The translations under genes were made by a program, and so were the position numbers. Shown here in pieces: positions 1 to 64,000 of a stretch of 64,000 nt of DNA. Under the pieces are notes generated by a model that ran no database searches, was not told where the DNA came from, and saw only the letters and a list, made by a program, of their open reading frames with translations. The DNA lies in the NCBI RefSeq assembly GCF_050320075.1, contig NZ_CP190018.1. The stretch is one strand, 5' to 3'. Within the stretch, counting starts at the first letter, position 1, and each line of letters starts with the position of its first letter. The stretch comes from Escherichia coli. GTDB taxonomy: Bacteria; Pseudomonadota; Gammaproteobacteria; Enterobacterales; Enterobacteriaceae.

Positions 1-256
1 ACATTTTTATATCTGTCAGGTTACTTCATTATGAAAACTGATCATCATCGTTGTTTTTGTTGCAATAGTAGAATACGCGTATTTATTCCTCCATCTCTAT
101 TAATAACGGCAATAAACTGTTCACTTCACTGATATTTAAAATATGTATCCTTTTCAAGCTGTTCAGCGGCGTAAGAAAAAGTATTAATTATGAATTCGAT
201 GATTTAACCATATCTGTCTGATTGGTAATCATCCGTGATTAATGCTGGTCTATTGA

Positions 257-1177
257 TTACGCCAGAACCCTCTCTAGCTTATTCACCGCCGCCACATACT
301 TCGCCGGATTTTTATCTTTAAGCACCGCCAGATTGCGTTGCTTCCAGCGAATAGCCGGAAGATGCTGAATTTCAGGATAGCGATACCGCGACCAGTCAGG
401 GCTGTTTTGCTTAAAACTGAGCAAGAACTCGCGATCCAGATCCGTAAGATGTGACTTCAACGCCTGCGGCAGCAAAGTCGTTACTGACAGAAGCGATTCC
501 AGCGACGTTTCCTGTTGCGTCATCCCTGAAAATTCCTGCGCGTACAACGTGGCGATCCGCTCTGTATCCCAGTTTGGAGCCAGCAACTCGGCGATGGGGC
601 GGGGATGGCCTGCCAGATAACAAAGAAAACCGTCAAAGATCTCCCGCATCAGTCCCGGTTTCTCCAGCATATTCAGCACATCAAACAGATCGCGCGGGTG
701 CTGACGATCAAGCGCAGCGCAGATTTTACCGCCATAAAGATCCGCCAGCGAGACGACACTCATGGTGGTGAAGCCATACTCCATTTCCACACGTTCGCAC
801 ACAGGCATTTCTGCCGGAGGCAACAACAGCCCGCGCCAGACCGGGCTAACCTCGATCTTAATCTTTGCATCAGCGGTATTCACAATGATGCGCTTTTCAT
901 CCGCTTTATTTTCCTGCCGAATCGCGGTGATCCCCGGTCTGCCGTTCAGCGATGCAGTAATCCTCTTCAAAGCGTCGTTGATAGCCGCCAAATCAGTATC
1001 GCGATCCGCAAAGCTCTTGTACGCCAGATCAATATCCACCGACAGACGGGGAAAATCCTGCACAAACAAATTGATTGCGGTGCCGCCTTTCAACGCGAAA
1101 CAGGACTCCTTCGCCACATACGGCAGAGCGGCCATCAACAGTTTGACCTGCCGGGCATAGCTATCACGCAGATCCAT
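257..1177 (-). CDS. abiEii: AbiEii/AbiGii-family nucleotidyltransferase toxin (type IV TA / abortive infection)
   Basis: 306-aa ORF. N-terminal GGTAINLF...RLSVDIDLAYK nucleotidyltransferase signature typical of AbiEii. 14-nt overlap with the upstream AbiEi-like ORF. Confidence 0.8.
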   Translation of the reverse strand: MDLRDSYARQVKLLMAALPYVAKESCFALKGGTAINLFVQDFPRLSVDIDLAYKSFADRDTDLAAINDALKRITASLNGRPGITAIRQENKADEKRIIVNTADAKIKIEVSPVWRGLLLPPAEMPVCERVEMEYGFTTMSVVSLADLYGGKICAALDRQHPRDLFDVLNMLEKPGLMREIFDGFLCYLAGHPRPIAELLAPNWDTERIATLYAQEFSGMTQQETSLESLLSVTTLLPQALKSHLTDLDREFLLSFKQNSPDWSRYRYPEIQHLPAIRWKQRNLAVLKDKNPAKYVAAVNKLERVLA

Positions 1178-1967
1178 CTTCGACTCCTTCCGGTTTAAAT
1201 GCGCGTGGAACAGTAATTTGATAATCCGGCTCCAGCCAGCCGCCGGGTATGATTTGCCGCTTTCCCGTACCTGTTTCTATACCGCTTTGATCAATATACT
1301 GAAAATAAGGGTGTCCATTACGCCGGGCAAGGTAAAGCATCACCCGGTTGGTTTTAACCGAATGGCTGGCGCGAAGCAGTGCCTGCAATTTGCGTGGGCT
1401 GAGAAGATTCAACCCCTGAAACAGAGCATCGGCATGTTCGAACGAGATTAACGAAGGAACGCCGCAGGCGATCTCATACGCGGCCAGTTCCGGAACACTG
1501 CCTGCTAACTGGCGGTCGCCAATTTTCAGTTCCGTAGTAAATGGCGTTACATCAGCGGTAAGGCCTGACGTATACAGCGTGACAAACGTTGCGGATTGTT
1601 CAAAGGCAGAAAACCATCCCGGCAGTTTGACGTAAGCCGGAAGCGCGAGCCAGACCTGCGGCTTACCCTGTTCGGTATAGTGCGCATGACCCTGAAGCGC
1701 AAGGCTGGTTAGCCCCGCCACCCGAACAGGCTTTTCCCACTGCGATTGCAGGCAGTAAACCGCATCCACCCAATCCGGTTCACGACCCGTCCGGCAGTAT
1801 ACGCCGTGAGCGATCCGCCTGAGCCAGCCATTCTTCACATAGAGATAAGAGAGCTTACGATCTATGCCGTTGCGGGTAAGCCATGACTGGAGCAGCACCT
1901 GGCCGGGTAGCGTGTGCTGCATCAGCCAGTTTAGATAGTTTGGCAACTGTCGCCTCTGAATAGACAT
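1164..1967 (-). CDS. abiEi: AbiEi-family antitoxin / transcriptional regulator
   Basis: 267-aa ORF directly upstream of and overlapping abiEii. N-terminal winged-helix-like segment (LTRNGIDRKLSYLYVKNGWLRRIAHGVY) as in AbiEi_4 proteins. Confidence 0.75.
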   Translation of the reverse strand: MSIQRRQLPNYLNWLMQHTLPGQVLLQSWLTRNGIDRKLSYLYVKNGWLRRIAHGVYCRTGREPDWVDAVYCLQSQWEKPVRVAGLTSLALQGHAHYTEQGKPQVWLALPAYVKLPGWFSAFEQSATFVTLYTSGLTADVTPFTTELKIGDRQLAGSVPELAAYEIACGVPSLISFEHADALFQGLNLLSPRKLQALLRASHSVKTNRVMLYLARRNGHPYFQYIDQSGIETGTGKRQIIPGGWLEPDYQITVPRAFKPEGVEDGSA

Positions 1968-2261
1968 TAGTACAAATATTTAAACCAGTGTAGATTCAGG
2001 GATACGCCACAGCAAGAAATAGTTTACTTATTCCTCATTTTGTCGACTAAAAATCGACATTAAACAAAAAATTCAAACTTAATCACTTTCGGGAAAAATG
2101 TGACAAATATATGCTCGGACTGGTTGCGGGGAGCGTGTAACATGGATACAAATCAAAATTATTGCCAGCCTCACTGATGGATTACTGGTGTCAAGAGCCC
2201 CCCTTCGGGCATGAAACGGCTGGCTAATTCTGTACAGACTGTAATCTAAGGACGATAACGC

Positions 2262-5200
2262 ATGACATATCAGGCAATTTTCACTGGCTGGGATGATCTG
2301 ACGATTGAAGACCTTCTGGTCGCTTACCGGAAAGCAAAAGCCGATAGCTTCTTTGAGAATACATTTCCTGTTGCTATCAAATTTGCCGAGTATGAGCAGG
2401 AATTACTTGAAAACCTGCAAAAACTCTTAGATCTTTTGCAGAGCGAAGATGGATTCAGTAGCAATAAGAAGTTGATTGGCAAATTTCGATTGTTACCGAA
2501 AAAATTAACCACAAAGAAAAAACATGAATCCCAAAATGGACACGTCCACTTTTCTAATCCTAAACGAGCAGCCGACCATTTATTTAATAATTTTGATCTG
2601 ATACCAGAGTTTCGTATTATTGGTGACTTCCCGGTTGATAGTCACATTATCTCTGCACTATGGATTAACATGGTCGGGCATAAATTTGATGCCAGCTTAG
2701 ATAACTGTTGCTATGGCGCGCGGCTAAAGCGTATTCGTAATGATGAATTATTTAGCAATGAGCAGGATAATCCATTCCATATCAGTGCCGTGGGTTCTTT
2801 TAGCCCCTACTTCCAGCCCTACCAAAAATGGCGTGGTGATGGCTTAAAAGCTATACGTGACGAGTTGGAAAAAGATCGTGACATTATCGCCGCCTCACTG
2901 GATTTAAAAAGTTACTATCATTTTATTGATCCACTGGCTATAACCTCTGATGATCTCTATAACACACTAAACATAAAACTGACTGAGGATGAAAAAGCGT
3001 TTACTGCACAGTTAGCAGTATTCTTAAAGCACTGGTCTGACGGCGCAGCGGCATTTGGAAAGAAAATAGCGTACAAAACACCTGTTATTAATGGTGGTCT
3101 GGTCATTGGATTAACAGCCAGTCGGATCATTTCAAATATATTGCTACACCATTGGGATAAATTAGTCATTGAAAAACTATCACCAATTCACTACGGTCGT
3201 TATGTCGATGATATGTTCCTTGTAATACGCGATACAGGGACAATTACTAATAATCACGAATTTATGTTATTGCTGCAAGATAGGCTTGGCAATGATTGCG
3301 TTTATTTGAAAAACGAGCAAAAACAAATATGGCAAATACAGCAGGGCGAGCATTTCCAGGGTAAGACCACCATCCAGTTACAATCCGATAAGCAAAAACT
3401 TTTCGTGCTTCAAGGGAGGGCTGGAATAGACCTGCTCGACAGTATCGAAAAGGAGATCTACGAGCTTTCTAGTGAACACCGCTTGATGCCTTCACCGGAT
3501 CAACTGGAACACTCCACCGCAGCTAAAGTCCTTTCCGCTGCCGGTAGTGTAGGTGAAAATGCCGATACTCTGCGCCGTGCGGATGGATTAACCATTCGTC
3601 GTTTGGGCTGGTCACTGCAATTACGCTACGTTGAAACACTGGCACGAGATCTGCCTCCAAGTGAATGGAAAGAACAGCGGGAAGAGTTTTATCAGTTTGC
3701 CTACAACCATATTCTTAGGGCTGATAATCTATTTGCACATTTTAGTTATCTGCCAAGGCTGCTTGGCTTTGCTATCAGTATGAATGAATGGCAGCACGCG
3801 GAAAAAATTGTACTTAAAGCTTACGAATCCATCAACCTGTTGGCATCGGTGATTACTTCAGGTAAGGAAGTGAATATAAATGGTTGCAAAACTCGAGCAG
3901 TAAATGATCTTTGGCGCTGTATAAAAGGCACATTAAGCTGGCTATTTGTTGATGCAGCGACACGATATTACAGTCCTGACAGATTATTTCTTGATAAACG
4001 TTCAAAGAAAGAAGAGTGCCTTGCGGATACATTTTTTAATCATATTTCACAAAGTCTGACGAATCTAAAGGATTTACTGGATCTTCGCTTTGATTCAGCA
4101 GATTTTTATTTAAAAGCGCCATTGGTAGCTCGAGCTGATTTAGCAAAGGAACCTTATAAACAGATCGTAAAGAGTCAGTCGGCAGAAAAACTTGTTAATC
4201 AGCGTGATAGTAAAAAAGAAGTTAAAATACTGAAATTAATGAGCGACTCATCGCTTATTGATATTGACGTTATTAAGCTATTTTTGAAATCAACCAAGAA
4301 TACCCGACTGGAAAAAGTGGCTAAAGGAAATCGTAAGAACGAAAGTTACCTACCTTACATTTTCCCTACACGTCCTTTAACACCCGCTGAAATATCAGAA
4401 CTGGCCCCCGAATGTGTTGGATTACCCTCCACATCCGACAAAAAACCAGATGAGAGACCGTCCACCATTTGGGCAAAATATACTCAAGCATTACGCGGAG
4501 TATGGATCAAACCGACGTTGCTAGCATCGGAGCAGGACTCAGATGAAGCGACAAAAAAAGCTCGGCCTAAGAAATTCATTCATATTGGCACAGACAGGAA
4601 ACATAAAGTTGTCGTTGCGCTAACCAGCATTAAAACAGAGGAGGACGACTGGGCTAAAATGGCCTGCAATAAATCTAACTTGTCCCGTTCAAGGTACCAG
4701 CGGATTTCTGAACTGGTTAATGCAACATTGAAACTATCTCCTAAACCTGATTATGTTTTATTCCCTGAGCTTTCAATCCCGTTACGCTGGGTTAACAGTA
4801 TTGCTGATCGTTTGAGTTCGGCGGGTATCAGTCTAATTGCGGGAACAGAATACCGCCACTTAGACGATAATCAACTGAAGAGTGAGGCCGTACTTGTCCT
4901 TTCAGATAACAGACTCGGCTATCCAGCGAGTGTCAAAATATGGCAACCCAAGCTGGAACCCGCCGTAGGTGAAGATGAGGCATTATTTTCAATTTATGGT
5001 AAGTCTTGGGATTCGACACTTAATGTTAAACAACGTAAGCCGGTATATATTCATCACGGCGTCAATTTTGGCGTTATGATTTGCTCTGAACTCCAGAATA
5101 GTAAAGCGAGGATCCGTTTTCAGGGCGCACTCGATGCATTAATGGTATTGAGCTGGAATAAAGATCTAGATACGTTTGCATCGTTGATTGAATCAGCAGC

Positions 5201-5471
5201 GCTGGATATTCATGCCTATACTATTTTAGTGAATAACCGAAAATACGGCGATAGTCGCGTACGTTCCCCGGCAAAAGAACCCTTTATGCGTGATATTGCT
5301 CGTGTGAAGGGCGGTGATAATGACTTTGTGGTCGCTGCAACGCTGGATATCGACTCGTTAAGGGCATTTCAGAGCAGGGCAAAACGCTGGCCTAAAGGCG
5401 GCGATAAATTCAAACCGTTACCTGAAGGATTCCAGTTGGCAAAGAACCGCAAAAAGCTACCGCCAAAATAA
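2262..5471 (+). CDS. Reverse transcriptase fused to a C-terminal nitrilase (C-N hydrolase) domain; defence-associated RT architecture (UG/Abi, DRT type 1-like)
   Basis: 1069-aa ORF. RT motifs: LDLKSYY (A), GLVIGLTASRIISNILL (B), YVDD at nt 3201-3212 (C). C-terminal FPE (E836, nt 4767-4769) and MICSE (C941, nt 5082-5084) fit the nitrilase-superfamily Glu/Cys. Confidence 0.85.
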   Translation: MTYQAIFTGWDDLTIEDLLVAYRKAKADSFFENTFPVAIKFAEYEQELLENLQKLLDLLQSEDGFSSNKKLIGKFRLLPKKLTTKKKHESQNGHVHFSNPKRAADHLFNNFDLIPEFRIIGDFPVDSHIISALWINMVGHKFDASLDNCCYGARLKRIRNDELFSNEQDNPFHISAVGSFSPYFQPYQKWRGDGLKAIRDELEKDRDIIAASLDLKSYYHFIDPLAITSDDLYNTLNIKLTEDEKAFTAQLAVFLKHWSDGAAAFGKKIAYKTPVINGGLVIGLTASRIISNILLHHWDKLVIEKLSPIHYGRYVDDMFLVIRDTGTITNNHEFMLLLQDRLGNDCVYLKNEQKQIWQIQQGEHFQGKTTIQLQSDKQKLFVLQGRAGIDLLDSIEKEIYELSSEHRLMPSPDQLEHSTAAKVLSAAGSVGENADTLRRADGLTIRRLGWSLQLRYVETLARDLPPSEWKEQREEFYQFAYNHILRADNLFAHFSYLPRLLGFAISMNEWQHAEKIVLKAYESINLLASVITSGKEVNINGCKTRAVNDLWRCIKGTLSWLFVDAATRYYSPDRLFLDKRSKKEECLADTFFNHISQSLTNLKDLLDLRFDSADFYLKAPLVARADLAKEPYKQIVKSQSAEKLVNQRDSKKEVKILKLMSDSSLIDIDVIKLFLKSTKNTRLEKVAKGNRKNESYLPYIFPTRPLTPAEISELAPECVGLPSTSDKKPDERPSTIWAKYTQALRGVWIKPTLLASEQDSDEATKKARPKKFIHIGTDRKHKVVVALTSIKTEEDDWAKMACNKSNLSRSRYQRISELVNATLKLSPKPDYVLFPELSIPLRWVNSIADRLSSAGISLIAGTEYRHLDDNQLKSEAVLVLSDNRLGYPASVKIWQPKLEPAVGEDEALFSIYGKSWDSTLNVKQRKPVYIHHGVNFGVMICSELQNSKARIRFQGALDALMVLSWNKDLDTFASLIESAALDIHAYTILVNNRKYGDSRVRSPAKEPFMRDIARVKGGDNDFVVAATLDIDSLRAFQSRAKRWPKGGDKFKPLPEGFQLAKNRKKLPPK

Positions 5472-5681
5472 GAAACTGATTTTCGCTATTAATAATCAGG
5501 GTATTTTTGCGTGAGATGTTGGTAAACATGATGTAGCCCTTGCCACTCATGACCAATCGCAGTATCTTTCTCCCGCGCCTGCAAAATCAGGCGTCGGGAT
5601 TAGCCTCCTGAAGAAATCTTATCGGCGACACATGACGCGCCAGCGTCTTTTTTTGTGTTGTTCGCACGGTTACATCTCAAT

Positions 5682-5761
5682 GGTGGGCCGGGCGGGGGCG
5701 TCGCAAGACGCGCCAGTGTCCGATAAGGCTGGTAAGGCTAACCCTGCCCGGTTCCACCACC
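5682..5761 (+). ncRNA. Relic P4-type CI-like immunity RNA (second copy, different specificity)
   Basis: The closing stem ggtgggccgggcgggg / ccctgcccggttccaccacc mirrors the resident satellite CI RNA. An internal ccgataagg...aggctaa is complementary to flanking cttatcgg / gattagcct elements at 5598-5625 and 5767-5807. Confidence 0.4.
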
Positions 5762-5817
5762 CGCGAGATTAGCCTCTCCGGTGGTGGCTTGAACACCCAC
5801 TTATCGGAGGTTGCCCT

Positions 5818-6288
5818 ATGGCTACAATCCTCACCACTGACAGCGATTTACTCGATCTATTGACCGTCCCCTTCAATGCCACCACGGATTTCACTGTCCT
5901 TGCTGACTACTGCGCCCGCTTTGCCGAAACCCTGATTGAAACCGACGATCCAGCGCTACGACTGGCGCTCTGCGGGCGGCTTCACGCGGCTCTTGCGCTA
6001 CTGCAACCCACACTACACGACCCCATCCCACCGCATCTTACCGAAAGCCTGACCGTGGATACCCTTCCCGCCACACCAGAGCACTTTATTTCCGAACCTG
6101 ATTCCTTGTGCGAATACTGCCTCGCACTACTCCAGCTTCTGCTGGAACGTCCGGCGGAACCAAAAATGGAGCAAACCCTGACCGGGCTGCTGTGTGAGCT
6201 GGTCTGGTATTTCACGGAAGGACTCAAAGCCCCACGCTGGCTGCGTACCGCCGACGGCGTAAAATTTATCAGCGAGGTGGCCGCATGA
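5818..6288 (+). CDS. Hypothetical protein (first ORF downstream of the relic CI-like cassette)
   Basis: 156-aa ORF. GGAGG SD at 5806-5810, overlapped by the seqC-like element. The stop overlaps the next ATG (ATGA). No family recognised. Confidence 0.45.
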
Positions 6289-6425
6289 TGCAACAGGACT
6301 GGCATTCCGCCGACATTATTGCGGTGCTGAAAAAGCGGGGAACGCCTCTGGCGGCACAGAGAAAAACTCATTGCGGAAGCGCTGTAAATATCGCCAGAAA
6401 TCATCTGGCCTTCAAGGTACTTTGA
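6285..6425 (+). pseudogene. Ner/Nlp-like HTH regulator, disrupted
   Basis: The first ~25 codons ([24 protein letters not shown]) resemble Ner/Nlp. The rest is out of frame: LIAEAL then a stop, with [11 protein letters not shown] readable in another frame. Confidence 0.5.
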
Positions 6426-6434
6426 TAGCAAAGG

Positions 6435-6637
6435 CAAGCAGGCTGGTTCAGTCCAGTGTTTCTCTTCTTGCATTTTCAGAAATGGGAGGCTGGGAGTCTA
6501 TCGAAATGGTTCGTCGATATGCTCACCTCGCGCCTAATCACCTTACCGAACACGCACGGCAAATAGACTCAGTCCTGAACCCATCGGTCCCAAATTTGTC
6601 CCAGTCAAAAAATAAGGAAGGTACTAATGATGTGTAA
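6435..6637 (+). pseudogene. Tyrosine integrase C-terminal fragment (P22-type Int relic)
   Basis: Clear nucleotide and protein similarity to the 3' end of int at 55507-55702 ([31 protein letters not shown] vs [31 protein letters not shown]). The N-terminal ~320 codons are missing. Confidence 0.8.
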
Positions 6638-6651
6638 CTTATTGATTTTAA

Positions 6652-6667
6652 TGGTGCGATAAGAGGA
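6652..6667 (-). other. Degenerate thrW 3'-end att copy (distal junction of the P4-like satellite)
   Basis: tggtgcgataagagga vs tggtgccgataatagga of thrW (1 deletion, 1 mismatch). Preceded by the same ttgattt(t/a)aa context seen between int and thrW at 55.7 kb. Confidence 0.5.
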
Positions 6668-6785
6668 ATGAATATTGCAAGTTAACGCATTGATTTATAA
6701 TAGATTATTATATTCAAAAAATATAACTATACACATATCTATACACACTGCGCGCATCGCTTGTTTTTCGCACAATTAAAAATAA

Positions 6786-7086
6786 GAAAAAAGTTTTTTT
6801 TCGAAAGAACTGTTCACACTGTTCACCTTTCTGTTTTCTCCTTTTATTTCAGTTTGATAGGTGGTGAATAATGGGTGAATGGTGAACATTCGATTCTTCA
6901 CCTCCGGCATTCTGCCGGTGTGACTCATACCGGTGATTAATCCCCCGTACTGAAATCACACAGGGAGAAAAAAAGTTTTTTTTGATTTGATTGTTCACAC
7001 TGTTCACCTTTCATTTTTCTCTTTTAATTTCAGTGTGATAACGGGTGAATATACGGTGAAGGGTGAACAGTGGATTGTTCACCTTC
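6786..7086. repeat. crr-like cis replication region: two ~120-bp direct repeats ~60 bp apart carrying TGTTCACC/GGTGAA iterons
   Basis: 6786-6903 and 6968-7086 align almost base for base (aaaaaagtttttttt...tgttcacactgttcaccttt...ggtgaa...ttcacct). Same architecture as P4 crr, downstream of alpha. Confidence 0.8.
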
Positions 7087-7101
7087 GGGGAATTCAGGGA
7101 T

Positions 7102-7126
7102 AAAAAAAGACCGGCAGATGCCGGTC
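7102..7126 (-). terminator. Intrinsic terminator after alpha
   Basis: gaccggc-agat-gccggtc hairpin followed by a T7 run on the minus strand, 17 nt after the alpha stop. Confidence 0.7.
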
Positions 7127-7142
7127 AGATGAGTCATGATGG

Positions 7143-9476
7143 TCAGGTTGTTGCAGGGTCGTCACATTTTGGCAGCCAGTCGCCGTAGCTTTCCTCTTTC
7201 AGCGTCAGGTTGGTCTGTATCCCCTGTTTGGTATGGCGCTTCTCGTAATTCAGTCCGTATTCCTTCAGCATCACCGGCAGCCCCAGCCCGAACATTTTCA
7301 GACTGAGTACATTCCGGTAGCCGTTTGCCTCCATGTAGGCCAGATAGGCGTGATAGAGGTATTTACGGTAATTACGCGGGATGATACTGGCGTTCCCCAT
7401 ATACATGCCGCTGGTCTGCGGCAGGGTTTCCAGATAGCCGATAAAATCAAACGTCGGGTCGGCATCCCGTTTGATGTTCAGCGCCTCGTCTGAGTTCTGC
7501 TGGGACTGAAGCAGTGACCGGGCGAGCATCGGGTCGCTGAACTTCTGCATCAGGTGACGCACGATGACCGCCAGCTCGCGGGTGATTTTGTCCTTAAGCT
7601 GCGGGTCGCGCTCCTGCGGGGCTATCTGTTCCGGGAAGTGAATAATCACCCGCCGGCGTGACACGCCGCCGCTGCGGTCGGTGAAGCGCATCGGGTTATT
7701 GTTCACGGCCAGAATTACCGCCGGGATATGCGTGGAGTATGCATCCCGGTATTTCGGGTCAACGGACACCGCATCGCCGCCGGTGATGGCCTTGAGTCCG
7801 GCACCGTCGCCGCTCCATTTTTCCTGGTCCGGCAGGCGTATCAGTGAGAAGCCAGTTAACGCGGCACGTTCACGCGGGGATTCCAGCGTCTCGATGGTGG
7901 CCGACGTGGCGTTATCCTCCCCGGCCAGCAGGGTGGCTATTTCGGCCATGATACTTTTGCCGCTGCCGCCGGGACCGGTCACCTCCAGAAAGAGCTGCCA
8001 GTCGTAGCGGTTTGCCAGCACCATAAACAGTGCGGCCAGAATCACGTCGCGTTTTTCCGCACGGCCACCGGCGGCACGGTCAAGCCAGCGCCAGAACGCG
8101 GGGGCGTGGGTCTCCAGCGTTTCACCGTCCACCGGCGGGGTGAAATCCACATCGCACAGGGTGCGCATCCAGTGTGACGGACTGTGCGGGTGGAACGTGC
8201 CGTTCTGCGTGTCGAGCACGCCGTTACGAAAGCCAATCAGGCGGCGGGAGGGGGCTTCCTGCTGCGGAATAATCAGCTTCAGGGTGTCCACCACGGAGGC
8301 CACCTTCCCGGAGGAGAACGGCGCGCGCAGACGCTGAAACAGCCCGGCCACATCCCGGGCAAAGTCCTGTGGTGGCAGCACCTTCCAGACACCATTTTCA
8401 TAACGGGACAGAAGCTGGCCGTTGGCATCGACCGCGAGCGCCTCGCCGTAATGCTCATAGATACGCATGGCCTTTTCGCTGGTACTCATGGCGGAAAACT
8501 CCGCTTCGCTCATGGTGTCGAACGGGCTTTCAGCCGGTGGCCGGATGGCATCATAAATGGCCTTACGGGTGGCTTCCCCGCCGTACTGCGTGAAGGCATC
8601 ATTCCAGTCACCGAAGACCGGCGGCAGGGCAACAACGCCCTCACACGCATCTGCGGCTGCGGCGGCTTTTTTCTGGCCGTCACCGCTGAGGTCACGGTCT
8701 GCGGCAAGGACAATCTGACAGGCCGGATGCTTCTGCCGGGCAAGGCTGGCCAGAGAAAGGAGGTTCACGGAAGAAAGCGCCACCATCACCGTTTCACCGG
8801 TCAGGTGATGTACGGTAAGTGCGGTCGCGTATCCCTCCGCTATCCACAGACGTTTTCCGGCCTGATTCTGTCCTTCAAGGGTGTGACAGGTGCCCCTGAC
8901 CTGTCCGCCTTTCAGGGTGCGCTTACGGCCGTCAGCACTGATTAACTGAAGGTTAACCAGTTCGCCGCTGTCGTCATACAGTGGCACCACAAGGTCACCG
9001 GCACGCCAGCTCACGCCACCGGCTCTGTGTGTGCCGGTCAGCATCCGGCATTCCCGGCCGGGAAAGCCCTTGCGGGTCAGGTAGGCGTTACCGGTTCCGG
9101 GACGGGTTTTCGCCATCAGGGTTTGTGCCAGTGCGGCGGCGTTCTTCCGGGCAGCGTCTGTTTCAGCACCGGCGGCAGCCGTCACTGCCGGGTCAGCCGG
9201 GGGCAGGCTGCCGGTCACGGCAGCCACCTTTGCTGCCGCGTCGGACGGGGAAACACCAAACACCTTTTCAACCAGTTTCAGGCCGTCACCGGCACCACAC
9301 TGATTGCAGTACCAGGTGCCGCGCCCCTCCCTGTCATCAAAACGGAAGCGGTCACTCCCGCCACAGACCGGACAGGGCTGATGACGGTTTTTCAGCACCT
9401 GAATCCCCAGCGCCGGGAGAATACGCGGCCAGTGGCCGAGCGCATGGCTGACGGTGGCGGTTACGTTCATTTTCAT
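7143..9476 (-). CDS. alpha: P4 alpha-type primase/helicase/origin-binding protein
   Basis: 777 aa, the same length as P4 gpalpha. N-terminal zinc-binding CPVCGG...CNQCG, TOPRIM-like core and a GPGGSGKS Walker A motif. Confidence 0.9.
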   Translation of the reverse strand: MKMNVTATVSHALGHWPRILPALGIQVLKNRHQPCPVCGGSDRFRFDDREGRGTWYCNQCGAGDGLKLVEKVFGVSPSDAAAKVAAVTGSLPPADPAVTAAAGAETDAARKNAAALAQTLMAKTRPGTGNAYLTRKGFPGRECRMLTGTHRAGGVSWRAGDLVVPLYDDSGELVNLQLISADGRKRTLKGGQVRGTCHTLEGQNQAGKRLWIAEGYATALTVHHLTGETVMVALSSVNLLSLASLARQKHPACQIVLAADRDLSGDGQKKAAAAADACEGVVALPPVFGDWNDAFTQYGGEATRKAIYDAIRPPAESPFDTMSEAEFSAMSTSEKAMRIYEHYGEALAVDANGQLLSRYENGVWKVLPPQDFARDVAGLFQRLRAPFSSGKVASVVDTLKLIIPQQEAPSRRLIGFRNGVLDTQNGTFHPHSPSHWMRTLCDVDFTPPVDGETLETHAPAFWRWLDRAAGGRAEKRDVILAALFMVLANRYDWQLFLEVTGPGGSGKSIMAEIATLLAGEDNATSATIETLESPRERAALTGFSLIRLPDQEKWSGDGAGLKAITGGDAVSVDPKYRDAYSTHIPAVILAVNNNPMRFTDRSGGVSRRRVIIHFPEQIAPQERDPQLKDKITRELAVIVRHLMQKFSDPMLARSLLQSQQNSDEALNIKRDADPTFDFIGYLETLPQTSGMYMGNASIIPRNYRKYLYHAYLAYMEANGYRNVLSLKMFGLGLPVMLKEYGLNYEKRHTKQGIQTNLTLKEESYGDWLPKCDDPATT

Positions 9477-9490
9477 GGTGTTGTTCTCCT

Positions 9491-9811
9491 TCAGTGCAGT
9501 ACCGGCGCTTTTATGTGACGGGCACAGAGTTCATCCATCACAACCAGCCCGAGAAAGGACAGCGACGGCGCGGCCTTCAGGGGGCCGGATTCCATTAAAT
9601 CTTCCAGCAGGGCACAGGCTATCTGACGCCCTTTTTCCTCACCGTGCTGGCGCAGATAAAAGCCTTCCAGCTCAGCGGCGATGGCCGCCTCCAGTGATTC
9701 AAGGGTGAGATGCGGGTAGCGGTGCTGACGTTCGCACACGGTCAGCCAGGCACAGGCGACAGCGCGACGGTAAAGGGCTGCGCGTAAGACGGGCGGTAAG
9801 GGTGTTTTCAT
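9491..9811 (-). CDS. P4 orf106-like protein
   Basis: 106-aa ORF immediately upstream of alpha, with the position and length of P4 orf106. Confidence 0.6.
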
Positions 9812-9946
9812 TTGTTTTCCTCCCTGTGACAGATGACTGCATTCCGTGCCGGTTGCATTAACTGATAAGGCATATCTGCGTCTCCTGAAGACGTGCGTAT
9901 CCCTGCGCGAATACGCACATTTAATTTTTCGGGTGTCGTTTTTTAA

Positions 9947-10402
9947 TTACAGATAATTGCGGTAACTGTTATCCGGGGTGATTTCCGGGTCAGGCTCCGT
10001 GCGGGGAATTTCCCGCCATTCCCGCGCCACCGGTGCCGCCCGGCTGGCCGGAACAGTGTCCTGCGGGTAAATATCCAGATATTTCTCCCGCCATTTCTGT
10101 AATTCCGGGTCTCCGGCCATTTCTTTCAGTACCGCATGCCGGTTTACGGGGCTGCGTTTAAACAGGTCAGGACGGTCACAGGTAAATTCCCGCAGAAAAC
10201 GCCCCAGCGGGATGTCTGTGGTGCGCCCGTCAGCGAGGATACGCACAAGGATACTGAATTTACGGCGGTACGGGTTCCAGACAATGTCCGGGCAGCGGTA
10301 CGGCATTTCCCACGGAATACCGTCTTCCAGAATGCCGACCACGGCCACATCGGGAAAACCGGCAGAACGGTAAATCTCACCGGGCTGGGGAAAATCAAAC
10401 AT
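9947..10402 (-). CDS. P4 orf151-like protein
   Basis: 151-aa ORF between epsilon and orf106, with the position and length of P4 orf151. Confidence 0.6.
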   Translation of the reverse strand: MFDFPQPGEIYRSAGFPDVAVVGILEDGIPWEMPYRCPDIVWNPYRRKFSILVRILADGRTTDIPLGRFLREFTCDRPDLFKRSPVNRHAVLKEMAGDPELQKWREKYLDIYPQDTVPASRAAPVAREWREIPRTEPDPEITPDNSYRNYL

Positions 10403-10682
10403 GCGTCCTGTCTCCCCGGTCTTTCTGCTGGGCGAGAAAATCGCGGCACAGGCCTTTGGCTTTCAGTTCATTCAGCACAAAATCAATATCTTCATTCAGG
10501 TAGCTGAAAATATGCGGAATGTAGAGCTGATGCAGGCCGGAGAGTTCACGGTGAATCAAATCACCCCCAACAAACCGGGATACGGCGCTGGCGCGGTTGA
10601 GCTTATGGTAAGCCTCAATGCTGAGGTGTTCACGGGCGTCATGACGCGCTGAGACGGTCTGAGGGGCTTTTTTATTACGCAC
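10395..10682 (-). CDS. epsilon: P4 epsilon-like antirepressor (derepresses helper prophage)
   Basis: 95 codons from a GTG at 10680-10682, with GGAGG upstream. Length and position match P4 epsilon. The ORF-track 177-aa ORF is an upstream over-extension. Confidence 0.6.
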
Positions 10683-10872
10683 GGGACACCTCCACCACCG
10701 GCAGACGGGCAGCAAGGGAGAGCACATAGTCACGGACAAGGGAACGGCGGGCGCTGCGTTCATCACCGGCGACGGTGCGAAGCATACAGATACGGGGATG
10801 ACGATCTGCGCGACGGACAGCCGCAAACACAAAGACAAATTCAGGGTGTGAGGTGGTAAGGGTTGTAGCCAT
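10675..10872 (-). CDS. Small ORF (65 aa) downstream of CI RNA; eta-position gene
   Basis: ATG at 10870-10872. Its GGAGG SD (10881-10885) lies inside the seqC-like element, as for the first translated ORF after cI in P4. Confidence 0.5.
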
Positions 10873-10883
10873 GATGGCAGCCT

Positions 10884-10924
10884 CCTTGAAGTAACAGTTA
10901 CAGCTACCACTGGAGTTCCTACGC
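10884..10924 (-). promoter_or_regulatory. seqC-like target of CI RNA
   Basis: Minus-sense gcgtaggaac...ttacttcaagg is complementary to the CI seqB ccttgaagg...ttcctac. Near-duplicate of 11106-11131. Confidence 0.65.
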
Positions 10925-11010
10925 TCATGGGTGGTAGCCCGGACGGGGGTAGGAATACCGGCCTTCAAGGAAACCGGCCAGCCCGAAGGCTGCCCCGCCC
11001 GGACCACCAT
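10925..11010 (-). ncRNA. cI: P4-type CI immunity RNA (contains seqB at 10949-10970)
   Basis: A long closing stem (atggtggtccgggcgggg / ccccgtccgggctaccac) encloses ccttgaaggccggtattcctac, which is complementary to both seqA-like and seqC-like elements. Position between PLE and epsilon. Confidence 0.65.
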
Positions 11011-11105
11011 TATCTGACAGAGGCTACGGTTTAAAAACCACAGCCAGAAAAACAGGTGTGCCGAAGCAACGACGTAAAAAAAGACGCATGGCGCGTCATA
11101 TGTCG

Positions 11106-11131
11106 CCTTGAAGTAACTCGGGTTCCTACGC
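11106..11131 (-). promoter_or_regulatory. seqA-like target of CI RNA (overlaps the RBS of a 22-codon kil-position ORF starting at 11101-11103)
   Basis: ccttgaagtaactcgggttcctacgc on the plus strand is a near-duplicate of the seqC-like element and complementary to seqB. Confidence 0.6.
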
Positions 11132-11225
11132 CCGGCTGCCGATTTTGCGGCAGCGGAAAAACTATATCCGCAAATGCCGGAAAAAGGCAAGCCAGAAAAA
11201 GGGACTTTTTGCAGAACAGGCATCA

Positions 11226-11492
11226 TCATGCGTCATACCCCCGTTGGCGTCCGGCAATGCGGCCGGCCATCCATGCGGTGACTTCAGAGTGCAGCCAGGC
11301 CACATTTTTACCGCCAAGACTCACCTGCGGCGGAAATTCCCCCTTACGGATGAGTTCATAGATGGTCGAGCGTGACAGGCCGCACAGGTGCATCACTTCC
11401 GGCAGACGTAAAAAACGCTCCTGCGTGATGTCCGGCAGCGGCATCAGTGGCGTCACAGGGGCGGGAGACGGGGAAGAAAAAACAGCTTGCAT
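11226..11492 (-). CDS. vis: Vis/AlpA-family excisionase-regulator (P4 orf88)
   Basis: 88 aa. The MerR/AlpA-type HTH ([27 protein letters not shown]) and the position between PLL and PLE match P4. Confidence 0.8.
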
Positions 11493-11594
11493 CGGGCTAC
11501 CTCGTTAATGTCCATACAGCACCGGATAAGTCCGTCCGGCTTCTGGTAGCGCTTTATTTTGTGAATATTTTCAGCAGACGCAACAGGGGGAATT

Positions 11595-11612
11595 TGTTCC
11601 GGCAACCTTACA
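11595..11612. promoter_or_regulatory. TGT-N12-ACA activator dyad of PLL-type late promoter
   Basis: tgttccggcaaccttaca. Centred ~110 nt upstream of the vis start, consistent with a -55 Ogr/Delta-type site. Confidence 0.6.
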
Positions 11613-11770
11613 ATGGCTGTGTGTTTTTTATCCATCTGGACTGGAAGGGTCTCAAAGGGTTCTGAAGGACCTGGAATTTTTTATAGTGAAATACAAATTG
11701 TTTTTTCTTATTTATTTCAGTGAATTAATAAAAATAAACAGTGATAAACAGCATAAAAAGCCCATCAACG

Positions 11771-11884
11771 GGTGAACAGTGGTGAACAGACGGTGAACAG
11801 TCATTACTGCGATTGTTCACCCTTTAACTTACTGTATTACTTATCTTTTTTCTTATGGTGAACAGAGGTGAACAGTAAAATATA
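11771..11884. repeat. P4-type ori: six GGTGAACA/TGTTCACC type I iterons
   Basis: Copies at 11771, 11781, 11793, 11814 (inverted), 11867 and 11877. Same 8-mer as in crr. An AT-rich stretch lies upstream (11690-11760). Confidence 0.8.
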
Positions 11885-11953
11885 AAAAAACAAACAGTAA
11901 GCCGGTTTTTCCTGCGACCTTTTCCTGGCTTGCCGGTCTGAGGATGAGTCTCC

Positions 11954-11971
11954 TGTGTCAGGGCTGGCACA
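11954..11971. promoter_or_regulatory. TGT-N12-ACA activator dyad of Psid-type late promoter
   Basis: tgtgtcagggctggcaca, ~80 nt upstream of the sid ATG (12044). Consistent with a -55 Delta/Ogr site. Confidence 0.65.
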
Positions 11972-12043
11972 TCTGCAATGCGTCGTGTTGCTGTCCGGTG
12001 TACGTCACAATTTTCTTAACCTGAAGTGACGAGGAGCCGGAAA

Positions 12044-12778
12044 ATGTCTGACCACACTATCCCTGAATATCTGCAACCCGCACTGGCACAACTGGAAAAG
12101 GCCAGAGCCGCCCATCTTGAGAACGCCCGCCTGATGGATGAGACCGTCACGGCCATTGAACGGGCAGAGCAGGAAAAAAATGCGCTGGCGCAGGCCGACG
12201 GAAACGACGCTGACGACTGGCGCACGGCCTTTCGTGCAGCCGGTGGTGTCCTGAGCGACGAGCTGAAACAGCGCCACATTGAGCGCGTGGCACGCCGGGA
12301 GCTGGTACAGGAATATGACAATCTGGCCGTGGTGCTGAATTTCGAACGTGAACGCCTGAAAGGGGCGTGTGACAGCACGGCCACCGCCTACCGGAAGGCA
12401 CATCATCACCTTCTGAGTCTGTATGCAGAGCATGAGCTGGAACACGCCCTGAATGAAACCTGTGAGGCGCTTGTCCGGGCAATGCATCTGAGCATTCTGG
12501 TACAGGAAAATCCGCTCGCCAACACCACCGGCCATCAGGGCTACGTCGCACCCGATAAGGCTGTCATGCAGCAGGTGAAATCATCGCTGGAACAGAAAAT
12601 TAAACAGATGCAAATCAGCCTCAGCGGCGAGCCGGTTCTCCGGCTGACCGGACTGTCAGCGGCAACACTTCCGCACATGGATTATGAGGTGGCAGGCACA
12701 CCGGCACAGCGCAAGGTGTGGCAGGACAAAATAGACCAGCAGGGAGCAGAGCTTAAGGCCAGAGGACTGCTGTCATGA
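12044..12778 (+). CDS. sid: Sid capsid size-determination (external scaffold) protein
   Basis: 244 aa from the ATG at 12044 (GAGGAG SD), the same length as P4 Sid. Helical and charged. First gene of the sid-delta-psu operon. Confidence 0.8.
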   Translation: MSDHTIPEYLQPALAQLEKARAAHLENARLMDETVTAIERAEQEKNALAQADGNDADDWRTAFRAAGGVLSDELKQRHIERVARRELVQEYDNLAVVLNFERERLKGACDSTATAYRKAHHHLLSLYAEHELEHALNETCEALVRAMHLSILVQENPLANTTGHQGYVAPDKAVMQQVKSSLEQKIKQMQISLSGEPVLRLTGLSAATLPHMDYEVAGTPAQRKVWQDKIDQQGAELKARGLLS

Positions 12779-13275
12779 TTTACTGCCCGTCGTGTGGACA
12801 TGTTGCTCACACCCGTCGCGCACATTTCATGGACGATGGCACCAAGATAATGATTGCACAGTGCCGGAATATTTATTGCTCTGCGACATTTGAAGCGAGT
12901 GAAAGCTTTTTCTCTGACAGTAAAGATTCAGGAATGGAATACATTTCAGGCAAACAGAGATACCGCGATTCACTGACGTCAGCCTCCGGCAGTATGAAAC
13001 GCCCGAAAAGAATGCTTGTTACCGGATATTGTTGTCGGAGATGTAAAGGCCTTGCACTGTCAAGAACATCGCGGCGTCTGTCTCAGGAAGTCACCGAGCG
13101 TTTTTATGTGTGCACGGATCGGGGCTGTGGTCTGGTGTTTAAAACGCTTCAGACCATCAACCGTTTCATTGTCCGCCCGGTCACGCCGGACGAACTGGCA
13201 GAACGCCTGCATGAAAAACAGGAACTGCCGCCAGTACGGTTAAAAACACAATCATATTCGCTGCGTCTGGAATGA
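12775..13275 (+). CDS. delta: Delta (duplicated Ogr-type zinc-finger late activator)
   Basis: 166 aa. Two CxxC...CxxxxC Ogr-like halves (CPSCGH...CRNIYC and CRRCKG...CTDRGC). ATGA-coupled to sid. Confidence 0.85.
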   Translation: MIYCPSCGHVAHTRRAHFMDDGTKIMIAQCRNIYCSATFEASESFFSDSKDSGMEYISGKQRYRDSLTSASGSMKRPKRMLVTGYCCRRCKGLALSRTSRRLSQEVTERFYVCTDRGCGLVFKTLQTINRFIVRPVTPDELAERLHEKQELPPVRLKTQSYSLRLE

Positions 13276-13348
13276 GGGCTGCCGGTTAACACCGGCCGTC
13301 GCCGCACACCGTATTTTTATTCTTCAGCATGATGAGAAAGAGATAACG

Positions 13349-13921
13349 ATGGAAAGCACAGCCTTACAGCAGGCCTTTGACACCTGTCAGAATAACAAAG
13401 CAGCATGGCTGCAACGCAAAAATGAGCTGGCAGCGGCCGAACAGGAATATCTGCGGCTTCTGTCAGGAGAAGGTAGAAACGTCAGTCGCCTGGACGAATT
13501 ACGCAATATTATCGAAGTCAGAAAATGGCAGGTGAATCAGGCTGCCGGTCGTTATATTCGTTCGCATGAAGCCGTTCAGCACATCAGCATCCGCGACCGG
13601 CTGAATGATTTTATGCAGCAGCACGGCACAGCACTGGCGGCCGCACTGGCACCGGAGCTGATGGGCTACAGTGAGCTGACGGCCATTGCCCGAAACTGTG
13701 CCATACAGCGTGCCACAGATGCCCTGCGTGAAGCCCTTCTGTCCTGGCTTGCGAAGGGGGAAAAAATTAATTATTCCGCACAGGATAGCGACATTTTAAC
13801 GACTATCGGATTCAGGCCTGACGCGGCTTCTGTGGATGACAGCCGTGAAAAATTCACCCCTGCGCAGAACATGATTTTTTCGCGTAAAAGTGCGCAACTG
13901 GCATCACGTCAGTCTGTGTAA
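13349..13921 (+). CDS. psu: Psu (polarity suppression / capsid decoration, Rho antagonist)
   Basis: 190 aa, the same length and position as P4 Psu. Confidence 0.8.
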   Translation: MESTALQQAFDTCQNNKAAWLQRKNELAAAEQEYLRLLSGEGRNVSRLDELRNIIEVRKWQVNQAAGRYIRSHEAVQHISIRDRLNDFMQQHGTALAAALAPELMGYSELTAIARNCAIQRATDALREALLSWLAKGEKINYSAQDSDILTTIGFRPDAASVDDSREKFTPAQNMIFSRKSAQLASRQSV

Positions 13922-14085
13922 AATTCCCCGAAAATCCGCCTGTTTTTACTGAAAAAAGCCATGCATCGATAAGGTGCATGGCTTTGCATGCGTTTTCCTG
14001 CCTCATTTTCTGCAAACCGCACCATTCCCGGCGCGGTCTGAGCGTGTCAGTGCAACTGCATTAAAACCGCCCCGCAAAGCGGGCG

Positions 14086-14104
14086 GGCGAGGCGGGGAAA
14101 GCAC
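14086..14104. other. P2/P4-type cos cohesive-end sequence
   Basis: ggcgaggcggggaaagcac matches the 19-nt P2/P4 cohesive end as I recall it. Located after psu as in P4. Confidence 0.7.
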
Positions 14105-14122
14105 TGCGCGCAACAATGATGA

Positions 14123-15517
14123 TTATGATTTCATTTTATCTGCAATATCTTCTAAGGAATCAAAGAATGCTTTGACAAAGTTGTCTTTATTAACAGTAGT
14201 AAAGTTTTGATTGTAAAATCCTACACATGCAGAAAAAATTGCTCTGCAAGTTAGCTCATTATATTTAGATGAATATAATGGTTCGACTCCACGATACACG
14301 GACCAAGAACCATGAGCTATATCAGACCTAGTCTTATACATTTCCTGAGCCACTCTAGCCCATTTTTTTTCATCTTGATAATAAATAGAAACTAATGAAG
14401 AAACACGACTTACGAAGTTCTTTGTTGTAGATGAATCCTTTTTTTCGCTACTTAGACTAACCAGCCGTTCAAGAGCCGTTGTTAATTTTACTATACGAGA
14501 ACTTTCATCCTTATCCTGTTGTGCGCTACTAAATAAATAGATAGCATCAATTAGCCTGTCTGCAATTACAGAGTTTTCATGAGGTTCTATCGCCAACTCT
14601 ATTAACCGAGAAAGAACTAACCCTAAGTCAGATTTGTAATCATCTTCAAACTTATTCCAAAACTCACCGCTATTGGCTATAGTCCCTTTAGTTGAGTAAT
14701 GATAGTTAAACATTTCGTTTGGTTTCTTGGAAAGATAAAAGCCGTCATAATTTGGGTAAGGATCTGTTGATATACTTAAAAAGTATGGGGAGATATTATA
14801 GTGCACACCAAATAGCTGTAGTATCCCAACCACAAAACATGCAATATTTTTAGCGATTCTCTGCCTACTTAACTTAGAGCGTTTGCTAACAGGGATTTTT
14901 AGGTAGTGTTTATAATGAAATTTATGAGAAGAACAAAATTTCTTAGCTAAATCAAGTTGTTGCTCAGTAAAATCATCACTAATAGTTAAGTGCATTTTTT
15001 CTGCCGATATAATATCAACTCGGCCAATAGACATTATATCTCGTTCCAACCCGTGAGCTAAAATAGGATAATAAAAATCCTCTTCAGACATTTCTCTCCT
15101 TGTTAGTTTTAATGTTTTATTTAGGAGGATAGTACATCCACTCCTGTCGCAACTGCCGTTCTCAACCCAAATATGCATAAACAATATTTTCTTAAGATTA
15201 CTTAAAAATTCATCGGTAGTAACTAGCATTTCTAAGCGATTTGATTTTATAAATCTAGCCGAAATAGCATATAACTTCTCATAAGAGGCATATGATAGAT
15301 GAATTTGAGTTCTAGAAAGATCTGTTCTTCCTTTTATTAGTTCATATGGTGCATCTATGGTCATTCCCAATGAACCAAAATTACCATTATATTCTTTTTT
15401 GTAAAATTCCATAAAATTAGATGAGGATGTTAACTCTTTATTTATTCTAACAGCCTCATCAAGAATAAATTTAAAATCTTTAACGTCTTCCAAACTGGCA
15501 CTCATCATTTTCACCAT
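14123..15517 (-). CDS. Orphan cargo protein with C-terminal HEPN-like Rx4H motif; candidate anti-phage effector
   Basis: 464-aa ORF, markedly AT-rich. Fills the cos-int slot. R397-S-D-I-A-H402 (nt 14312-14329) sits in a helical C-terminal region. Start ambiguous (15517, 15508 or 15505) and overlaps the int 3' end. Confidence 0.6.
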   Translation of the reverse strand: MVKMMSASLEDVKDFKFILDEAVRINKELTSSSNFMEFYKKEYNGNFGSLGMTIDAPYELIKGRTDLSRTQIHLSYASYEKLYAISARFIKSNRLEMLVTTDEFLSNLKKILFMHIWVENGSCDRSGCTILLNKTLKLTRREMSEEDFYYPILAHGLERDIMSIGRVDIISAEKMHLTISDDFTEQQLDLAKKFCSSHKFHYKHYLKIPVSKRSKLSRQRIAKNIACFVVGILQLFGVHYNISPYFLSISTDPYPNYDGFYLSKKPNEMFNYHYSTKGTIANSGEFWNKFEDDYKSDLGLVLSRLIELAIEPHENSVIADRLIDAIYLFSSAQQDKDESSRIVKLTTALERLVSLSSEKKDSSTTKNFVSRVSSLVSIYYQDEKKWARVAQEMYKTRSDIAHGSWSVYRGVEPLYSSKYNELTCRAIFSACVGFYNQNFTTVNKDNFVKAFFDSLEDIADKMKS

Positions 15518-16685
15518 TTAAATTAATAATAAAATCACTATACCACTGCATCATTTTCTTTCGATCTTCTATATACTGTGCATGATTATATACACCACGT
15601 ATCGTGTTTTTATCCACATGAGCCAACTGCATTTCAATCCAAGCAGTATTAAAACCATTTTCATGGAGTATTGTTGATAATGTATGCCTAAATCCATGTC
15701 CTGTAAGTTTTCCCGCATAGCCTATGCGTTTGATAAGTTGATTAACACTTGCCTCACTCATAGGTTTGTTTGGATCATTCCGTCCCGGGAAAACATAACG
15801 ATAATTTCCTGTCATAGATTTAAGTTCATTAAGAAAGCCTAATACCTGGGTCGATAAGGGGACTAGGTGCGGCCTACGCATTTTCATTTTTTCGGCAGGA
15901 ATTTCCCAAATAGCGTTGTCCAGATCAAACTCTTGCCATAATGCCGCTCGCAACTCGATAGTTCTAACCCCAGTAACCATCAATAATTTTGTGGCAATCT
16001 GAACAAGTCGGCTTCCTGCATAACTATCTAAAGCACGCAGAAAATCAGGTATCTCATCTGATTTTAAGAAAGGAAAATGATTTGATTTGTGTACTTCGAG
16101 GGCACTGGACAGATCTGCCGCAGGATTAAACTCTGCTCTTCCGGTAGCAATAGCATATCGAAAAACCTCTGAGCAACGTTGCCGCACTTTGCGCATTTTC
16201 TCCAATGCACCACGTTTCTCAATTTTACGCAGCACATTTAGCAATTCTAGCGGTTTAATTTCCCCTACAGGCCTCGTCCCTACATACGGAAAAATATCAT
16301 TTTGGAACGCCTCAATAATATCTGAGGCATACCCAGCAGACCATTTTGCCGACTTCATCTGATGCCACTCTCTGGCAATCTTTTCGAATGCGTTCTCAGA
16401 TTGAATTCGTAATGCTAATTTTTGTTCTTTTCGAACCTCACTAGGATTTTTTCCCTCGGCCACTATTTTTCTGGCCTCATCACGGCGGGCGCGAGCTTCA
16501 GCAAGTGTGATCGTTGGATAAACACCAAGCGAGATCATTTTAGGTTTACCTGCATAGCGATAACGAAATCGCCAGCTTTTACTTCCATTTGGCTCTACAA
16601 GTAAAGACAACCCTTGCCCATCCCCAAGTGTATAGGCTTTAGCTTCAGGTTTAGCACGGCGAATCTGCATATCATTTAGGGGCAT
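15480..16685 (-). CDS. int: Tyrosine integrase, P4-Int family (DUF4102-type N-terminus)
   Basis: 401 aa. N-terminal LSLLVEPNGSKSWRFRYRYAGK arm-binding-type domain. C-terminal HGFRHT...LAHVDKNTIRGVYNHA catalytic region. Adjacent to the att copy. Confidence 0.9.
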   Translation of the reverse strand: MPLNDMQIRRAKPEAKAYTLGDGQGLSLLVEPNGSKSWRFRYRYAGKPKMISLGVYPTITLAEARARRDEARKIVAEGKNPSEVRKEQKLALRIQSENAFEKIAREWHQMKSAKWSAGYASDIIEAFQNDIFPYVGTRPVGEIKPLELLNVLRKIEKRGALEKMRKVRQRCSEVFRYAIATGRAEFNPAADLSSALEVHKSNHFPFLKSDEIPDFLRALDSYAGSRLVQIATKLLMVTGVRTIELRAALWQEFDLDNAIWEIPAEKMKMRRPHLVPLSTQVLGFLNELKSMTGNYRYVFPGRNDPNKPMSEASVNQLIKRIGYAGKLTGHGFRHTLSTILHENGFNTAWIEMQLAHVDKNTIRGVYNHAQYIEDRKKMMQWYSDFIINLNGENDECQFGRR

Positions 16686-16849
16686 GTGTATAGAATTCCA
16701 AAATCGAACAGGAACATATACATAATCCTATACACATTTAGTACTGGATTCTACTGGAAGGTTATGGACTAACACGGACAACGATAACAAAAAATCTTTT
16801 ATAAAACAGTATGCTTATGGACAAATACGGACGTTTGAAGAAGTTGGGA

Positions 16850-16895
16850 TGGTGCCGATAATAGGAGTCGAACCTACGACCTTCGCATTACGAAT
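16850..16895 (-). other. 46-nt duplicate of the thrW 3' end (att junction between satellite and P22-like prophage)
   Basis: Exact match to 55717-55762 (tggtgccgataataggagtcgaacctacgaccttcgcattacgaat). Diverges inside the anticodon stem, so it is not a complete tRNA. Confidence 0.9.
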
Positions 16896-17126
16896 CTGTA
16901 GCACCAATCATAACTATCTGTTTTAGCAAGCATTAACCGCATTCACCAAGCAATAGTTGATGGCACAAACAGAAAGTTGATGCATGATGTTGTCATGTGT
17001 ATGTCACAAATACGGCACAACGATCTTCAAACATGTAGCCACTCAGCATAGAAGAGCACAAAGCCTTGCAATCCAGTGCAAAGCTTTGTGTGTCTCAGTT
17101 TTGTTTCATCTGTAATTATGTGTTCG

Positions 17127-17429
17127 CTACGATGCAAGAATCCATACCGATAAGCATCCGATAATTGGGAAAGAAAAATCCAACAAACTTCCCACACCCC
17201 ACGCGCGCGGATCAAAACCGCCCCACCACGGCATATTCATACGCTTGCCATGCCCGAACATTTCAATCCAGCGATATTCTGCCTGGGTGTGTTCACGCGC
17301 AATGAAGAACGTACAACCGGCTATCGCACCGTAAGCCCAGTTTCCGGTAAAAAGACCAATCAGTAGCTGCGCAGCCACAGCACAAAGTGCATGAAGTAAG
17401 GGTGTTATATCCATTTTCATCCTACCCAA
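17127..17429 (-). CDS. Small membrane protein of unknown function (att-proximal)
   Basis: 100-aa ORF (likely start MKMDITP at 17420 or 17414) with 2-3 hydrophobic segments. Same strand as the tailspike and acyltransferase. Confidence 0.4.
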   Translation of the reverse strand: MGRMKMDITPLLHALCAVAAQLLIGLFTGNWAYGAIAGCTFFIAREHTQAEYRWIEMFGHGKRMNMPWWGGFDPRAWGVGSLLDFSFPIIGCLSVWILAS

Positions 17430-17456
17430 TAAAACGGGGCGCTCGGCCCATTAATA

Positions 17457-17627
17457 TTATTTAGACGCAAGCGCTGCCTCAATTGCAGATAACATTTGTC
17501 TTAATTCTGCGTTTTCTTCTTCCAGTGCTGTTATTCTGTCGTCTGACTCTCTGGCTACCTGAACAAGCAAGCCAGTAACACCAGAATAATCTACAGTGTA
17601 ATACCGTTCACCTTCTTCACCTAAAGG
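17457..17627 (-). pseudogene. Tail-fibre C-terminal fragment (intramolecular chaperone/S74-like end)
   Basis: 56 codons with no start: ...YYTVDYSGVTGLLVQVARESDDRITALEEENAELRQMLSAIEAALASK*. Resembles the C-terminal coiled tail of S74 chaperone domains. An in-frame stop lies just upstream. Confidence 0.5.
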
Positions 17628-17687
17628 ATGACAAAATCACATAAATAATTTAAAAATCATAGCATTAGATTACTTAATGATTAAATA

Positions 17688-17815
17688 ATAGACTGCGAAA
17701 CGCGACAAAACACAACATATCCAGTCACTATGAATCAACTACTTAGATGGTATTAGTGACCTGTAACAGAGTATTAGCGCAAGGTGATTTTTTGTCTTCT
17801 TGCGCTAATTTTTTG
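17688..17815 (+). other. Lambda-like attP P-arm plus sib/tI hairpin relic
   Basis: aaaacacaacatatccagtcactatgaatcaactacttagatggtattagtgacctgtaacagag, then ttagcgcaag...cttgcgctaa + T6 (17774-17814). Matches the lambda attP P arm and sib region as I recall it. No core or int. Confidence 0.6.
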
Positions 17816-17885
17816 TCAACGCACTGGGTTAGTTGAATTTACAACCATGCTCAGTTTGGTGATCTCTTTAGGTCGATTGTTATGG

Positions 17886-18926
17886 TTATGCTCTGCTTGA
17901 TTCAGTGATTTTGGAATCCTGCATTTTAGTAATCATACCCATAATTTTATGCCTAAGCTTTTCCATTGGGTTTTCGATTAGATAAAAACTTACCGCCCCA
18001 ACTAAGATTGATGCTACCATCGTTGCTATATACATATAGAAACTGATTCCTACGTACCACACACCCATTGCTAGAATCAGGAAGTGCCATAGGTATATAG
18101 AGAAGCTCCATTTACCAATGTAAGACATTAACGGTGTTGACAGAGCCCAAGCAAATACACCTTCTCCATAGCTCATTAGCAGAACAATGAGTCCAAATAT
18201 TGGCGCATAGAAAATAAATTTGTTGAGAACCCATCCATCAGTAAACCCACCAGTTAACTTCCACATAACTTTAGGCAGTGCAATAAGCATTGATACAATA
18301 AAGAACAGGAAGGCTATATCAGACAACTCTTGACCAATTTTAAGGAAATTATCGTGATAGAGAAATGCTGCAATCATTCCGCAAGCAAACAGTGGGAAAT
18401 ACCACATCACCATTCCGCCATACGCACTATCCATCGCAGGGTACAATCCCTGTAGCAATACAGCCAGTGCGAAAATAAGGAATGCCGCTGCTTTTCCATT
18501 GTACACTTTTTGAATTGCGACACCAGCATACGCAAAGAATGGAAGTATGAAGTAGAATTTATACTCAATTGGTATTGTCCAGAAATGAAGCACGGCCTCT
18601 TTCATCGTTATGATTGAGATTGCCGTATTCAAATCAAAATACCCAAAATATGAATACACGAGAACAGCTATTGCGAACACCGGAAGGATTCTCATTGTTC
18701 TTCCAAGGAAATAACTTAAAAGAGACCGCCAGGAAAATCCGGTAGAAATAAATCTACTGGTTAGCAAAAATGCGCTGAGAACAAAGAATATCCAAACGCC
18801 AAACTGTGAACTTCCACCAAGCATAACCTCATACTCATGAAAATATATTCCTGTAGCGTGGGCTATTATTACAAGGAATACCGCTATTGCCCTTAGTCCA
18901 TCAAGAGACTTGATTTTACCTTTCAT
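17886..18926 (-). CDS. oac: Acyltransferase-3 family membrane protein (O-antigen acetyltransferase-like, lysogenic conversion)
   Basis: 346 aa from MKGKIKSLDGLRAIAVFLVIIAH (start 18926). About 10 hydrophobic segments. Sits directly after the tailspike, as oac does in Sf6. Confidence 0.75.
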   Translation of the reverse strand: MKGKIKSLDGLRAIAVFLVIIAHATGIYFHEYEVMLGGSSQFGVWIFFVLSAFLLTSRFISTGFSWRSLLSYFLGRTMRILPVFAIAVLVYSYFGYFDLNTAISIITMKEAVLHFWTIPIEYKFYFILPFFAYAGVAIQKVYNGKAAAFLIFALAVLLQGLYPAMDSAYGGMVMWYFPLFACGMIAAFLYHDNFLKIGQELSDIAFLFFIVSMLIALPKVMWKLTGGFTDGWVLNKFIFYAPIFGLIVLLMSYGEGVFAWALSTPLMSYIGKWSFSIYLWHFLILAMGVWYVGISFYMYIATMVASILVGAVSFYLIENPMEKLRHKIMGMITKMQDSKITESSRA

Positions 18927-19009
18927 TTCTTTCCCAGATATGGAGTGAACATCTGCGAAAATGTAGCACATTTCAAGGTAAACAAGAAGCGCATCCATGC
19001 GCATTTTCA

Positions 19010-20929
19010 TCACCCTGCCTTGGTGTATGTCCAGTTAAATGTTGTTGTTCCCTGGCTTGTGATGGTTACAATCCTTCCTGTCACTGTAAATGATATCAAC
19101 CCTCCTGACTTAAGCGGAGTTAAAGTAAGTGTTGTTCCGTCCCACATGGCAAGCTGAAGCGAAGAGAAATTTGTTCCACTGCTTTCTGCCCAAACGCTTA
19201 TCAGGTACATCCCTTGGCTATTTGGCAGTTCAAACAACGTAGTTGCTACGTTAGCTGCAACAGCCTGAGTTCCTTTCGCTGTGTACACTGCTGGCAACTG
19301 ATTACCTGCAGAGCTTCGTGATTCAACATATGAGCCTGAAGTTTGCGTCCCAGTTAATGAGCAGTCAGTAAATACTCCATTCCCTGTGCTGTAAGTTGAT
19401 ATTACAGGAGTCCCACCAGTCGGAGCCTTAAACCGGCATCCCTCAGCAATTATTTTTGCTGTTGAGTCTGTCAGCAATGTGTTTGGGTATCCAGAGCCAG
19501 TGTAGGTTATTGATTCGCTATCAAGGAAGCTATCGGTACTTGATTTTATGTTAACAATGCTTGTGCCTGTTGCAAAGATAAATGCTGCTGTCCCACTCCC
19601 CGTTGTTTGCATTGAGTTTCCATGCCCGGCCAATCCTGATATATGGGCAATAGTATCATTAAGTTTTATATACGACGCAGTAATTCCATTTGTATTTTTT
19701 ATTATATTAGACTCACCATCATACCCTGTAATAGTAAGACACTTACATCCAGAAAAATATAACCCTGAGGAATCAAATGTATATTGCGACCCGTCAACTG
19801 TGATCTGGTCTCCTGCACAGTTTATTAGCTGAGGAGACAGGCAATTTACAACATACCATGCCTGTGCTGCATCCAGCACATAACATGTATCCCACTGTAT
19901 TGTCGTTCCGTTCGCCTTATAGAAACCATGCGCAACTCTCCTCGCCCATACCTGGGTATACTTTGTTAGGTAATTTCCAGAGTCATCATATATGGCCCAC
20001 CATGCACCATCAACCTCAACATTTTTAATGTGCATAACGCCTGGTGAAGTAGTTCCTCCATCAATTAGAATGCCAATTTTACCATCATTGCCAGTAGGTG
20101 ATGTAGGGCGTCCTCCATCGTAAAAAATATAGACATTTTCAATATTTATTGTATTAAACGCTGCGTGGTAATGGAAACAAGCTATATTTCCTATTACTGC
20201 TATGAAAGTTTCCGGCCTATTTATGTTGCTGTTTGTTTCGCCATTTATTGTGCAGTTTGAATTCATCTCTATCGTTGCATTTACGAAGTAAGTTCCAGAT
20301 GTCAATAATACATTCCGCCCTGTATTAATTGCGGCCTGTATGCCTGCATAGTCAAGAGACTGAGTTAGTGATGTTACGAATGGATAAACAGCCTGCGCCG
20401 CTGATAGTGTGGAGAATTTCTCGCTGAGTGGATGCAGAGTTCCGTCAGCTGTTGCACCGAAATCCTTGGCTGAAATGAAGTTGGTATTTTTATCATGTTG
20501 AGTTAAAGCTATTGAGCCGATATATGGCTGCTTAACTGCAACTAGTGCATCTCCCATTCCATCAGCATCGCTTTCTAACTGCTGCTTAAACTGATCAGGG
20601 TCATACTTCAGCACATTAGGAAAATAGAACTGCTGTGCACCATACGCATCATATACAGCCATAGAATGGCCTTGCACAGTTACGAACTTGGCAATCTGTC
20701 CGTTATATACAGGGTAACCAGCGGCGTTAATGATGATTGGTTGCGAAACAGGAACGTGAGAGCCGTCTTCGTTCTCTACATAAACCTGAATCTGGTTTTC
20801 TGGATTTACTGGGTCCGTGTCAATTTTACCGATATAAATTTTGCCATTGGCAACCGCTTTAAAAGAACGCGCCATAGTGAAGAGTTGCGAAGGCATGCTT
20901 ACCACAACATTTGCGGTGATATCTGACAT
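19010..20929 (-). CDS. Tailspike: P22-type N-terminal head-binding domain with divergent receptor-binding body
   Basis: 639 aa from [40 protein letters not shown] (start 20929). The N-terminal ~110 aa are P22 gp9-like. The remainder is Gly/Thr/Asn-rich, like a beta-helix. Confidence 0.85.
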
Positions 20930-21050
20930 TTCATTGCTCCAGACGAATGATATGATGCAACCATGATGTGATTGCATACCGAAATGGTACTATTGAGTAT
21001 TTATCCAGTAGGTTACGATGCCATTCCACCCAACTGGTGAGGCATCAAGG

Positions 21051-21311
21051 ATGTACAGCAAATACGACGAGGCGCAGTTTCACTTGAGACTTCCGCATGA
21101 ACTCCACGCGAAAATTAAGCAGCGTGCGAAGATGAATAACAGGTCGCTGAACTCAGAGATAATTGCAGCGATTGAGGAATCATTGGATAAACAAAGCTCT
21201 GCATCAGTTTACATTGACGATGCAGAGCGTATGGCAGAACAACAATCTGATATGGTTAAGAAAATTGTCTTTGATACGCTCAAGAAGCTATATAAAAAAG
21301 ACAGCAGATAA
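21051..21311 (+). CDS. mnt: Mnt-like ribbon-helix-helix repressor (immI remnant)
   Basis: 86 aa. The C-terminus DDAERMAEQQSDMVKKIVFDTLKKLYKK closely resembles P22 Mnt. No arc or ant genes nearby. Confidence 0.75.
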   Translation: MYSKYDEAQFHLRLPHELHAKIKQRAKMNNRSLNSEIIAAIEESLDKQSSASVYIDDAERMAEQQSDMVKKIVFDTLKKLYKKDSR

Positions 21312-21400
21312 CCATCCGTTACGGAGGATTTATGCACAGAGATATGCTGAATATTGCGTTCTACATATTTGGTTTTTGCACGTTCCTGGTGTTTGCGAAG

Positions 21401-23794
21401 CTATTCTGACAGCGCATCAGACTTAGCCCCCTGAGTCAGGGCGTTAATGGCCTTTTGTGCCTGCTGCATGGCTTTCTCGAACGCTGTTGATCCGCGTGGG
21501 GTGTTTGCCATTCGGAGCATTGCATTTCTGAATGGCTCGCTCTCATAGGCGCGAGTAAGAAGTCCGTAGCTTACCGCTGCGCCAGTTGTCGCAGGGTTCA
21601 TTGCTGTCCCATATCCGATAATGAACGGGATGGTTTGCTGCCCTGTTGGTGTTGTTACTGCCGCTTTTGCAGCCTGCTGCGTGGATTGCAGGTAGTTTTT
21701 CAATCCTTTCAGATAAGCGGCTTCCTGACCTTTAAATGTGATGCCAGTCTGGTTTTGCAGGATGTTAAGCTGTCGAAGGAACTGGTCAGGGGAACCACCT
21801 GATTTCTCCATCGCCTTTCCAATGATGCCATTGCGCATTTGCGCCCTGCCAACACGACCAACTGAGTTATACAGCGTCTTAATTTCCGATTTGTTCTTGC
21901 TGAATAGCATGTTGTTGACAACTTCCGGCGTCAGGTCGCCTTTCATGAGAACATTCTTCAGCCTGGTATTCTTTAGTTTCGCCGCTTCGTCAGCGTAGAC
22001 GGCATTGGCCTGCTGATATTTACGGAGAGTATCGTTGCCAAGATTCTGACCAATGGCACCATTGATATCGTCGGTCATTGCCTTGTAAACGCGCTGAATG
22101 GCAGCATCGGAACGGTTTGGTAACACTGGTCGCTCCCCCTTCACGTCCATTCTGAACTGGCTGCGCAGATCGCTTAATTGCTTCAAATCCAGATTTACCG
22201 GACCATCAGGACCAGCATTGCGAACAAGCTCATCACGATAGGACTGAAGTTTTGAAATAGTCTCGTTATCAGCAACCTTACCAAGCTTCTGCAGGTTAGA
22301 TATTTCTGTATCAATCTGCTGAATTGCTCTTGCAGGCTGAATGTTTATTCCCGCCATAGCATTCTGAACCTGCTCCAGTCGATTTCCTGCAGCGCGACGA
22401 ATTCCTGATGTTTTCGCTTTAAGGCTGTCAATAACAACCGCTGGATCATACTCACCGAATTTATCAGCAAATCTCTGCACCAACTGGCTTCTCGCTTCCT
22501 GTTGCGTTGCTCTCATTCCGCTTGTGCCAGCCAGAGGGATATTTTCTGCTGTAGTCTGCGCCATTTTTCCGACGCGGGAAGTTGGTTGTAACAGGTCTGT
22601 GGTGTGCAGAGGAACTCCTTCACGCTCTGCAAATCTGATAGCCTGCTGCGCTTCTGGCGCGATAGCACCACGAACGCCACGATAAGCAGCACCTAACCCA
22701 CGTCCGGCAGCGTTAATAGCACCGCCAGTAAGTACACCAACGCCTAAATCGGTGGCGAGTGCTTCCGCATCATCTTTCGCACTATTTGCAGCAAGTGATC
22801 CAACTGCGTTTTCTGCGAGAAGTCGTGTTGCCCCCTGAGCAATTCGACCAGCAAGTGTTGGTGCCTGTGCCGCCGCTCTCTCAACGCCAGCAGGAGTGAG
22901 GTAAGGCAATGATTCAGCAAATACCCTTCCCTCTGTCGTTTGTGGAGTCAGCGCGCCTTGCTGAAGGCCAAAGTCCTGCTCTAATCCCTGCGTTGTTACT
23001 CGTGGCGCTGGTTGATATGTCCCATCGCCAATGCCGAGTTTACCTCCAGCCCAAGCCGCCGCGCTTGTTACAGCATCAGTGAGTTCAGCAGGTATGTTCG
23101 CTACGTTGATTCCTGCCTGTAGTAAGCCGCGCCCGGTTTCAGCAAGTCCATTACCAAGGTCAGACATTATTCCGCCTTGCTGCTGAACAGGTTTCGGTGC
23201 GACAGAACTTACGGGTTGAGGTGGCTGCTGACTGGCTGCCTGCTGCTCAATCTGAGCAAATGGATTATTTGGGTCTGACTGCACGCCTGATGCCGATACT
23301 TGTTCGGATGACTGTGCTTCCAGTTGTGCAAACGGGTTGTTAGGGTCTTGCTGAGGATGTACCTTTGCAGAGGTGGCGCGCTGTTCGACTGTTGAGTCTG
23401 TCACCGGGTCACCCGCCCATTGAGCAAAGCGATCATCAACGTAACCGCGGCCTTCAGGTCCTGGCGTATATTCACCACGCTTTGCCTTCATAACGTTGCC
23501 GGGACCGTCGTGATAAGCCTGAAGAGCGTCACGCCAGTTACCAAACTGCTGGTACATCTTTGCCAGATAGCGCGCGCCAGCGTCAGCCTGATATTCGGGG
23601 TTTTGCATTTGCTCATCGGTATAACCCATATCACGCCATGTCCCAGGCATGACCTGAGTCAATCCTACAGCCCCGGCGGAGCTTACTGCGGCAGGGTTGT
23701 AAGAAGACTCCTTGGCACCCAGTGCAGTCATCAACCCTTCTGGCACACCGTAACGTGCGCCAGCCTGCTCTAACAAATCACGGTAATTAGCCAT
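21401..23794 (-). CDS. Ejection (internal) protein, gp16-position, with N-terminal lytic transglycosylase (SLT) domain
   Basis: 797 aa. Has the GAKESSYNPAAVSSAGAVGLTQVMPGTW SLT motif, and a tandem DPNNPFAQ(L/I)E repeat after it. Last of three ejection-protein genes. Confidence 0.7.
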   Translation of the reverse strand: MANYRDLLEQAGARYGVPEGLMTALGAKESSYNPAAVSSAGAVGLTQVMPGTWRDMGYTDEQMQNPEYQADAGARYLAKMYQQFGNWRDALQAYHDGPGNVMKAKRGEYTPGPEGRGYVDDRFAQWAGDPVTDSTVEQRATSAKVHPQQDPNNPFAQLEAQSSEQVSASGVQSDPNNPFAQIEQQAASQQPPQPVSSVAPKPVQQQGGIMSDLGNGLAETGRGLLQAGINVANIPAELTDAVTSAAAWAGGKLGIGDGTYQPAPRVTTQGLEQDFGLQQGALTPQTTEGRVFAESLPYLTPAGVERAAAQAPTLAGRIAQGATRLLAENAVGSLAANSAKDDAEALATDLGVGVLTGGAINAAGRGLGAAYRGVRGAIAPEAQQAIRFAEREGVPLHTTDLLQPTSRVGKMAQTTAENIPLAGTSGMRATQQEARSQLVQRFADKFGEYDPAVVIDSLKAKTSGIRRAAGNRLEQVQNAMAGINIQPARAIQQIDTEISNLQKLGKVADNETISKLQSYRDELVRNAGPDGPVNLDLKQLSDLRSQFRMDVKGERPVLPNRSDAAIQRVYKAMTDDINGAIGQNLGNDTLRKYQQANAVYADEAAKLKNTRLKNVLMKGDLTPEVVNNMLFSKNKSEIKTLYNSVGRVGRAQMRNGIIGKAMEKSGGSPDQFLRQLNILQNQTGITFKGQEAAYLKGLKNYLQSTQQAAKAAVTTPTGQQTIPFIIGYGTAMNPATTGAAVSYGLLTRAYESEPFRNAMLRMANTPRGSTAFEKAMQQAQKAINALTQGAKSDALSE

Positions 23795-25126
23795 TTACTG
23801 CCCCAAAGATGGAAGATATCCGTAGCGATTAATGAAGTCGATTGACAGTTCGGGGTGCTGCTTCAGGTAATCTATAGAAGCCTGAGGCGCTTCCACTCGC
23901 TTGATACCGTTTTGCTGAACGTACTTACCAACCGCCTCATTACGCTTCTGGTTGAGCGTGTTCAGGATGACGCCAGCGTTGCGACGAAAGGACTCCTCGC
24001 TCTGCGAGTTCTGCAGCGAACCAACAGCCTGGTCGAGCTTTTTGCCCTCGGCATCAGAAAGTGCGCCCATGCCTCGCATGGCCTGAACCGCTGTCAGGTA
24101 TGCTTGTGATTTAAAGGTATCAAGTCGTGCCTGAGTGTCTGCAGCCTGTGAGCCTGGAACGTTGGGGATTACTCCACGTAAGCCTGTAATGCTCTTAAGT
24201 GAAGGAGAACTAACGATATCGTTCAGAGTGAACATGCTGGTTGTGAGGGTGTTGATGCCGTCTTTGTAGCCATCATTTAGCGCTTGCTGCTTCTGCTGCA
24301 ACTGCTGGTTGTTGGCTGCTATGCGGCTCTGTATTTCCTGGCGCTTCAGGTCGTTAGTTTCTGCTGATAGCATCCGGTCAAGGCGCTTATTTTCGTTGTT
24401 AATGCGGTTTGTTTCTGCGTCCAGATTAATGCGCTGCTGACCTAAATTCGCCTGGATATCTTGCCCGCGCATTGTGATTGCTTGATTCCGAGCGGCGGTT
24501 TGCGAATCCAGGTCCTGACCGCGCATGGCAACCTGGCGACCCTGCATTTTATCCTGTAGGTCAAAGTATTTTTCGGGTCCGAGACTGTTCATCCCCAGGT
24601 GATCGACAAATTCTCCGAACTGCCGCGGGTTCTGTTGGTACATCTGAGCGACGTCCTGAGGATTAACGCCAACACGAGCTAACTCACCGGCGTTGTTTTG
24701 CAGCCATGATTGCATTGCTTCTGGAGACGATGACGCAAGGCGTGCGCCAGCCGCTAAGGTGCCGATAGAATTACGCTGGTCTTCATCAATGAATCCCATG
24801 CCTTTACGAACGGATTCAATCTGGTCTGGATATTGAGTAGCCAACTGACGCAAAGCACCGCGATCACCAGAAGCATAAGCATTAGCGTATGCCTGCTGAA
24901 ATTCTTTCTGCCGCTGAGCCTGCTTTTCCTGCTGAAACACCCCCGCAATACCTGAAAGGCCTTGCAAAGCAGTCAGCCCAACATTGTTAGCTCCTGAACG
25001 CTCAATATCATTGTTCTGCCTGATAAGCTGAAGCGTATTGCCGATGTCATTTACGCTCGGAGCGTTTGAGTTGACGCCGCCGATACCAGCCAACAATCCG
25101 CCATTTGATCCTTGCCAAGTAGCCAT
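23795..25126 (-). CDS. Ejection protein, gp20-position
   Basis: 443 aa, Gln/Asn-rich and coiled. Lies between the gp7-like and gp16-like genes. Confidence 0.6.
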   Translation of the reverse strand: MATWQGSNGGLLAGIGGVNSNAPSVNDIGNTLQLIRQNNDIERSGANNVGLTALQGLSGIAGVFQQEKQAQRQKEFQQAYANAYASGDRGALRQLATQYPDQIESVRKGMGFIDEDQRNSIGTLAAGARLASSSPEAMQSWLQNNAGELARVGVNPQDVAQMYQQNPRQFGEFVDHLGMNSLGPEKYFDLQDKMQGRQVAMRGQDLDSQTAARNQAITMRGQDIQANLGQQRINLDAETNRINNENKRLDRMLSAETNDLKRQEIQSRIAANNQQLQQKQQALNDGYKDGINTLTTSMFTLNDIVSSPSLKSITGLRGVIPNVPGSQAADTQARLDTFKSQAYLTAVQAMRGMGALSDAEGKKLDQAVGSLQNSQSEESFRRNAGVILNTLNQKRNEAVGKYVQQNGIKRVEAPQASIDYLKQHPELSIDFINRYGYLPSLGQ

Positions 25127-25135
25127 GATTACCCC

Positions 25136-25828
25136 TTAAAACAACGAGCCAAGCAATCCGATACCAGCACCAATGCCAGCGCCCCAAGGTGTTGATGTTC
25201 CCAAAAGGCTGGCAAGACCTGCACCGGTAATCGCACCAGACGTGCCACCGCTAATTGCAGTCTGAAGACTTGATGGTTTATTGGCATTAGCAGCGGCAAG
25301 AGCTGCGCTTTGCTGTGCAATGCTGCTCATGTTGTTGGCGTACGTCTGCCCGGCGTTTGCCTGACCTTGCAGCGCACCAAGCCCAACGTTTGCCAGATTG
25401 TTGTAATTGCTCATCTGATTTGATAACCAAGACTGACCGAGTGTCGGCGCGATCGTAGCCAGTTGATTGCTTGTGGCTGTCGAACCAAGTCCACCCGTCG
25501 CCTCCGCAGCAGCAAGACTCTGGTAACGCGCCTGCCCTGCAAGGTCTTTATACTGCTGAGAGTTGTAATACTGATTAAGTGCCTGCCCCTGACCTTCTAA
25601 ACTGGAAAGGTTCTGAAGCTGGTTAACATACTGCTCCGCAAGAGGCGTGAACGGAGCAAGGTTTTTCATGATCGTCTGCCACTGCTGATTTTGCAGATCT
25701 GCAGCATACTTCTGAGCTTCTGCTGCATACTTTGCGCTTTTATCAGAACTGCCACCTTTCCCGCCTTTTTCAGGGCAATAAGGTTCCTCGCCGCGCAGTT
25801 TTCTGCCCAGCTTAAATGCATATAACAT
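25136..25828 (-). CDS. Ejection protein, P22 gp7-like
   Basis: 230 aa. The N-terminus MLYAFKLGRKLRGEEPYCPEKGGKGGS resembles P22 gp7. Confidence 0.7.
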   Translation of the reverse strand: MLYAFKLGRKLRGEEPYCPEKGGKGGSSDKSAKYAAEAQKYAADLQNQQWQTIMKNLAPFTPLAEQYVNQLQNLSSLEGQGQALNQYYNSQQYKDLAGQARYQSLAAAEATGGLGSTATSNQLATIAPTLGQSWLSNQMSNYNNLANVGLGALQGQANAGQTYANNMSSIAQQSAALAAANANKPSSLQTAISGGTSGAITGAGLASLLGTSTPWGAGIGAGIGLLGSLF

Positions 25829-25830
25829 GG

Positions 25831-26289
25831 CTATCTCCCGTGATTCAGGAAGTCGATTAGTTCTTCGCGTGTGGCGCTGTAAAAAGTCACGTCATCCACG
25901 CCTTTAAAGTATTTCTTGATGGTTCCGACACGCTTAAGGCCAATCATTGCGCAGTACATCTGACCGTGGCGGAATTTGCGTGCAGCGAACGATGTTACGC
26001 ACTGAACGGTGGTGTTAGTCAGAATGTATCTCCAGAACGCCAGCCCGATTTCCTTGCTGAAGCCGCGAATCTCTGGCAGGTACATGGCGTGGCAATCGAA
26101 TGTCAGCGGCTGAATCTCTTGATAGTAAACAATGCCGCCAAACTGACCGTGCACGTTAACCTCAAAGTAACGGCATTCAGGCTTGTAGTCGTATCCATCA
26201 CCGTTGTTGCTTCCGGCAATAATGTCAGGGTGATTTCCGACTGCTTCGATCAGGTCGATGTTTCGCGTTGGTTTGAACTGAATCATCAC
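25831..26289 (-). CDS. P22 gp14-like head assembly/ejection-associated protein
   Basis: 152 aa. Position between the tail needle and gp7. Sequence recalled as gp14-like. Confidence 0.6.
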
Positions 26290-27134
26290 TGCTCCGCGAT
26301 TATCTTGATGGTTGTGGCAGTAAACGCCGCACCATTCGACTGAATGGTTAACGTACTGCCATTTGTGGCAAGAAATCCGTCTTTATCCACGCTGAAGAAC
26401 GTAGCTAACAAGATGTTATCGGTTGTTGTCGCCGAGTTGCGACTGCTTACCAGTGTGTCAGGAACAGAACCGGAAAAGGTTAGCTGCATTGACCTGTTGG
26501 CTGTTCCGCTGGGCCACGTCCCGACAATCGACAGCTTGAAGAACAGGGTTTTGTTCTCGTTGAACACAACCATCTTGTTGTTAACGGTGTCGAAGAATGG
26601 CGCCAACGCGCCGGATGACGGCGTGAGCGTTTTCAGCAGGCTAACAAGGTTGGTCGGCGCTGTCGGGATGGTTACAGATACGCCAGAGTAAACAACCTCT
26701 GACTTTTTGCGAGTAGTGGCATACTCCAGAGCATCGATGCGCGTTTCATGGTCTGAAACCTGCGATTCCAGCGACTGAACTCTGGTATCAAGCGACGCAA
26801 TATCGCTTTCATTCTGAGCTATTCGTGTTTCATGTTCCTGAAGAGTTGATTCTGCCTGGCTGATTCGCTCCTCATGATTAACAAGCGTTGCTTCCGCAGC
26901 AGAAATTCGCTGCTCATGGTCAGCGAGAATCACATCCTGCTCATCGTTCCTGACCTGTGCATCATAAGCGCCCTGTCCGGCCTCGTTGGCCTTGTTAGCC
27001 ACGTTACCAACATCAGTGCCCTGTGCGATAACGTAAAGCAGATACGACTGCGAGAAGATATTGCGTGGAAGGACTGATGTGTCGAGCCGCGTAGCCTGGA
27101 TGATTACCGGCACATTGAGATTCGAATCCGCCAT
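26286..27134 (-). CDS. Tail needle (gp26 analogue) with C-terminal knob, Sf6-type
   Basis: 282 aa. Has a heptad-rich trimeric coiled-coil core ([40 protein letters not shown]) plus a ~130-aa C-terminal beta-rich domain. Confidence 0.8.
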
Positions 27135-28552
27135 TACTCAATCCTTATCTGGCAGCCAGACAGAGTGACAGGTGACTTCGTGATAACGCGCAATTTGAAG
27201 CCGACATTTTTCCTGATGCGCCCTACTCGCTTCCACAAAACGCGTTTGTCGTAAACGAACGGTTCATTCTGCTCAATCATCTGCTCACGCCCGTAATTGA
27301 TGCCGTCAGTGGTTGCAGAGAGAAAAAGGCGGTCAGCATACTGCGCAACGCCAGTTGACGATTCAACCTCAAGGTCGAACACTCTGGCGTTATCCGCTTT
27401 GAACAGTGGAGTAAACAGCAGGTGTTCCTGTTGCTTGTCGTACTGGCTGCTGATGTCGAATTGCAATTTCCCGGTCACGGACTCCAGCTTATCGCCACAC
27501 GTTATCTGATTGCCTTCGTAAATGAAGTCGATAGCGCGGTACACATCGTCATACAGGCCTGTTTTCAGCACACACCATTGCGGACCATTGGCACTTGAAG
27601 ATGCGTCGTACACGAGGACGTGACGCGGAAGATGGATAATCAGCAACTCATGAGCATCAAACCGCAGCGATTCCATCACACCATCAGCCAGTTCATCAGC
27701 AGTGTAGGAGCGTAGTATTTTCTCAATGCTCGCGCTGGCGATTGGTGACACCTGACCGGAGCCGATGATGTATACAGACGGCGCACCTGTTGCCGGATTG
27801 CTGATAAACGCATAGGAATCAGCAAACGGCGTTTTGCAGTAAGTCCCGGCGATTCCTTTTTGCACCATCAGTGATGGCTGTGCGACATACAAAGCGGCAC
27901 CAACGGTGGTTGCGCCAGTCAGGGAGAAATATTCAATCGTCGATGAACCAAAGCAGACGATGAAGTCTCGCCATGTTCCGATGCCGATGATGCCGTCCGG
28001 CTGCGATTCTGCGCGATATTGTGCACTGTATCGGTCAGGGTGCGATTCGTCTTCAAGGTCAGTGATAAACCATGAATCAGTTCCGTCTTTTGACCACGCA
28101 TAACGCCCACGTAAGCGCGTAATGTCGCGAACTGAACCTAACTCGTACTGTGTGAATCCGCTGTCTGTAGGCCAGTTTGAGACGGTTTTAACCGTGCCAT
28201 CATAGCGATACTCGACCAGTTGACCATTAACGCCTACCGCCTGTGATGTTCGACCATGCGCCATTGATACTCTACCACTTCCGGCAACATCACCGACTTC
28301 ACTTTCTCCTTTGTACAGCTTGCCACCACACACGCGATAAACAGCACTCTGCGCCATGTTGTACTCGACGCCGCGAGATACACCGTTCACATCAGAACGT
28401 TTGGCAATGCCCGGGAATGAGCGAAGATATCCGCTGCTGTTGAGTATTTCTTTGGGTGTAGCCAGCATATTCACTGGCATATAGTCGATATAGTCAGCGT
28501 TTCTAAAGTCTTTGCCGACACCTTTCATAAGCGGAAGTTGCTGAATCGGCAT
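27134..28552 (-). CDS. Tail hub / head-completion protein, P22 gp10-like
   Basis: 472 aa, the same length and position as P22 gp10. Confidence 0.75.
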
Positions 28553-28560
28553 TTATTCAC

Positions 28561-29043
28561 CTATGCGTTTGGGATATCGCCATCAATCAGAGGGAGATCG
28601 CCTGGGTAATATCGGTCAGATGTGAACACGTCATATTTATTACCCTGCCCTACAGGAAAATCTCCACGTCGTCGCATTGAAGGAACAACCAGAGTGTCGG
28701 TCATCAAGGCATCATATGAGCGTTGGGCGTTACTGAGAACTTGCGGAGTTGGCTCAAGGCTGTAATCAGATAGCATTCTCAACAATAACTGATAGCCTAC
28801 TGCGTGTTTGTATTTTCTTGGAAGACCTGACTCATCATCTGGTAATGGCTGCTCATCTCCAGTTGCGAAAGCGTAACCAATGTCGCCGGGGTTAATCATC
28901 CACTCTGACATCATATCTTCCAGATCATTTACACCATCTTCAATTGATTGCGGCTCAACATCAGTCAGCGATGCATTAGAAGCAATAGCAAACTTACGAA
29001 GCGCAAAAAGGACGATCTCACCCTTTGTCAGTGCTGTTGCCAT
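28561..29043 (-). CDS. Head-completion / tail adaptor protein, P22 gp4-like
   Basis: 160 aa, between the coat region and gp10. Confidence 0.7.
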   Translation of the reverse strand: MATALTKGEIVLFALRKFAIASNASLTDVEPQSIEDGVNDLEDMMSEWMINPGDIGYAFATGDEQPLPDDESGLPRKYKHAVGYQLLLRMLSDYSLEPTPQVLSNAQRSYDALMTDTLVVPSMRRRGDFPVGQGNKYDVFTSDRYYPGDLPLIDGDIPNA

Positions 29044-29203
29044 TGTCCGCCGCCTTACGACCTCGCTTACTGGTCGGTTTCAATTCATCAACTGAGGCAA
29101 CAAAGCCCAACCTTTCGAAAAACTGGAAGTCTTTTTCTGCGATAACGGCCTGTACATGCCCGGATTCGTTATCTGCGGCAAGGAATACACTCATCCGATC
29201 CAT
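29018..29203 (-). CDS. Small hypothetical protein between coat and gp4
   Basis: 61-aa ORF in the late operon orientation. It overlaps the gp4 start by 26 nt. Confidence 0.35.
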   Translation of the reverse strand: MDRMSVFLAADNESGHVQAVIAEKDFQFFERLGFVASVDELKPTSKRGRKAADNGNSTDKG

Positions 29204-29245
29204 ATTGTTTCCTTAAAACATAAAAGGGGCGTAAGCCCCTTGTTA

Positions 29246-30517
29246 TTACGGATTACCGAAGAACTGACCGCCCATGTGAGGGTTAAAGCACACATATGCA
29301 GGAAGTAAGTCGAAGCGCATTTTTTGCACGTTGGCATCGCCATCTGCGTATTTATGTACGCGGATGGAGAAACCTTCATATGTTGCAACAGCAGAATCAA
29401 TACTGTGCAGTTTCGGCAGTGGGATAGAGCCAAGTCCACAGAAGAACTTGTTATAGAACAGGTTTGGCTTCATTGTCTGGCTAGCAGTGCCTACTACAGA
29501 TACGGCATCGCCTGCCTCTACCTGACGACTTACAGAGTTGTACTGCGGGTTTGTAGTGTCATAAATCGGAACACCAGAAAGCGTAACCGTCACATCGCCA
29601 CTGCTGTCTGAATTAGCATCAGCAGTAACCGTTGCAGTGAAGCTAATTGGTGTGGCTCCGTTATACAACGCCTGTTTGGTCTGCTGTTGCAGCCAGTAGG
29701 TATTGGTGAATTTAACCTGATCACCAGCTTTCAGAAAACCTGTAACGCTGGCTGTCGCTCCGGTCAATGTTACAGTGAACTGGTATGAGTCTTTAACTGC
29801 GTTATAGGTAACAGTTGGCTGTGTTTTGACTGTCAGTGTTCCGCCAAATGCCCCCTGCGTACGAGAGGCAAGCCCATTAGACATCAGTGCGCGAATGCCG
29901 CCAAAATTGGTTGGAATCTGCGCATTCTCCCATGCAGTACGAACCAATTGATCTGAAGCGTGCAAACCAGTCTGCGCATCAGCAAGTCGCTGTGCAGACC
30001 ATGGATCCATTACAGCATAGTTTTCACCTTCATTAACGCCGAGGTCTTTCAGGAAAGATGCCGTCTGCGCAACATCAGACCATTTGGTGATTGGAGTATT
30101 GGGGCTACCAAGTGACAACGCACCGTTATTCATCATGAAGTGAGCAAGCTCTGTTTCAAGGTCGGTAACGATTCGCTGGCGAACCGGCGCGAGAATTTCT
30201 TCCAGTTGGTTAAGCTTGATCGCTTCCTCCAGTTGCTGATATTCAACAGCAACAGTGATGTAGTTACCTACACGCCCCGTAGCTTTACCTGAGATCAGGT
30301 TGTTTTTATTTTGCCCTGAAATATCACCAGTGGGAGTACGGAGGGATGAGAATTGATGCGGACGTTTAAAGCTAACGCTATCGCCAGTGCTGGAGTTGAT
30401 TTCACCTGCCAGCAACTGACGGTCTACGGTTTTCGCCAGAACTAAATCTGACATAAAACCCGGAAGGAATTTTTTCAGAACGATTTGACTGACGTTACTG
30501 TCGAGATTGTTAGGCAT
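29246..30517 (-). CDS. Major coat protein (HK97 fold with I-domain, Sf6/P22 group)
   Basis: 423 aa, following the scaffold gene. Length equals the Sf6 coat protein as I recall it. Confidence 0.85.
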   Translation of the reverse strand: MPNNLDSNVSQIVLKKFLPGFMSDLVLAKTVDRQLLAGEINSSTGDSVSFKRPHQFSSLRTPTGDISGQNKNNLISGKATGRVGNYITVAVEYQQLEEAIKLNQLEEILAPVRQRIVTDLETELAHFMMNNGALSLGSPNTPITKWSDVAQTASFLKDLGVNEGENYAVMDPWSAQRLADAQTGLHASDQLVRTAWENAQIPTNFGGIRALMSNGLASRTQGAFGGTLTVKTQPTVTYNAVKDSYQFTVTLTGATASVTGFLKAGDQVKFTNTYWLQQQTKQALYNGATPISFTATVTADANSDSSGDVTVTLSGVPIYDTTNPQYNSVSRQVEAGDAVSVVGTASQTMKPNLFYNKFFCGLGSIPLPKLHSIDSAVATYEGFSIRVHKYADGDANVQKMRFDLLPAYVCFNPHMGGQFFGNP

Positions 30518-30528
30518 TTATCTTTTCC

Positions 30529-31413
30529 TTATTCGATTTTTGCGCCGGGGCATAATTTGTTGAATTCGTCTTGTTTCGCATCAGCACCGCCACCACGTAC
30601 TTCCGGCTCTGGCTTGATGGCTTTCTTTGGTTTTGGAGCAAGGCTTACCTGTTTGCTAATCTGCCCCAAGAGGAATGCTGCGCGAATTGGATCTGTCTCA
30701 GCGGCTACACGCTGGCGTAATTGCTGGCTCTTACCTAAGCCATAGGCGAGTAGTTCAGAGCCTTCGTCTGCACAGTGAATGATGATTTCCTGCTGAATTG
30801 GTGGTAGCTCACTAAGAACAATGGCCTCCATTTCCTGATAATCTTTCACAGGAAGTTTGGCTGCCCGTTGTTTATGCGCTTCTACCCTTTGCTGGAAACG
30901 CTGTTGGTATTCCTGTTGCTGACGTAGTTTTTGTTGCTGCTGCTGTTCGACACGGCCTTTTTTCTCATGCCAATCAGTCAATGCCTGTTCAAACGCCTGT
31001 TCGTCATAATCACACGACTCAAGAGTCGGTTTTGGTGGAATAGCGTCTGGTTGTGGTTGCTGATGTTCCGCAGGCTTGGCTAATGCTTCCTCAAGCTGGC
31101 GGCGCAACTCACGGTTTTCTTTCTGTGTTTCTTTGAAGCCTTTGCGAAGATCTTTCACCCATTGCGGTGCAGGTTGCCCGTCAATGTGATCATCATCGTC
31201 AGCGTTAAGCTGAATTTCTTCATCACCAATACGCAAGGCGTAATCTTCTGGTGTCTCTTCGGTTTTTTCAGGATCAGTTGCCATCTCTTTTCCGTTGTCA
31301 TCCTGGCTTTCATTCTCAGGCTGTGACTCTGTTTGGATGATGGTTTCTTCTGCATTTTCCTGTGTTTCAGACAGGTCAATAACCTGACCGTCGATGATCA
31401 GTTCGTTTTCCAT
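30529..31413 (-). CDS. Scaffolding protein
   Basis: 294 aa, highly acidic, Gln-rich and helical. Lies between portal and coat. Confidence 0.8.
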   Translation of the reverse strand: MENELIIDGQVIDLSETQENAEETIIQTESQPENESQDDNGKEMATDPEKTEETPEDYALRIGDEEIQLNADDDDHIDGQPAPQWVKDLRKGFKETQKENRELRRQLEEALAKPAEHQQPQPDAIPPKPTLESCDYDEQAFEQALTDWHEKKGRVEQQQQQKLRQQQEYQQRFQQRVEAHKQRAAKLPVKDYQEMEAIVLSELPPIQQEIIIHCADEGSELLAYGLGKSQQLRQRVAAETDPIRAAFLLGQISKQVSLAPKPKKAIKPEPEVRGGGADAKQDEFNKLCPGAKIE

Positions 31414-31426
31414 TGATTACTCCTGG

Positions 31427-33553
31427 TTAACTCGGCATTAAGTCTGCCGGTGACTGTGGTGGTGACTGGAATTGCTGTTGTTGTGACTCGGCGACATCTT
31501 TCAGAAGGCGTATTGCCTCCATCACTGCTTTGTCATCGATGTTTCTGGCTTGAGCCAGTTTATAGACAGTGTTTGCCTGACTCTCCATCGCATCCTGCTG
31601 GGCAGTAAATGCTTTGATTTGAGTTTGAGCGGTTTCGTTAGTTGCTTTTTGCGCTTCTGCCTGCGCTGCTACCATTTGCGCCTGAGCGAGAACCATTTCA
31701 GGATTTGGCTGGCTTTGTGCTGCCATTTGCGCCTGTTGAACAATCTGCTGCTCTTTCTCATTGCGTGGTTTTGCAATACCAGATATCAGCAGTTGGTTTC
31801 GGTTGTACTCTTTGAAGTCATCAAGGCCTTCGCCATCGATATTGTCCAGAATAATACCCTGAATTGCCGGGCGCATTGGGTCTGTTGGAAGCATAGAGCT
31901 AAGGACATTTGTCAGTACAGAAACCGTTGCATCACGTCGTGCTGTGTAGCTTGGTCCAACATCAACCGTCACATCGTATCGACCGACAGAAAGGTCATTT
32001 AACGCAACAACAGCCCCTGTTTGCCTGTCAACAACCTGTGCGCTCAGGACAGCGATATCATCACTTCCATCTTCGTTAACGATGCGCACTTCACGTTCTG
32101 AACCGTACACTTCACGCGCCATTGACAGCCATACTTCACCAGCGCGTTTAAGACTTTTCGCCATATTGTCCAGATAGATAAACGAAGCCATATCTGCTCT
32201 GTTCATCAAGTTGTTAACCGTTTCCTGAGCAATATTACTTGGCATCTGCTGCATGGCCTGACTGCCGCCTGTAACCTCCTGAATATCTGCACTGGTTTGC
32301 TGTAGTAATGCAGCCAATGCCTGATTCATAACCGCAGGCTGTGTATATCCTGCCGGGGTAGCTCCAGCGATAATGTTGCCAGATTTATCTCTCACTTCGC
32401 GCAACGGCAAGAACGCTGGGCGTTTCTTGTTGCGAGCCTCCCAGTGCTTCTCAAGTCCACGAATTTGCTCCATGCCAACTATAGGGATCTGACCGGGGTC
32501 TTGCGCTGCAGTATCAGCCAGCATTGAAACCTGAAGGTTGTACAAACGCTGTGGATCCATTGCTTTTGCAATGTGCCCTTCGACACGCTCAATGTCATCA
32601 ATGAACCAGCGTTTTCCATAAACCGGGATGAGGGGGATATGCTCACCAGGAATACGTCGAGGTTTCTCAAGGAAACCATCACCATCCACTACGGATACAT
32701 ACACACGACGGCGCTTCACTGAGCGCCTTGCCACTTCCTGAAATCCAGATATTGCCAGTTCATCTTCAATATCTTCAACCTGATCACTGTCGTATGTTGC
32801 AATCTCTCCAGTGATTGGATGTCGATAACTGATGACGTCAACAGACTCTTTACGAACTTCGTAATACTTCGCTATGTAAATAACATCTGCATCAAACCAG
32901 TCATATTCCCAACTGGTCATAGACGTTACATCCAGAGAAGCAGGAGGTTTCTTTCCGTATTCAGCCTCATATTTTTCAGGTGACAACGAATACATGCAGA
33001 ACGCCCACAACGCGTCAGATTTGTCGTACTTCTTAGCGTCAGGGTCAAACCACACAGAGCGCGACGGGTCGTATATTGGTTCAATAGCAATGCGCTGACG
33101 ATCGTCCATGGGGTCGTATTCATTGACCAGCATCGACGTCAAACGGAAGCAACCGAAACCACCAGTAGCAGCGTCGTCAAATGCATTATCGCAAGCCTCA
33201 CCGCCATCAGTTTCTTCGTAGTCAGCACGGAACAGACCATTTAATTTATTGGCTAACTCTTCGCTTGCCTCTCTGTCACCAGGACGAAACTTAACGGTGA
33301 TTCTATTATTGCGGTATTCTGCAATGATGCGGTTAAGTTCAGTTGCTACCTTATTGATTTCAAACTTAGGATACTTCTCGAACTGCTCATCAAGCTTAGT
33401 TCCAGCCGCCGTTGCTCCTTCCCATTGACCTCCGGGGACACGAGCAAACCTCGTAGCTTCAATGCACTTTTCGCGCACTTCCTTCTGTGGAGAATAGGCG
33501 CGGTCAAACCTGAGCATGATCCGCTCATGTTTTTTCTCTAATGTCTCTGCCAT
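31427..33553 (-). CDS. Portal protein
   Basis: 708 aa from MAETLEKKHERIMLRFDRAY (ATG at 33551-33553, 2 nt after the terL stop). The ORF-track start at 33625 is an over-extension into terL. Confidence 0.85.
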   Translation of the reverse strand: MAETLEKKHERIMLRFDRAYSPQKEVREKCIEATRFARVPGGQWEGATAAGTKLDEQFEKYPKFEINKVATELNRIIAEYRNNRITVKFRPGDREASEELANKLNGLFRADYEETDGGEACDNAFDDAATGGFGCFRLTSMLVNEYDPMDDRQRIAIEPIYDPSRSVWFDPDAKKYDKSDALWAFCMYSLSPEKYEAEYGKKPPASLDVTSMTSWEYDWFDADVIYIAKYYEVRKESVDVISYRHPITGEIATYDSDQVEDIEDELAISGFQEVARRSVKRRRVYVSVVDGDGFLEKPRRIPGEHIPLIPVYGKRWFIDDIERVEGHIAKAMDPQRLYNLQVSMLADTAAQDPGQIPIVGMEQIRGLEKHWEARNKKRPAFLPLREVRDKSGNIIAGATPAGYTQPAVMNQALAALLQQTSADIQEVTGGSQAMQQMPSNIAQETVNNLMNRADMASFIYLDNMAKSLKRAGEVWLSMAREVYGSEREVRIVNEDGSDDIAVLSAQVVDRQTGAVVALNDLSVGRYDVTVDVGPSYTARRDATVSVLTNVLSSMLPTDPMRPAIQGIILDNIDGEGLDDFKEYNRNQLLISGIAKPRNEKEQQIVQQAQMAAQSQPNPEMVLAQAQMVAAQAEAQKATNETAQTQIKAFTAQQDAMESQANTVYKLAQARNIDDKAVMEAIRLLKDVAESQQQQFQSPPQSPADLMPS

Positions 33554-33555
33554 GT

Positions 33556-34968
33556 TTACCAACCGGAGGATGAGGGAACGTATATTTCTGTTTCTTCGCG
33601 GACCAATGCCGGGCAATGCATACACATCATCAGCGCATCAGCCAGGTTAGGAGATGGAATACCGAGCTTCTGCTTCATTTCGACCTTAGTCATTAGCTCA
33701 AGCTTCCCGTTGTTATTGAATTTGCGCTGAATCTGCGTCAGTTCTGCAAACAGCTTCTCCAGCATCTTCTCGCCTATCGCTTCTTTGTCGAAGCTCAGCA
33801 TGTCGTCGGGGTCTGCATACTCACCGTGGACAACCGCCCGATATGTCAGATACAGCCTGTCAGCCAGCGCGTAATAGAATTGCGCTCGCTTATTGCGGAA
33901 TACATCGCCAATAGTGCGAACGTTGTCGCCCTGTACGACTTCATCAGCCCATGCTCCGGCCTGATAAGGCCCATCTTCATCGAATGGCGATTCGCTGCCC
34001 TTGAACATCGTGGCGGTAATTTTCTTGCCGGAGAATGCTTCCGTTGTCTGTCTGCGTAGCCCTGCACCGACACCATCGCCATCCCACAGGTAATGGTCAG
34101 CGCCGTCTTCAATCGCCAGCGAAGTAGCCCAGTCAGCACCCTCGTTGATGTCCATCAGCAGACCTTCGGCAATGCGCTTAACCACCGAACCGTGACGCGA
34201 TGCGTAACCTTTAGCATCTGGCCCTGTATCTGATGGATCATGTGCAGAGACAACAGCGCCTTTCGCTTTCCATCCGAGTTTCTTGTGCGCATCGGTTGCG
34301 GCTTCAAGCCATTCACGTTTGATGATTGCCATATCACTTGCGCTTACTGGCTCACCAAGCCAGATGTGACGATACAGTGTCGGGTTTCTGCGTTTACACT
34401 CTTCCATCTCCAGACGGAGAACTTCAGGAAAGTGCGGGTTGTCGGTGTAGTTCACCGTCAGCAGGCAAATATCATCTGGAGGATTTATGACGAATCGCTG
34501 ATAGGTATCGTCGAGAATGTTTTTCGGGTTAAAGCTCACCCATATTTCGGAAAACGGCTTGCGGATGGTTGGTATCAGGATATCCCATGATTCCTTCGTT
34601 ACCGCTTCCGCTTCCTCCACCCAGCAAATATCAATACCTTCTAGCGATTTAATCTTCGTCGGGTTGTTTTTGATGCCGTAGAACATGAATTCAGCATTCG
34701 TTCCGAGATGACGAATCATGGAACGCTGAATTTCAAACTCAGCCGAATAGCCTTCCCGCTCTATGGTGTCTTCAAGCAACCGGATTACCGAATCGCTGAT
34801 ACTGTTTTGCAGTTCACGAGCGCAGAGAATACGCACTGGCTGCCGACGCGCCGCTTCAACAAGCAGCCTCGCAATTGCCCATGACTTACCGCTACCTCGA
34901 CCGCCTTTGGCGACTTTGTAGCGATGCGCCTCAATGAACGGTTCAAAGATAGGATTAATCGAGGTCAT
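33556..34968 (-). CDS. Terminase large subunit
   Basis: 470 aa. Walker A KGGRGSGKS near the N-terminus and a nuclease-type C-terminal half. Overlaps the terS stop. Confidence 0.9.
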   Translation of the reverse strand: MTSINPIFEPFIEAHRYKVAKGGRGSGKSWAIARLLVEAARRQPVRILCARELQNSISDSVIRLLEDTIEREGYSAEFEIQRSMIRHLGTNAEFMFYGIKNNPTKIKSLEGIDICWVEEAEAVTKESWDILIPTIRKPFSEIWVSFNPKNILDDTYQRFVINPPDDICLLTVNYTDNPHFPEVLRLEMEECKRRNPTLYRHIWLGEPVSASDMAIIKREWLEAATDAHKKLGWKAKGAVVSAHDPSDTGPDAKGYASRHGSVVKRIAEGLLMDINEGADWATSLAIEDGADHYLWDGDGVGAGLRRQTTEAFSGKKITATMFKGSESPFDEDGPYQAGAWADEVVQGDNVRTIGDVFRNKRAQFYYALADRLYLTYRAVVHGEYADPDDMLSFDKEAIGEKMLEKLFAELTQIQRKFNNNGKLELMTKVEMKQKLGIPSPNLADALMMCMHCPALVREETEIYVPSSSGW

Positions 34969-35405
34969 TTTCCGAATAGAGTGCTCATCGGTGATGTTTC
35001 AATCTGAATTGCGCCGCCGTCTTTGCCTGTTAGCTCGTGATCAACCTTGTCGCGCCATTTATCCTTCTGTCGGTTCTTAAGCCAGAAAATGGCAGCGGTT
35101 GTATCAGGCGGGTAATACTTCTCAAGCGGAGTTTCGACAATTCTGTTTTCAATAACACGAATATCGATATCTGGAGCCACGAAGCCCATAGCGCGTTGAT
35201 AAAGACGATCACTAACTTCTGCATCAGCGACGGCCTTACCCTTTTTTATGGACTCCGAAAACTTAGGATAATCAAGCTTCCACTTGTTAATAGTTGACTC
35301 ACTGACTTCAAAGAAATCAGCAAGTTCTGCATCGGTGTAGCCCAGCAAGCACAGTTTGCGTGCCTGTTCGGCATACGCCTCTTGATACTTTGTTGGGCGC
35401 GCCAT
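34965..35405 (-). CDS. Terminase small subunit (HTH N-terminus)
   Basis: 146 aa. The C-terminal GKDGGAIQIETSPMSTLFGK tail is as in Sf6-group small terminases. Lies immediately upstream of terL. Confidence 0.8.
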   Translation of the reverse strand: MARPTKYQEAYAEQARKLCLLGYTDAELADFFEVSESTINKWKLDYPKFSESIKKGKAVADAEVSDRLYQRAMGFVAPDIDIRVIENRIVETPLEKYYPPDTTAAIFWLKNRQKDKWRDKVDHELTGKDGGAIQIETSPMSTLFGK

Positions 35406-35407
35406 GT

Positions 35408-35650
35408 TTATGCTCCGGTGGTGAACAGGTCTAACGCTTCCTTCGATTTACGCACCGCTTCGATAGTGCGGGTCGTGATATCCGAATTAGCGCCGCCTGA
35501 CTGGAAGTGAATTTTGAATAGCTCAAGCTTCAGCTCGTCAGTGCCAATGAACTGAAATGCTTCTTCTGCGGCTGCGTTCTGGTTCATGACCAGCTTGTAA
35601 ATCTCTAACTGGAATTTCTGTTCTTCAGTCATGGGAATAATCTCTGCCAT
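35408..35650 (-). CDS. Hypothetical small protein upstream of terS
   Basis: 80-aa helical ORF with a stop 2 nt before the terS start. Confidence 0.4.
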   Translation of the reverse strand: MAEIIPMTEEQKFQLEIYKLVMNQNAAAEEAFQFIGTDELKLELFKIHFQSGGANSDITTRTIEAVRKSKEALDLFTTGA

Positions 35651-35848
35651 TATTGGCTCCGTTTATCCGTTAAAAGGGATATCAGTTAAGTTATCCCGTG
35701 CAGGGTATAAGCCATTATCAAAGCCACTCTGTAGGGAATGGATTTTGTGATGGCAATAAAAAACCGCCCGTAGGCGGCAAAATTAATGTTTCGTAATTGC
35801 GTCAGATCATTAACCATAGTTATTGTGTAGCTGCTTTGTGTCGTTGGG

Positions 35849-36421
35849 GTGAACGACGAAAAAGCGAACAACATAATTAATGAGGTGACTATGGAAGTCG
35901 AAAAAATGCTGGTCAAGGACCGGAAGTGTGGCTCTTGCTCAGTTTGCTGTGTTTCTTTGGCAATAGATGAGCCCGAATTGAAAAAAAAGCATGCGGTACC
36001 GTGTACCTATCTCAGGCCTCAGGGTGGTTGCTCGATCTATGCTGATCGACCGTCATTGTGCAAAACATGGCACTGCGGATGGCGGATGATGCCTTTCATG
36101 GGGCCTGCGTTAAGACCAGATCGGTCCAATCTCCTAGTGCGCTTCACGGGAGAATGTTGGATTTTCGGTGATGCTGACGACCAAAGGGAATCTGCATTAA
36201 TGAATAATGATACTTTAAACGCAATGAGCGCTCTGGTCTCGCGTAATATGAAAGTTTCAGTATCAGTTCCAACTAAGCCGGGTTATTGCGACGCTGAACA
36301 TGTCATCAATGATGATATTATGGAGGCGGTAAAAGAACGGTCTTTGTCAAAAGTTAAAGAAATAATTTGGACAGTAATTTGCCGGTGCAAAGTCTCCGCG
36401 ACCAACCCGCGAAAGCAATAA
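35849..36421 (+). CDS. YkgJ-family CxxCxxCC zinc/iron-chelating domain protein (moron, opposite strand)
   Basis: 190-aa ORF (likely start MEVEKM or MLVKDRK). Has CGSCSVCC plus downstream Cys/His (CSIYADRPSLCKTWHC). AT-rich and flanked by hairpins at ~35765 and 36432-36459. Confidence 0.6.
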   Translation: MNDEKANNIINEVTMEVEKMLVKDRKCGSCSVCCVSLAIDEPELKKKHAVPCTYLRPQGGCSIYADRPSLCKTWHCGWRMMPFMGPALRPDRSNLLVRFTGECWIFGDADDQRESALMNNDTLNAMSALVSRNMKVSVSVPTKPGYCDAEHVINDDIMEAVKERSLSKVKEIIWTVICRCKVSATNPRKQ

Positions 36422-36457
36422 ATTAAGCTGAACGCCAAATTTATCCGAAATTTGGCG

Positions 36458-36646
36458 TTACATTAATTCAAATGTCGGCATAGCCAACCAATCATCTGGT
36501 AAGCATGTGTTTTCGACAGACTGCATTAACCGCTCATCACTTCGACATGTGAAAGTTTCTTTGTGACCGAGCGAGCCCTGTGAAGAATTAGGGCAATCCA
36601 TATCTTCACCTGTTTTTTTCACTAGAGCGTTATTAATCTCAATCAT
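36458..36646 (-). CDS. Hypothetical small protein
   Basis: 62-aa ORF between the lysis cassette and the moron. No recognisable family. Confidence 0.25.
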   Translation of the reverse strand: MIEINNALVKKTGEDMDCPNSSQGSLGHKETFTCRSDERLMQSVENTCLPDDWLAMPTFELM

Positions 36647-36871
36647 TGTGAGTTCCAGACCTCAGACTAATTAATTTCAACCCCACTATTGCGAGGCTAA
36701 ATCCTGGTATTTGTAATGACTGGCTCTTATCTCAACGCAGCCCCTTACCGCGCGCAAGATGCTCAATATCAAGCATCAGCAATGAGATGTTTAATCTGGA
36801 TTCACTCCAGAAGTGATCACCACCCTGTCTACAGAGCCAGATGTGAAGGATGATGAGTAAAATTATCGCTA

Positions 36872-37309
36872 TCATCGAAGGCATTGCGTCCTGATGTACT
36901 CCTGCAGGTAGTTAACCTGCGCGGTTATCCTGTCGATTCCACTTCGGAGACGGTAATAATTGAGTTCAGCATCTGCTGTAAGTCTTGGGCTTTCTCCATC
37001 GCCCATGCTGCTGGCTCCGGTCGTTGACTTTGCACAGGTGGCGGCGACTTGCAGGCGTTTACGACCAGCAGAAACATCAGCACGGAGACTTTCGATAGTC
37101 GCGTTAGCATCAGCAAGCTCCTTTGTGTATCTGGCGTCGAGTTCTGCTACATCATGTTGCCGCTTCTGCATATCAGCGATAATAGATGTGGCTTTATCGC
37201 GCTGTTCTTTATAGGTAATGGCGTTATCACGGTAATGATTAACAGCCCATGACAGGCAGACGATGATGCAGATAACCAGAGCGGAGATAATCGCGGTTAC
37301 TCTGCTCAT
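36872..37309 (-). CDS. Rz: Rz i-spanin
   Basis: 145 aa with an N-terminal TM segment and a coiled periplasmic domain. Overlaps the endolysin stop. Confidence 0.85.
36925..37116 (-). CDS. Rz1: Rz1 o-spanin lipoprotein embedded in Rz (+1 frame)
   Basis: Lipobox LLVVNAC followed by a Pro-rich mature peptide. Entirely inside Rz, as in lambda. Confidence 0.8.
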
Positions 37310-37782
37310 ACCTCAATCTCTCTGACCGTTCCGCCAGCCTCTTTGAATTTTGCAATCAGGCTGTCAGCCTTATGCTCGAACTGACCATAACCAGCCCCCG
37401 GCAGTGAAGCCCAGATATTGCTGCAACGGTCGATAGCCTGACGGATATCACCGCGATCAATCATCGGCAAAGCGCCACGCTCCTTAATCTGCTGCAGCGC
37501 AACAGCGTCCTGGCTTTTGGGAGAGAAGTCTTTCAGTCCAAGCTGCTTGCGGTAAGCATCCCACCAACGGGAAAGAAGCTGGTAACGTCCGGCTGCTGTT
37601 GATTTGAGTTTTGGGTTTAGCGTGACAAGTTTGCGAGGGTGATCGGAGTAATCAGTGAATAGCTCTCCTCCTACAATGACGTCATAACCATGATTTCTGG
37701 TTTTCTGACGTCCGTTATCAGTTCCCTCTGACCACGCCAGCATATCGAGGAACGCCTTACGTTGATTATTGATTTCCACCAT
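37306..37782 (-). CDS. R: Endolysin, lambda R-type lytic transglycosylase
   Basis: 158 aa, near-identical by eye to lambda R ([35 protein letters not shown]...). Confidence 0.95.
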
Positions 37783-38089
37783 CTTCTACTCCGGCTTTTT
37801 TAGCAGCGAAGCGTTTGAGAAGCGAACCAATCGAGTCAGTACCGATGTAGCCGATGAACACGCTCGTTATATAAGCGAGATTGCTACTTAGTCCGGCGAA
37901 GTCGAGAAGGTCACGAATGAACCAGGCGATAATGGCGCACATCGTTGCGTCGATTACTGTTTTTGTAAACGCACCGCCATTATATCTGCCGCGAAGGTAC
38001 GCCATTGCAAACGCAAGGATTGCCCCGATGCCTTGTTCCTTTGCCGCGAGAATGGCGGCTAACAGGTCATGTTTTTCTGGCATCTTCAT
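37766..38089 (-). CDS. S: Holin, lambda S-type (dual start MKM)
   Basis: 107 aa, near-identical by eye to lambda S107/S105 ([39 protein letters not shown]...). Confidence 0.95.
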
Positions 38090-38486
38090 GTCTTACCCCC
38101 AATAAGGGGATTTGCTCTATTTAATTAGGAATAAGGTCGATTACTGATAGAACAAATCCAGGCTACTGTGTTTAGTAATCAGATTTGTTCGTGACCGATA
38201 TGCACGGGCAAAACGGCAGGAGGTTGTTAGCGCGACCTCCTGCCACCCGCTTTCACGAAGATCATGTGTAGAAGGCCGCAGCGTAACTATCACTGATGAA
38301 TTCAGGATAGCCAGTGGCTACGGCTCAGTTTTGGTTGTGCTGTTGCTGGGCGGCGATGACGCCTGTACGCATTTGGTGATCCGGTTCTGCTTCCGGCATT
38401 CGCTTAATTCAGCACAACGATAAGAGCACTCGGTGCATTTAAGCCAAGCCCCATAAGGGAGAATGCTCTTACCTGTTGCACAGGTA

Positions 38487-38545
38487 TAAAAAATCCCGAA
38501 ACCGTTATGCAGGCTCTAACTATTACCTGCGAACTGTTTCGGGAT
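38487..38545 (-). terminator. tR'-like terminator of the 6S late leader RNA
   Basis: atcccgaaac...gtttcgggat hairpin plus a U6 run on the minus strand, ~194 nt downstream of the PR'-like -10, as in lambda. Confidence 0.75.
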
Positions 38546-38686
38546 TGCATTTTGCAGACCTCTCAGCCTGCGATGGTTGGAGTTCCAGACGATACGTCGA
38601 AGTGACCAACTAGGCGGAATCGGTAGTAAGCGCCGCCTCTTTTTATCTCACTACCACAACGAGCGAATTAACCCATCGTTGGGTCA

Positions 38687-38715
38687 AATTTACCCAAGTT
38701 TATTCAAAAAGTCAA
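38687..38715 (-). promoter_or_regulatory. PR'-like late promoter (Q-modified)
   Basis: Minus strand ttgact -17 nt- taaatt, matching the lambda PR' context (ttgact...gggtaaatttgac). Just downstream of Q. Confidence 0.75.
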
Positions 38716-38757
38716 TATTATGCCGTTAATATGTTGCCATCCGTGGCAATCATGCTG

Positions 38758-39381
38758 CTAACGTGTGACCGTATTCAAAATGTTGTCTGCGATTGACTCT
38801 TCTTTGTGGCATTGCACCACCAGAGCGTCATACAGCGGCTTAACAGTGCGTGACCAGGTGGGTTGAGTAAGGTTTGGGATTAGCATCGTTACAGCGCGAT
38901 ATGCGGCGCTTGCTGGCATTCTTGAATAGCCGACACCTTTGCATCTTCCGCATTCTTTCTCAACAACTATCCCCCACAGCTCTGTTTTTGATATATCAAC
39001 CGCACGGCCTGTACCGTGGCAATCTCTGCATCTTGCGCCCGGCGTCGCGGCACTACGGCAATAATCCGCATAAGCGAATGTTGCGAGCACTTGCAGTACC
39101 TTTGCCTTAGTATTTCCTTCAAGCTTTGCAACGCCACGGTATTTCCCCGATACCTTGTGTGCAAACTGCATCAGATAGTTGATAGCCTTTTGTTTGTCGT
39201 TCTGGCTGAGTTCGTGCTTACCGCAAAATGCAGCCATTCCGAATCCGGCTTGTGATTGCGCCATCCCCATAGCAGCCATCACATCAGTACCGGAAAGAGA
39301 GTCAGAAGCCGTAGCCCGTGGTGAGTCACTCATCATCGGGCTTTTTGGCGAATGAAATTTAGCTACGCTTTCGAGTCTCAT
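38758..39381 (-). CDS. Q: Late antiterminator Q (lambda type)
   Basis: 207 aa, the same length as lambda Q. Zinc-binding CRDCHGTG...CGRCKG motif. Confidence 0.9.
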   Translation of the reverse strand: MRLESVAKFHSPKSPMMSDSPRATASDSLSGTDVMAAMGMAQSQAGFGMAAFCGKHELSQNDKQKAINYLMQFAHKVSGKYRGVAKLEGNTKAKVLQVLATFAYADYCRSAATPGARCRDCHGTGRAVDISKTELWGIVVEKECGRCKGVGYSRMPASAAYRAVTMLIPNLTQPTWSRTVKPLYDALVVQCHKEESIADNILNTVTR

Positions 39382-39566
39382 GGCCTTCCCCTTTTGCCCT
39401 GCTTGACCATCAGGACGCCGTTAACTATTACGTGACGCTCGCCTTTGCTGTCTCGGTTGTACTTGAGCACTGTTCCTCTTGCGCAGGAAAGCATCCTTGC
39501 CACTTCGGTCTGATTGCCTCGTGTCTGGATAAGAAGCTCTGGTATCGTTTGAATTGTGGCGTTCAT
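39378..39566 (-). CDS. ninH: NinH
   Basis: 62 aa with a Fis-like HTH (GNQTEVARMLSCARGTVLKY). Position before Q. Confidence 0.75.
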   Translation of the reverse strand: MNATIQTIPELLIQTRGNQTEVARMLSCARGTVLKYNRDSKGERHVIVNGVLMVKQGKRGRP

Positions 39567-39925
39567 GCGTTCTCCAGTTCGGTGATTTTTATTCCAAGCC
39601 TTCCGCCTGGTACTTTCACGCCACGAATTACGCGAATGTCATCGAATTGCTCGTCGTCTTCCGCAAATCCGGCGTGGATAAGGGAGTCGAGTAAACCTTT
39701 CAGGATGTTGTCGAGGTCGCGACGGCGGGAGTCCGGAACATCTACGATGACTTTGATGCGGAGTCGTGATTTGGTGAAAATGTCTAACTTAAGTTGGCGG
39801 ATGATTTGCTGAACGTCTTTTCGGTATTTCTGGCCTTTATCGCTGATGTAGTATTGGCTTCCCCGTCTTCGCCAGTAGGTGTTCAGCGACGGCGGGTATG
39901 GAAGCACAAACTGATATTCGTTCAT
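39563..39925 (-). CDS. rusA: RusA Holliday-junction resolvase
   Basis: 120 aa with PPSLNTYWRRRG...DLDNILKGLLDSL motifs. Confidence 0.9.
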   Translation of the reverse strand: MNEYQFVLPYPPSLNTYWRRRGSQYYISDKGQKYRKDVQQIIRQLKLDIFTKSRLRIKVIVDVPDSRRRDLDNILKGLLDSLIHAGFAEDDEQFDDIRVIRGVKVPGGRLGIKITELENA

Positions 39926-40212
39926 GACTTAATCTTCCCCTCCTTCAGCAGTATCGCCTGCGTCCTGATAACGCCTTCGAGGTGGTAAAGTCTGGTGTCT
40001 TTGTTGTCGAGGTTATGGGTGCGTCGGTCGATTTCATCGTGACACGCGCTACAAGCCCATGCGCCGATCAGGTCGTCAGGCTTCATTCCCGTTCCGCAAA
40101 TTCCAGCCATCCGGTAATGTGCCAGAACTGTAGTTTCAGGATTGCCATTGCATATGCCGTAAATACGTACCTGGCATTCTCTGCCGCGCGCTTCTTTGCG
40201 TAGATTAGCCAT
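39922..40212 (-). CDS. NinX/YbcO-like (DUF1364) putative nuclease
   Basis: 96 aa, Cys/His-rich (CQVRIYGICNG...CSACHDEID). In the nin region. Confidence 0.6.
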   Translation of the reverse strand: MANLRKEARGRECQVRIYGICNGNPETTVLAHYRMAGICGTGMKPDDLIGAWACSACHDEIDRRTHNLDNKDTRLYHLEGVIRTQAILLKEGKIKS

Positions 40213-40934
40213 TAAGCAGCCTCACCTGTTACTTTCAGCATTCCGTTATCGAGCAGCTTTCTGGTCAGCCACTGTTGACCACGCCCGGTGATTTTTGTGG
40301 TGAACGATATCTGTATTCCGTGATTTGTGTTGACCGCTGTTTCTTTCACTGTGAAATAGCCGCGATCCATATATTCCTGCATTGGCACATTGCGCCGGGA
40401 ACCTGAAGCAATAAGGATTTTGTGATCGCGCATCCACGCAAACAGTTTGTTTGGACCAATACCGACAACTTTTGCAAAGTTTCCAATCAAAATTCCGCTG
40501 GCCTCGCCAACGCGATCGGCAAACTCAACTTTAGGTGCGGCAATTGCGAGCTGGTTTTCCAGTTGCATTTTCTGCTCAGCAAGATCAGCAGCAAGGCGCA
40601 ACGCTTCTGGTAGCGTTTTGGGGATATTAACCGCAGCTTCTTCAAGCTCTCGCCAACGGTCAACAAGGCGAGCGGTGAACTCTGGCGACAACTGGGCAAC
40701 AACGACAATACTATCTCGCTTACCTTGTTCGCCTTCGAAGACGTAATGCTCGTACTGAACATTGAACCCTAAGTTATTGATTCTTTCGAAAACCTCAATT
40801 TGAGGAAGCCGGATAACACCATTTTTAGCCAGCGTTTCGATGGTACGCTTCACATTGTCATGACGCTTACCAACCAACTCAGCGATTTCAATGCTTGTCA
40901 TTTTGATGGCATTGCCATTTATTAACTCATTCAT
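40212..40934 (-). CDS. Rha-family phage regulatory protein with C-terminal antirepressor (ANT/KilAC-like) domain
   Basis: 240 aa with an N-terminal MTSIEIAELVGKRHDNVKRTIETL Rha signature. Confidence 0.7.
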   Translation of the reverse strand: MNELINGNAIKMTSIEIAELVGKRHDNVKRTIETLAKNGVIRLPQIEVFERINNLGFNVQYEHYVFEGEQGKRDSIVVVAQLSPEFTARLVDRWRELEEAAVNIPKTLPEALRLAADLAEQKMQLENQLAIAAPKVEFADRVGEASGILIGNFAKVVGIGPNKLFAWMRDHKILIASGSRRNVPMQEYMDRGYFTVKETAVNTNHGIQISFTTKITGRGQQWLTRKLLDNGMLKVTGEAA

Positions 40935-41097
40935 CGTCTTCTTCCTCGTACATTGAACTATTCGGATCGCTCATCAGTTCTGCGCAGCAATCGGAGCACA
41001 CGTGAACTTCCAGCACATGCAGCTTCTGACCGCAGTTAGCGCACGTTAAAGCCCGCTCGACGCTTTCTTGTTCGTAACTTCGATTTGGGTCAATCAC
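40927..41097 (-). CDS. ninF: NinF
   Basis: 56 aa from a GTG overlapping the ninE stop: [34 protein letters not shown].... Closely resembles lambda NinF. Too short for the ORF track. Confidence 0.75.
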
Positions 41098-41276
41098 CTT
41101 GTTTTCCTCGCACGTTCTCTAAGCCACCGGATATCCCACAGGTGAGCCGTGTAGTTGAAGGTTTTTACGTCAGATTCTTTTGGGATTGGCTTGCGTTTAT
41201 TTCTGGAGCGTTTCGTTGGAAGGTATTTGCAGTTTTCGCAGATTATGTCGGTGATGCTTCGTCGCTGTCGTCTCAT
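41094..41276 (-). CDS. ninE: NinE
   Basis: 60 aa, basic. Same length and position as lambda NinE. Confidence 0.75.
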
Positions 41277-41683
41277 TCGTACCTCCTGTCGGTAAATCTG
41301 ACACCCTTACCAATAGCCCATGCTGTCGTGTACTCAATCAGACTTGCCATACGCTTCACGCTCATCTGTGCGCTGCTCTCACGAATGTTGACGTATTCGC
41401 CTTCAAGCCCGGGCAAAACATCAGCTTCCTGCTTTGTCGCCACTGCATGACCGCTTATCAACAAAACCTTCCATTGTTCTGGTTTTAACCATTTATCGCA
41501 CCATTGAACCTGACGTGCGATATCCGCCAGCATCGCGTGAAATTTTGCGTTCTGGTCAAGGTTGCGCTTGTAGTCAGTAATGCGGATGGTGACTGGCTTG
41601 TCTTTATCGAGTGGTGTTGCGAGGATGGCATTTATTGCAGCTTGCTGTTGTTGCTTAGTTCGGAGGAAGATTGTTTGCTTCAC
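41273..41683 (-). CDS. ninB: NinB (Orf-family recombination mediator, ssDNA binding)
   Basis: 136 aa. [19 protein letters not shown] motif typical of NinB. Confidence 0.8.
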
Positions 41684-41694
41684 TGAATACTCCT

Positions 41695-41886
41695 TTATTT
41701 TTTATGCCTGTAACCCCATTCTTCCAGCAACCTTGCGGCGTACCACCCAAGAAACAAAGGAAAGAACATTACAATGAGATATTCCCCGCCACGGTCAATG
41801 TTCGAAATTGACCAGATTACGATGTAACCAGTGCAGGACAGGAATATTACAAACCCCAAAAAGCTACTTCGTCGACTCATGCTCAC
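41695..41886 (-). CDS. Small two-TM membrane protein
   Basis: 63 aa with two hydrophobic helices. ATGA-type coupling with the upstream ORF. Confidence 0.4.
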   Translation of the reverse strand: MSMSRRSSFLGFVIFLSCTGYIVIWSISNIDRGGEYLIVMFFPLFLGWYAARLLEEWGYRHKK

Positions 41887-42158
41887 TCCTTCACTTTTAT
41901 TCCAGCAGCGCGGATGTTTTCCTCATAAGCATCCATTGCATCACCGAAGCCATTGGAATAATCAACAGTAAACCCTTTGGCTAATGCTTCTCTGCTGTCG
42001 ATAAACTTTGGCGCGGTTATTTCAATAGCTGCGCGAGATGCCTGCCATGCCCTCCATGCCATTTCCGTGGATGAATAAACATACCCGCAATCACCATATG
42101 CAAGGCTTAAATTTTGCTTTTTCGCGAACTCCAAAAACTGCTTTCTTGATTCGTCCAT
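41883..42158 (-). CDS. Hypothetical protein (nin region)
   Basis: 91-aa ORF in operon orientation. Confidence 0.45.
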   Translation of the reverse strand: MDESRKQFLEFAKKQNLSLAYGDCGYVYSSTEMAWRAWQASRAAIEITAPKFIDSREALAKGFTVDYSNGFGDAMDAYEENIRAAGIKVKE

Positions 42159-42175
42159 CGATACTTACCCTCAGT

Positions 42176-42382
42176 TCAACTAACAAAACGCCACGCCATT
42201 TTTGCTACGACAACAGGCATAACACCGATAATCACCCAGACAAATGCAGCGCCAAACAACGTATACCATGGGTCTTTACCGTCATTCACAAGACGAATGT
42301 AGCTATGCAGAACAATAAAAAACGTCAGAAGAATCCATCCAACGCCAACGCATTTGCATGCGACGAGCATAAACTCAGCCAC
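42176..42382 (-). CDS. Small two-TM membrane protein
   Basis: 68 aa with two hydrophobic helices. Downstream of the primase-helicase. Confidence 0.4.
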   Translation of the reverse strand: MAEFMLVACKCVGVGWILLTFFIVLHSYIRLVNDGKDPWYTLFGAAFVWVIIGVMPVVVAKMAWRFVS

Positions 42383-42458
42383 GATTTACTCTCCCCCAAA
42401 TAAAAAGGCCTGCGATTACCAGCAGGCCTGTTATTAGCTCAGTGATGTAGATGGTCAT

Positions 42459-44339
42459 TTAATACTCCGTCACGTTTTCCTGTCGCCACGCCTCGTCATA
42501 TTCCGATTTCGGCATATTGGCGATGTAGCTATATGGCGATCCTGATTCAAGTTGCAGGAACTGGTGCGATTGCTCGTCAAGGAACAACGGGACACCACCT
42601 TCCCAACCTTCGCCGTTACGTTGCTTTTCAAGCATCAAAACAGATGCCGGAGATGCCAGTAGCTGTTCGTCCTTCTCTGACATCCTTTCACCACTCTGAA
42701 CTCTCTGTAACGCTCTCTCGCGAGCCTTGTTACGCCAGATGATGAAAAGGTTGTCTGTCAGGTCTGTTATCGCTCCAGAGCCTTTTACGTCCATTTTCCC
42801 GGTTGGTTTTTCTTCGCTGTCACCTTTTCGCGAGTGAGTAACGAGAATGACGTGGGAGTTTGTTTTGTTTTTGAAATCGCAAATCGAGTCAACAAACGCC
42901 TTCTGCCCGTTATAGTCATCGTCGCCTATGCCACATTTCATCAGGCTGTCGATGATGAATAACTGGATGCCGTATCGGCGGCGAGCGTAGTCGAATATTT
43001 CGATCAGCCTGTCGGCTTTCGCCGTTCCGGTCAGACCAAACACCCAAAGTCTTTCGTCATAAAATTTAAATGCAGAGTCAATTTCCAGCACTGGCGGCAT
43101 CTTGCAGCACGTCGCCTGACGGGTAAGTCGTTTAAGGAGAATGCCTGGCTTCAGCTCAAGTGACGCGATGCACGTCTTCACACCCTGACGCATTGCCTCA
43201 AGTGCCATATGCCCGACAACCTCCGTTTTTCCGTGACCGTTCACACCATTGACCAGCGTCAACTCGGCCTCACGGAACTGGAATTTATCTGCCAGAGATT
43301 CCCACGGTGGATTAAACAGATACTGCTGCTTGCCGTAGAAAGCGTTGATAGTGTCCTGGTAAAACTCTCGCGCGCTGTAGAGTTCTTCAGGATCGAAGTA
43401 GGATGCCGTGCCGATGTACTGCCAGATTTCATCCTCGGTAACACCGTTCATCAGGCATTCGTTGATGTCTTTGTACGGCAGAGTAACAAGACGGCAACGA
43501 TGTTCACCGAGTCGGCTTGCGATTTCCCTTGCGGCTTCACGACCAACATCATCAACGTCCATCGAGATGAATATTTCCTCAAACCTGTCGAGGTTGTGAT
43601 ACTCAAACTCAATCCACTGTTGCTTAGCGCCTTTCCCGCCACCAAACGGCACGGATAACGCCGAGATGCCGTATTGCGCATAGCTCATACAATCAATTTC
43701 GCCTTCGCAAAGTACAACCGCCCTCACGCCAGCGTCCAGAGCCTGCCATCCGAACAGACAAGGTTCGCAATCACCCTCTGCCATAATGACTTTCTTCCCG
43801 TCCGGGCGCTCAGTGCTGATTCGCTTGACCTGCAACAACTCACCATCGCGTTTGTACGGAAGCACCAGTGCATCAAGTTCTCGTTCTCCATTCCACACCT
43901 TGCCGCTGACAACCTCGTAGCGCTTTACGACTTCTGGCGATATGCCACGCGATTGCAGGTACTCAAGATGGGATTCTGTTCTGGTAACGTAGCGGGCGAT
44001 TTTCTTGCGGTCAGGTCTGGAGAATTTCTTCTCACGTTTGGCATCGAAATGGTGATCGTCATCCTTGATTCCGAGAAAGGCTTTCGCTTCCTGCATAGCC
44101 TGATGCAGGTTAATTCCACGACATGCCATCCACAAATCAAGCATGTCACCGCCGTCTCCCTCAGCGAAATCAGCCCATTTTTTCTTGCCGCTAAGGTTGA
44201 CCTTAAGGCTGTTTCCCTTGTCACCGTTGACGTTACCGGCAACCCACTCATGCCCCTCTTTCTTGCCGTTTGGCAACAGGTGCGGAGCCACCCTGTCAAC
44301 CTGCGCCCAAAGCAGGTCGCTAAGTTCACTTGGCGTCAT
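42459..44339 (-). CDS. Bifunctional TOPRIM primase / DnaB-RecA-like helicase (T7 gp4/Twinkle-like)
   Basis: 626 aa. TOPRIM residues (VLCEGEIDCMSY, FISMDVDDVG), then Walker A GVNGHGKTE and Walker B LFIIDSL. Confidence 0.8.
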   Translation of the reverse strand: MTPSELSDLLWAQVDRVAPHLLPNGKKEGHEWVAGNVNGDKGNSLKVNLSGKKKWADFAEGDGGDMLDLWMACRGINLHQAMQEAKAFLGIKDDDHHFDAKREKKFSRPDRKKIARYVTRTESHLEYLQSRGISPEVVKRYEVVSGKVWNGERELDALVLPYKRDGELLQVKRISTERPDGKKVIMAEGDCEPCLFGWQALDAGVRAVVLCEGEIDCMSYAQYGISALSVPFGGGKGAKQQWIEFEYHNLDRFEEIFISMDVDDVGREAAREIASRLGEHRCRLVTLPYKDINECLMNGVTEDEIWQYIGTASYFDPEELYSAREFYQDTINAFYGKQQYLFNPPWESLADKFQFREAELTLVNGVNGHGKTEVVGHMALEAMRQGVKTCIASLELKPGILLKRLTRQATCCKMPPVLEIDSAFKFYDERLWVFGLTGTAKADRLIEIFDYARRRYGIQLFIIDSLMKCGIGDDDYNGQKAFVDSICDFKNKTNSHVILVTHSRKGDSEEKPTGKMDVKGSGAITDLTDNLFIIWRNKARERALQRVQSGERMSEKDEQLLASPASVLMLEKQRNGEGWEGGVPLFLDEQSHQFLQLESGSPYSYIANMPKSEYDEAWRQENVTEY

Positions 44340-44446
44340 GATTCCCTCAGATTGAGATTTTTAAACCAGAAATCGACAAACGAAATACTTAACCAGCCGT
44401 GGTTATAACCAGCGACCAGTAGCGATTTGATTTTTGATTTCATGGT

Positions 44447-45307
44447 TCACCTGTCGAAAAACACGTAGCCAGTTTTCGATACGGTGATTGCGGATGGTGG
44501 TTTGGATTGTGGTTGAATGGTTTCTGGCTTTTCGTCGTTCCAGCGCTGACCGTTCAGGTAGCTCGATGGTAACAACCTGTCGAATCCGAACTGCTTACCA
44601 TTCCTGCATGCGATGTCTTCTGCCAGCATCGTGGCAAACTCGCTTGCCGTACCCCTTGTAGTTTTACGCCATTCCCTGAACTGTGTTCTGAATGCCGAAG
44701 CCGCGTTTTTCTTCCCGGCTTTCCGCATGCCTGCACACCAGAATATTTCCTCGAATGCCTTGTCGGTTTCTTCGTGACGGTCAGGTGATTTTTCACACTC
44801 CGTCCGAACACTTTCGGACATAGTGTTTTTATTATTTCTTTTTTCTTTTGTAATAGTTTCTTTTGTGTGTCCCTGTTTTGGTGACAGCGCTGTCACCGTT
44901 TTGGTGACACTTTTTGTCACCAATGCAGTGACATTATCACCAGAGTAGTGACACCCTTCGATTTGCCATTCCTCGATGTTCTTGTTAGGCCCGATTTGCT
45001 GGCCTTCGCGAAGGATTACCTTCATCGCGATAAGCTCATTCTTGGCCTTGTTTACCTTCTGTCTTGGCAGCCTGGTAATTTGAGCTAACTGACTATCAGA
45101 GATGCGATCCATCTTTTTACCGTAGCCGTATGTTTTACGGCATATGGCGTGGGCAACCTTGCTCTGATTTTTCGTTAAATCTGCGCCGATAAGCTCTTCA
45201 TACAGGGCATTTGCAAGACGGGTATAACCATCTTCAACTTCTGCCACACGACGCTCCACAGGCCGTTGTGAAGACCTTAAATGTGTTACGGTTGCAAGAT
45301 TACTCAT
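44447..45307 (-). CDS. Replication initiator, lambda O-family N-terminal domain
   Basis: 286 aa. Has the [41 protein letters not shown] winged-helix signature. Contains internal iterons. Confidence 0.8.
44879..44956. repeat. Phage replication origin iterons (GTGACA/TGTCAC) inside the O-like gene, with adjacent AT-rich tract 44820-44870
   Basis: At least five GGTGACA/TGTCACC half-sites within 80 bp, followed by a T/A-rich block. Lambda-ori-like layout. Confidence 0.7.
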
Positions 45308-45446
45308 GACCTTTCTCCTTCTGCATCAGCTTCACTTTTTCCAACTCAGCCCGGAATCGACCAGGCTGCTTGAAGCTGGACAGGAAGCGATCACGTAGTA
45401 TGTGTTTGTGAATTTTGTCCTGGTAAGGACTGAGTTGTTTTGTCAT
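45300..45446 (-). CDS. Small protein (48 aa), P22 orf48 position
   Basis: [48 protein letters not shown]. The stop overlaps the O-like start. Too short for the ORF track. Confidence 0.5.
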
Positions 45447-45480
45447 AATTACTTCTGTGGATTGATCCAGTCTTTCTACA

Positions 45481-45762
45481 TCAGGCCTCGAAGAATTCGC
45501 CGTTCTTCGGGGCTTTTTCTTTTGTCAGGTAATCGGCAAGCCGCTTAGTCAATTCAGCCATTTCATCGTCTTCGATTCCGTATTCCAGAACAGCAAGCAT
45601 CATGCTTACCTGCGAGAAGAAACCATTCTTCCATCGGCTTACCTGATATTCAGGAACCCCCATTGCTCGAGCGAATGTCTTCTGCCCCATCAGTGCCAGT
45701 TTGTTCAGCAAGGCTGACTCGATGCGAGCCGCTTTCTTGCTTTTAGTTGCAATAGTACCCAT
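45481..45762 (-). CDS. cII: CII-type lysogeny establishment activator
   Basis: 93 aa. [33 protein letters not shown] resembles lambda CII / P22 C1. Confidence 0.85.
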
Positions 45763-45838
45763 AGATAATTTCCTTAATGATTAGATAGAGTTGGCTTCGC
45801 AAAGAAACGCAAAACCATAGAGATTTGTTTCTGGTAAT

Positions 45839-45853
45839 GCCCTTTTTCAGGGC
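45839..45853 (-). promoter_or_regulatory. nutR boxB
   Basis: Minus strand gccctgaaaaagggc, identical to lambda nutR boxB, between cro and cII. Confidence 0.85.
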
Positions 45854-45878
45854 TGTGATGTGTAAGAGCTAGAATGTC

Positions 45879-46094
45879 TTAAGCGGCTTTGCGTTCCGGC
45901 GGGAACACGTCATCAAGACTGACTTTTGCGCCTAACTTGTTTAGGCACTCAACAAGAGCACGGCATGTTTTAAGGTCTGGGAAGCGACGACCAGATTCCC
46001 AATGTCCGATAGCTCCCTGTGTGCATCCAACTGCCTTAGCAAGTGTTGTTTGAGAGATATTCAGTGACTCTCGATATTTTCGTAGGTTGCTCAT
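45879..46094 (-). CDS. cro: Cro-like HTH repressor
   Basis: 71 aa from MSNLRKYRESLNISQTTLAKAVGCTQGAIGHWESG (GGAGGG SD). Divergent from the CI-like repressor. The ORF-track 128-aa version is over-extended. Confidence 0.8.
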   Translation of the reverse strand: MSNLRKYRESLNISQTTLAKAVGCTQGAIGHWESGRRFPDLKTCRALVECLNKLGAKVSLDDVFPPERKAA

Positions 46095-46122
46095 ATGCCC
46101 TCCATAGTAACCATGAAACAAT

Positions 46123-46196
46123 AATACGATATGTACTTTTAGAATGCAAACAAAAAATACATCTTGTGCGTGGATGATTTTAGTACAGAGCGTAAT
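46123..46196. promoter_or_regulatory. OR operator cluster (AGTAC-N5-GTACT family)
   Basis: aatacgatatgtact (46123-46137), aatacatcttgtgcg (46156-46170, weak) and agtacagagcgtaat (46182-46196), between cro and the repressor. Confidence 0.55.
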
Positions 46197-46205
46197 AATA
46201 AGGGT

Positions 46206-46865
46206 ATGAAAATGAAATGGTATGAACTGGCTAGATCCAGAATGAAAGAGCTCGGCATAACTCAAGAGAAGTTAGCTGAAGAGCTTGGTATGACGCAGGG
46301 TGGAATTGGTCACTGGTTGCGCGGATCTCGTCATCCATCTCTTGACGAGATTGGTGTGGTGTTTAAATACCTTGGTATTGATAACGTCTCATTCAACCAC
46401 GACGGTACATTTTCACCTGTTGGCGAATACTCATCTGCCCCCGTTAAAAAACAATATGAGTACCCTGTTTTTTCTCATGTTCAGGCCGGGATGTTCTCGC
46501 CTGAGCTTAGAACCTTTACCAAAGGTGATGCGGAGAGATGGGTCAGCACAACCAAAAAAGCCAGTGATTGTGCGTTCTGGCTTGAAGTTGAAGGTAATTC
46601 CATGACCGCGCCAACAGGATCCAAGCCAAGCTTTCCTGACGGGATGTTAATTCTCGTTGACCCTGAGCAGGCTGTTGAGCCAGGTGATTTCTGCATAGCC
46701 AGACTTGGTGGTGACGAGTTTACCTTCAAGAAGCTGATCAGGGATAGCGGGCAGGTGTTCCTACAGCCACTAAACCCGCAATATCCAATGATTCCATGCA
46801 ATGATAGCTGTTCCGTAGTAGGGAAAGTTATCGCCAGCCAGTGGCCTGAAGAGACATTTAGTTAA
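46206..46865 (+). CDS. CI/C2-type prophage repressor (XRE HTH + S24 LexA-like autopeptidase)
   Basis: 219 aa from [34 protein letters not shown]. Ala-Gly cleavage site (VQAGMF), Ser (GNSMTAP) and Lys (FTFKKL). Confidence 0.9.
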
Positions 46866-46944
46866 CAGCCTCACAACTCTAAAACACACATCAATAACCC
46901 GACCTTAGCGTCGGGTTTTCTTTTTCCAAAATATAAACCCATTA

Positions 46945-47017
46945 AATACAAAGCGTTATAAAAAACTAATTATATTTAGAACATTTTGTATTGACTCGAT
47001 AAAGTACAAATCGTACT
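46945..47017. promoter_or_regulatory. OL operators / PL promoter
   Basis: agtacaaatcgtact (47003-47017, perfect 5-N5-5 palindrome) overlaps ttgact...tactat. A weaker aatacaaagcgttat lies at 46945-46959. Confidence 0.55.
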
Positions 47018-47074
47018 ATTTAGCCATCAGCAGGACGCACTAACCACCATGAAGGTGATGCTCTTAAAAATTTA

Positions 47075-47089
47075 GCCCTGAAGAAGGGC
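47075..47089 (+). promoter_or_regulatory. nutL boxB (boxA-like gctcttaa at 47060-47067)
   Basis: gccctgaagaagggc, identical to lambda nutL boxB, upstream of N. Confidence 0.85.
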
Positions 47090-47199
47090 AGCATTCAAAG
47101 CAGAAAGCTTTGAGTAGCGCGAAATGCAGCTGCAAGACAGCAACCGTGGAGATAAGCATCACGGCGCGTTACTCAAAGCTAACTGACAGGAGAATCCAG

Positions 47200-47526
47200 A
47201 TGAATGCACAAACACGCCGCCGCGAACGTCGCGCAGAGAAACAGGCTCAATGGAAAGCAGCAAATCCCCTGTTGGTTGGGGTAAGCGCAAAACCAGTTAA
47301 CCGCCCAATTCTCTCGCTGAATCGCAAACCGAAATCACGAGTAGAAAGCGCACTGAATCCGATAGACCTTACGGTGCTGGCTGAATACCACGAACAGATT
47401 GAAAGCAACCTGCAACGTATTGAGCGCAAGAATCAGCGCACATGGTACAGCAAGCCACGCAGTGAAATGGGTGTGACTTGTGTTGGTCGCCAGAAAATGA
47501 AATTAGGCAGCAAACCACTTATTTGA
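47200..47526 (+). CDS. N: Antiterminator N (lambda type)
   Basis: 108 aa from MNAQTRRRERRAEKQAQWKAANPLLVG, with the arginine-rich motif essentially that of lambda N. The ORF-track start at 47110 is over-extended. Confidence 0.9.
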   Translation: MNAQTRRRERRAEKQAQWKAANPLLVGVSAKPVNRPILSLNRKPKSRVESALNPIDLTVLAEYHEQIESNLQRIERKNQRTWYSKPRSEMGVTCVGRQKMKLGSKPLI

Positions 47527-47534
47527 GGTGAGAT

Positions 47535-47786
47535 ATGGAGTTTCATGAAAGTGCGATTTGTGATTTTCGCGCTAACGCAAATTCAGTAAAACCACAGCCA
47601 ATTGCAGTTCTTTTTAAAACAATGGGGGCGTGGGCTGTTTTATGCTTCGCCGCTGACGACACTGACGCAAGAATGGCAATAGGCCAAGAGATGGAGATGG
47701 ACCCGACAAACGATGAATTCATAATTTATGGCGCTCCATCTAATTACTTACTTGATACCTGCAACATTTACAACAAGGCTGCCTGA
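47535..47786 (+). CDS. Hypothetical protein after N
   Basis: 83-aa ORF with a GGTGAG SD-like sequence. No family recognised. Confidence 0.4.
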   Translation: MEFHESAICDFRANANSVKPQPIAVLFKTMGAWAVLCFAADDTDARMAIGQEMEMDPTNDEFIIYGAPSNYLLDTCNIYNKAA

Positions 47787-48012
47787 TGGTGGCCTTTATT
47801 TTTGGCATAAACAACAGAATAAACACTGCACTGTGTATTCATTCCAACGAGTGAATACACGGAGCAATGTCGCTCGTAACTAAACAGGAGCCGACTTGTT
47901 CTGATTATTGGAAATCTTCTTTGCCCTCCAGTGTGGGGGCTTTTTTATATGCATACCAATAACGCTTCACTCGAGGCGTTTTCGTTATGCAATCAAACAG
48001 AAGGAGCATCCT

Positions 48013-48183
48013 ATGCAACAGTTCGCTATTGCAGGGGCGGCATCGGTTCGCCCTTTCAACCCGATTTTATCGGTACAGCATTCACGAAAAAATATTTTAA
48101 CCGGAGCAGACTTTAAACAACCAAGAATGAAAAGTTTGCTCGAAAAGCTTTGGGATATTTTGAAACAACAAGGCCGTCCATGA
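48013..48183 (+). CDS. cIII: CIII-like FtsH inhibitor
   Basis: 56 aa from an AAGGAG-preceded ATG. MQQFAIAG...LLEKLWDILKQQGRP parallels lambda CIII MQYAIAGW...LIDILNQPG. Confidence 0.6.
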   Translation: MQQFAIAGAASVRPFNPILSVQHSRKNILTGADFKQPRMKSLLEKLWDILKQQGRP

Positions 48184-48258
48184 GTTTTACGGATAACTGG
48201 TCAGACGAAGAATTCATTCGTCAGATGAAAGAATTAATCGGTAACGAAGGAGATATTC

Positions 48259-48429
48259 ATGTCACTTGCAACCACAGTGAAGGAGAGCAAGTTACAGAGA
48301 CGCATGTACACGCAGAAAGCTCTCTGGTATCGCCATAATGGCGACCGCGAAGGAATGCGGGTATGCCTTAATTTGTCCCGAGTCGAAGTATTAAATCAGC
48401 GTTATTTCCTTGGGCCATGTCCATTCTGA
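48259..48429 (+). CDS. Small ORF (56 aa) at kil position
   Basis: GAAGGA SD. MSLATTVKESKLQRRMYTQKALWYRHNG.... Overlaps an alternative 62-aa ORF (48150-48338), and it is unclear which is real. Confidence 0.3.
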   Translation: MSLATTVKESKLQRRMYTQKALWYRHNGDREGMRVCLNLSRVEVLNQRYFLGPCPF

Positions 48430-48439
48430 GAACAATCAT

Positions 48440-49045
48440 ATGAGCAAAGAATTTTACGCAAGACTGGCAGCTATTCAGGAGAATCTGAACGCGCCAAAGA
48501 ATCAGTACAACTCATTCGGTAAATATAAATACAGAAGCTGCGAAGACATTCTTGAAGGCGTTAAGCCGTTACTGAATGGCCTGTTTTTATCAATCAGCGA
48601 TGAAGTTGTGTTGATTGGTGATCGGTATTATGTGAAAGCCACGGCAACTATTACCGATGGCGAAAACAGTCATACGGCAACCGCACTAGCACGAGAGGAA
48701 GAAAGCAAGAAAGGAATGGATTCTGCACAAGTTACGGGGGCTACAAGCTCTTATGCACGCAAGTATTGCCTCAATGGTTTGTTCGGCATTGATGATGCGA
48801 AAGATGCAGATACCGACGAGCATAAACATCAGCAGAACGCAGCAGCAAAGCAATCAAAACCATCACCTACACCTGAACAGGTTCTAAAAGCATTCACTGA
48901 CGCAGCAATGCAGAAAAACACCGTAGAAGAGCTTAAACAGGCGTTCGCCAAAGCGTGGAAGATGCTCGAAGGGACGCCGGAGCAGCACAAAGCGCAGGAC
49001 GTTTACAACATCAGACGAGGCGAATTAGAAGGGGCAACTGCTTAA
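48440..49045 (+). CDS. erf: Erf single-strand annealing recombinase
   Basis: 201 aa from MSKEFYARLAAIQENLNAPKNQYNSFGKYKYRSCEDILEGVKPLL, very close to P22 Erf as recalled. Confidence 0.9.
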   Translation: MSKEFYARLAAIQENLNAPKNQYNSFGKYKYRSCEDILEGVKPLLNGLFLSISDEVVLIGDRYYVKATATITDGENSHTATALAREEESKKGMDSAQVTGATSSYARKYCLNGLFGIDDAKDADTDEHKHQQNAAAKQSKPSPTPEQVLKAFTDAAMQKNTVEELKQAFAKAWKMLEGTPEQHKAQDVYNIRRGELEGATA

Positions 49046-49428
49046 TGGCACATTCGATTACAGTAAGACTAAACAAGCCCGCAAGAGAGTTTCAGGCCGG
49101 GGAAAATATCGGATTCAACATCCGTGCTGGCGTTCAGTATTACGATCGCCAGACAAAAAAGAAAGAATGGACAAACTACAGCGCCGTTGTATTTGCCAAG
49201 CCGGGGGCGCAAGCGGATTACTACCGTAGTGTTCTTGTTGAAGGTGGCATTGTTGAAGTTACCGGAGAAAACATCAGGGTTGATGTTTATCAGGGGCAAA
49301 ATGGTCAATCAATCACTCTTGAATTACTGAATGCAAAGATTGGATTTGCAGCTTCAGGAAACAGCCAACAGCAGCAAAGTAGCAATCATCAAAATAATCC
49401 TGAATACGACGATTCAATTCCCTTCTAA
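49045..49428 (+). CDS. Phage single-stranded DNA-binding protein (OB-fold, acidic tail)
   Basis: 127 aa, TAATG-coupled to erf. A Gln-rich linker precedes the terminal DDSIPF, an SSB-type acidic tip. Confidence 0.65.
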   Translation: MAHSITVRLNKPAREFQAGENIGFNIRAGVQYYDRQTKKKEWTNYSAVVFAKPGAQADYYRSVLVEGGIVEVTGENIRVDVYQGQNGQSITLELLNAKIGFAASGNSQQQQSSNHQNNPEYDDSIPF

Positions 49429-49451
49429 ATTAGCAAAATAAGGATTCCATT

Positions 49452-49748
49452 ATGCCAGCGCCTCTGTATGGTGCGGATGACCCGCGCCGCTGTTCCGGCA
49501 ATTCCGTATCGGAGGTGCTGGATAAATTCAGAAAAAACTACGATCGGATAATGTCGCTACCGCAGGAAACGAAAAAGGAAAAGGAATTTCGCCACTGTAT
49601 ATGGCTTGCAGAGAAAGAAGAACGCGAGCTAATTTACCAGACATCAATCCGACCATTCCGCAAAGCCACATATACCCACTTCCCTGAATATATCGACCCG
49701 CGCCTGCGTAATTACCGCTCACGCTATGGCGCTATCAGTAATGACTGA
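49452..49748 (+). CDS. Abc2-like (anti-RecBCD) candidate
   Basis: 98 aa in the erf-proximal position where P22 carries abc genes. The N-terminus MPAPLYGADDPRR is recalled as Abc2-like, but this was not verified. Confidence 0.4.
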   Translation: MPAPLYGADDPRRCSGNSVSEVLDKFRKNYDRIMSLPQETKKEKEFRHCIWLAEKEERELIYQTSIRPFRKATYTHFPEYIDPRLRNYRSRYGAISND

Positions 49749-49758
49749 GGAATTAACA

Positions 49759-50049
49759 ATGAAAACAATGAAGATAAACATCGACCTCGGAAAATACGTT
49801 ATTACCGGAACCAAACACGATCTGATTCTTAGTGAAAGAGGAATTATCAAAGAAGGCGAGAATGCAGGGAAAGAAACACTAAGCCGTATCGGTTATTACA
49901 GCAAGTTTGAGCATCTGGTTAAAGAATTATGCAACCGTGAAATCCTGTTATCTCAGGCGCAGACGCTACAGGATATTCAGCAACATATCGAGAATTTAGG
50001 TGTGTCACTTAGCATGGCTATTGACCAGTTCGTGGAGAGTAAATCATGA
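49759..50049 (+). CDS. Hypothetical early protein
   Basis: 96 aa from [10 protein letters not shown], with a GAGGA SD 7 nt upstream. Confidence 0.45.
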
Positions 50050-50210
50050 GAGGACTTGCATACAATCCCGGCATTCTTCCGGCAGAAATGATTATTCGCC
50101 AACGCGTAAAGCCAATGCCATCGAGAGAGGAATTGCTCAAGAGAAATTCTTTTCCGTCAGTAAATCAAAACAAATATCTGAATGCGATGTGGCGGAGTGG
50201 GAAGAAATGA
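50046..50210 (+). CDS. Hypothetical small early protein
   Basis: 54 codons, ATGA-coupled at both ends. Too short for the ORF track. Confidence 0.35.
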
Positions 50211-50647
50211 AACAAATGTCACTAATTGAGATGGATGGTTTTCTGAAAGGTAAATGCATCCCAAGTGATTTAAAGGTTAACGAAACAAACGCTGAATATC
50301 TTGTCCGTAAGTTCGGTGAACTTGAATCAAAACTCAACGAGCAGCGTGAGTATTACGAAGGTGTTATCTCGGATGGGAGTAAGCGTATTGCAGAACTGGA
50401 AAGCAACGAAGTCCATGAAGACGGAAATCAGTTTCTTGTTGTTCGCCACCCCGGGAAATCTCCGGTAATCAAGCACTGCACTGGTGACCTGGAAGAGTTT
50501 CTGCGGAAGTTAATCGAACAAGACCCGTTAGTAACTATCGACATCATTACGCATCGCTATTACGGGATTGGCGGTCAATGGGTTCAGGATGCAGTTGAGT
50601 ATCTGCATATGATGTCTGAAGCTGGCATTCGCATCAAAGGAGAGTGA
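50207..50647 (+). CDS. Hypothetical early protein
   Basis: 146 aa from [12 protein letters not shown]. The upstream part of the 215-aa ORF-track entry overlaps two other genes. Confidence 0.45.
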
Positions 50648-50648
50648 T

Positions 50649-51728
50649 ATGAGCACTATCACTAAAGAACGTATCGAATTGTTCATTAAATCCCCGCTTG
50701 AAAACGGGCTTACCCGTGGCGAACAAATGGAACTGGCACGAATTGCACTGGCATCACTGGAACGCGAACAGATTCGCCACGAGCATGCCAAATGGTCTGA
50801 CTCCACATTTGGCTGCGTTGGCCCCATTGGTCCACTGAAACACCTCTCAAAAGAGGCACTGGAAGCCGCAGCCGAACCAGACGATCTTAGCGAGTGGGCT
50901 GATATGCAGTTTCTGTTGTGGGATGCACAGCGCCGTGCTGGCATCAGCGATGCTGAAATTACCGCTGCTATGGAAGATAAATTGAAGATCAACATGGAGC
51001 GCCAGTGGCCTGAACCAAAAGATGGTGAGCCTCGCTTGCACATTAAAGAACCCGGCAACTCTCCGGTAATTCCGGATGGTTTATCCACGGTATGCGCTGA
51101 GGCTTATCAGGTTGTAGGAGTTATGGCAGATGCGCTTGGTGTATTCGGTGATGCAGCAGTACAGAAAGTTCTGGATAACCTGTCACAGCAAAAACTTGTT
51201 CACAGAGATGTGCTGCCGTTCTCGCTTCCGGTGACTCCGGATGGTTGGATAAGCTGTAGTGAGCGAATGCCTGTAATTGGCGAGCTAAATTGGAGAACTA
51301 GTTTTCCTTTACTGGTTACGTGTGAGATCGGCGTTATACCTGCTTATTACGGCTTTGTGAGCGTTAATGGTGATAGGCATTATGGCTTTATGGAGAGTCT
51401 TAAATACGGAGACGATAACGGCAACCATCCTCAAACTAATGAATATGGTCTGATTAGCAATGTCACACACTGGATGCCACTACCAGAACGCCGCAGGAGT
51501 CGAACAGTGAATAATGCAGAGTTATTTCAGAAAATTTCGGCTCTCGCGACTGAATGCCACGCTATAGCATCTGAGCTTGATGTTGGCGATGAACGAACCG
51601 AGATGTTCGAAATATACAGTGTGCTGCGCAATCTCTGTCGGCGTGGCTACGCCACTCAAGTAGGGCGAATGACTAACCCACTACTCTCATTCTGTGATGA
51701 GGATGACTCGGATGAGGATGACGAATGA
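50649..51728 (+). CDS. EaA-like protein (DUF550-like N-terminal, DUF551-like C-terminal regions)
   Basis: 359 aa. N-terminal HEHAKWSDSTFGCVGPIGPLKHLSKEALEAAAEP...EWADMQFLLWDA and C-terminal GWISCSERMP...THWMPLPE resemble P22-group ea proteins. Confidence 0.55.
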   Translation: MSTITKERIELFIKSPLENGLTRGEQMELARIALASLEREQIRHEHAKWSDSTFGCVGPIGPLKHLSKEALEAAAEPDDLSEWADMQFLLWDAQRRAGISDAEITAAMEDKLKINMERQWPEPKDGEPRLHIKEPGNSPVIPDGLSTVCAEAYQVVGVMADALGVFGDAAVQKVLDNLSQQKLVHRDVLPFSLPVTPDGWISCSERMPVIGELNWRTSFPLLVTCEIGVIPAYYGFVSVNGDRHYGFMESLKYGDDNGNHPQTNEYGLISNVTHWMPLPERRRSRTVNNAELFQKISALATECHAIASELDVGDERTEMFEIYSVLRNLCRRGYATQVGRMTNPLLSFCDEDDSDEDDE

Positions 51729-52108
51729 TGCATAAATCAGTAGCCGGTGAGTTTCAGAAGGAAGTCGATAATACCACTGATCTATTGGACGATATTTTAA
51801 GCATTCTCGCGCTGCTTGAGGCTGGCGATTGGTCAGAACATTGCACTAAAACAGAGCTAGGCGGTCGGCTTGAAAGAGAGATTACACGACTGATTAGCGA
51901 TGCCCAAAATGATTTGTCACCTGAGCATCTCCCCTGCGATGTAGTTCTTGTGCCAGGGATGAGGATACACGAAGGCGTCAGAACGAAAACATTATTAACC
52001 GCATTACAGAGGAGAGCCGAACTAAGCTCGCGGATAAAGTTGATGCCATCCAAAATATTTGATGTCGTCAAATTTACGCCATCGCAACATACTGAGAGAG
52101 ATAAATGA
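51725..52108 (+). CDS. Hypothetical early protein
   Basis: 127-aa ORF, ATGA-coupled. Confidence 0.45.
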   Translation: MMHKSVAGEFQKEVDNTTDLLDDILSILALLEAGDWSEHCTKTELGGRLEREITRLISDAQNDLSPEHLPCDVVLVPGMRIHEGVRTKTLLTALQRRAELSSRIKLMPSKIFDVVKFTPSQHTERDK

Positions 52109-52731
52109 GCACGGTAGCGAACGATCTCACAGAAGATATTCTCAATGAAATTATTGCTGGTGCAAATACCTCGCTTGAGCAACTTCTTGCGTTAGCACTG
52201 AGAGCCGAACGTCGAGACAGAAATCGTTTTTATGAGCGATTACCAGGGAAGCGACCAGATAGATCGGATGAAGAAGGTTGCGATATAGACTACATGGAGC
52301 CTTCAGAGATTTATCAACTTGGTAAAGATGACGGCTGGAACGCTTATCACGATGCTGTGATGAAGTTGGATGAAAAAGTTAAACCTCTTTCTCGACCGGT
52401 AGATCACGGTTTCCGCGATAACTGCGAATGCTCTAGTTGCCAGACCACGACCCGTATTTGTTCCGAATTGACAGATAAGTCCAGCCTAATCTACGAAGTT
52501 AATGTAGGCGGTAATACATGGGTCGAATGCACAAGAGCTGCATACGTAAGAGCAAAAGACAAGGGTGAATTAACCAGAGTTGTTACCAATCACCCAAATA
52601 ATGAGCTTAAAGATCACCAGATTCGAGAACTGGTGAACGAGTTGAGAGATATTGCGGTTCAGTACCACGGAACGCAGCAATTGCGGGAGAAGATTGCCAG
52701 AGCAGTGAACAACTCAGTCCGTAAAAAATAA
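52105..52731 (+). CDS. Hypothetical early protein
   Basis: 208-aa ORF, ATGA-coupled. Followed by a hairpin at 52749-52773. Confidence 0.45.
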   Translation: MSTVANDLTEDILNEIIAGANTSLEQLLALALRAERRDRNRFYERLPGKRPDRSDEEGCDIDYMEPSEIYQLGKDDGWNAYHDAVMKLDEKVKPLSRPVDHGFRDNCECSSCQTTTRICSELTDKSSLIYEVNVGGNTWVECTRAAYVRAKDKGELTRVVTNHPNNELKDHQIRELVNELRDIAVQYHGTQQLREKIARAVNNSVRKK

Positions 52732-52786
52732 GCAATAGTACGATAAAGAGGCCCCATGCTCTTGATGGGGCCTGTAGCAACTAGCG

Positions 52787-52870
52787 TTATGGACGCTGGT
52801 TTACGTACTCAATGATCGCTTTGATAATCGCGAACATCGGCGGCACGATTTTGAACAGTAAGTTAACCAT
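52787..52870 (-). CDS. 27-aa hydrophobic peptide (candidate type I toxin)
   Basis: MVNLLFKIVPPMFAIIKAIIEYVNQRP. GAGG SD 6 nt upstream of the ATG. Convergent with the early operon. Too short for the ORF track. Confidence 0.35.
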   Translation of the reverse strand: MVNLLFKIVPPMFAIIKAIIEYVNQRP

Positions 52871-53117
52871 AACAGGCCTCACTTAGTTTTATCGCGCCTA
52901 GCTGCAAATACCTTTGGGCTTGCCTTTGCAGTTGCAATATCTGTAGTCGCCAGATACTTACGGCACGATTTCGAGTTAAGGTAAGGTTTTAGAGTCACCA
53001 AAAACCTGGACTTAAATCTTCTTTGAGAACAACGATGTTTAGTAAATGGTCATTATTACCTGGTATGACCACTCAACGTTTCTTGATGAATCCAGTACAT
53101 TCGGTTAATCTTAATTC

Positions 53118-53170
53118 AGTCGCCAGATACTTATGGCTCAGGAACAGAGCCGCAAACTCTGTTTCCTTTT
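53118..53170 (+). ncRNA. Candidate sRNA whose 5' end is complementary to the peptide-mRNA leader
   Basis: ttgatg -17 nt- taatct promoter-like sequence at 53083-53111. The 16-nt agtcgccagatactta (also at 52945-52960) sits at the predicted 5' end. Ends in the ggaacagag/ctctgtttcc hairpin plus TTTT. Confidence 0.3.
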
Positions 53171-53201
53171 AAAAAGCCCAGCCTAGTCAACTGGGCTTTT
53201 T
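53171..53201. terminator. Bidirectional hairpin terminator
   Basis: The aaaaagcccag...ctgggcttttt stem is flanked by A5 and T5 runs. Confidence 0.6.
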
Positions 53202-53496
53202 AATGTCTATTTTTAACCCAATGAACCTTCAATACCGTAACATCAGTGTCTTGCGAATTAAGATAGTGTGTATAGGTTATGCATGCAAGTACATAACTCT
53301 GTGGATAACTCAGGAAGGAAAAAGTAGCTCCCGCGCAATTTAGGCCAGACAAGGCTTTCGCAAAAGTCAACAGAGAGAAAAAATTTGTTAAAAATAACGT
53401 TTGTTGGAATTGTATATATTTATGCCTTTCAATAGTTAGCATCTTATTAACATCTTTTTTAAGAGATAGAGTTCAAAAATATATAGCTTCAACATA

Positions 53497-53516
53497 TACT
53501 GTATGTGTATACAGTA
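53497..53516. promoter_or_regulatory. LexA (SOS) box
   Basis: tactgtatgtgtatacagta is a perfect TACTG-N10-CAGTA palindrome, 17 nt upstream of the umuD'-like start codon. Confidence 0.85.
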
Positions 53517-53532
53517 TTAAGAGGCGAGTATT

Positions 53533-53922
53533 ATGGGCTTCCCTTCTCCTGCGGCGGATTATGCTGAGAGCCGTATTTCTCTTGATCAGCAGATAATTAG
53601 ACATCCTTCAGCGACCTACTTCATGAGGGCAGCTGATAGTCATCATCGTGAGGGAATATTACAGGGTGCATTGCTGGTGGTCGATTCCTCACTTACCCCG
53701 GTTGATGGTTCTCTGCTTGTATGCGCTCTGGATGGGGAATATCGCGTAAAAAGATACCGGAAGTATCCACGTCAGCATCTGGAGGATTTAAGAACCGGTA
53801 AGAAGGAAGCATTGCCAAAGGATGACGATGGATGCACGGGCAGCAATGCCGTGTTTGGTGTGATCACTCACATTATCAACGACGCAAGAAGTGGCGAGTT
53901 TGATGATTGTCCCGTGATGTAG
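53533..53922 (+). CDS. UmuD'-like S24-family protein lacking the N-terminal cleavable arm
   Basis: 129 aa beginning MGFPSPAADY, i.e. at the residue after the UmuD Cys24-Gly25 cleavage site. DS (Ser) and VKR (Lys) align with UmuD Ser60/Lys97. No umuC in the window. Confidence 0.75.
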   Translation: MGFPSPAADYAESRISLDQQIIRHPSATYFMRAADSHHREGILQGALLVVDSSLTPVDGSLLVCALDGEYRVKRYRKYPRQHLEDLRTGKKEALPKDDDGCTGSNAVFGVITHIINDARSGEFDDCPVM

Positions 53923-54227
53923 GAGAACTGATTAGGCGGTGCAATGCACCGCCTTTTTATCACACTGCGCGGAATGCGATTTCGCCAGGTATTACTTCAC
54001 CTTGCCAATACATTTGGACAGCAGACTTTCGGCGATGCGTTGCACTTGTTGAGCAGATTCCAGAAATCAGAGATTCATTCGACAAGGTTGCAAAGCGCGT
54101 TCCGGCATTCAAAGGAATCCTCAACGAATGGGATTCCCTCGTTGATCTGTTGAAGTCTGAAATGAAGATACACGGAAACAAAGCACCAGAGACTTACAGA
54201 AGAATTAGCGAGTTACGCAAGGACTAA
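53907..54227 (+). CDS. Hypothetical protein (eaC position)
   Basis: 106-aa ORF between the umuD'-like gene and xis. Confidence 0.4.
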   Translation: MSRDVGELIRRCNAPPFYHTARNAISPGITSPCQYIWTADFRRCVALVEQIPEIRDSFDKVAKRVPAFKGILNEWDSLVDLLKSEMKIHGNKAPETYRRISELRKD

Positions 54228-54317
54228 CCACAGCCTCATACTCGATGAGGCCTGTTCATTGCTCAATGATATCCAGACCTACCGCAATAATACCAATCCA
54301 ATAAATGGAGATTCCAG

Positions 54318-54665
54318 GTGGAAGAAGAAATCTTCACTCGTGAAGAGGCAGCGTCGTATCTGAAGGTAGACAAAGGCACTATCACGCAGTGGATACGAAG
54401 TGGACGACTTCAGGCCGCAAAGATAAATCCAGATAAACCTAAAAGCCCATATCGCATTTGCAAGTCAGACTGCATTGCGGCGCTTAAGTCTGTGAGACAC
54501 AATAGCGCGGTGAATGCGGTTGATGTGCAGGAGGTTAAAGCATGTCAATCAAACTACGCGGTGGCACGTGGCACTGCGATTTCGTCGCGCCAGATGGATC
54601 AAGAGTTAGACGCTCTCTTGAAACATCGGACAAAAGGCAAGCGCAAGAACTTCACGATCGTCTGA
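54318..54665 (+). CDS. xis: Excisionase (P22 Xis-like)
   Basis: 115 aa, GTG start. HTH REEAASYLKVDKGTITQWIRSGRLQAAK and a C-terminal HRTKGKRKNF, as in P22 Xis. Overlaps the int start. Confidence 0.85.
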   Translation: MEEEIFTREEAASYLKVDKGTITQWIRSGRLQAAKINPDKPKSPYRICKSDCIAALKSVRHNSAVNAVDVQEVKACQSNYAVARGTAISSRQMDQELDALLKHRTKGKRKNFTIV

Positions 54666-55702
54666 AAGCAGAAGCGTGGAGAGTAAAAAATCTCGGGGAA
54701 TCACCGAAAAAGCTATTCAAGGAAGCCTGCATACGGTGGCTGCGTGAGAAATCGGATAAGAAGTCCATTGATGATGACAAGAGCATTATATCGTTCTGGA
54801 TGTTGCACTTCAGAGAAGCCATTCTCTCTGACATAACAACAGAAAAAATAATGGAGGCGGTAGATGGGATGGAAAACCGCCGCCATCGCCTGAACTGGGA
54901 GATGAGCCGGGACAGGTGTTTGCGACTTGGCAATCCGGTGCCGGAGTATAAACCAAAGCTTGCAAGCAAAGGAACGAAGACGAGGCATCTGGCAATACTT
55001 CGCGCCATTCTCAATATGGCTGTTGAATGGGGATGGCTTGACAGGGCACCCAAAATATCAACACCACGCGTTAAGAATGGACGCATCAGATGGCTTACAG
55101 AGGAGGAATCGAAGCGCCTGTTTGCAGAAATTGCTCCTCACTTCTTCCCTGTGGTCATGTTTGCAATCACGACAGGCCTTCGCCGTTCCAACGTTACAGA
55201 CCTTGAGTGGTCACAGGTCGATCTGGATAAGAAAATGGCATGGATACACCCTGATGAAACAAAAGCTGGCAATGCGATCGGAGTTCCTCTTAACGAAACC
55301 GCATGCCAGATATTAAGAAAACAGCAGGGGCTCCATAAGAGATGGGTATTTGTCCACACCAAACCTGCCTACCGAAGCGACGGAACAAAAACAGCAGCGG
55401 TAAGGAAGATGAGAACCGACAGCAACAAGGCATGGAAGGGAGCGTTAAAGCGGGCAGGCATTAGTAACTTCCGCTTCCATGATCTGAGGCATACCTGGGC
55501 AAGCTGGCTGGTTCAGTCCGGTGTCTCTCTTCTTGCACTTAAAGAGATGGGAGGATGGGAAACTCTCGAAATGGTTCAAAGATACGCCCACCTTTCAGCC
55601 GGGCATCTCACCGAGCACGCAAGCAAAATCGATGCGATTATAAGTCGCAATGGCACAAATACGGCACAAGAGGAGAACGTGGTGTATTTAAATATGGGGT
55701 AA
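54542..55702 (+). CDS. int: Tyrosine integrase (P22 Int-like, thrW-specific)
   Basis: 386 aa with DKRQAQELHDRLKAEAWRV near the N-terminus and HDLRHTWASW...RYAHL catalytic motifs. The stop is 14 nt before the thrW 3' end. Confidence 0.95.
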   Translation: MSIKLRGGTWHCDFVAPDGSRVRRSLETSDKRQAQELHDRLKAEAWRVKNLGESPKKLFKEACIRWLREKSDKKSIDDDKSIISFWMLHFREAILSDITTEKIMEAVDGMENRRHRLNWEMSRDRCLRLGNPVPEYKPKLASKGTKTRHLAILRAILNMAVEWGWLDRAPKISTPRVKNGRIRWLTEEESKRLFAEIAPHFFPVVMFAITTGLRRSNVTDLEWSQVDLDKKMAWIHPDETKAGNAIGVPLNETACQILRKQQGLHKRWVFVHTKPAYRSDGTKTAAVRKMRTDSNKAWKGALKRAGISNFRFHDLRHTWASWLVQSGVSLLALKEMGGWETLEMVQRYAHLSAGHLTEHASKIDAIISRNGTNTAQEENVVYLNMG

Positions 55703-55716
55703 CTACTTGATTTAAA

Positions 55717-55792
55717 TGGTGCCGATAATAGGAGTCGAACCTACGACCTTCGCATTACGAATGCGCTGCTCTACCAACTGAGCTATATCGGC
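55717..55792 (-). tRNA. thrW: tRNA-Thr (CGU)
   Basis: The 76-nt reverse complement reads GCCGATATAGCTCAGTTGGTAGAGCAGCGCATTCGTAATGCGAAGGTCGTAGGTTCGACTCCTATTATCGGCACCA, a cloverleaf with a CGT anticodon and encoded CCA. Confidence 0.95.
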
Positions 55793-55906
55793 CCTGAAAG
55801 GACATGTTCACGAACGTGAATCACGGTGGACAAGGTTAAAACTAACCGGGCGATGCGTCAATGGCCTTGTGAATCAAATGGCTACTTTTGCATCACCCGG
55901 TTTTAT

Positions 55907-57160
55907 TTACGCACGAATGGTGTAATCACCAATGCCGATCCACTTGTAAGTGGTCAGTGCTTCCAGCCCCATTGGGCCACGCGCGTGGAGTTTTTGTGTG
56001 CTTACCGCCACTTCCGCACCCAGACCAAACTGGCCGCCATCGGTAAAACGCGTAGAGGCGTTAACGTAAACAGCGGACGAATCCACTTCGTTAACAAAAC
56101 GCTGGGCGTTGCGCATATCGCGGGTCAGGATCGCATCGGAGTGTTGTGTGCCGTGTTCACGAATATGGGCGATGGCATCGTCAAGATCGCTGACGATTTT
56201 AACGTTCAAATCTAATGACAGAAACTCATCGTCATACTCTTCGGCTTTAACAGCCACCACCTTCGCGGGGCCTGCCTGCAACTGCGCCAGCGCAGCTACA
56301 TCTGCGTGTAATGCCACGCTGCTTTCCGCCATTTGCTTGCTTAATGCGGGCAGGAAGCTATCGGCGATGTTTTTATTTACCAGCAACGTTTCTACCGTAT
56401 TACATGTGCTCGGACGCTGAGTTTTTGCGTTGACGATTACTTTCAGGGCTTCAGCGATCTCTGCACTTTCATCAACGTAAATATGGCATACGCCTATACC
56501 GCCTGTGATCACCGGGATTGTCGACTGTTCGCGGCACAGCTTATGCAGGCCAGCGCCTCCACGCGGGATCAGCATGTCGATGTATTTATCCATACGCAGC
56601 ATTTCACTGACCAGCGCACGGTCAGGATTATCAATCGCCTGCACGGCACCCGCCGGTAAGCCGCAGGATTTCAGGGCGTCCTGAATCACCGCTACCGTTG
56701 CAGCGTTAGTGCGACAGGTTTCTTTGCCACCACGCAGGATCACCGCGTTACCGGTTTTCAGGCACAGCGAAGCGACATCAACCGTCACGTTCGGGCGCGC
56801 TTCATAAATCACGCCAATAACCCCCAGCGGTACGCGACGACGCTCAAGACGCAGGCCGCTGTCCAGTACGCCGCCATCGATTACCTGCCCCACCGGATCG
56901 GCGAGATTACACACCTGACGCACATCGTCGGCGATGCCTTTCAGCCGTGCGGGCGTCAGTGCCAGACGGTCAAGCATCGCTTCGCTAAGGCCATTGGCAC
57001 GCGCGTCAGCAACATCCTGGGCGTTAGCGTTGAGGATGATTTCGCTTTGTGCTTCCAGTTCATCGGCGATTTTTTCCAGCACGCGATTTTTTTCGCGGCT
57101 GGAGAGTTGCGCTAATTTATACGAGGCTTGCTTCGCGGCAATGCCCATTTGTTCCAGCAT
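55907..57160 (-). CDS. proA: Gamma-glutamyl phosphate reductase
   Basis: 417 aa. E. coli ProA sequence recognised. Follows proB. Confidence 0.95.
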
Positions 57161-57171
57161 CAGCCTGCTCC

Positions 57172-58275
57172 TTAACGGGTAATCATGTCATCACGGTGAA
57201 CGGCAACCGGGCCATATTCATATCCCAGTATTGCATCAATTTCTTGCGAGTGGTGTCCGGCAATGCGGCGTAATGCATCGCTGTTGTAACGACTGACGCC
57301 GTGAGCGATATCGCGACCTTCGAGGTTGCAAATGCGGATGACTTCACCACGCGAGAAATTGCCAGTCACGCTTTTAATGCCTTTCGGCAACAGGGAACTG
57401 CCGCGTTCAAGAATGGCGGCAGTTGCCCCTTCATCTACCGTGATTTCACCCGCCGGCGGCGCACCGAAAATCCAGCGTTTACGGTTTTCAAGCGGAGTCG
57501 CCTGGGCATGGAACAGCGTACCGACGGAAATGCCTTCCATCACATCACCAATAACGCCCGGCTTGCTGCCCGCGGCAATAATGGTGTCGATACCCGCACG
57601 GCAAGCCACGTCCGCGGCCTGCAATTTGGTACTCATGCCGCCAGTTCCGAGGCCTGAAACGCTGTCACCGGCAATCGCGCGCAGTGCGTCATCAATGCCG
57701 TAAACATCTTTAATCAGTTCTGCCTGCGGATTGCTGCGCGGGTCAGCGGTATACAAACCTTTTTGATCGGTCAGCAGCAACAGTTTATCGGCACCCGCCA
57801 GAATCGCCGCCAGCGCAGAAAGGTTATCGTTATCGCCGACCTTAATCTCTGCCGTAGCGACAGCATCGTTCTCATTGATTACCGGAACGATATTGTTATC
57901 GAGCAACGCACGCAGGGTGTCGCGGGCGTTCAGGAAGCGTTCACGGTCTTCCATATCAGCACGAGTCAGCAGCATTTGCCCGACGTGAATGCCATAAATC
58001 GAAAACAGCTGTTCCCACAGTTGAATCAGTCGACTCTGCCCTACCGCCGCCAGCAGTTGTTTCGAGGCGATAGTCGCTGGCAGTTCCGGGTAACCCAGGT
58101 GCTCACGTCCGGCGGCGATCGCGCCCGACGTCACAATAACAATCCGATGCCCGGCGGCATGTAACTGCGCGCACTGGCGAACAAGTTCAACGATATGGGC
58201 ACGGTTCAGGCGGCGCGATCCGCCTGTTAGCACACTGGTGCCGAGTTTTACCACCAGCGTCTGGCTGTCACTCAT
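57172..58275 (-). CDS. proB: Glutamate 5-kinase
   Basis: 367 aa from [19 protein letters not shown] (ATG at 58273-58275). The ORF-track start at 58362 is over-extended. Confidence 0.95.
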
Positions 58276-58562
58276 GATTCTCTGCCATTCAATTTTAGGA
58301 AAAATGATATCAAACGAACGTTTTAGCAGGACTGTCGTCGGTTGCCAACCATCTGCGAGCAAAGCATGGCGTTTTGTTGCGCGGGATCAGCAAGCGTAGC
58401 GGCAGTTGTTTACGCTTTTATTACAGATTTAATAAATTACCACATTTTAAGAATATTATTAATCTGTAATATATCTTTAACAATCTCAGGTTAAAAACTT
58501 TCCTGTTTTCAACGGGACTCTCCCGCTGAATATTCGCGCGTTAATTAAAATCAGGAATGAAA

Positions 58563-59618
58563 ATGAAAAAGAGCACTCTGGCATTAGTGGTGATGGGCAT
58601 TGTGGCATCTGCATCCGTACAGGCCGCAGAAATATATAACAAAGACGGTAATAAACTGGATGTCTATGGCAAAGTTAAAGCCATGCATTATATGAGTGAT
58701 AACGACAGTAAAGATGGCGACCAGAGTTATATCCGTTTTGGTTTTAAAGGCGAAACACAAATTAACGATCAACTGACGGGTTATGGTCGTTGGGAAGCAG
58801 AGTTTGCCGGTAATAAAGCGGAGAGTGATACTGCACAGCAAAAAACGCGTCTCGCTTTTGCCGGGTTGAAATATAAAGATTTGGGTTCTTTCGATTATGG
58901 TCGTAACCTGGGCGCGCTGTATGACGTGGAAGCCTGGACCGATATGTTCCCGGAATTTGGTGGCGACTCCTCGGCGCAGACCGACAACTTTATGACCAAA
59001 CGCGCCAGCGGTCTGGCGACGTATCGGAACACCGACTTCTTCGGCGTTATCGATGGCCTGAACTTAACCCTGCAATATCAAGGGAAAAACGAAAACCGCG
59101 ACGTTAAAAAGCAAAACGGCGATGGCTTCGGTACGTCATTGACATATGACTTTGGTGGCAGCGATTTCGCCATCAGTGGGGCCTATACCAACTCCGATCG
59201 CACTAACGAGCAGAACCTGCAAAGCCGTGGCACAGGCAAGCGTGCAGAAGCATGGGCAACAGGTCTGAAATACGATGCCAATAATATTTATCTGGCAACT
59301 TTCTATTCTGAAACACGCAAAATGACGCCAATAACTGGCGGCTTTGCCAATAAGACACAGAACTTTGAAGCGGTCGCCCAATACCAGTTTGACTTTGGTC
59401 TGCGTCCGTCGCTGGGTTATGTCTTATCGAAAGGGAAAGATATTGAAGGCATCGGTGATGAAGATCTGGTCAATTATATCGACGTCGGTGCTACATATTA
59501 TTTCAACAAAAATATGTCAGCGTTTGTTGATTATAAAATCAACCAACTGGATAGCGATAATAAGCTGAACATCAATAATGATGATATTGTCGCGGTTGGC
59601 ATGACCTATCAGTTTTAA
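58563..59618 (+). CDS. phoE: Phosphoporin PhoE (outer membrane porin)
   Basis: 351 aa from [21 protein letters not shown] (signal peptide). Porin C-terminal ...VGMTYQF. Confidence 0.95.
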
Positions 59619-59625
59619 TGGATAT

Positions 59626-59648
59626 TGCCGGATGTGATGCATCCGGCA
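59626..59648. terminator. Hairpin between convergent phoE and crl
   Basis: tgccggatg-tgatg-catccggca. Confidence 0.6.
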
Positions 59649-59656
59649 CATTTCAC

Positions 59657-60115
<459 letters not shown>

Positions 60116-61360
60116 TTAACACAATCGTTTTTCAATCCAGTCTGTTATTTCCTGAAGACCTTTGTCAAAATTCCGATACACCGGGTTAAATGGGATCTCT
60201 AACAATTTACCGTCAGCAGATGATGAGGTGATTAAGCGTGAGTCCTCTTCCGGGCTGAACGGATCGTTCTTCCAGTAGCCTGATAACATTGGCGTTGGGC
60301 AGCGACGTCCCAGCAATCCTTGCACTTTTAATGAATAGCGATTCAGCTCCACGCGCAACGCTTCGTCGGAAGCATCATGCATCCCCAAACGGCTCGCCAG
60401 AACGTCAAGATACATTTCCGGCACCTGTTGCTGGCACTTAAAATCACTCAACAGGGTATGAACTACCGGACCAAGACAGGCAACCGCTTTCAGACGCGGC
60501 GATTCAAGGTATGCCAGACGCACGGCAACGTTAGCGCCGAAACGGAAACCAAAGGCCGCGACGCGAGTGTGATCTACCCACGGTACGTTAGGCAGCGCCT
60601 TTAAGACGTGCTGATGCAACAGGCTGGAGTCCTGGGTGAGCTTCCATTTTGAAGAAAAGCCCACCGACGGCATATCAATAGTCAGCATCGCAATGCCGCG
60701 CGGCGCAAAATAACGTTCATACAGGCTGTAATAGTCCGTCTGCATCGCATCCAGACCACCACACATTAATACTGTCGGGAACGGGCCATCGCCTTTCGGC
60801 ATATGCAAAAAGCCGGTGATGGGCGCACCGCCGGGTACGGTAAACTCCATCTGCCGCATGGTGCCCGGCAGACGCTGAGCGGCCTCTTCATAGGCGCGGT
60901 TTGACAAAGCCTGCGCTTGCTCGGCCAGGTCATCTCCTTTCAGATGAGGATAGGCGGCAATGTTGTACAACGTAGCCGCATGCAGCCAGTGACGACCACT
61001 GAGTTGCGGATCTTCTTCCGCACAGGCTTTTTGTTGCCACACCATCGCCTGGGTGGCCCACTCATAAATCCAGTTGCCACCACGGTAGCCAATCACCGTA
61101 TCGTATAAATCATCGTCGGTACGTTCGGCATCGCTCATCACAATACGTGCCTGGACGTCGAGGATTTCACGTGGGTCAATGCCGCGCCAGATCCACATCA
61201 GACGGTTAATCATGCGATACCAGTGAGGGATGGTTTTACCATCAAGGGCCGACTGCACAGGCGGTTGTGCGCCGTGATTAAAGCGGCGGACTAGCGTCGA
61301 GGTTTCAGGATGTTTAAAGCGGGGTTTGAACAGGGTTTCGCTCAGGTTTGCCTGTGTCAT
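60116..61360 (-). CDS. frsA: Fermentation/respiration switch esterase FrsA
   Basis: 414 aa, alpha/beta hydrolase. Conserved position between crl and gpt. Confidence 0.9.
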
Positions 61361-61451
61361 GGATGCAGCCTCCAGAATACTTACTGGAAACTATTGTAAC
61401 CCGCCTGAAGTTAAAAAGAACAACGCCCGGCAGTGCCAGGCGTTGAAAAGA

Positions 61452-61910
61452 TTAGCGACCGGAGATTGGCGGGACGAATACGACGCCCATATCCCACGGT
61501 TGTTCGATCCAGGTATCTTGCGGGATATCAACAACATAGTCATCAACCAGCGGACGACCAGCCGGTTTTGCGAAGATGGTGACAAAGTGCGCTTTTGGAT
61601 ACATTTCACGAATCGCAACCGCAGTGCCACCGGTATCCACCAGGTCATCAATAACGATGAAGCCTTCGCCATCGCCTTCTGCGCGTTTCAGCACTTTAAG
61701 CTCGCGCTGGTTGTCGTGATCGTAGCTGGAAATACAAACGGTATCGACATGACGAATACCCAGTTCACGCGCCAGTAACGCACCCGGTACCAGACCGCCA
61801 CGGCTTACGGCAATAATGCCTTTCCATTGTTCAGAAGGCATCAGTCGGCTTGCGAGTTTACGTGCATGGATCTGCAACATGTCCCAGGTGACGATGTATT
61901 TTTCGCTCAT
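61452..61910 (-). CDS. gpt: Xanthine-guanine phosphoribosyltransferase
   Basis: 152 aa, [25 protein letters not shown].... PRPP-binding [11 protein letters not shown]. Confidence 0.95.
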
Positions 61911-62170
61911 GTGAAGTGTCCCAGCCTGTTTATCTACGGCTTAAAAAGTGTTCGAGGGGAAAATAGGTTGCGCGAGATTATAGAGATCTGGCGCACTAAA
62001 AACCAGTATTTCACATGAGTCCGCGTCTTTTTACGCACTGCCTCTCCCTGACGCGGGATAAAGTGGTATTCTCAAACATATCTCGCAAGCCTGTCTTGTG
62101 TTGACAACATTTTCTGCTAACCCTGTGACCTGCAATACTGTTTTGCGGGTGATCGACAAGGAGACTTAAC

Positions 62171-63628
62171 GTGTCTGAACTGTCTCAATTATCTCCACAG
62201 CCGCTGTGGGATATTTTTGCCAAAATCTGTTCTATTCCTCACCCGTCCTATCATGAAGAGCAACTCGCTGAATACATTGTTGGTTGGGCAAAAGAGAAAG
62301 GTTTCCATGTCGAACGCGATCAGGTAGGTAATATCCTGATTCGTAAACCTGCTACCGCAGGTATGGAAAATCGTAAACCGGTCGTCTTGCAGGCCCACCT
62401 CGATATGGTGCCACAGAAAAATAACGACACCGTGCATGACTTCACTAAAGATCCTATCCAGCCTTATATTGATGGCGAATGGGTTAAAGCGCGCGGCACC
62501 ACGCTGGGTGCGGATAACGGCATTGGTATGGCGTCTGCGCTGGCGGTTCTGGCTGACGAAAACGTGGTTCACGGCCCGCTGGAAGTGCTGCTGACCATGA
62601 CCGAAGAAGCCGGTATGGATGGTGCTTTTGGCTTACAGAGCAACTGGTTGCAGGCTGATATTCTGATTAACACCGACTCCGAAGAGGAAGGTGAAATCTA
62701 CATGGGTTGCGCGGGGGGTATCGACTTCACCTCCAACCTGCATTTAGATCGTGAAGCAGTTCCAGCTGGTTTTGAAACCTTCAAGTTAACCTTAAAAGGT
62801 CTAAAAGGCGGTCACTCCGGCGGTGAAATCCACGTTGGCCTGGGTAATGCCAACAAACTGCTGGTGCGCTTCCTGGCGGGTCATGCAGAAGAGCTGGACC
62901 TGCGCCTTATCGATTTCAACGGTGGCACACTGCGTAACGCCATCCCGCGTGAAGCCTTTGCGACCATTGCTGTCGCAGCTGATAAAGTCGACGCCCTGAA
63001 ATCTCTGGTGAATACCTATCAGGAAATCCTGAAAAACGAGCTGGCAGAGAAAGAGAAAAATCTGGCATTGCTGCTGGACTCTGTTGCGAACGATAAAGCT
63101 GCCCTGATTGCGAAATCTCGCGATACCTTTATTCGTCTGCTGAACGCCACCCCGAACGGTGTGATCCGCAACTCCGACGTGGCAAAAGGTGTGGTCGAAA
63201 CCTCCCTGAACGTCGGTGTGGTGACCATGACTGACAATAACGTAGAAATTCACTGCCTGATCCGTTCTCTGATCGACAGCGGTAAAGACTACGTGGTGAG
63301 CATGCTGGATTCGCTGGGTAAACTGGCTGGCGCGAAAACCGAAGCGAAAGGCGCATATCCTGGCTGGCAGCCGGACGCTAATTCTCCGGTGATGCATCTG
63401 GTACGTGAAACCTATCAGCGACTGTTCAACAAGACGCCGAACATCCAGATTATTCACGCGGGCCTGGAATGTGGTCTGTTTAAAAAACCGTATCCGGAAA
63501 TGGACATGGTTTCTATCGGGCCAACAATCACCGGTCCACACTCTCCGGATGAGCAAGTTCACATCGAAAGCGTAGGTCATTACTGGACACTGCTGACTGA
63601 ACTGCTGAAAGAAATTCCGGCGAAGTAA
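62171..63628 (+). CDS. pepD: Aminoacyl-histidine dipeptidase (peptidase D)
   Basis: 485 aa, GTG start, M20 family. Sequence recognised as PepD. Confidence 0.95.
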   Translation: MSELSQLSPQPLWDIFAKICSIPHPSYHEEQLAEYIVGWAKEKGFHVERDQVGNILIRKPATAGMENRKPVVLQAHLDMVPQKNNDTVHDFTKDPIQPYIDGEWVKARGTTLGADNGIGMASALAVLADENVVHGPLEVLLTMTEEAGMDGAFGLQSNWLQADILINTDSEEEGEIYMGCAGGIDFTSNLHLDREAVPAGFETFKLTLKGLKGGHSGGEIHVGLGNANKLLVRFLAGHAEELDLRLIDFNGGTLRNAIPREAFATIAVAADKVDALKSLVNTYQEILKNELAEKEKNLALLLDSVANDKAALIAKSRDTFIRLLNATPNGVIRNSDVAKGVVETSLNVGVVTMTDNNVEIHCLIRSLIDSGKDYVVSMLDSLGKLAGAKTEAKGAYPGWQPDANSPVMHLVRETYQRLFNKTPNIQIIHAGLECGLFKKPYPEMDMVSIGPTITGPHSPDEQVHIESVGHYWTLLTELLKEIPAK

Positions 63629-63684
63629 TTATTTGATTTGCTGCCGGATGGCGTTTAATCGCCTTCCGGCAGTTTCATCCTTCA

Positions 63685-64000
63685 TTATCCTTCGATAAAA
63701 GCCATCCCTGTAAATGTCCGTCTCGGGTTGCCACGTTCAATCTGGTGATGGAACATTCGCCGCTGCGATTTCAGCACCGCGCTATTTTCCTGTTGCTGTT
63801 GTTCCAGCTTCCAGGCAATCAGCAATCGCGCCAGCCGCTTGTTAGCATGCCCAGAAACAAGTTTTTGCGCCCATGATGAGGCCGATACGGACTCGGACAA
63901 ATCCACTGAATAGTGCCGCACCAACTTTCGCTTAATGCCCATGCGTTATCGCCATCCAGAGAAATCAGCGCCGAACGCAGCGTGTCAGAGCAGCGGCCCG
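63685..64000 (-). CDS. prfH: Release-factor-homologue PrfH, C-terminal part (continues beyond window)
   Basis: Position next to pepD as in E. coli. The reading frame stays open to the window edge. The RF-like C-terminus is recognised only weakly. Confidence 0.45.

Follow-up and report, generated by a model that had tools for sequence, protein, structure and literature searches.

A short intergenic region within a 64,000-nucleotide stretch of Escherichia coli DNA (termed here the window) probably encodes a type I toxin-antitoxin (TA)-like module, in which an 84-nt RNA represses a conserved, 27-residue peptide of membrane type. Type I systems, such as tisB/istR-1, shoB/ohsC, zor/orz and dinQ/agrB, pair a small hydrophobic toxin with a short antisense RNA having roughly 16-20 nt of complementarity to the toxin mRNA. 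The locus described here contains both a gene for a small hydrophobic peptide with its translation signals and an RNA gene whose product pairs, in silico, with the peptide mRNA. An initial annotation, made from this one sequence, had suggested either a type I TA system or a membrane peptide regulated by a small RNA (sRNA). Related loci lend that suggestion three independent supports: (i) the conservation of the peptide open reading frame (ORF), (ii) the conservation of the RNA gene, and (iii) covariation between the 5' end (or seed) of the RNA and the leader of the peptide mRNA. Toxicity of the peptide and a role of the module in phage-plasmid maintenance are proposed with less confidence, by analogy with characterized systems.

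Genomic context

The region of interest is an 801-bp gap (52732-53532) between a 208-aa ORF and a gene for an S24 peptidase (umuD'/humD-like). It lies within an E. coli chromosomal prophage adjoining tRNA-Thr and proA, and the gene on its upstream side is the last one of a lambdoid/P22-like early-left operon (ERF, anti-RecBCD, Ead/Ea22). The entire 801-bp gap is matched at 100% identity in NZ_CP071954. Among the records listed, none carries an annotation within the gap; likewise, no annotated features lie beneath the listed matches of RefSeq E. coli genomes to the module, and a literature search found no paper describing either the peptide or the locus. The components picked out by the initial annotation--the ORF, its GAGG, a repeated 16-mer, a repeated 11-mer, a promoter and two hairpins--are all present where it had placed them.

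A scan for LexA boxes around the locus identified a single perfect CTGT-N8-ACAG, at 53499-53514, which is situated at the promoter of the humD-like gene; the same scan found no box near the peptide gene on the toxin side. LexA control of the candidate toxin, of the kind seen for dinQ and tisB, was rejected on this ground.

Distribution of the locus

A 461-bp core (52745-53205) occurs in 113 of 5,426 complete E. coli genomes, at 114 places, nine of which are chromosomal. The other 105 are on plasmids of about 100-120 kb that belong to the SSU5/pLF82-like phage-plasmids; hence these, rather than the P22-like prophages to which the locus had first been attributed, are its main home. The gap together with the humD-like gene is 99.6% identical in the phage-plasmid Cyrano (pLF82; PMC9928086). 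Given this identity, the module and the adjoining LexA-controlled humD-like gene were probably exchanged with phage-plasmids as a block, and recently.

More diverged relatives reside within extensive gaps, free of annotation, on plasmids of Citrobacter, Enterobacter and Klebsiella, where the neighboring genes vary. Some of the loci on Citrobacter plasmids adjoin genes for replication initiators (RepA/RepB); on pLF82-type plasmids, the locus is far from the rep genes. A pattern search with a conserved hairpin of the leader (see below) added 28 viral contigs and a contig of a Citrobacter genome, which brought the set to 33 distinct loci, derived from plasmids of Escherichia, Citrobacter, Enterobacter and Klebsiella or from viral contigs. 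A matching pair of repeats accompanies the ORF in every related locus.

A conserved small peptide gene

The candidate toxin gene is a 27-codon ORF on the minus strand, MVNLLFKIVPPMFAIIKAIIEYVNQRP (52787-52870; ATG at 52870-52868, TAA at 52789-52787), preceded by a Shine-Dalgarno (SD) sequence, GAGG (52877-52880, minus strand), 6 nt ahead of the ATG. GAGG or GGAGG occurs at the same spacing in all homologues. The hairpin at 52749-52773, found by a terminator scan, is likely to be the Rho-independent terminator of the peptide mRNA, inasmuch as its T-rich tail lies on the minus strand; in every homologue the stop codon is followed at the same place by a GC hairpin and a run of T's, the hairpin sequence differing from locus to locus. 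The ORF positions thus bear out the 27-codon frame and GAGG that had been noted, and an SD-led ORF of 25-28 codons with its own terminator is present in all 33 distinct loci. Counts by the Nei-Gojobori method indicate that synonymous divergence between genera is near saturation for the peptide ORFs, with pN/pS ranging from 0.05 to 0.6 and lying mostly between 0.1 and 0.35. As judged from the conservation of this family in four genera, the constant SD sequence, the terminator and the low pN/pS, the small ORF is a real gene, which has been kept as a peptide family across those genera.

The consensus of the family is M-x-x-L-L-L-K-x-x-P-P-x-x-V-I-I-x-x-x-I-x-Y-x-N-x-R. There are two paralogous types of peptide, A and B: the window encodes one A-type ORF, two other loci (L003 and L006) encode one B-type ORF each (MFLLLLKLAHPVAVIIMTLLEYWKDR), and the Enterobacter, Klebsiella and most of the Citrobacter loci encode two tandem ORFs, one B-type and one A-type, behind a single leader. 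Neither Pfam, NCBIfam (at E ≤ 10) nor PHROG models match the peptide, and a HMMER scan of a 31-aa form against 1.84 billion representative proteins matched two clusters, one of which is this peptide and the other a different variant whose ORF call is over-extended.

Peptides of the family are hydrophobic (GRAVY 0.86-1.5) and strongly amphipathic. The window peptide is at the lower end of this range, with a GRAVY of 0.86 (and a 15-residue maximum of 1.88), versus 1.4-1.8 for DinQ, TisB and ZorO; its hydrophobicity is within the range of LdrD, yet below that of DinQ and TisB. Two prolines are located at its center, and within the family a conserved PP or HP motif breaks the helix. Such moderate hydrophobicity and a broken helix, together with the lack of homology to known toxins and the persistence of the module in chromosomal prophages (where plasmid addiction would be irrelevant), are what one might expect of a small membrane protein that is regulated by an sRNA while being involved in neither toxicity nor addiction--for instance, one that modulates a host transporter or mediates phage exclusion; the base-pairing of RNA and mRNA would then be genuine and the TA designation mistaken. 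That explanation is considered unlikely: in its overall design the locus matches the toxin systems dinQ/agrB, zor/orz and tisB/istR-1 (an sRNA gene in divergent orientation, a long and structured leader, and a very small hydrophobic ORF with a terminator of its own), the module sits on low-copy phage-plasmids (in some of them beside rep genes), and tight, constitutive-looking repression by a dedicated RNA typifies toxic products.

On the minus strand, a consensus scan from the sRNA promoter to the leader revealed no sigma-70 promoter for the peptide mRNA, nor did consensus scans of L003 and L004. Inspection of the alignment by eye likewise revealed no pair of promoter hexamers at a conserved aligned position across genera; within the window, an AATAAT at 53057-53052 on the minus strand, accompanied by a poor -35 element, was noted by eye. 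This missing credible promoter at a conserved position is the main gap in the model.

The small RNA gene

The candidate antitoxin is a plus-strand RNA of about 84 nt (53118-53201) consisting of a seed (53118-53137), a stem-loop (53141-53166) and a bidirectional terminator (53171-53201). It is preceded by a sigma-70-type promoter (53083-53111, plus strand): TTGATG (53083-53088), a 17-nt spacer and TAATCT (53106-53111), followed by 6 nt and then by the distal copy of the repeat. The promoter that had been reported just ahead of the second 16-mer is therefore present; moreover, every homologue examined has the hexamers TTGAnG and TAAnnT, the 17-nt spacer and the 6-nt discriminator. The RNA is predicted to start at about 53118, since in all loci 6 nt separate the promoter from the distal copy of the repeat. 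Across loci the predicted RNA is 81-86 nt long, and is made up of about 20-23 unpaired nucleotides, a stem-loop and the terminator, with eight structural pairs of the stem-loop and terminator showing compensatory changes--that is, changes on both sides of the pair. The 86-nt RNA of the window folds with an energy of -33.4 kcal/mol (z = -5.8 relative to shuffled sequences) and scores 100.7 bits on the covariance model of its own family. On the evidence of the conserved promoter, spacing, start point, stem-loop and terminator and of the eight compensatory pairs, all of it comparative, the plus-strand RNA gene is real.

Both of the hairpins that had been noted after the second 16-mer are found and are conserved, and this bears upon the length of the RNA, for which about 53 nt had been predicted. 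Homologues conserve both hairpins and lack a run of U's after the first one (which in other genera is followed by GAUUGAAAG instead), so that family-wide the RNA is predicted to end at the second hairpin and to be about 84 nt long; the 53-nt RNA was rejected as the family-wide form. Some termination at the first hairpin is possible within the window's own sequence, which has UUUU at that point.

A possible second sRNA gene, which appears to be a degenerate inverted paralogue of the first, occupies 53171-53288 on the minus strand. Its promoter elements are TTGCAT (53288-53283) and TATCTT (53265-53260), separated by 17 nt, and its predicted transcript (about 53254 to 53171) shares a terminator with the first, convergent sRNA. 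It is matched by the covariance model of the family with 31.4 bits (E ~ 1e-5). This second gene was found only in E. coli-type loci, among which its promoter and its first 16 nt are conserved. No significant complementarity was found between the second RNA and the candidate toxin mRNA, the first sRNA, the humD-like mRNA or the upstream operon, nor was a target found elsewhere in the 64-kb window.

Predicted pairing between the small RNA and the leader of the peptide mRNA

The 16-mer AGTCGCCAGATACTTA occurs within the 64-kb window only at 52945-52960 and at 53118-53133, even when two mismatches are allowed, and such a repeat is expected by chance 0.04 times. The duplication reported earlier is thus present at both positions, but its length had been underestimated: the repeat comprises 20 nt (52945-52964 and 53118-53137), with a single C/T difference that an RNA duplex would accommodate as G·U. 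Repeat copy 1, read on the minus strand, is the predicted sRNA target site within the leader of the peptide mRNA (52945-52964), 75-94 nt upstream of the AUG. The duplex between seed and target has a predicted energy of -40.3 kcal/mol in the window and of -39 to -52 kcal/mol for the cognate duplexes across loci, versus -21.7±2.9 kcal/mol for shuffled seeds.

Every locus has its own seed-leader match of 20-26 nt, of which there are at least 10 sequence variants. Covariation was assessed by concatenating seed and target for 10 distinct variants, with 500 shuffles and slid registers serving as controls. In the true register, 96.3% of cells are paired and compensatory changes affect 9 of the 24 pairs; none of the 500 shuffles reaches any of the five measures used, and the slid registers pair about 30% of cells. 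The earlier suggestion that the 5' end of the RNA would pair with the peptide leader is therefore strengthened both by the 20-nt match and by the fact that seed and leader co-vary between loci. It is this covarying complementarity that argues that seed-leader pairing is under selection. Cross-pairing is weaker for some combinations of seed and leader, most clearly for the Klebsiella variant: the seed of Klebsiella locus L009 has a predicted energy of -38 kcal/mol on the E. coli leader versus -52 kcal/mol on its cognate leader.

Within-pair differences at positions 1-20 are all of the G·U kind, and none is A·C. Selection upon an RNA duplex predicts this asymmetry, which is predicted neither by selection upon DNA identity nor by gene conversion of a DNA repeat. 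In principle, the direct repeats could be kept alike by gene conversion, and the G·U asymmetry is the one observation that argues against this.

Prophage-encoded sRNAs with trans targets exist, and the RNA might similarly act mainly upon other transcripts of the host or of competing phages, its pairing with the neighboring leader being secondary or autoregulatory. Besides this precedent, such a role in trans is favored by the second, convergent sRNA-like gene of E. coli-type loci, which has a distinct conserved seed and no local target. As an account of the first sRNA it is highly improbable: covariation of the seed with the adjacent leader is seen in every lineage, a pattern to be expected solely where this pairing is what selection maintains, and the 16-mer has no further match in the window.

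Leader structure and a proposed mechanism

A consensus fold was obtained from 13 leaders (leader alignment A3). On the toxin strand, conserved sequence starts a short way upstream of a 5' stem-loop, SL-A (52984-53007, minus strand), which has a conserved loop, UUGGUGAY, and three pairs with compensatory changes. The remaining elements, all of them also on the minus strand, are as follows in the direction of transcription. Element A (UCGUGCC, 52962-52968), which extends across the 5' boundary of the target site, forms a closing stem with element B (GGCGCGA, 52892-52898), which is upstream of the SD sequence; the seven pairs of this A:B stem are kept in the 13 sequences, with one-sided changes only. 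Enclosed by these are a target hairpin, GUAUCUG-GCGACUA-CAGAUAU (52937-52957), which shows compensatory changes in the consensus fold and offers a loop, GCGACUA, complementary to the outermost 5' nucleotides of the sRNA, and a conserved leader hairpin, CUGCAAA-(16-nt loop)-UUUGCAG (52902-52931). The stem of the latter is invariant in all 33 loci (it is the hairpin that served as the search pattern), and its loop in L003 and L006, GGCAAGUGUAAGAG, resembles the leader loop of dqlB, GGCAGUGUAAGAG.

In L009 the strands of the target hairpin are GUUAAC/GUUAAC; there a joint change has affected seed, target and the hairpin strand facing the target. This observation bears on whether the repeats might instead be sites at the DNA level (iteron- or operator-like) or a duplication homogenized by gene conversion, with the RNA complementarity being incidental. 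In every locus the two copies are directly oriented and about 150-180 bp apart, and in some plasmids the locus is near replication initiator genes, which would suit that explanation. It is given next to no credence here, however, since one copy has as its first base the predicted +1 of a conserved promoter, with a conserved stem-loop and terminator after it, the differences between copies are all transitions that keep G·U and never A·C, the target copy co-varies in L009 with a third segment with which it forms an mRNA hairpin, and the locus is far from the rep genes on pLF82-type plasmids and is also chromosomal.

Element B can pair either with A or with element C, AAUCGUGCC (52842-52850, minus strand), which is inside the ORF. 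The 11-mer CGGCACGATTT that had been observed both next to repeat 1 and within the ORF is indeed found at 52961-52971 and at 52841-52851 (chance expectation, 0.07); the first copy includes element A. The 11-mer thereby marks elements A and C, two copies of one sequence, both of which are complementary to B. In single-sequence (minimum free energy) folds, B pairs with C, enclosing the SD sequence and the AUG, and the SD sequence pairs with codons 4-5. The potential for B:C pairing is retained in 79.8% of cells, as against 26-60% for slid controls, with covariation that is not significant.

These features suggest the following mechanism. The module would comprise two divergent, non-overlapping genes, one for a minus-strand mRNA (made up of a structured leader, at least 130 nt in length, the peptide gene and a terminator) and the other for the plus-strand RNA of about 84 nt. 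The 5' end of the sRNA would make its first contact with the target hairpin at the loop, and from there a 20-bp duplex would zip up, which would invade the closing stem of the leader and take element A away from B. Once freed, element B could engage element C within the ORF, a pairing that would enclose the SD sequence and the AUG. Alternatively or additionally, the duplex might block a ribosome standby site and attract RNase III, as has been described for dinQ/agrB, zorO/orzO and tisB/istR-1. Either way, translation of the peptide would be shut off for as long as the sRNA is being made. If the element that carries the module, usually an SSU5/pLF82-like phage-plasmid, were lost, then by analogy with dqlB/agrB and hok/sok the short-lived RNA would disappear and membrane damage by the peptide would follow, resulting in post-segregational killing.

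Relationship to known type I systems

The architecture of the locus is like that of dinQ/agrB of E. coli K-12 (Kristiansen 2016; PMC5066626) and of dqlB/agrB on plasmid pOXA-48, an experimentally shown addiction module (PMC12365149). In each case, an sRNA gene and a hydrophobic ORF of 27-31 codons are divergent and non-overlapping and have their own terminators; the sRNA is 82-88 nt long, with a seed left single-stranded at its 5' end ahead of a stem-loop and a terminator; and base-pairing of the seed is with a part of the 5' UTR well upstream of the SD sequence. Both leaders also hold elements that may pair in mutually exclusive ways; in the present family, A:B and B:C pairing are each possible and conserved, with covariation of B:C that is not significant. 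For the dinQ/dql comparison, blastn with the dinQ leader was used after a tblastn search of DinQ against plasmids had given no match. Short motifs are shared as well, namely the SL1 loop GAGCCNCNAACUC and the leader hairpin loop GGCA(A)GUGUAAGAG, and at the start of the leader there is a likeness between the motifs TTYAAAGTCCWGG...GGTGGTGC and ATTTAAGTCCAGG...TTGGTGAY. At the RNA level, similarity is weak and reciprocal: the Rfam AgrB model (RF02891) matches the window RNA over its full length with 27.6 bits (E = 0.096), and the best matches of the new covariance model outside of the locus are AgrB, AgrA and a dqlB-linked RNA (18-21 bits, E = 0.003-0.012).

These resemblances fall short of membership. 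The AgrB score of the window RNA is below the gathering score of 40, whereas dqlB-linked RNAs reach 47.8 and 57.9 bits, and the RNAs of the homologues yield no match to Rfam AgrB at E ≤ 5. An nhmmer search with the leader profile against the dinQ and dqlB loci gave no match at E ≤ 10. Likewise, the window peptide has no match to NF041472 (DinQ) or NF041473 (DqlB) at E ≤ 10, whereas DinQ and DqlB themselves score 54 and 72 bits on their NCBIfam models; the hhalign probability for an alignment of the peptide profiles is 1%, and the IIVL...LELIR signature is absent. Assignment of the locus to the dinQ/dql family was rejected in view of the unmatched leader profile, this 1% probability and the sub-threshold AgrB score. 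Further differences are that the complementarity spans 20-26 nt here, as compared with 31-35 nt, and does not include the stem-loop; that dinQ has a LexA box at its toxin promoter, which has no counterpart on the toxin side here; that the module is carried by phage-plasmids and prophages, and not by conjugative plasmids; and that some members encode two tandem peptides. On these sequence comparisons, we read the locus as a new family having the dinQ/agrB architecture; the chances that the two share a distant RNA ancestor are about even.

The locus has a divergently encoded sRNA whose 5' end can pair over about 18-20 nt with a long 5' UTR, about 100 nt upstream of the start codon, and an amphipathic membrane peptide of fewer than 30 aa, in the manner of zorO/orzO (the layout of which is described in PMC5397157) and of tisB/istR-1. 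There is no sequence relation to zorO/orzO: the best OrzO-P score is 34.2 bits, in L004 only, against a gathering score of 60. IstR likewise has no match, and tisB, in contrast to the candidate toxin, is LexA-controlled. With hok/sok of plasmid R1 the locus shares, by analogy, a likely addiction role for an RNA antitoxin on a low-copy extrachromosomal element, and an mRNA that would be held inactive by long-range structure. It differs in that the hok/sok RNAs are cis-overlapping antisense RNAs, translation is coupled to mok, and Hok has about 50 aa, none of which applies here; moreover, Rfam Sok matches neither the window RNA nor its homologues. More generally, no Rfam match at gathering score was found to Zor/Orz, TisB/IstR-1, ShoB/OhsC, Hok/Sok, Ldr/Rdl or Ibs/Sib, and no Pfam or NCBIfam toxin model of Zor, TisB, ShoB, Hok, Ldr or Ibs matches the peptide.

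Implications

The seed-target variants, of which there are at least 10, are partly orthogonal in predicted duplex energy. They might conceivably represent specificity classes by which related phage-plasmids and prophages evade or exploit one another's antitoxin, a form of RNA-based incompatibility or exclusion among competing mobile elements, a reading that is speculative and, on balance, rather unlikely. Were it true, the second tandem peptide and the second, convergent sRNA would be extra layers of such a contest. The natural seed variants also constitute a ready set of compensatory mutants with which to explore sRNA-mRNA specificity. From an evolutionary perspective, the combination of a weakly agrB-like RNA with an unrelated peptide suggests that, in type I systems, the RNA scaffold may stay while the toxin is replaced. 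If the proposed interpretation is correct, this analysis adds an unannotated family of type I TA systems and provides a candidate RNA-controlled stability module for the SSU5/pLF82-like phage-plasmids, which are present in about 2% of complete E. coli genomes and sometimes carry ESBL genes (PMC8085198).

Tandem peptide ORFs in related loci

In Enterobacter, Klebsiella and most Citrobacter loci, two tandem paralogous peptide ORFs lie behind one leader and one small RNA; among the related loci organized in this way are L004 (module at 2240-3140), L005, L007, L008, L009 (from Klebsiella) and L012. The first of the tandem ORFs encodes a B-type peptide (MQMLLLFLKLAHPVAVIIMTLLGYWKDR) and the second an A-type peptide (MVSLLLKILPPLVAIITTIIDYINKR), and both ORFs have an SD of their own. 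In the window an A-type ORF stands alone, as does a B-type ORF in loci L003 and L006. In the loci from outside E. coli, the sequence about 40-60 nt downstream of the small-RNA terminator contains a recurrent short motif, AAATACTACATATAGGGG, also seen in variant forms such as CCACTACATGTAGTGG; L004, L007, L009, L024, L025 and L005 have the motif or a variant of it.

A possible second, convergent small-RNA-like gene

An inverted, degenerate paralogue of the small-RNA gene is located on the minus strand at 53171-53288, where it converges upon the same bidirectional terminator; its promoter, TTGCAT-17-TATCTT, lies on that strand within this interval. The initial 16 nt of the paralogue, GCAAGACACUGAUGUU, are conserved among the aligned E. 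coli-type loci (i.e., the window, L010 and L011), and the covariance model also detected the inverted paralogue in L002 (phage Cyrano/pLF82), L013 and L031. The loci of other genera lack it, and no target for its RNA was found in the toxin mRNA, the first small RNA, the humD-like mRNA, the upstream operon or the rest of the window.

Overlapping this second small-RNA candidate is an 80-aa ORF (53200-53442, minus strand), for which only one plasmid record (L010, 2959-3201) annotates an equivalent, calling it a hypothetical protein; this ORF is probably not a gene. At L013 the module is of the E. coli type but lies on a contig labelled 'MAG: Bacillota bacterium' (JAEWTL010000044.1); its seed is identical to that of the E. 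coli type and its peptide nearly so, and this contig probably represents enterobacterial or phage DNA that was binned wrongly.

A block common to prophage and phage-plasmid

The S24-peptidase (humD/umuD'-like) gene (53533-53922) has a promoter-like site, TTCAAA-17-TATACT (53472-53500), which is overlapped by a perfect LexA box, CTGTATGTGTATACAG (53499-53514). The 250 bp preceding this gene in the window share about 80% identity with their counterpart in phages P1 and P7. When window positions 52732-53922 are compared with the SSU5-like phage-plasmid L002, the 801-bp gap (52732-53532) is 99.6% identical and is followed in both by the same 390-bp S24-peptidase gene, and the genes flanking this block differ on either side; this pattern suggests that a lambdoid prophage and a phage-plasmid recently exchanged the block.

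Follow-up and report, generated by a model that had tools for sequence, protein, structure and literature searches.

Pre-activated forms of the SOS mutagenesis protein UmuD have been known from bacteriophage P1 since 1999. According to a passage of PMC9603915 the P1 gene humD is a LexA-regulated SOS gene, and an excerpt of PMC7092418 and McLenigan et al. 1999 (J Bacteriol 181:7005), the latter by its title, present HumD as a substitute for UmuD' that facilitates SOS mutagenesis. The RefSeq record of P1 annotates a "LexA binding site in the regulatory region of lxr and humD" and credits HumD with functional complementation of E. coli UmuD'. In E. coli UmuD' is produced by RecA*-mediated cleavage of a 139-aa precursor and is encoded in an operon with umuC.

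Here we describe a humD gene from an E. coli prophage within a 64-kb stretch of DNA, in the following called the window. In contrast to UmuD' of the host, HumD of the window is translated directly and has no operon partner. Both proteins share the S24 fold, the N-terminal residue, the GFPSPAADY arm and the Ser and Lys positions, and the spacing between the LexA box and the ATG is alike. The window protein differs from UmuD' in several places: it reads ADSH where UmuD' has GDSM, lacks one residue ahead of the Ser, has gained a short insertion around residues 100-104 and is extended by 13 residues at the C-terminus. HumD of P1 (humD, P1_gp103) is the closer relative. It likewise has 129 aa, the M-GFPSPAADY start, the motifs ADSH and KRY and the C-terminal tail; identity is 91% with 11 amino-acid substitutions, and P1 humD also lacks a cognate umuC. 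The settings are dissimilar. P1 is a plasmid prophage with lxr divergent upstream and phd-doc downstream of humD, whereas the window carries an integrated P22-like prophage with ea genes and xis-int around the gene. Judged by its sequence the window gene is humD, the P1-type homologue of UmuD', and its detection is a rediscovery of a gene already known and named.

Identity and N-terminus of the window protein

The product matched the NCBIfam equivalog NF051876 "HumD family" with 219.8 bits at a cut-off of 120, residues 1-129 covering positions 1-129 of the 129 in the profile. With the model of the autoproteolytic UmuD subfamily (NF007621) it scored 87 bits, which is below the cut-off of 110, while Pfam PF00717 (Peptidase_S24) gave 37.9 bits versus 23.3. 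The PHROGs assignment was "UmuD-like protein". UmuD' and UmuD (1umu, 1ay9, 1i4v, 8gmt) were the closest solved structures by sequence and fold, followed by LexA C-domains; the comparison with the UmuD' structure 1umu yielded E = 7e-23. The AlphaFold2 model had a low-confidence pLDDT of 60.7 because the alignment had little depth, none of its sequences being less than 67% identical, and it served as a coarse fold check and a weak hint at tail flexibility only. Its top Foldseek matches were 8gmt (UmuD on a RecA filament), 1umu and 1ay9. RefSeq contains an identical protein, WP_000506720.1, for which annotation runs differ between the names "S24 family peptidase" and "HumD family translesion DNA polymerase". 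Comparison with P1 humD yielded a dS of 0.77 and a dN of 0.042, and the dN/dS of 0.055 showed purifying selection; with relatives more distant than P1 synonymous sites were saturated.

The sequence-only reading that preceded this analysis had claimed that the protein starts at the activated form and has no cleavable arm. K-12 UmuD reads ...LVQC24-G25FPSPAADY, the window product begins MGFPSPAADY, and the start of the ORF thus coincides exactly with the N-terminus of UmuD'. Because an in-frame TAA precedes the ATG (Table 1), a longer N-terminus is impossible. With Met directly before GFPSPAADY the protein has neither an N-terminal arm nor a Cys/Ala-Gly cleavage site, and the claim was borne out. 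Ser36 (ADSH) and Lys73 (RVKRY) aligned with Ser60 and Lys97 of UmuD in the solved UmuD' chains and in the family alignment. This agrees with the earlier statement that the catalytic residues are kept while ADSH replaces GDSM.

Operator, cassette and prophage setting

The operator TACTGTATGTGTATACAGTA matched the 20-nt LexA consensus TACTGTATATATATACAGTA in 18 of 20 positions with both mismatches in the central spacer. It was the only site with three or fewer mismatches in the 64-kb window, and none of 100 dinucleotide shuffles contained one, in line with the LexA box proposed previously at this place. The looser core CTGT-N8-ACAG occurred twice in the window with 0.79 expected and is neither rare nor significant on its own. 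Between the box and the ATG we counted 16 nt instead of the 17 nt given earlier, a trivial difference; the corresponding gap is 19 nt in P1. The layout resembles that of K-12 umuDC, where the LexA box ends 19 nt 5' of the umuD ATG. Aligned upstream regions of the window and P1 had essentially just the box and the bases close to the ribosome-binding site in common, and the flanks diverged.

The -10 hexamer of a candidate sigma-70 promoter extends 4 nt into the LexA box. Promoter-like sites in the region upstream of humD were no more numerous than in shuffles, and the assignment of this candidate as the exact humD promoter is weak. humD may be a prophage moron, an autonomous accessory gene with its own promoter and terminator: a strong terminator is present at its 3' side and the weak promoter-like site at its 5' side, and the module that carries it is swapped as a whole with phage-plasmids. 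It is plausible that an N-antiterminated early-left transcript would read through into humD during lytic growth.

Table 1. Features of the humD cassette and of the P4-like satellite (positions in the 64-kb window)
Feature	Position	Strand	Basis and remarks
Mosaic module with humD, operator and terminator	52396-54023	+	blastn, 99.4% to "Escherichia phage Cyrano" (~108-kb record)
Candidate sigma-70 promoter	53472-53500	+	TTCAAA, 17 nt, TATACT; weak consensus match, 9/12
LexA operator (SOS box)	53497-53516	+	single site in the window; aligned with the annotated LexA site of the P1 record
In-frame TAA stop	53518-53520	+	translation of 53401-53922; five codons 5' of the ATG
Ribosome-binding site AAGAGG	53519-53524	+	sequence reading; 8 nt before the ATG
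humD, 129-aa pre-truncated UmuD'-like accessory protein	53533-53922, stop included	+	ATG start, NF051876, PF00717
Intrinsic terminator	53934 to 53954/53960	+	terminator scan; 9-bp stem with 7 GC pairs, then T-run
Satellite primase-helicase	7143-9476	-	
Satellite derepression protein	10395-10928	-	
Satellite Ogr/Delta	12775-13275		
Satellite Psu	13349-13921		
Satellite integrase	15480-16685	-	

The part of the window from 16849 to 64000 was 99.99% identical to E. coli SB0258h1. The P22-like prophage is integrated at tRNA-Thr (thrW) beside proA. According to the PGAP annotation of SB0258h1 it encodes a P22-family capsid, the head-completion proteins gp4 and gp10, needle, ejection proteins and tailspike as well as Arc, a LexA-family repressor, Erf and an anti-RecBCD protein, and it carries ead/Ea22-like genes. 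humD separates the early-left ea genes from xis-int, with a gene-free gap of about 800 nt on its 5' side; the terminator, a gene fragment, xis, int and the tRNA follow on its 3' side in this order.

A search of the whole 64-kb window by tblastn with K-12 UmuC returned no match. umuC was also absent from the PGAP annotation of the colinear SB0258h1 region, and the insertion that SB0258h1 lacks is a P4-like satellite. The claim that neither the prophage nor the window contains umuC was therefore upheld by all three checks. Host umuC DNA was present in 5,422 of 5,426 complete E. coli genomes. The satellite (6668-16848, ~10 kb), absent from the otherwise near-identical SB0258h1, has an additional 464-aa ORF at 14123-15517 (-) with no Pfam match. 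Beside it, window positions 1-6667 (= L003 10199-16866) form a defence-type island; its PGAP annotation includes the toxin-antitoxin pair AbiEii/AbiEi and an "RNA-directed DNA polymerase" encoded by a gene of 3.2 kb.

The stretch 5' of humD (52732-53532, ~800 nt) is without an annotated gene and was 99.6% conserved in phage Cyrano. Its last ~210 nt were 83% identical to P1/P7 DNA located about 2.5 kb upstream of the humD genes of these phages, and a terminator-like hairpin was seen at 53180-53197. An 80-aa ORF at 53200-53442 (-), divergent from humD and not annotated by PGAP, matched phrog_28987 end to end (E = 1e-55). Placed like lxr of P1 relative to humD it could share the LexA-controlled region; it may also be a spurious ORF call in phage records that are nearly identical. 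In the segment 52600-54400 no Rfam family exceeded its gathering score.

Other E. coli plasmids of ~105-120 kb had positions 51227/51239-54023 in common with the window at ~99%, and the shared module ranged from 1.6 to 2.8 kb. This identity of ~99% with plasmid DNA argues for a recent exchange of the cassette between phage-plasmids and the integrated prophage. Homology to P1 by blastn was confined to 53497-53921, i.e. box and gene, at 84%. At the right module boundary (54023) there is a gene fragment, 54021-54227 (+), which PGAP annotates as a pseudogene without N-terminus and which matches phrog_1229 in its C-terminal part. Recombination probably joined the two sequences at this fragment. The exact humD arrangement of the window was found in 3 of 5,426 complete E. 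coli genomes, while humD-like DNA occurred in 764 of them (~14%). Of its locations 690 were on plasmids, mostly phage-plasmids, and 112 on chromosomes, and humD is thus common in mobile elements of E. coli. We regard it as slightly new that humD sits at a P22-like ea/int junction by way of a module common to phage-plasmids.

Architecture and sequence decay in the HumD family

HumD-type genes are annotated in P1, P7, D6, RCS47, SJ46, N15 (gp26), phiKO2, HK140 and HK639; further matches by tblastn lay in MG40 and ST-35, and Sf101 and Stx phages contained remnants. Truncated umuD genes, for which the sequence-only reading had suggested a survey of other P22-like ea regions, were indeed present in P22-like and lambdoid phages, often beside attP/int. 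In the P22-like Lederbergvirus BTP1 (L045 2501-2873) a HumD-like sequence of 63% identity was recovered in two tblastn pieces between gtrA and int. The BTP1 record leaves it unannotated and calls a hypothetical ORF on the opposite strand; judged by the two pieces this copy is probably frameshifted.

We further compared 29 HumD loci from other genera of Enterobacteriaceae at 50-72% identity. All 29 started ATG-GGN (M-G-F-P-S-P), and in none did tblastn with K-12 UmuC detect a UmuC homologue within 6 kb on either side. With one core mismatch allowed and 1.2 kb upstream searched, a LexA-like box preceded the gene in 28 of the 29 loci; a strict CTGT-N8-ACAG search found it in just 13. The boxes fell into three layouts: near -37 as in the window and P1, as a pair at -63 and -39, or near -280. 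With this last layout a conserved 79-aa gene (phrog_3893) is placed between the box and humD, and its stop abuts the humD ATG. The 79-aa gene belongs to no Pfam family, and neither the window nor P1 has it. It was seen at about -240 to -1 from humD in ten loci (L006, L013, L019, L022-L024, L026, L027, L029 and L033), as gp27 of HK140 (L046 2262-2501) and 5' of the very divergent HumD-like genes L039 and L041-L043. In lineages that carry it, the 79-aa gene looks like an obligate operon partner of humD. In HK140 a dinI homologue, gp26 (L046 1910-2176), encoding a RecA-filament binder, is situated beside attP and divergent from the pair of 79-aa gene and humD; together they are a small SOS-related accessory island.

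Some homologues were longer, with 148-223 aa, and a normal UmuD arm was considered for them. It was rejected as they are fusions or over-calls with the 79-aa gene that read ...IAM-GFPSP. Met, not Ala/Cys, was always 5' of the Gly in these proteins, and the reading of HumD as a protein without an arm survived this check.

An exhaustive representative search returned 3,416 homologues at E <= 0.001. Sequence features were tabulated for 78 near-complete representatives at 50% identity from the best 150 of these, with 43 arm-bearing proteins and 29 with an M1-G2 start. Ala or Cys preceded the Gly in 38/43 arm-bearing proteins and in none with an M1-G2 start, where Met is residue 1. The dyad Ser was kept in 39/43 arm-bearing representatives versus 2/29 with an M1-G2 start (Thr in 11, Ala in 5), and the dyad Lys in 39/43 versus 10/29 (Arg in 10). 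An acidic C-terminal tail, scored by a regular expression, was detected in 0/43 and 7/29, respectively. The close HumD family of 121 sequences with at least 67% identity started exactly with M1-G2 in 110 cases; at the nucleophile position it had Ser in 76, Thr in 43 and Ala in 2, and 118 kept Lys73. The pattern of dyad decay in these alignments indicates that catalytic constraint was relaxed once the arm was lost. Because the dyad decays across pre-truncated homologues, Ser36 and Lys73 are no evidence of kept proteolysis, and the retention of both residues in the window copy is a feature of the P1 subgroup.

A Chitinophagaceae MAG (L035 6001-7595) contains a pre-truncated M-GFPSPAADY UmuD'-like gene with a stop three codons upstream, a lost dyad (NDLM for GDSM, RR for KK) and a umuC homologue directly downstream. 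Therefore pre-truncation together with a cognate polymerase also exists outside the HumD clade.

Two segments were nearly invariant, the N-terminal MGFPSPAxDY and, within the close HumD family, the tail ...GEFDDCPVM. The tail of the window protein, DARSGEFDDCPVM, comprises residues 117-129 and is encoded at 53881-53919; variants in other pre-truncated lineages were GEFDDTPF and DEFDEIPCI. The AlphaFold2 confidence was below 50 in this segment, a weak hint that the acidic tail is probably flexible. The C-terminal tip of SSB is DFDDDIPF, and the HumD tail is loosely like it. One may speculate that the HumD clade is more than a pre-cut UmuD': the tail could be a docking motif that recruits HumD-UmuC to sites of SSB partners, competes there, or binds the 79-aa partner, and the N-terminal peptide could serve to bind a partner instead of being a remnant of the cleavage site. 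We hold this to be improbable; if it were true, phage HumD would have a function distinct from that of host UmuD'. Dyad decay and the frequent 79-aa partner together imply that the selected function of the family may not be just the replacement of UmuD'. The combination of dyad decay, invariant N-terminal peptide, acidic tail and frequent 79-aa partner appears to be a mildly new family pattern.

Proposed function and comparison with known systems

We favor the view, with a probability of about 0.8, that humD of the window is a LexA-controlled unit for a pre-activated UmuD' that works with host UmuC. In the undamaged lysogen host LexA would occupy the operator and keep humD off. Upon DNA damage RecA* would trigger self-cleavage of LexA and humD would be transcribed. 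HumD would be made directly in the UmuD' form, starting from the equivalent of Gly25, and would not need the slow RecA*-mediated self-cleavage. A HumD dimer would then join SOS-induced host UmuC and RecA/ATP in a Pol V-like translesion polymerase. Lesion bypass and mutagenesis would accordingly occur earlier and independent of UmuD processing, on the host chromosome as well as on a damaged prophage or phage genome. P1 HumD reportedly dimerises and binds UmuC and RecA filaments. Its complementation is said to be strong only on over-expression, with poor native expression; if native expression is equally low here, the physiological effect of humD may be small. The proposal that SOS induction supplies ready-made UmuD' for use with host UmuC, bypassing the cleavage step, is thus supported; it equals the published description of P1 HumD and is not new.

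HumD might instead act mainly as a modulator or antagonist, by forming heterodimers with UmuD or UmuD' or by coating RecA*. It would then alter the UmuD checkpoint, turnover by ClpXP/Lon, RecA recombination or repressor cleavage and in this way tune induction. Several observations point in this direction: the repressor of the prophage is itself of the LexA family (S24) and RecA*-dependent (L004 2212-2865), the best fold match of the low-confidence model is UmuD on a RecA filament, and the nearly invariant clade-specific tail, which canonical UmuD lacks, hints at an extra partner. The back-to-back arrangement of the HK140 humD cassette and dinI lends slight support. Yet the 91% identical HumD of P1 is described in the excerpt of PMC7092418 and in the McLenigan et al. 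1999 title as a positive replacement of UmuD' in mutagenesis, and we consider a mainly modulatory role unlikely.

Even less probable in our opinion is a still-active S24 serine protease that acts in trans on, e.g., UmuD of the host or a different substrate of LexA type. UmuD-like proteins are capable of intermolecular cleavage, both dyad residues align with those of UmuD, and the Lys is nearly universal in close relatives. Against this, the nucleophile is replaced by Thr or Ala in more than a third of the same relatives, the window protein has ADSH for GDSM, and Ser and Lys are lost steeply in pre-truncated as opposed to arm-bearing representatives. Just as far-fetched seems the notion that humD arrived recently as a mosaic fragment and is carried along as an inert passenger that does nothing for the prophage. 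The 99% identity of the module with phage-plasmid DNA and its end at the gene fragment fit a recent illegitimate or mosaic recombination, the exact arrangement is rare among complete genomes, and BTP1, Sf101 and Stx phages contain humD-like sequences that are broken. However, ORF, ribosome-binding site, operator and terminator are all intact, the low dN/dS relative to P1 speaks for selection on the protein, and the operator is conserved across genera.

If humD is expressed, a lysogen could build its Pol V-like mutasome before RecA* has brought about the cleavage of UmuD. This could raise damage tolerance and the supply of mutations, including antibiotic-induced mutagenesis under quinolones, and could help replication of the damaged prophage genome during induction. 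The window copy adds no new principle to what is known from P1. It documents movement of the humD cassette from one kind of element to another, here phage-plasmids and integrated prophages of P22 type, and the share of complete E. coli genomes with humD-like DNA makes the gene relevant to modelling SOS mutagenesis in natural isolates as opposed to K-12.

Beyond P1 the nearest relatives are the genes of N15, phiKO2, HK140 (gp28), HK639, BTP1, MG40 and ST-35. They belong to the same pre-truncated HumD family at 60-71% identity and are often found beside attP and int. HK140 and many chromosomal prophage loci carry phrog_3893 between the LexA box and humD, unlike the window, and the BTP1 copy is broken, unannotated and located on the gtr side of att. 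The mucAB, impCAB, rumAB and samAB operons of plasmids or ICEs resemble humD in that they are LexA-regulated, borne by mobile elements and encode accessory proteins of the UmuD family. In contrast to humD they specify full-length cleavable precursors with an Ala/Cys-Gly site and an intact dyad along with their own Y-family polymerase, the type that was also seen in the surveyed arm-bearing homologues and at locus L040.
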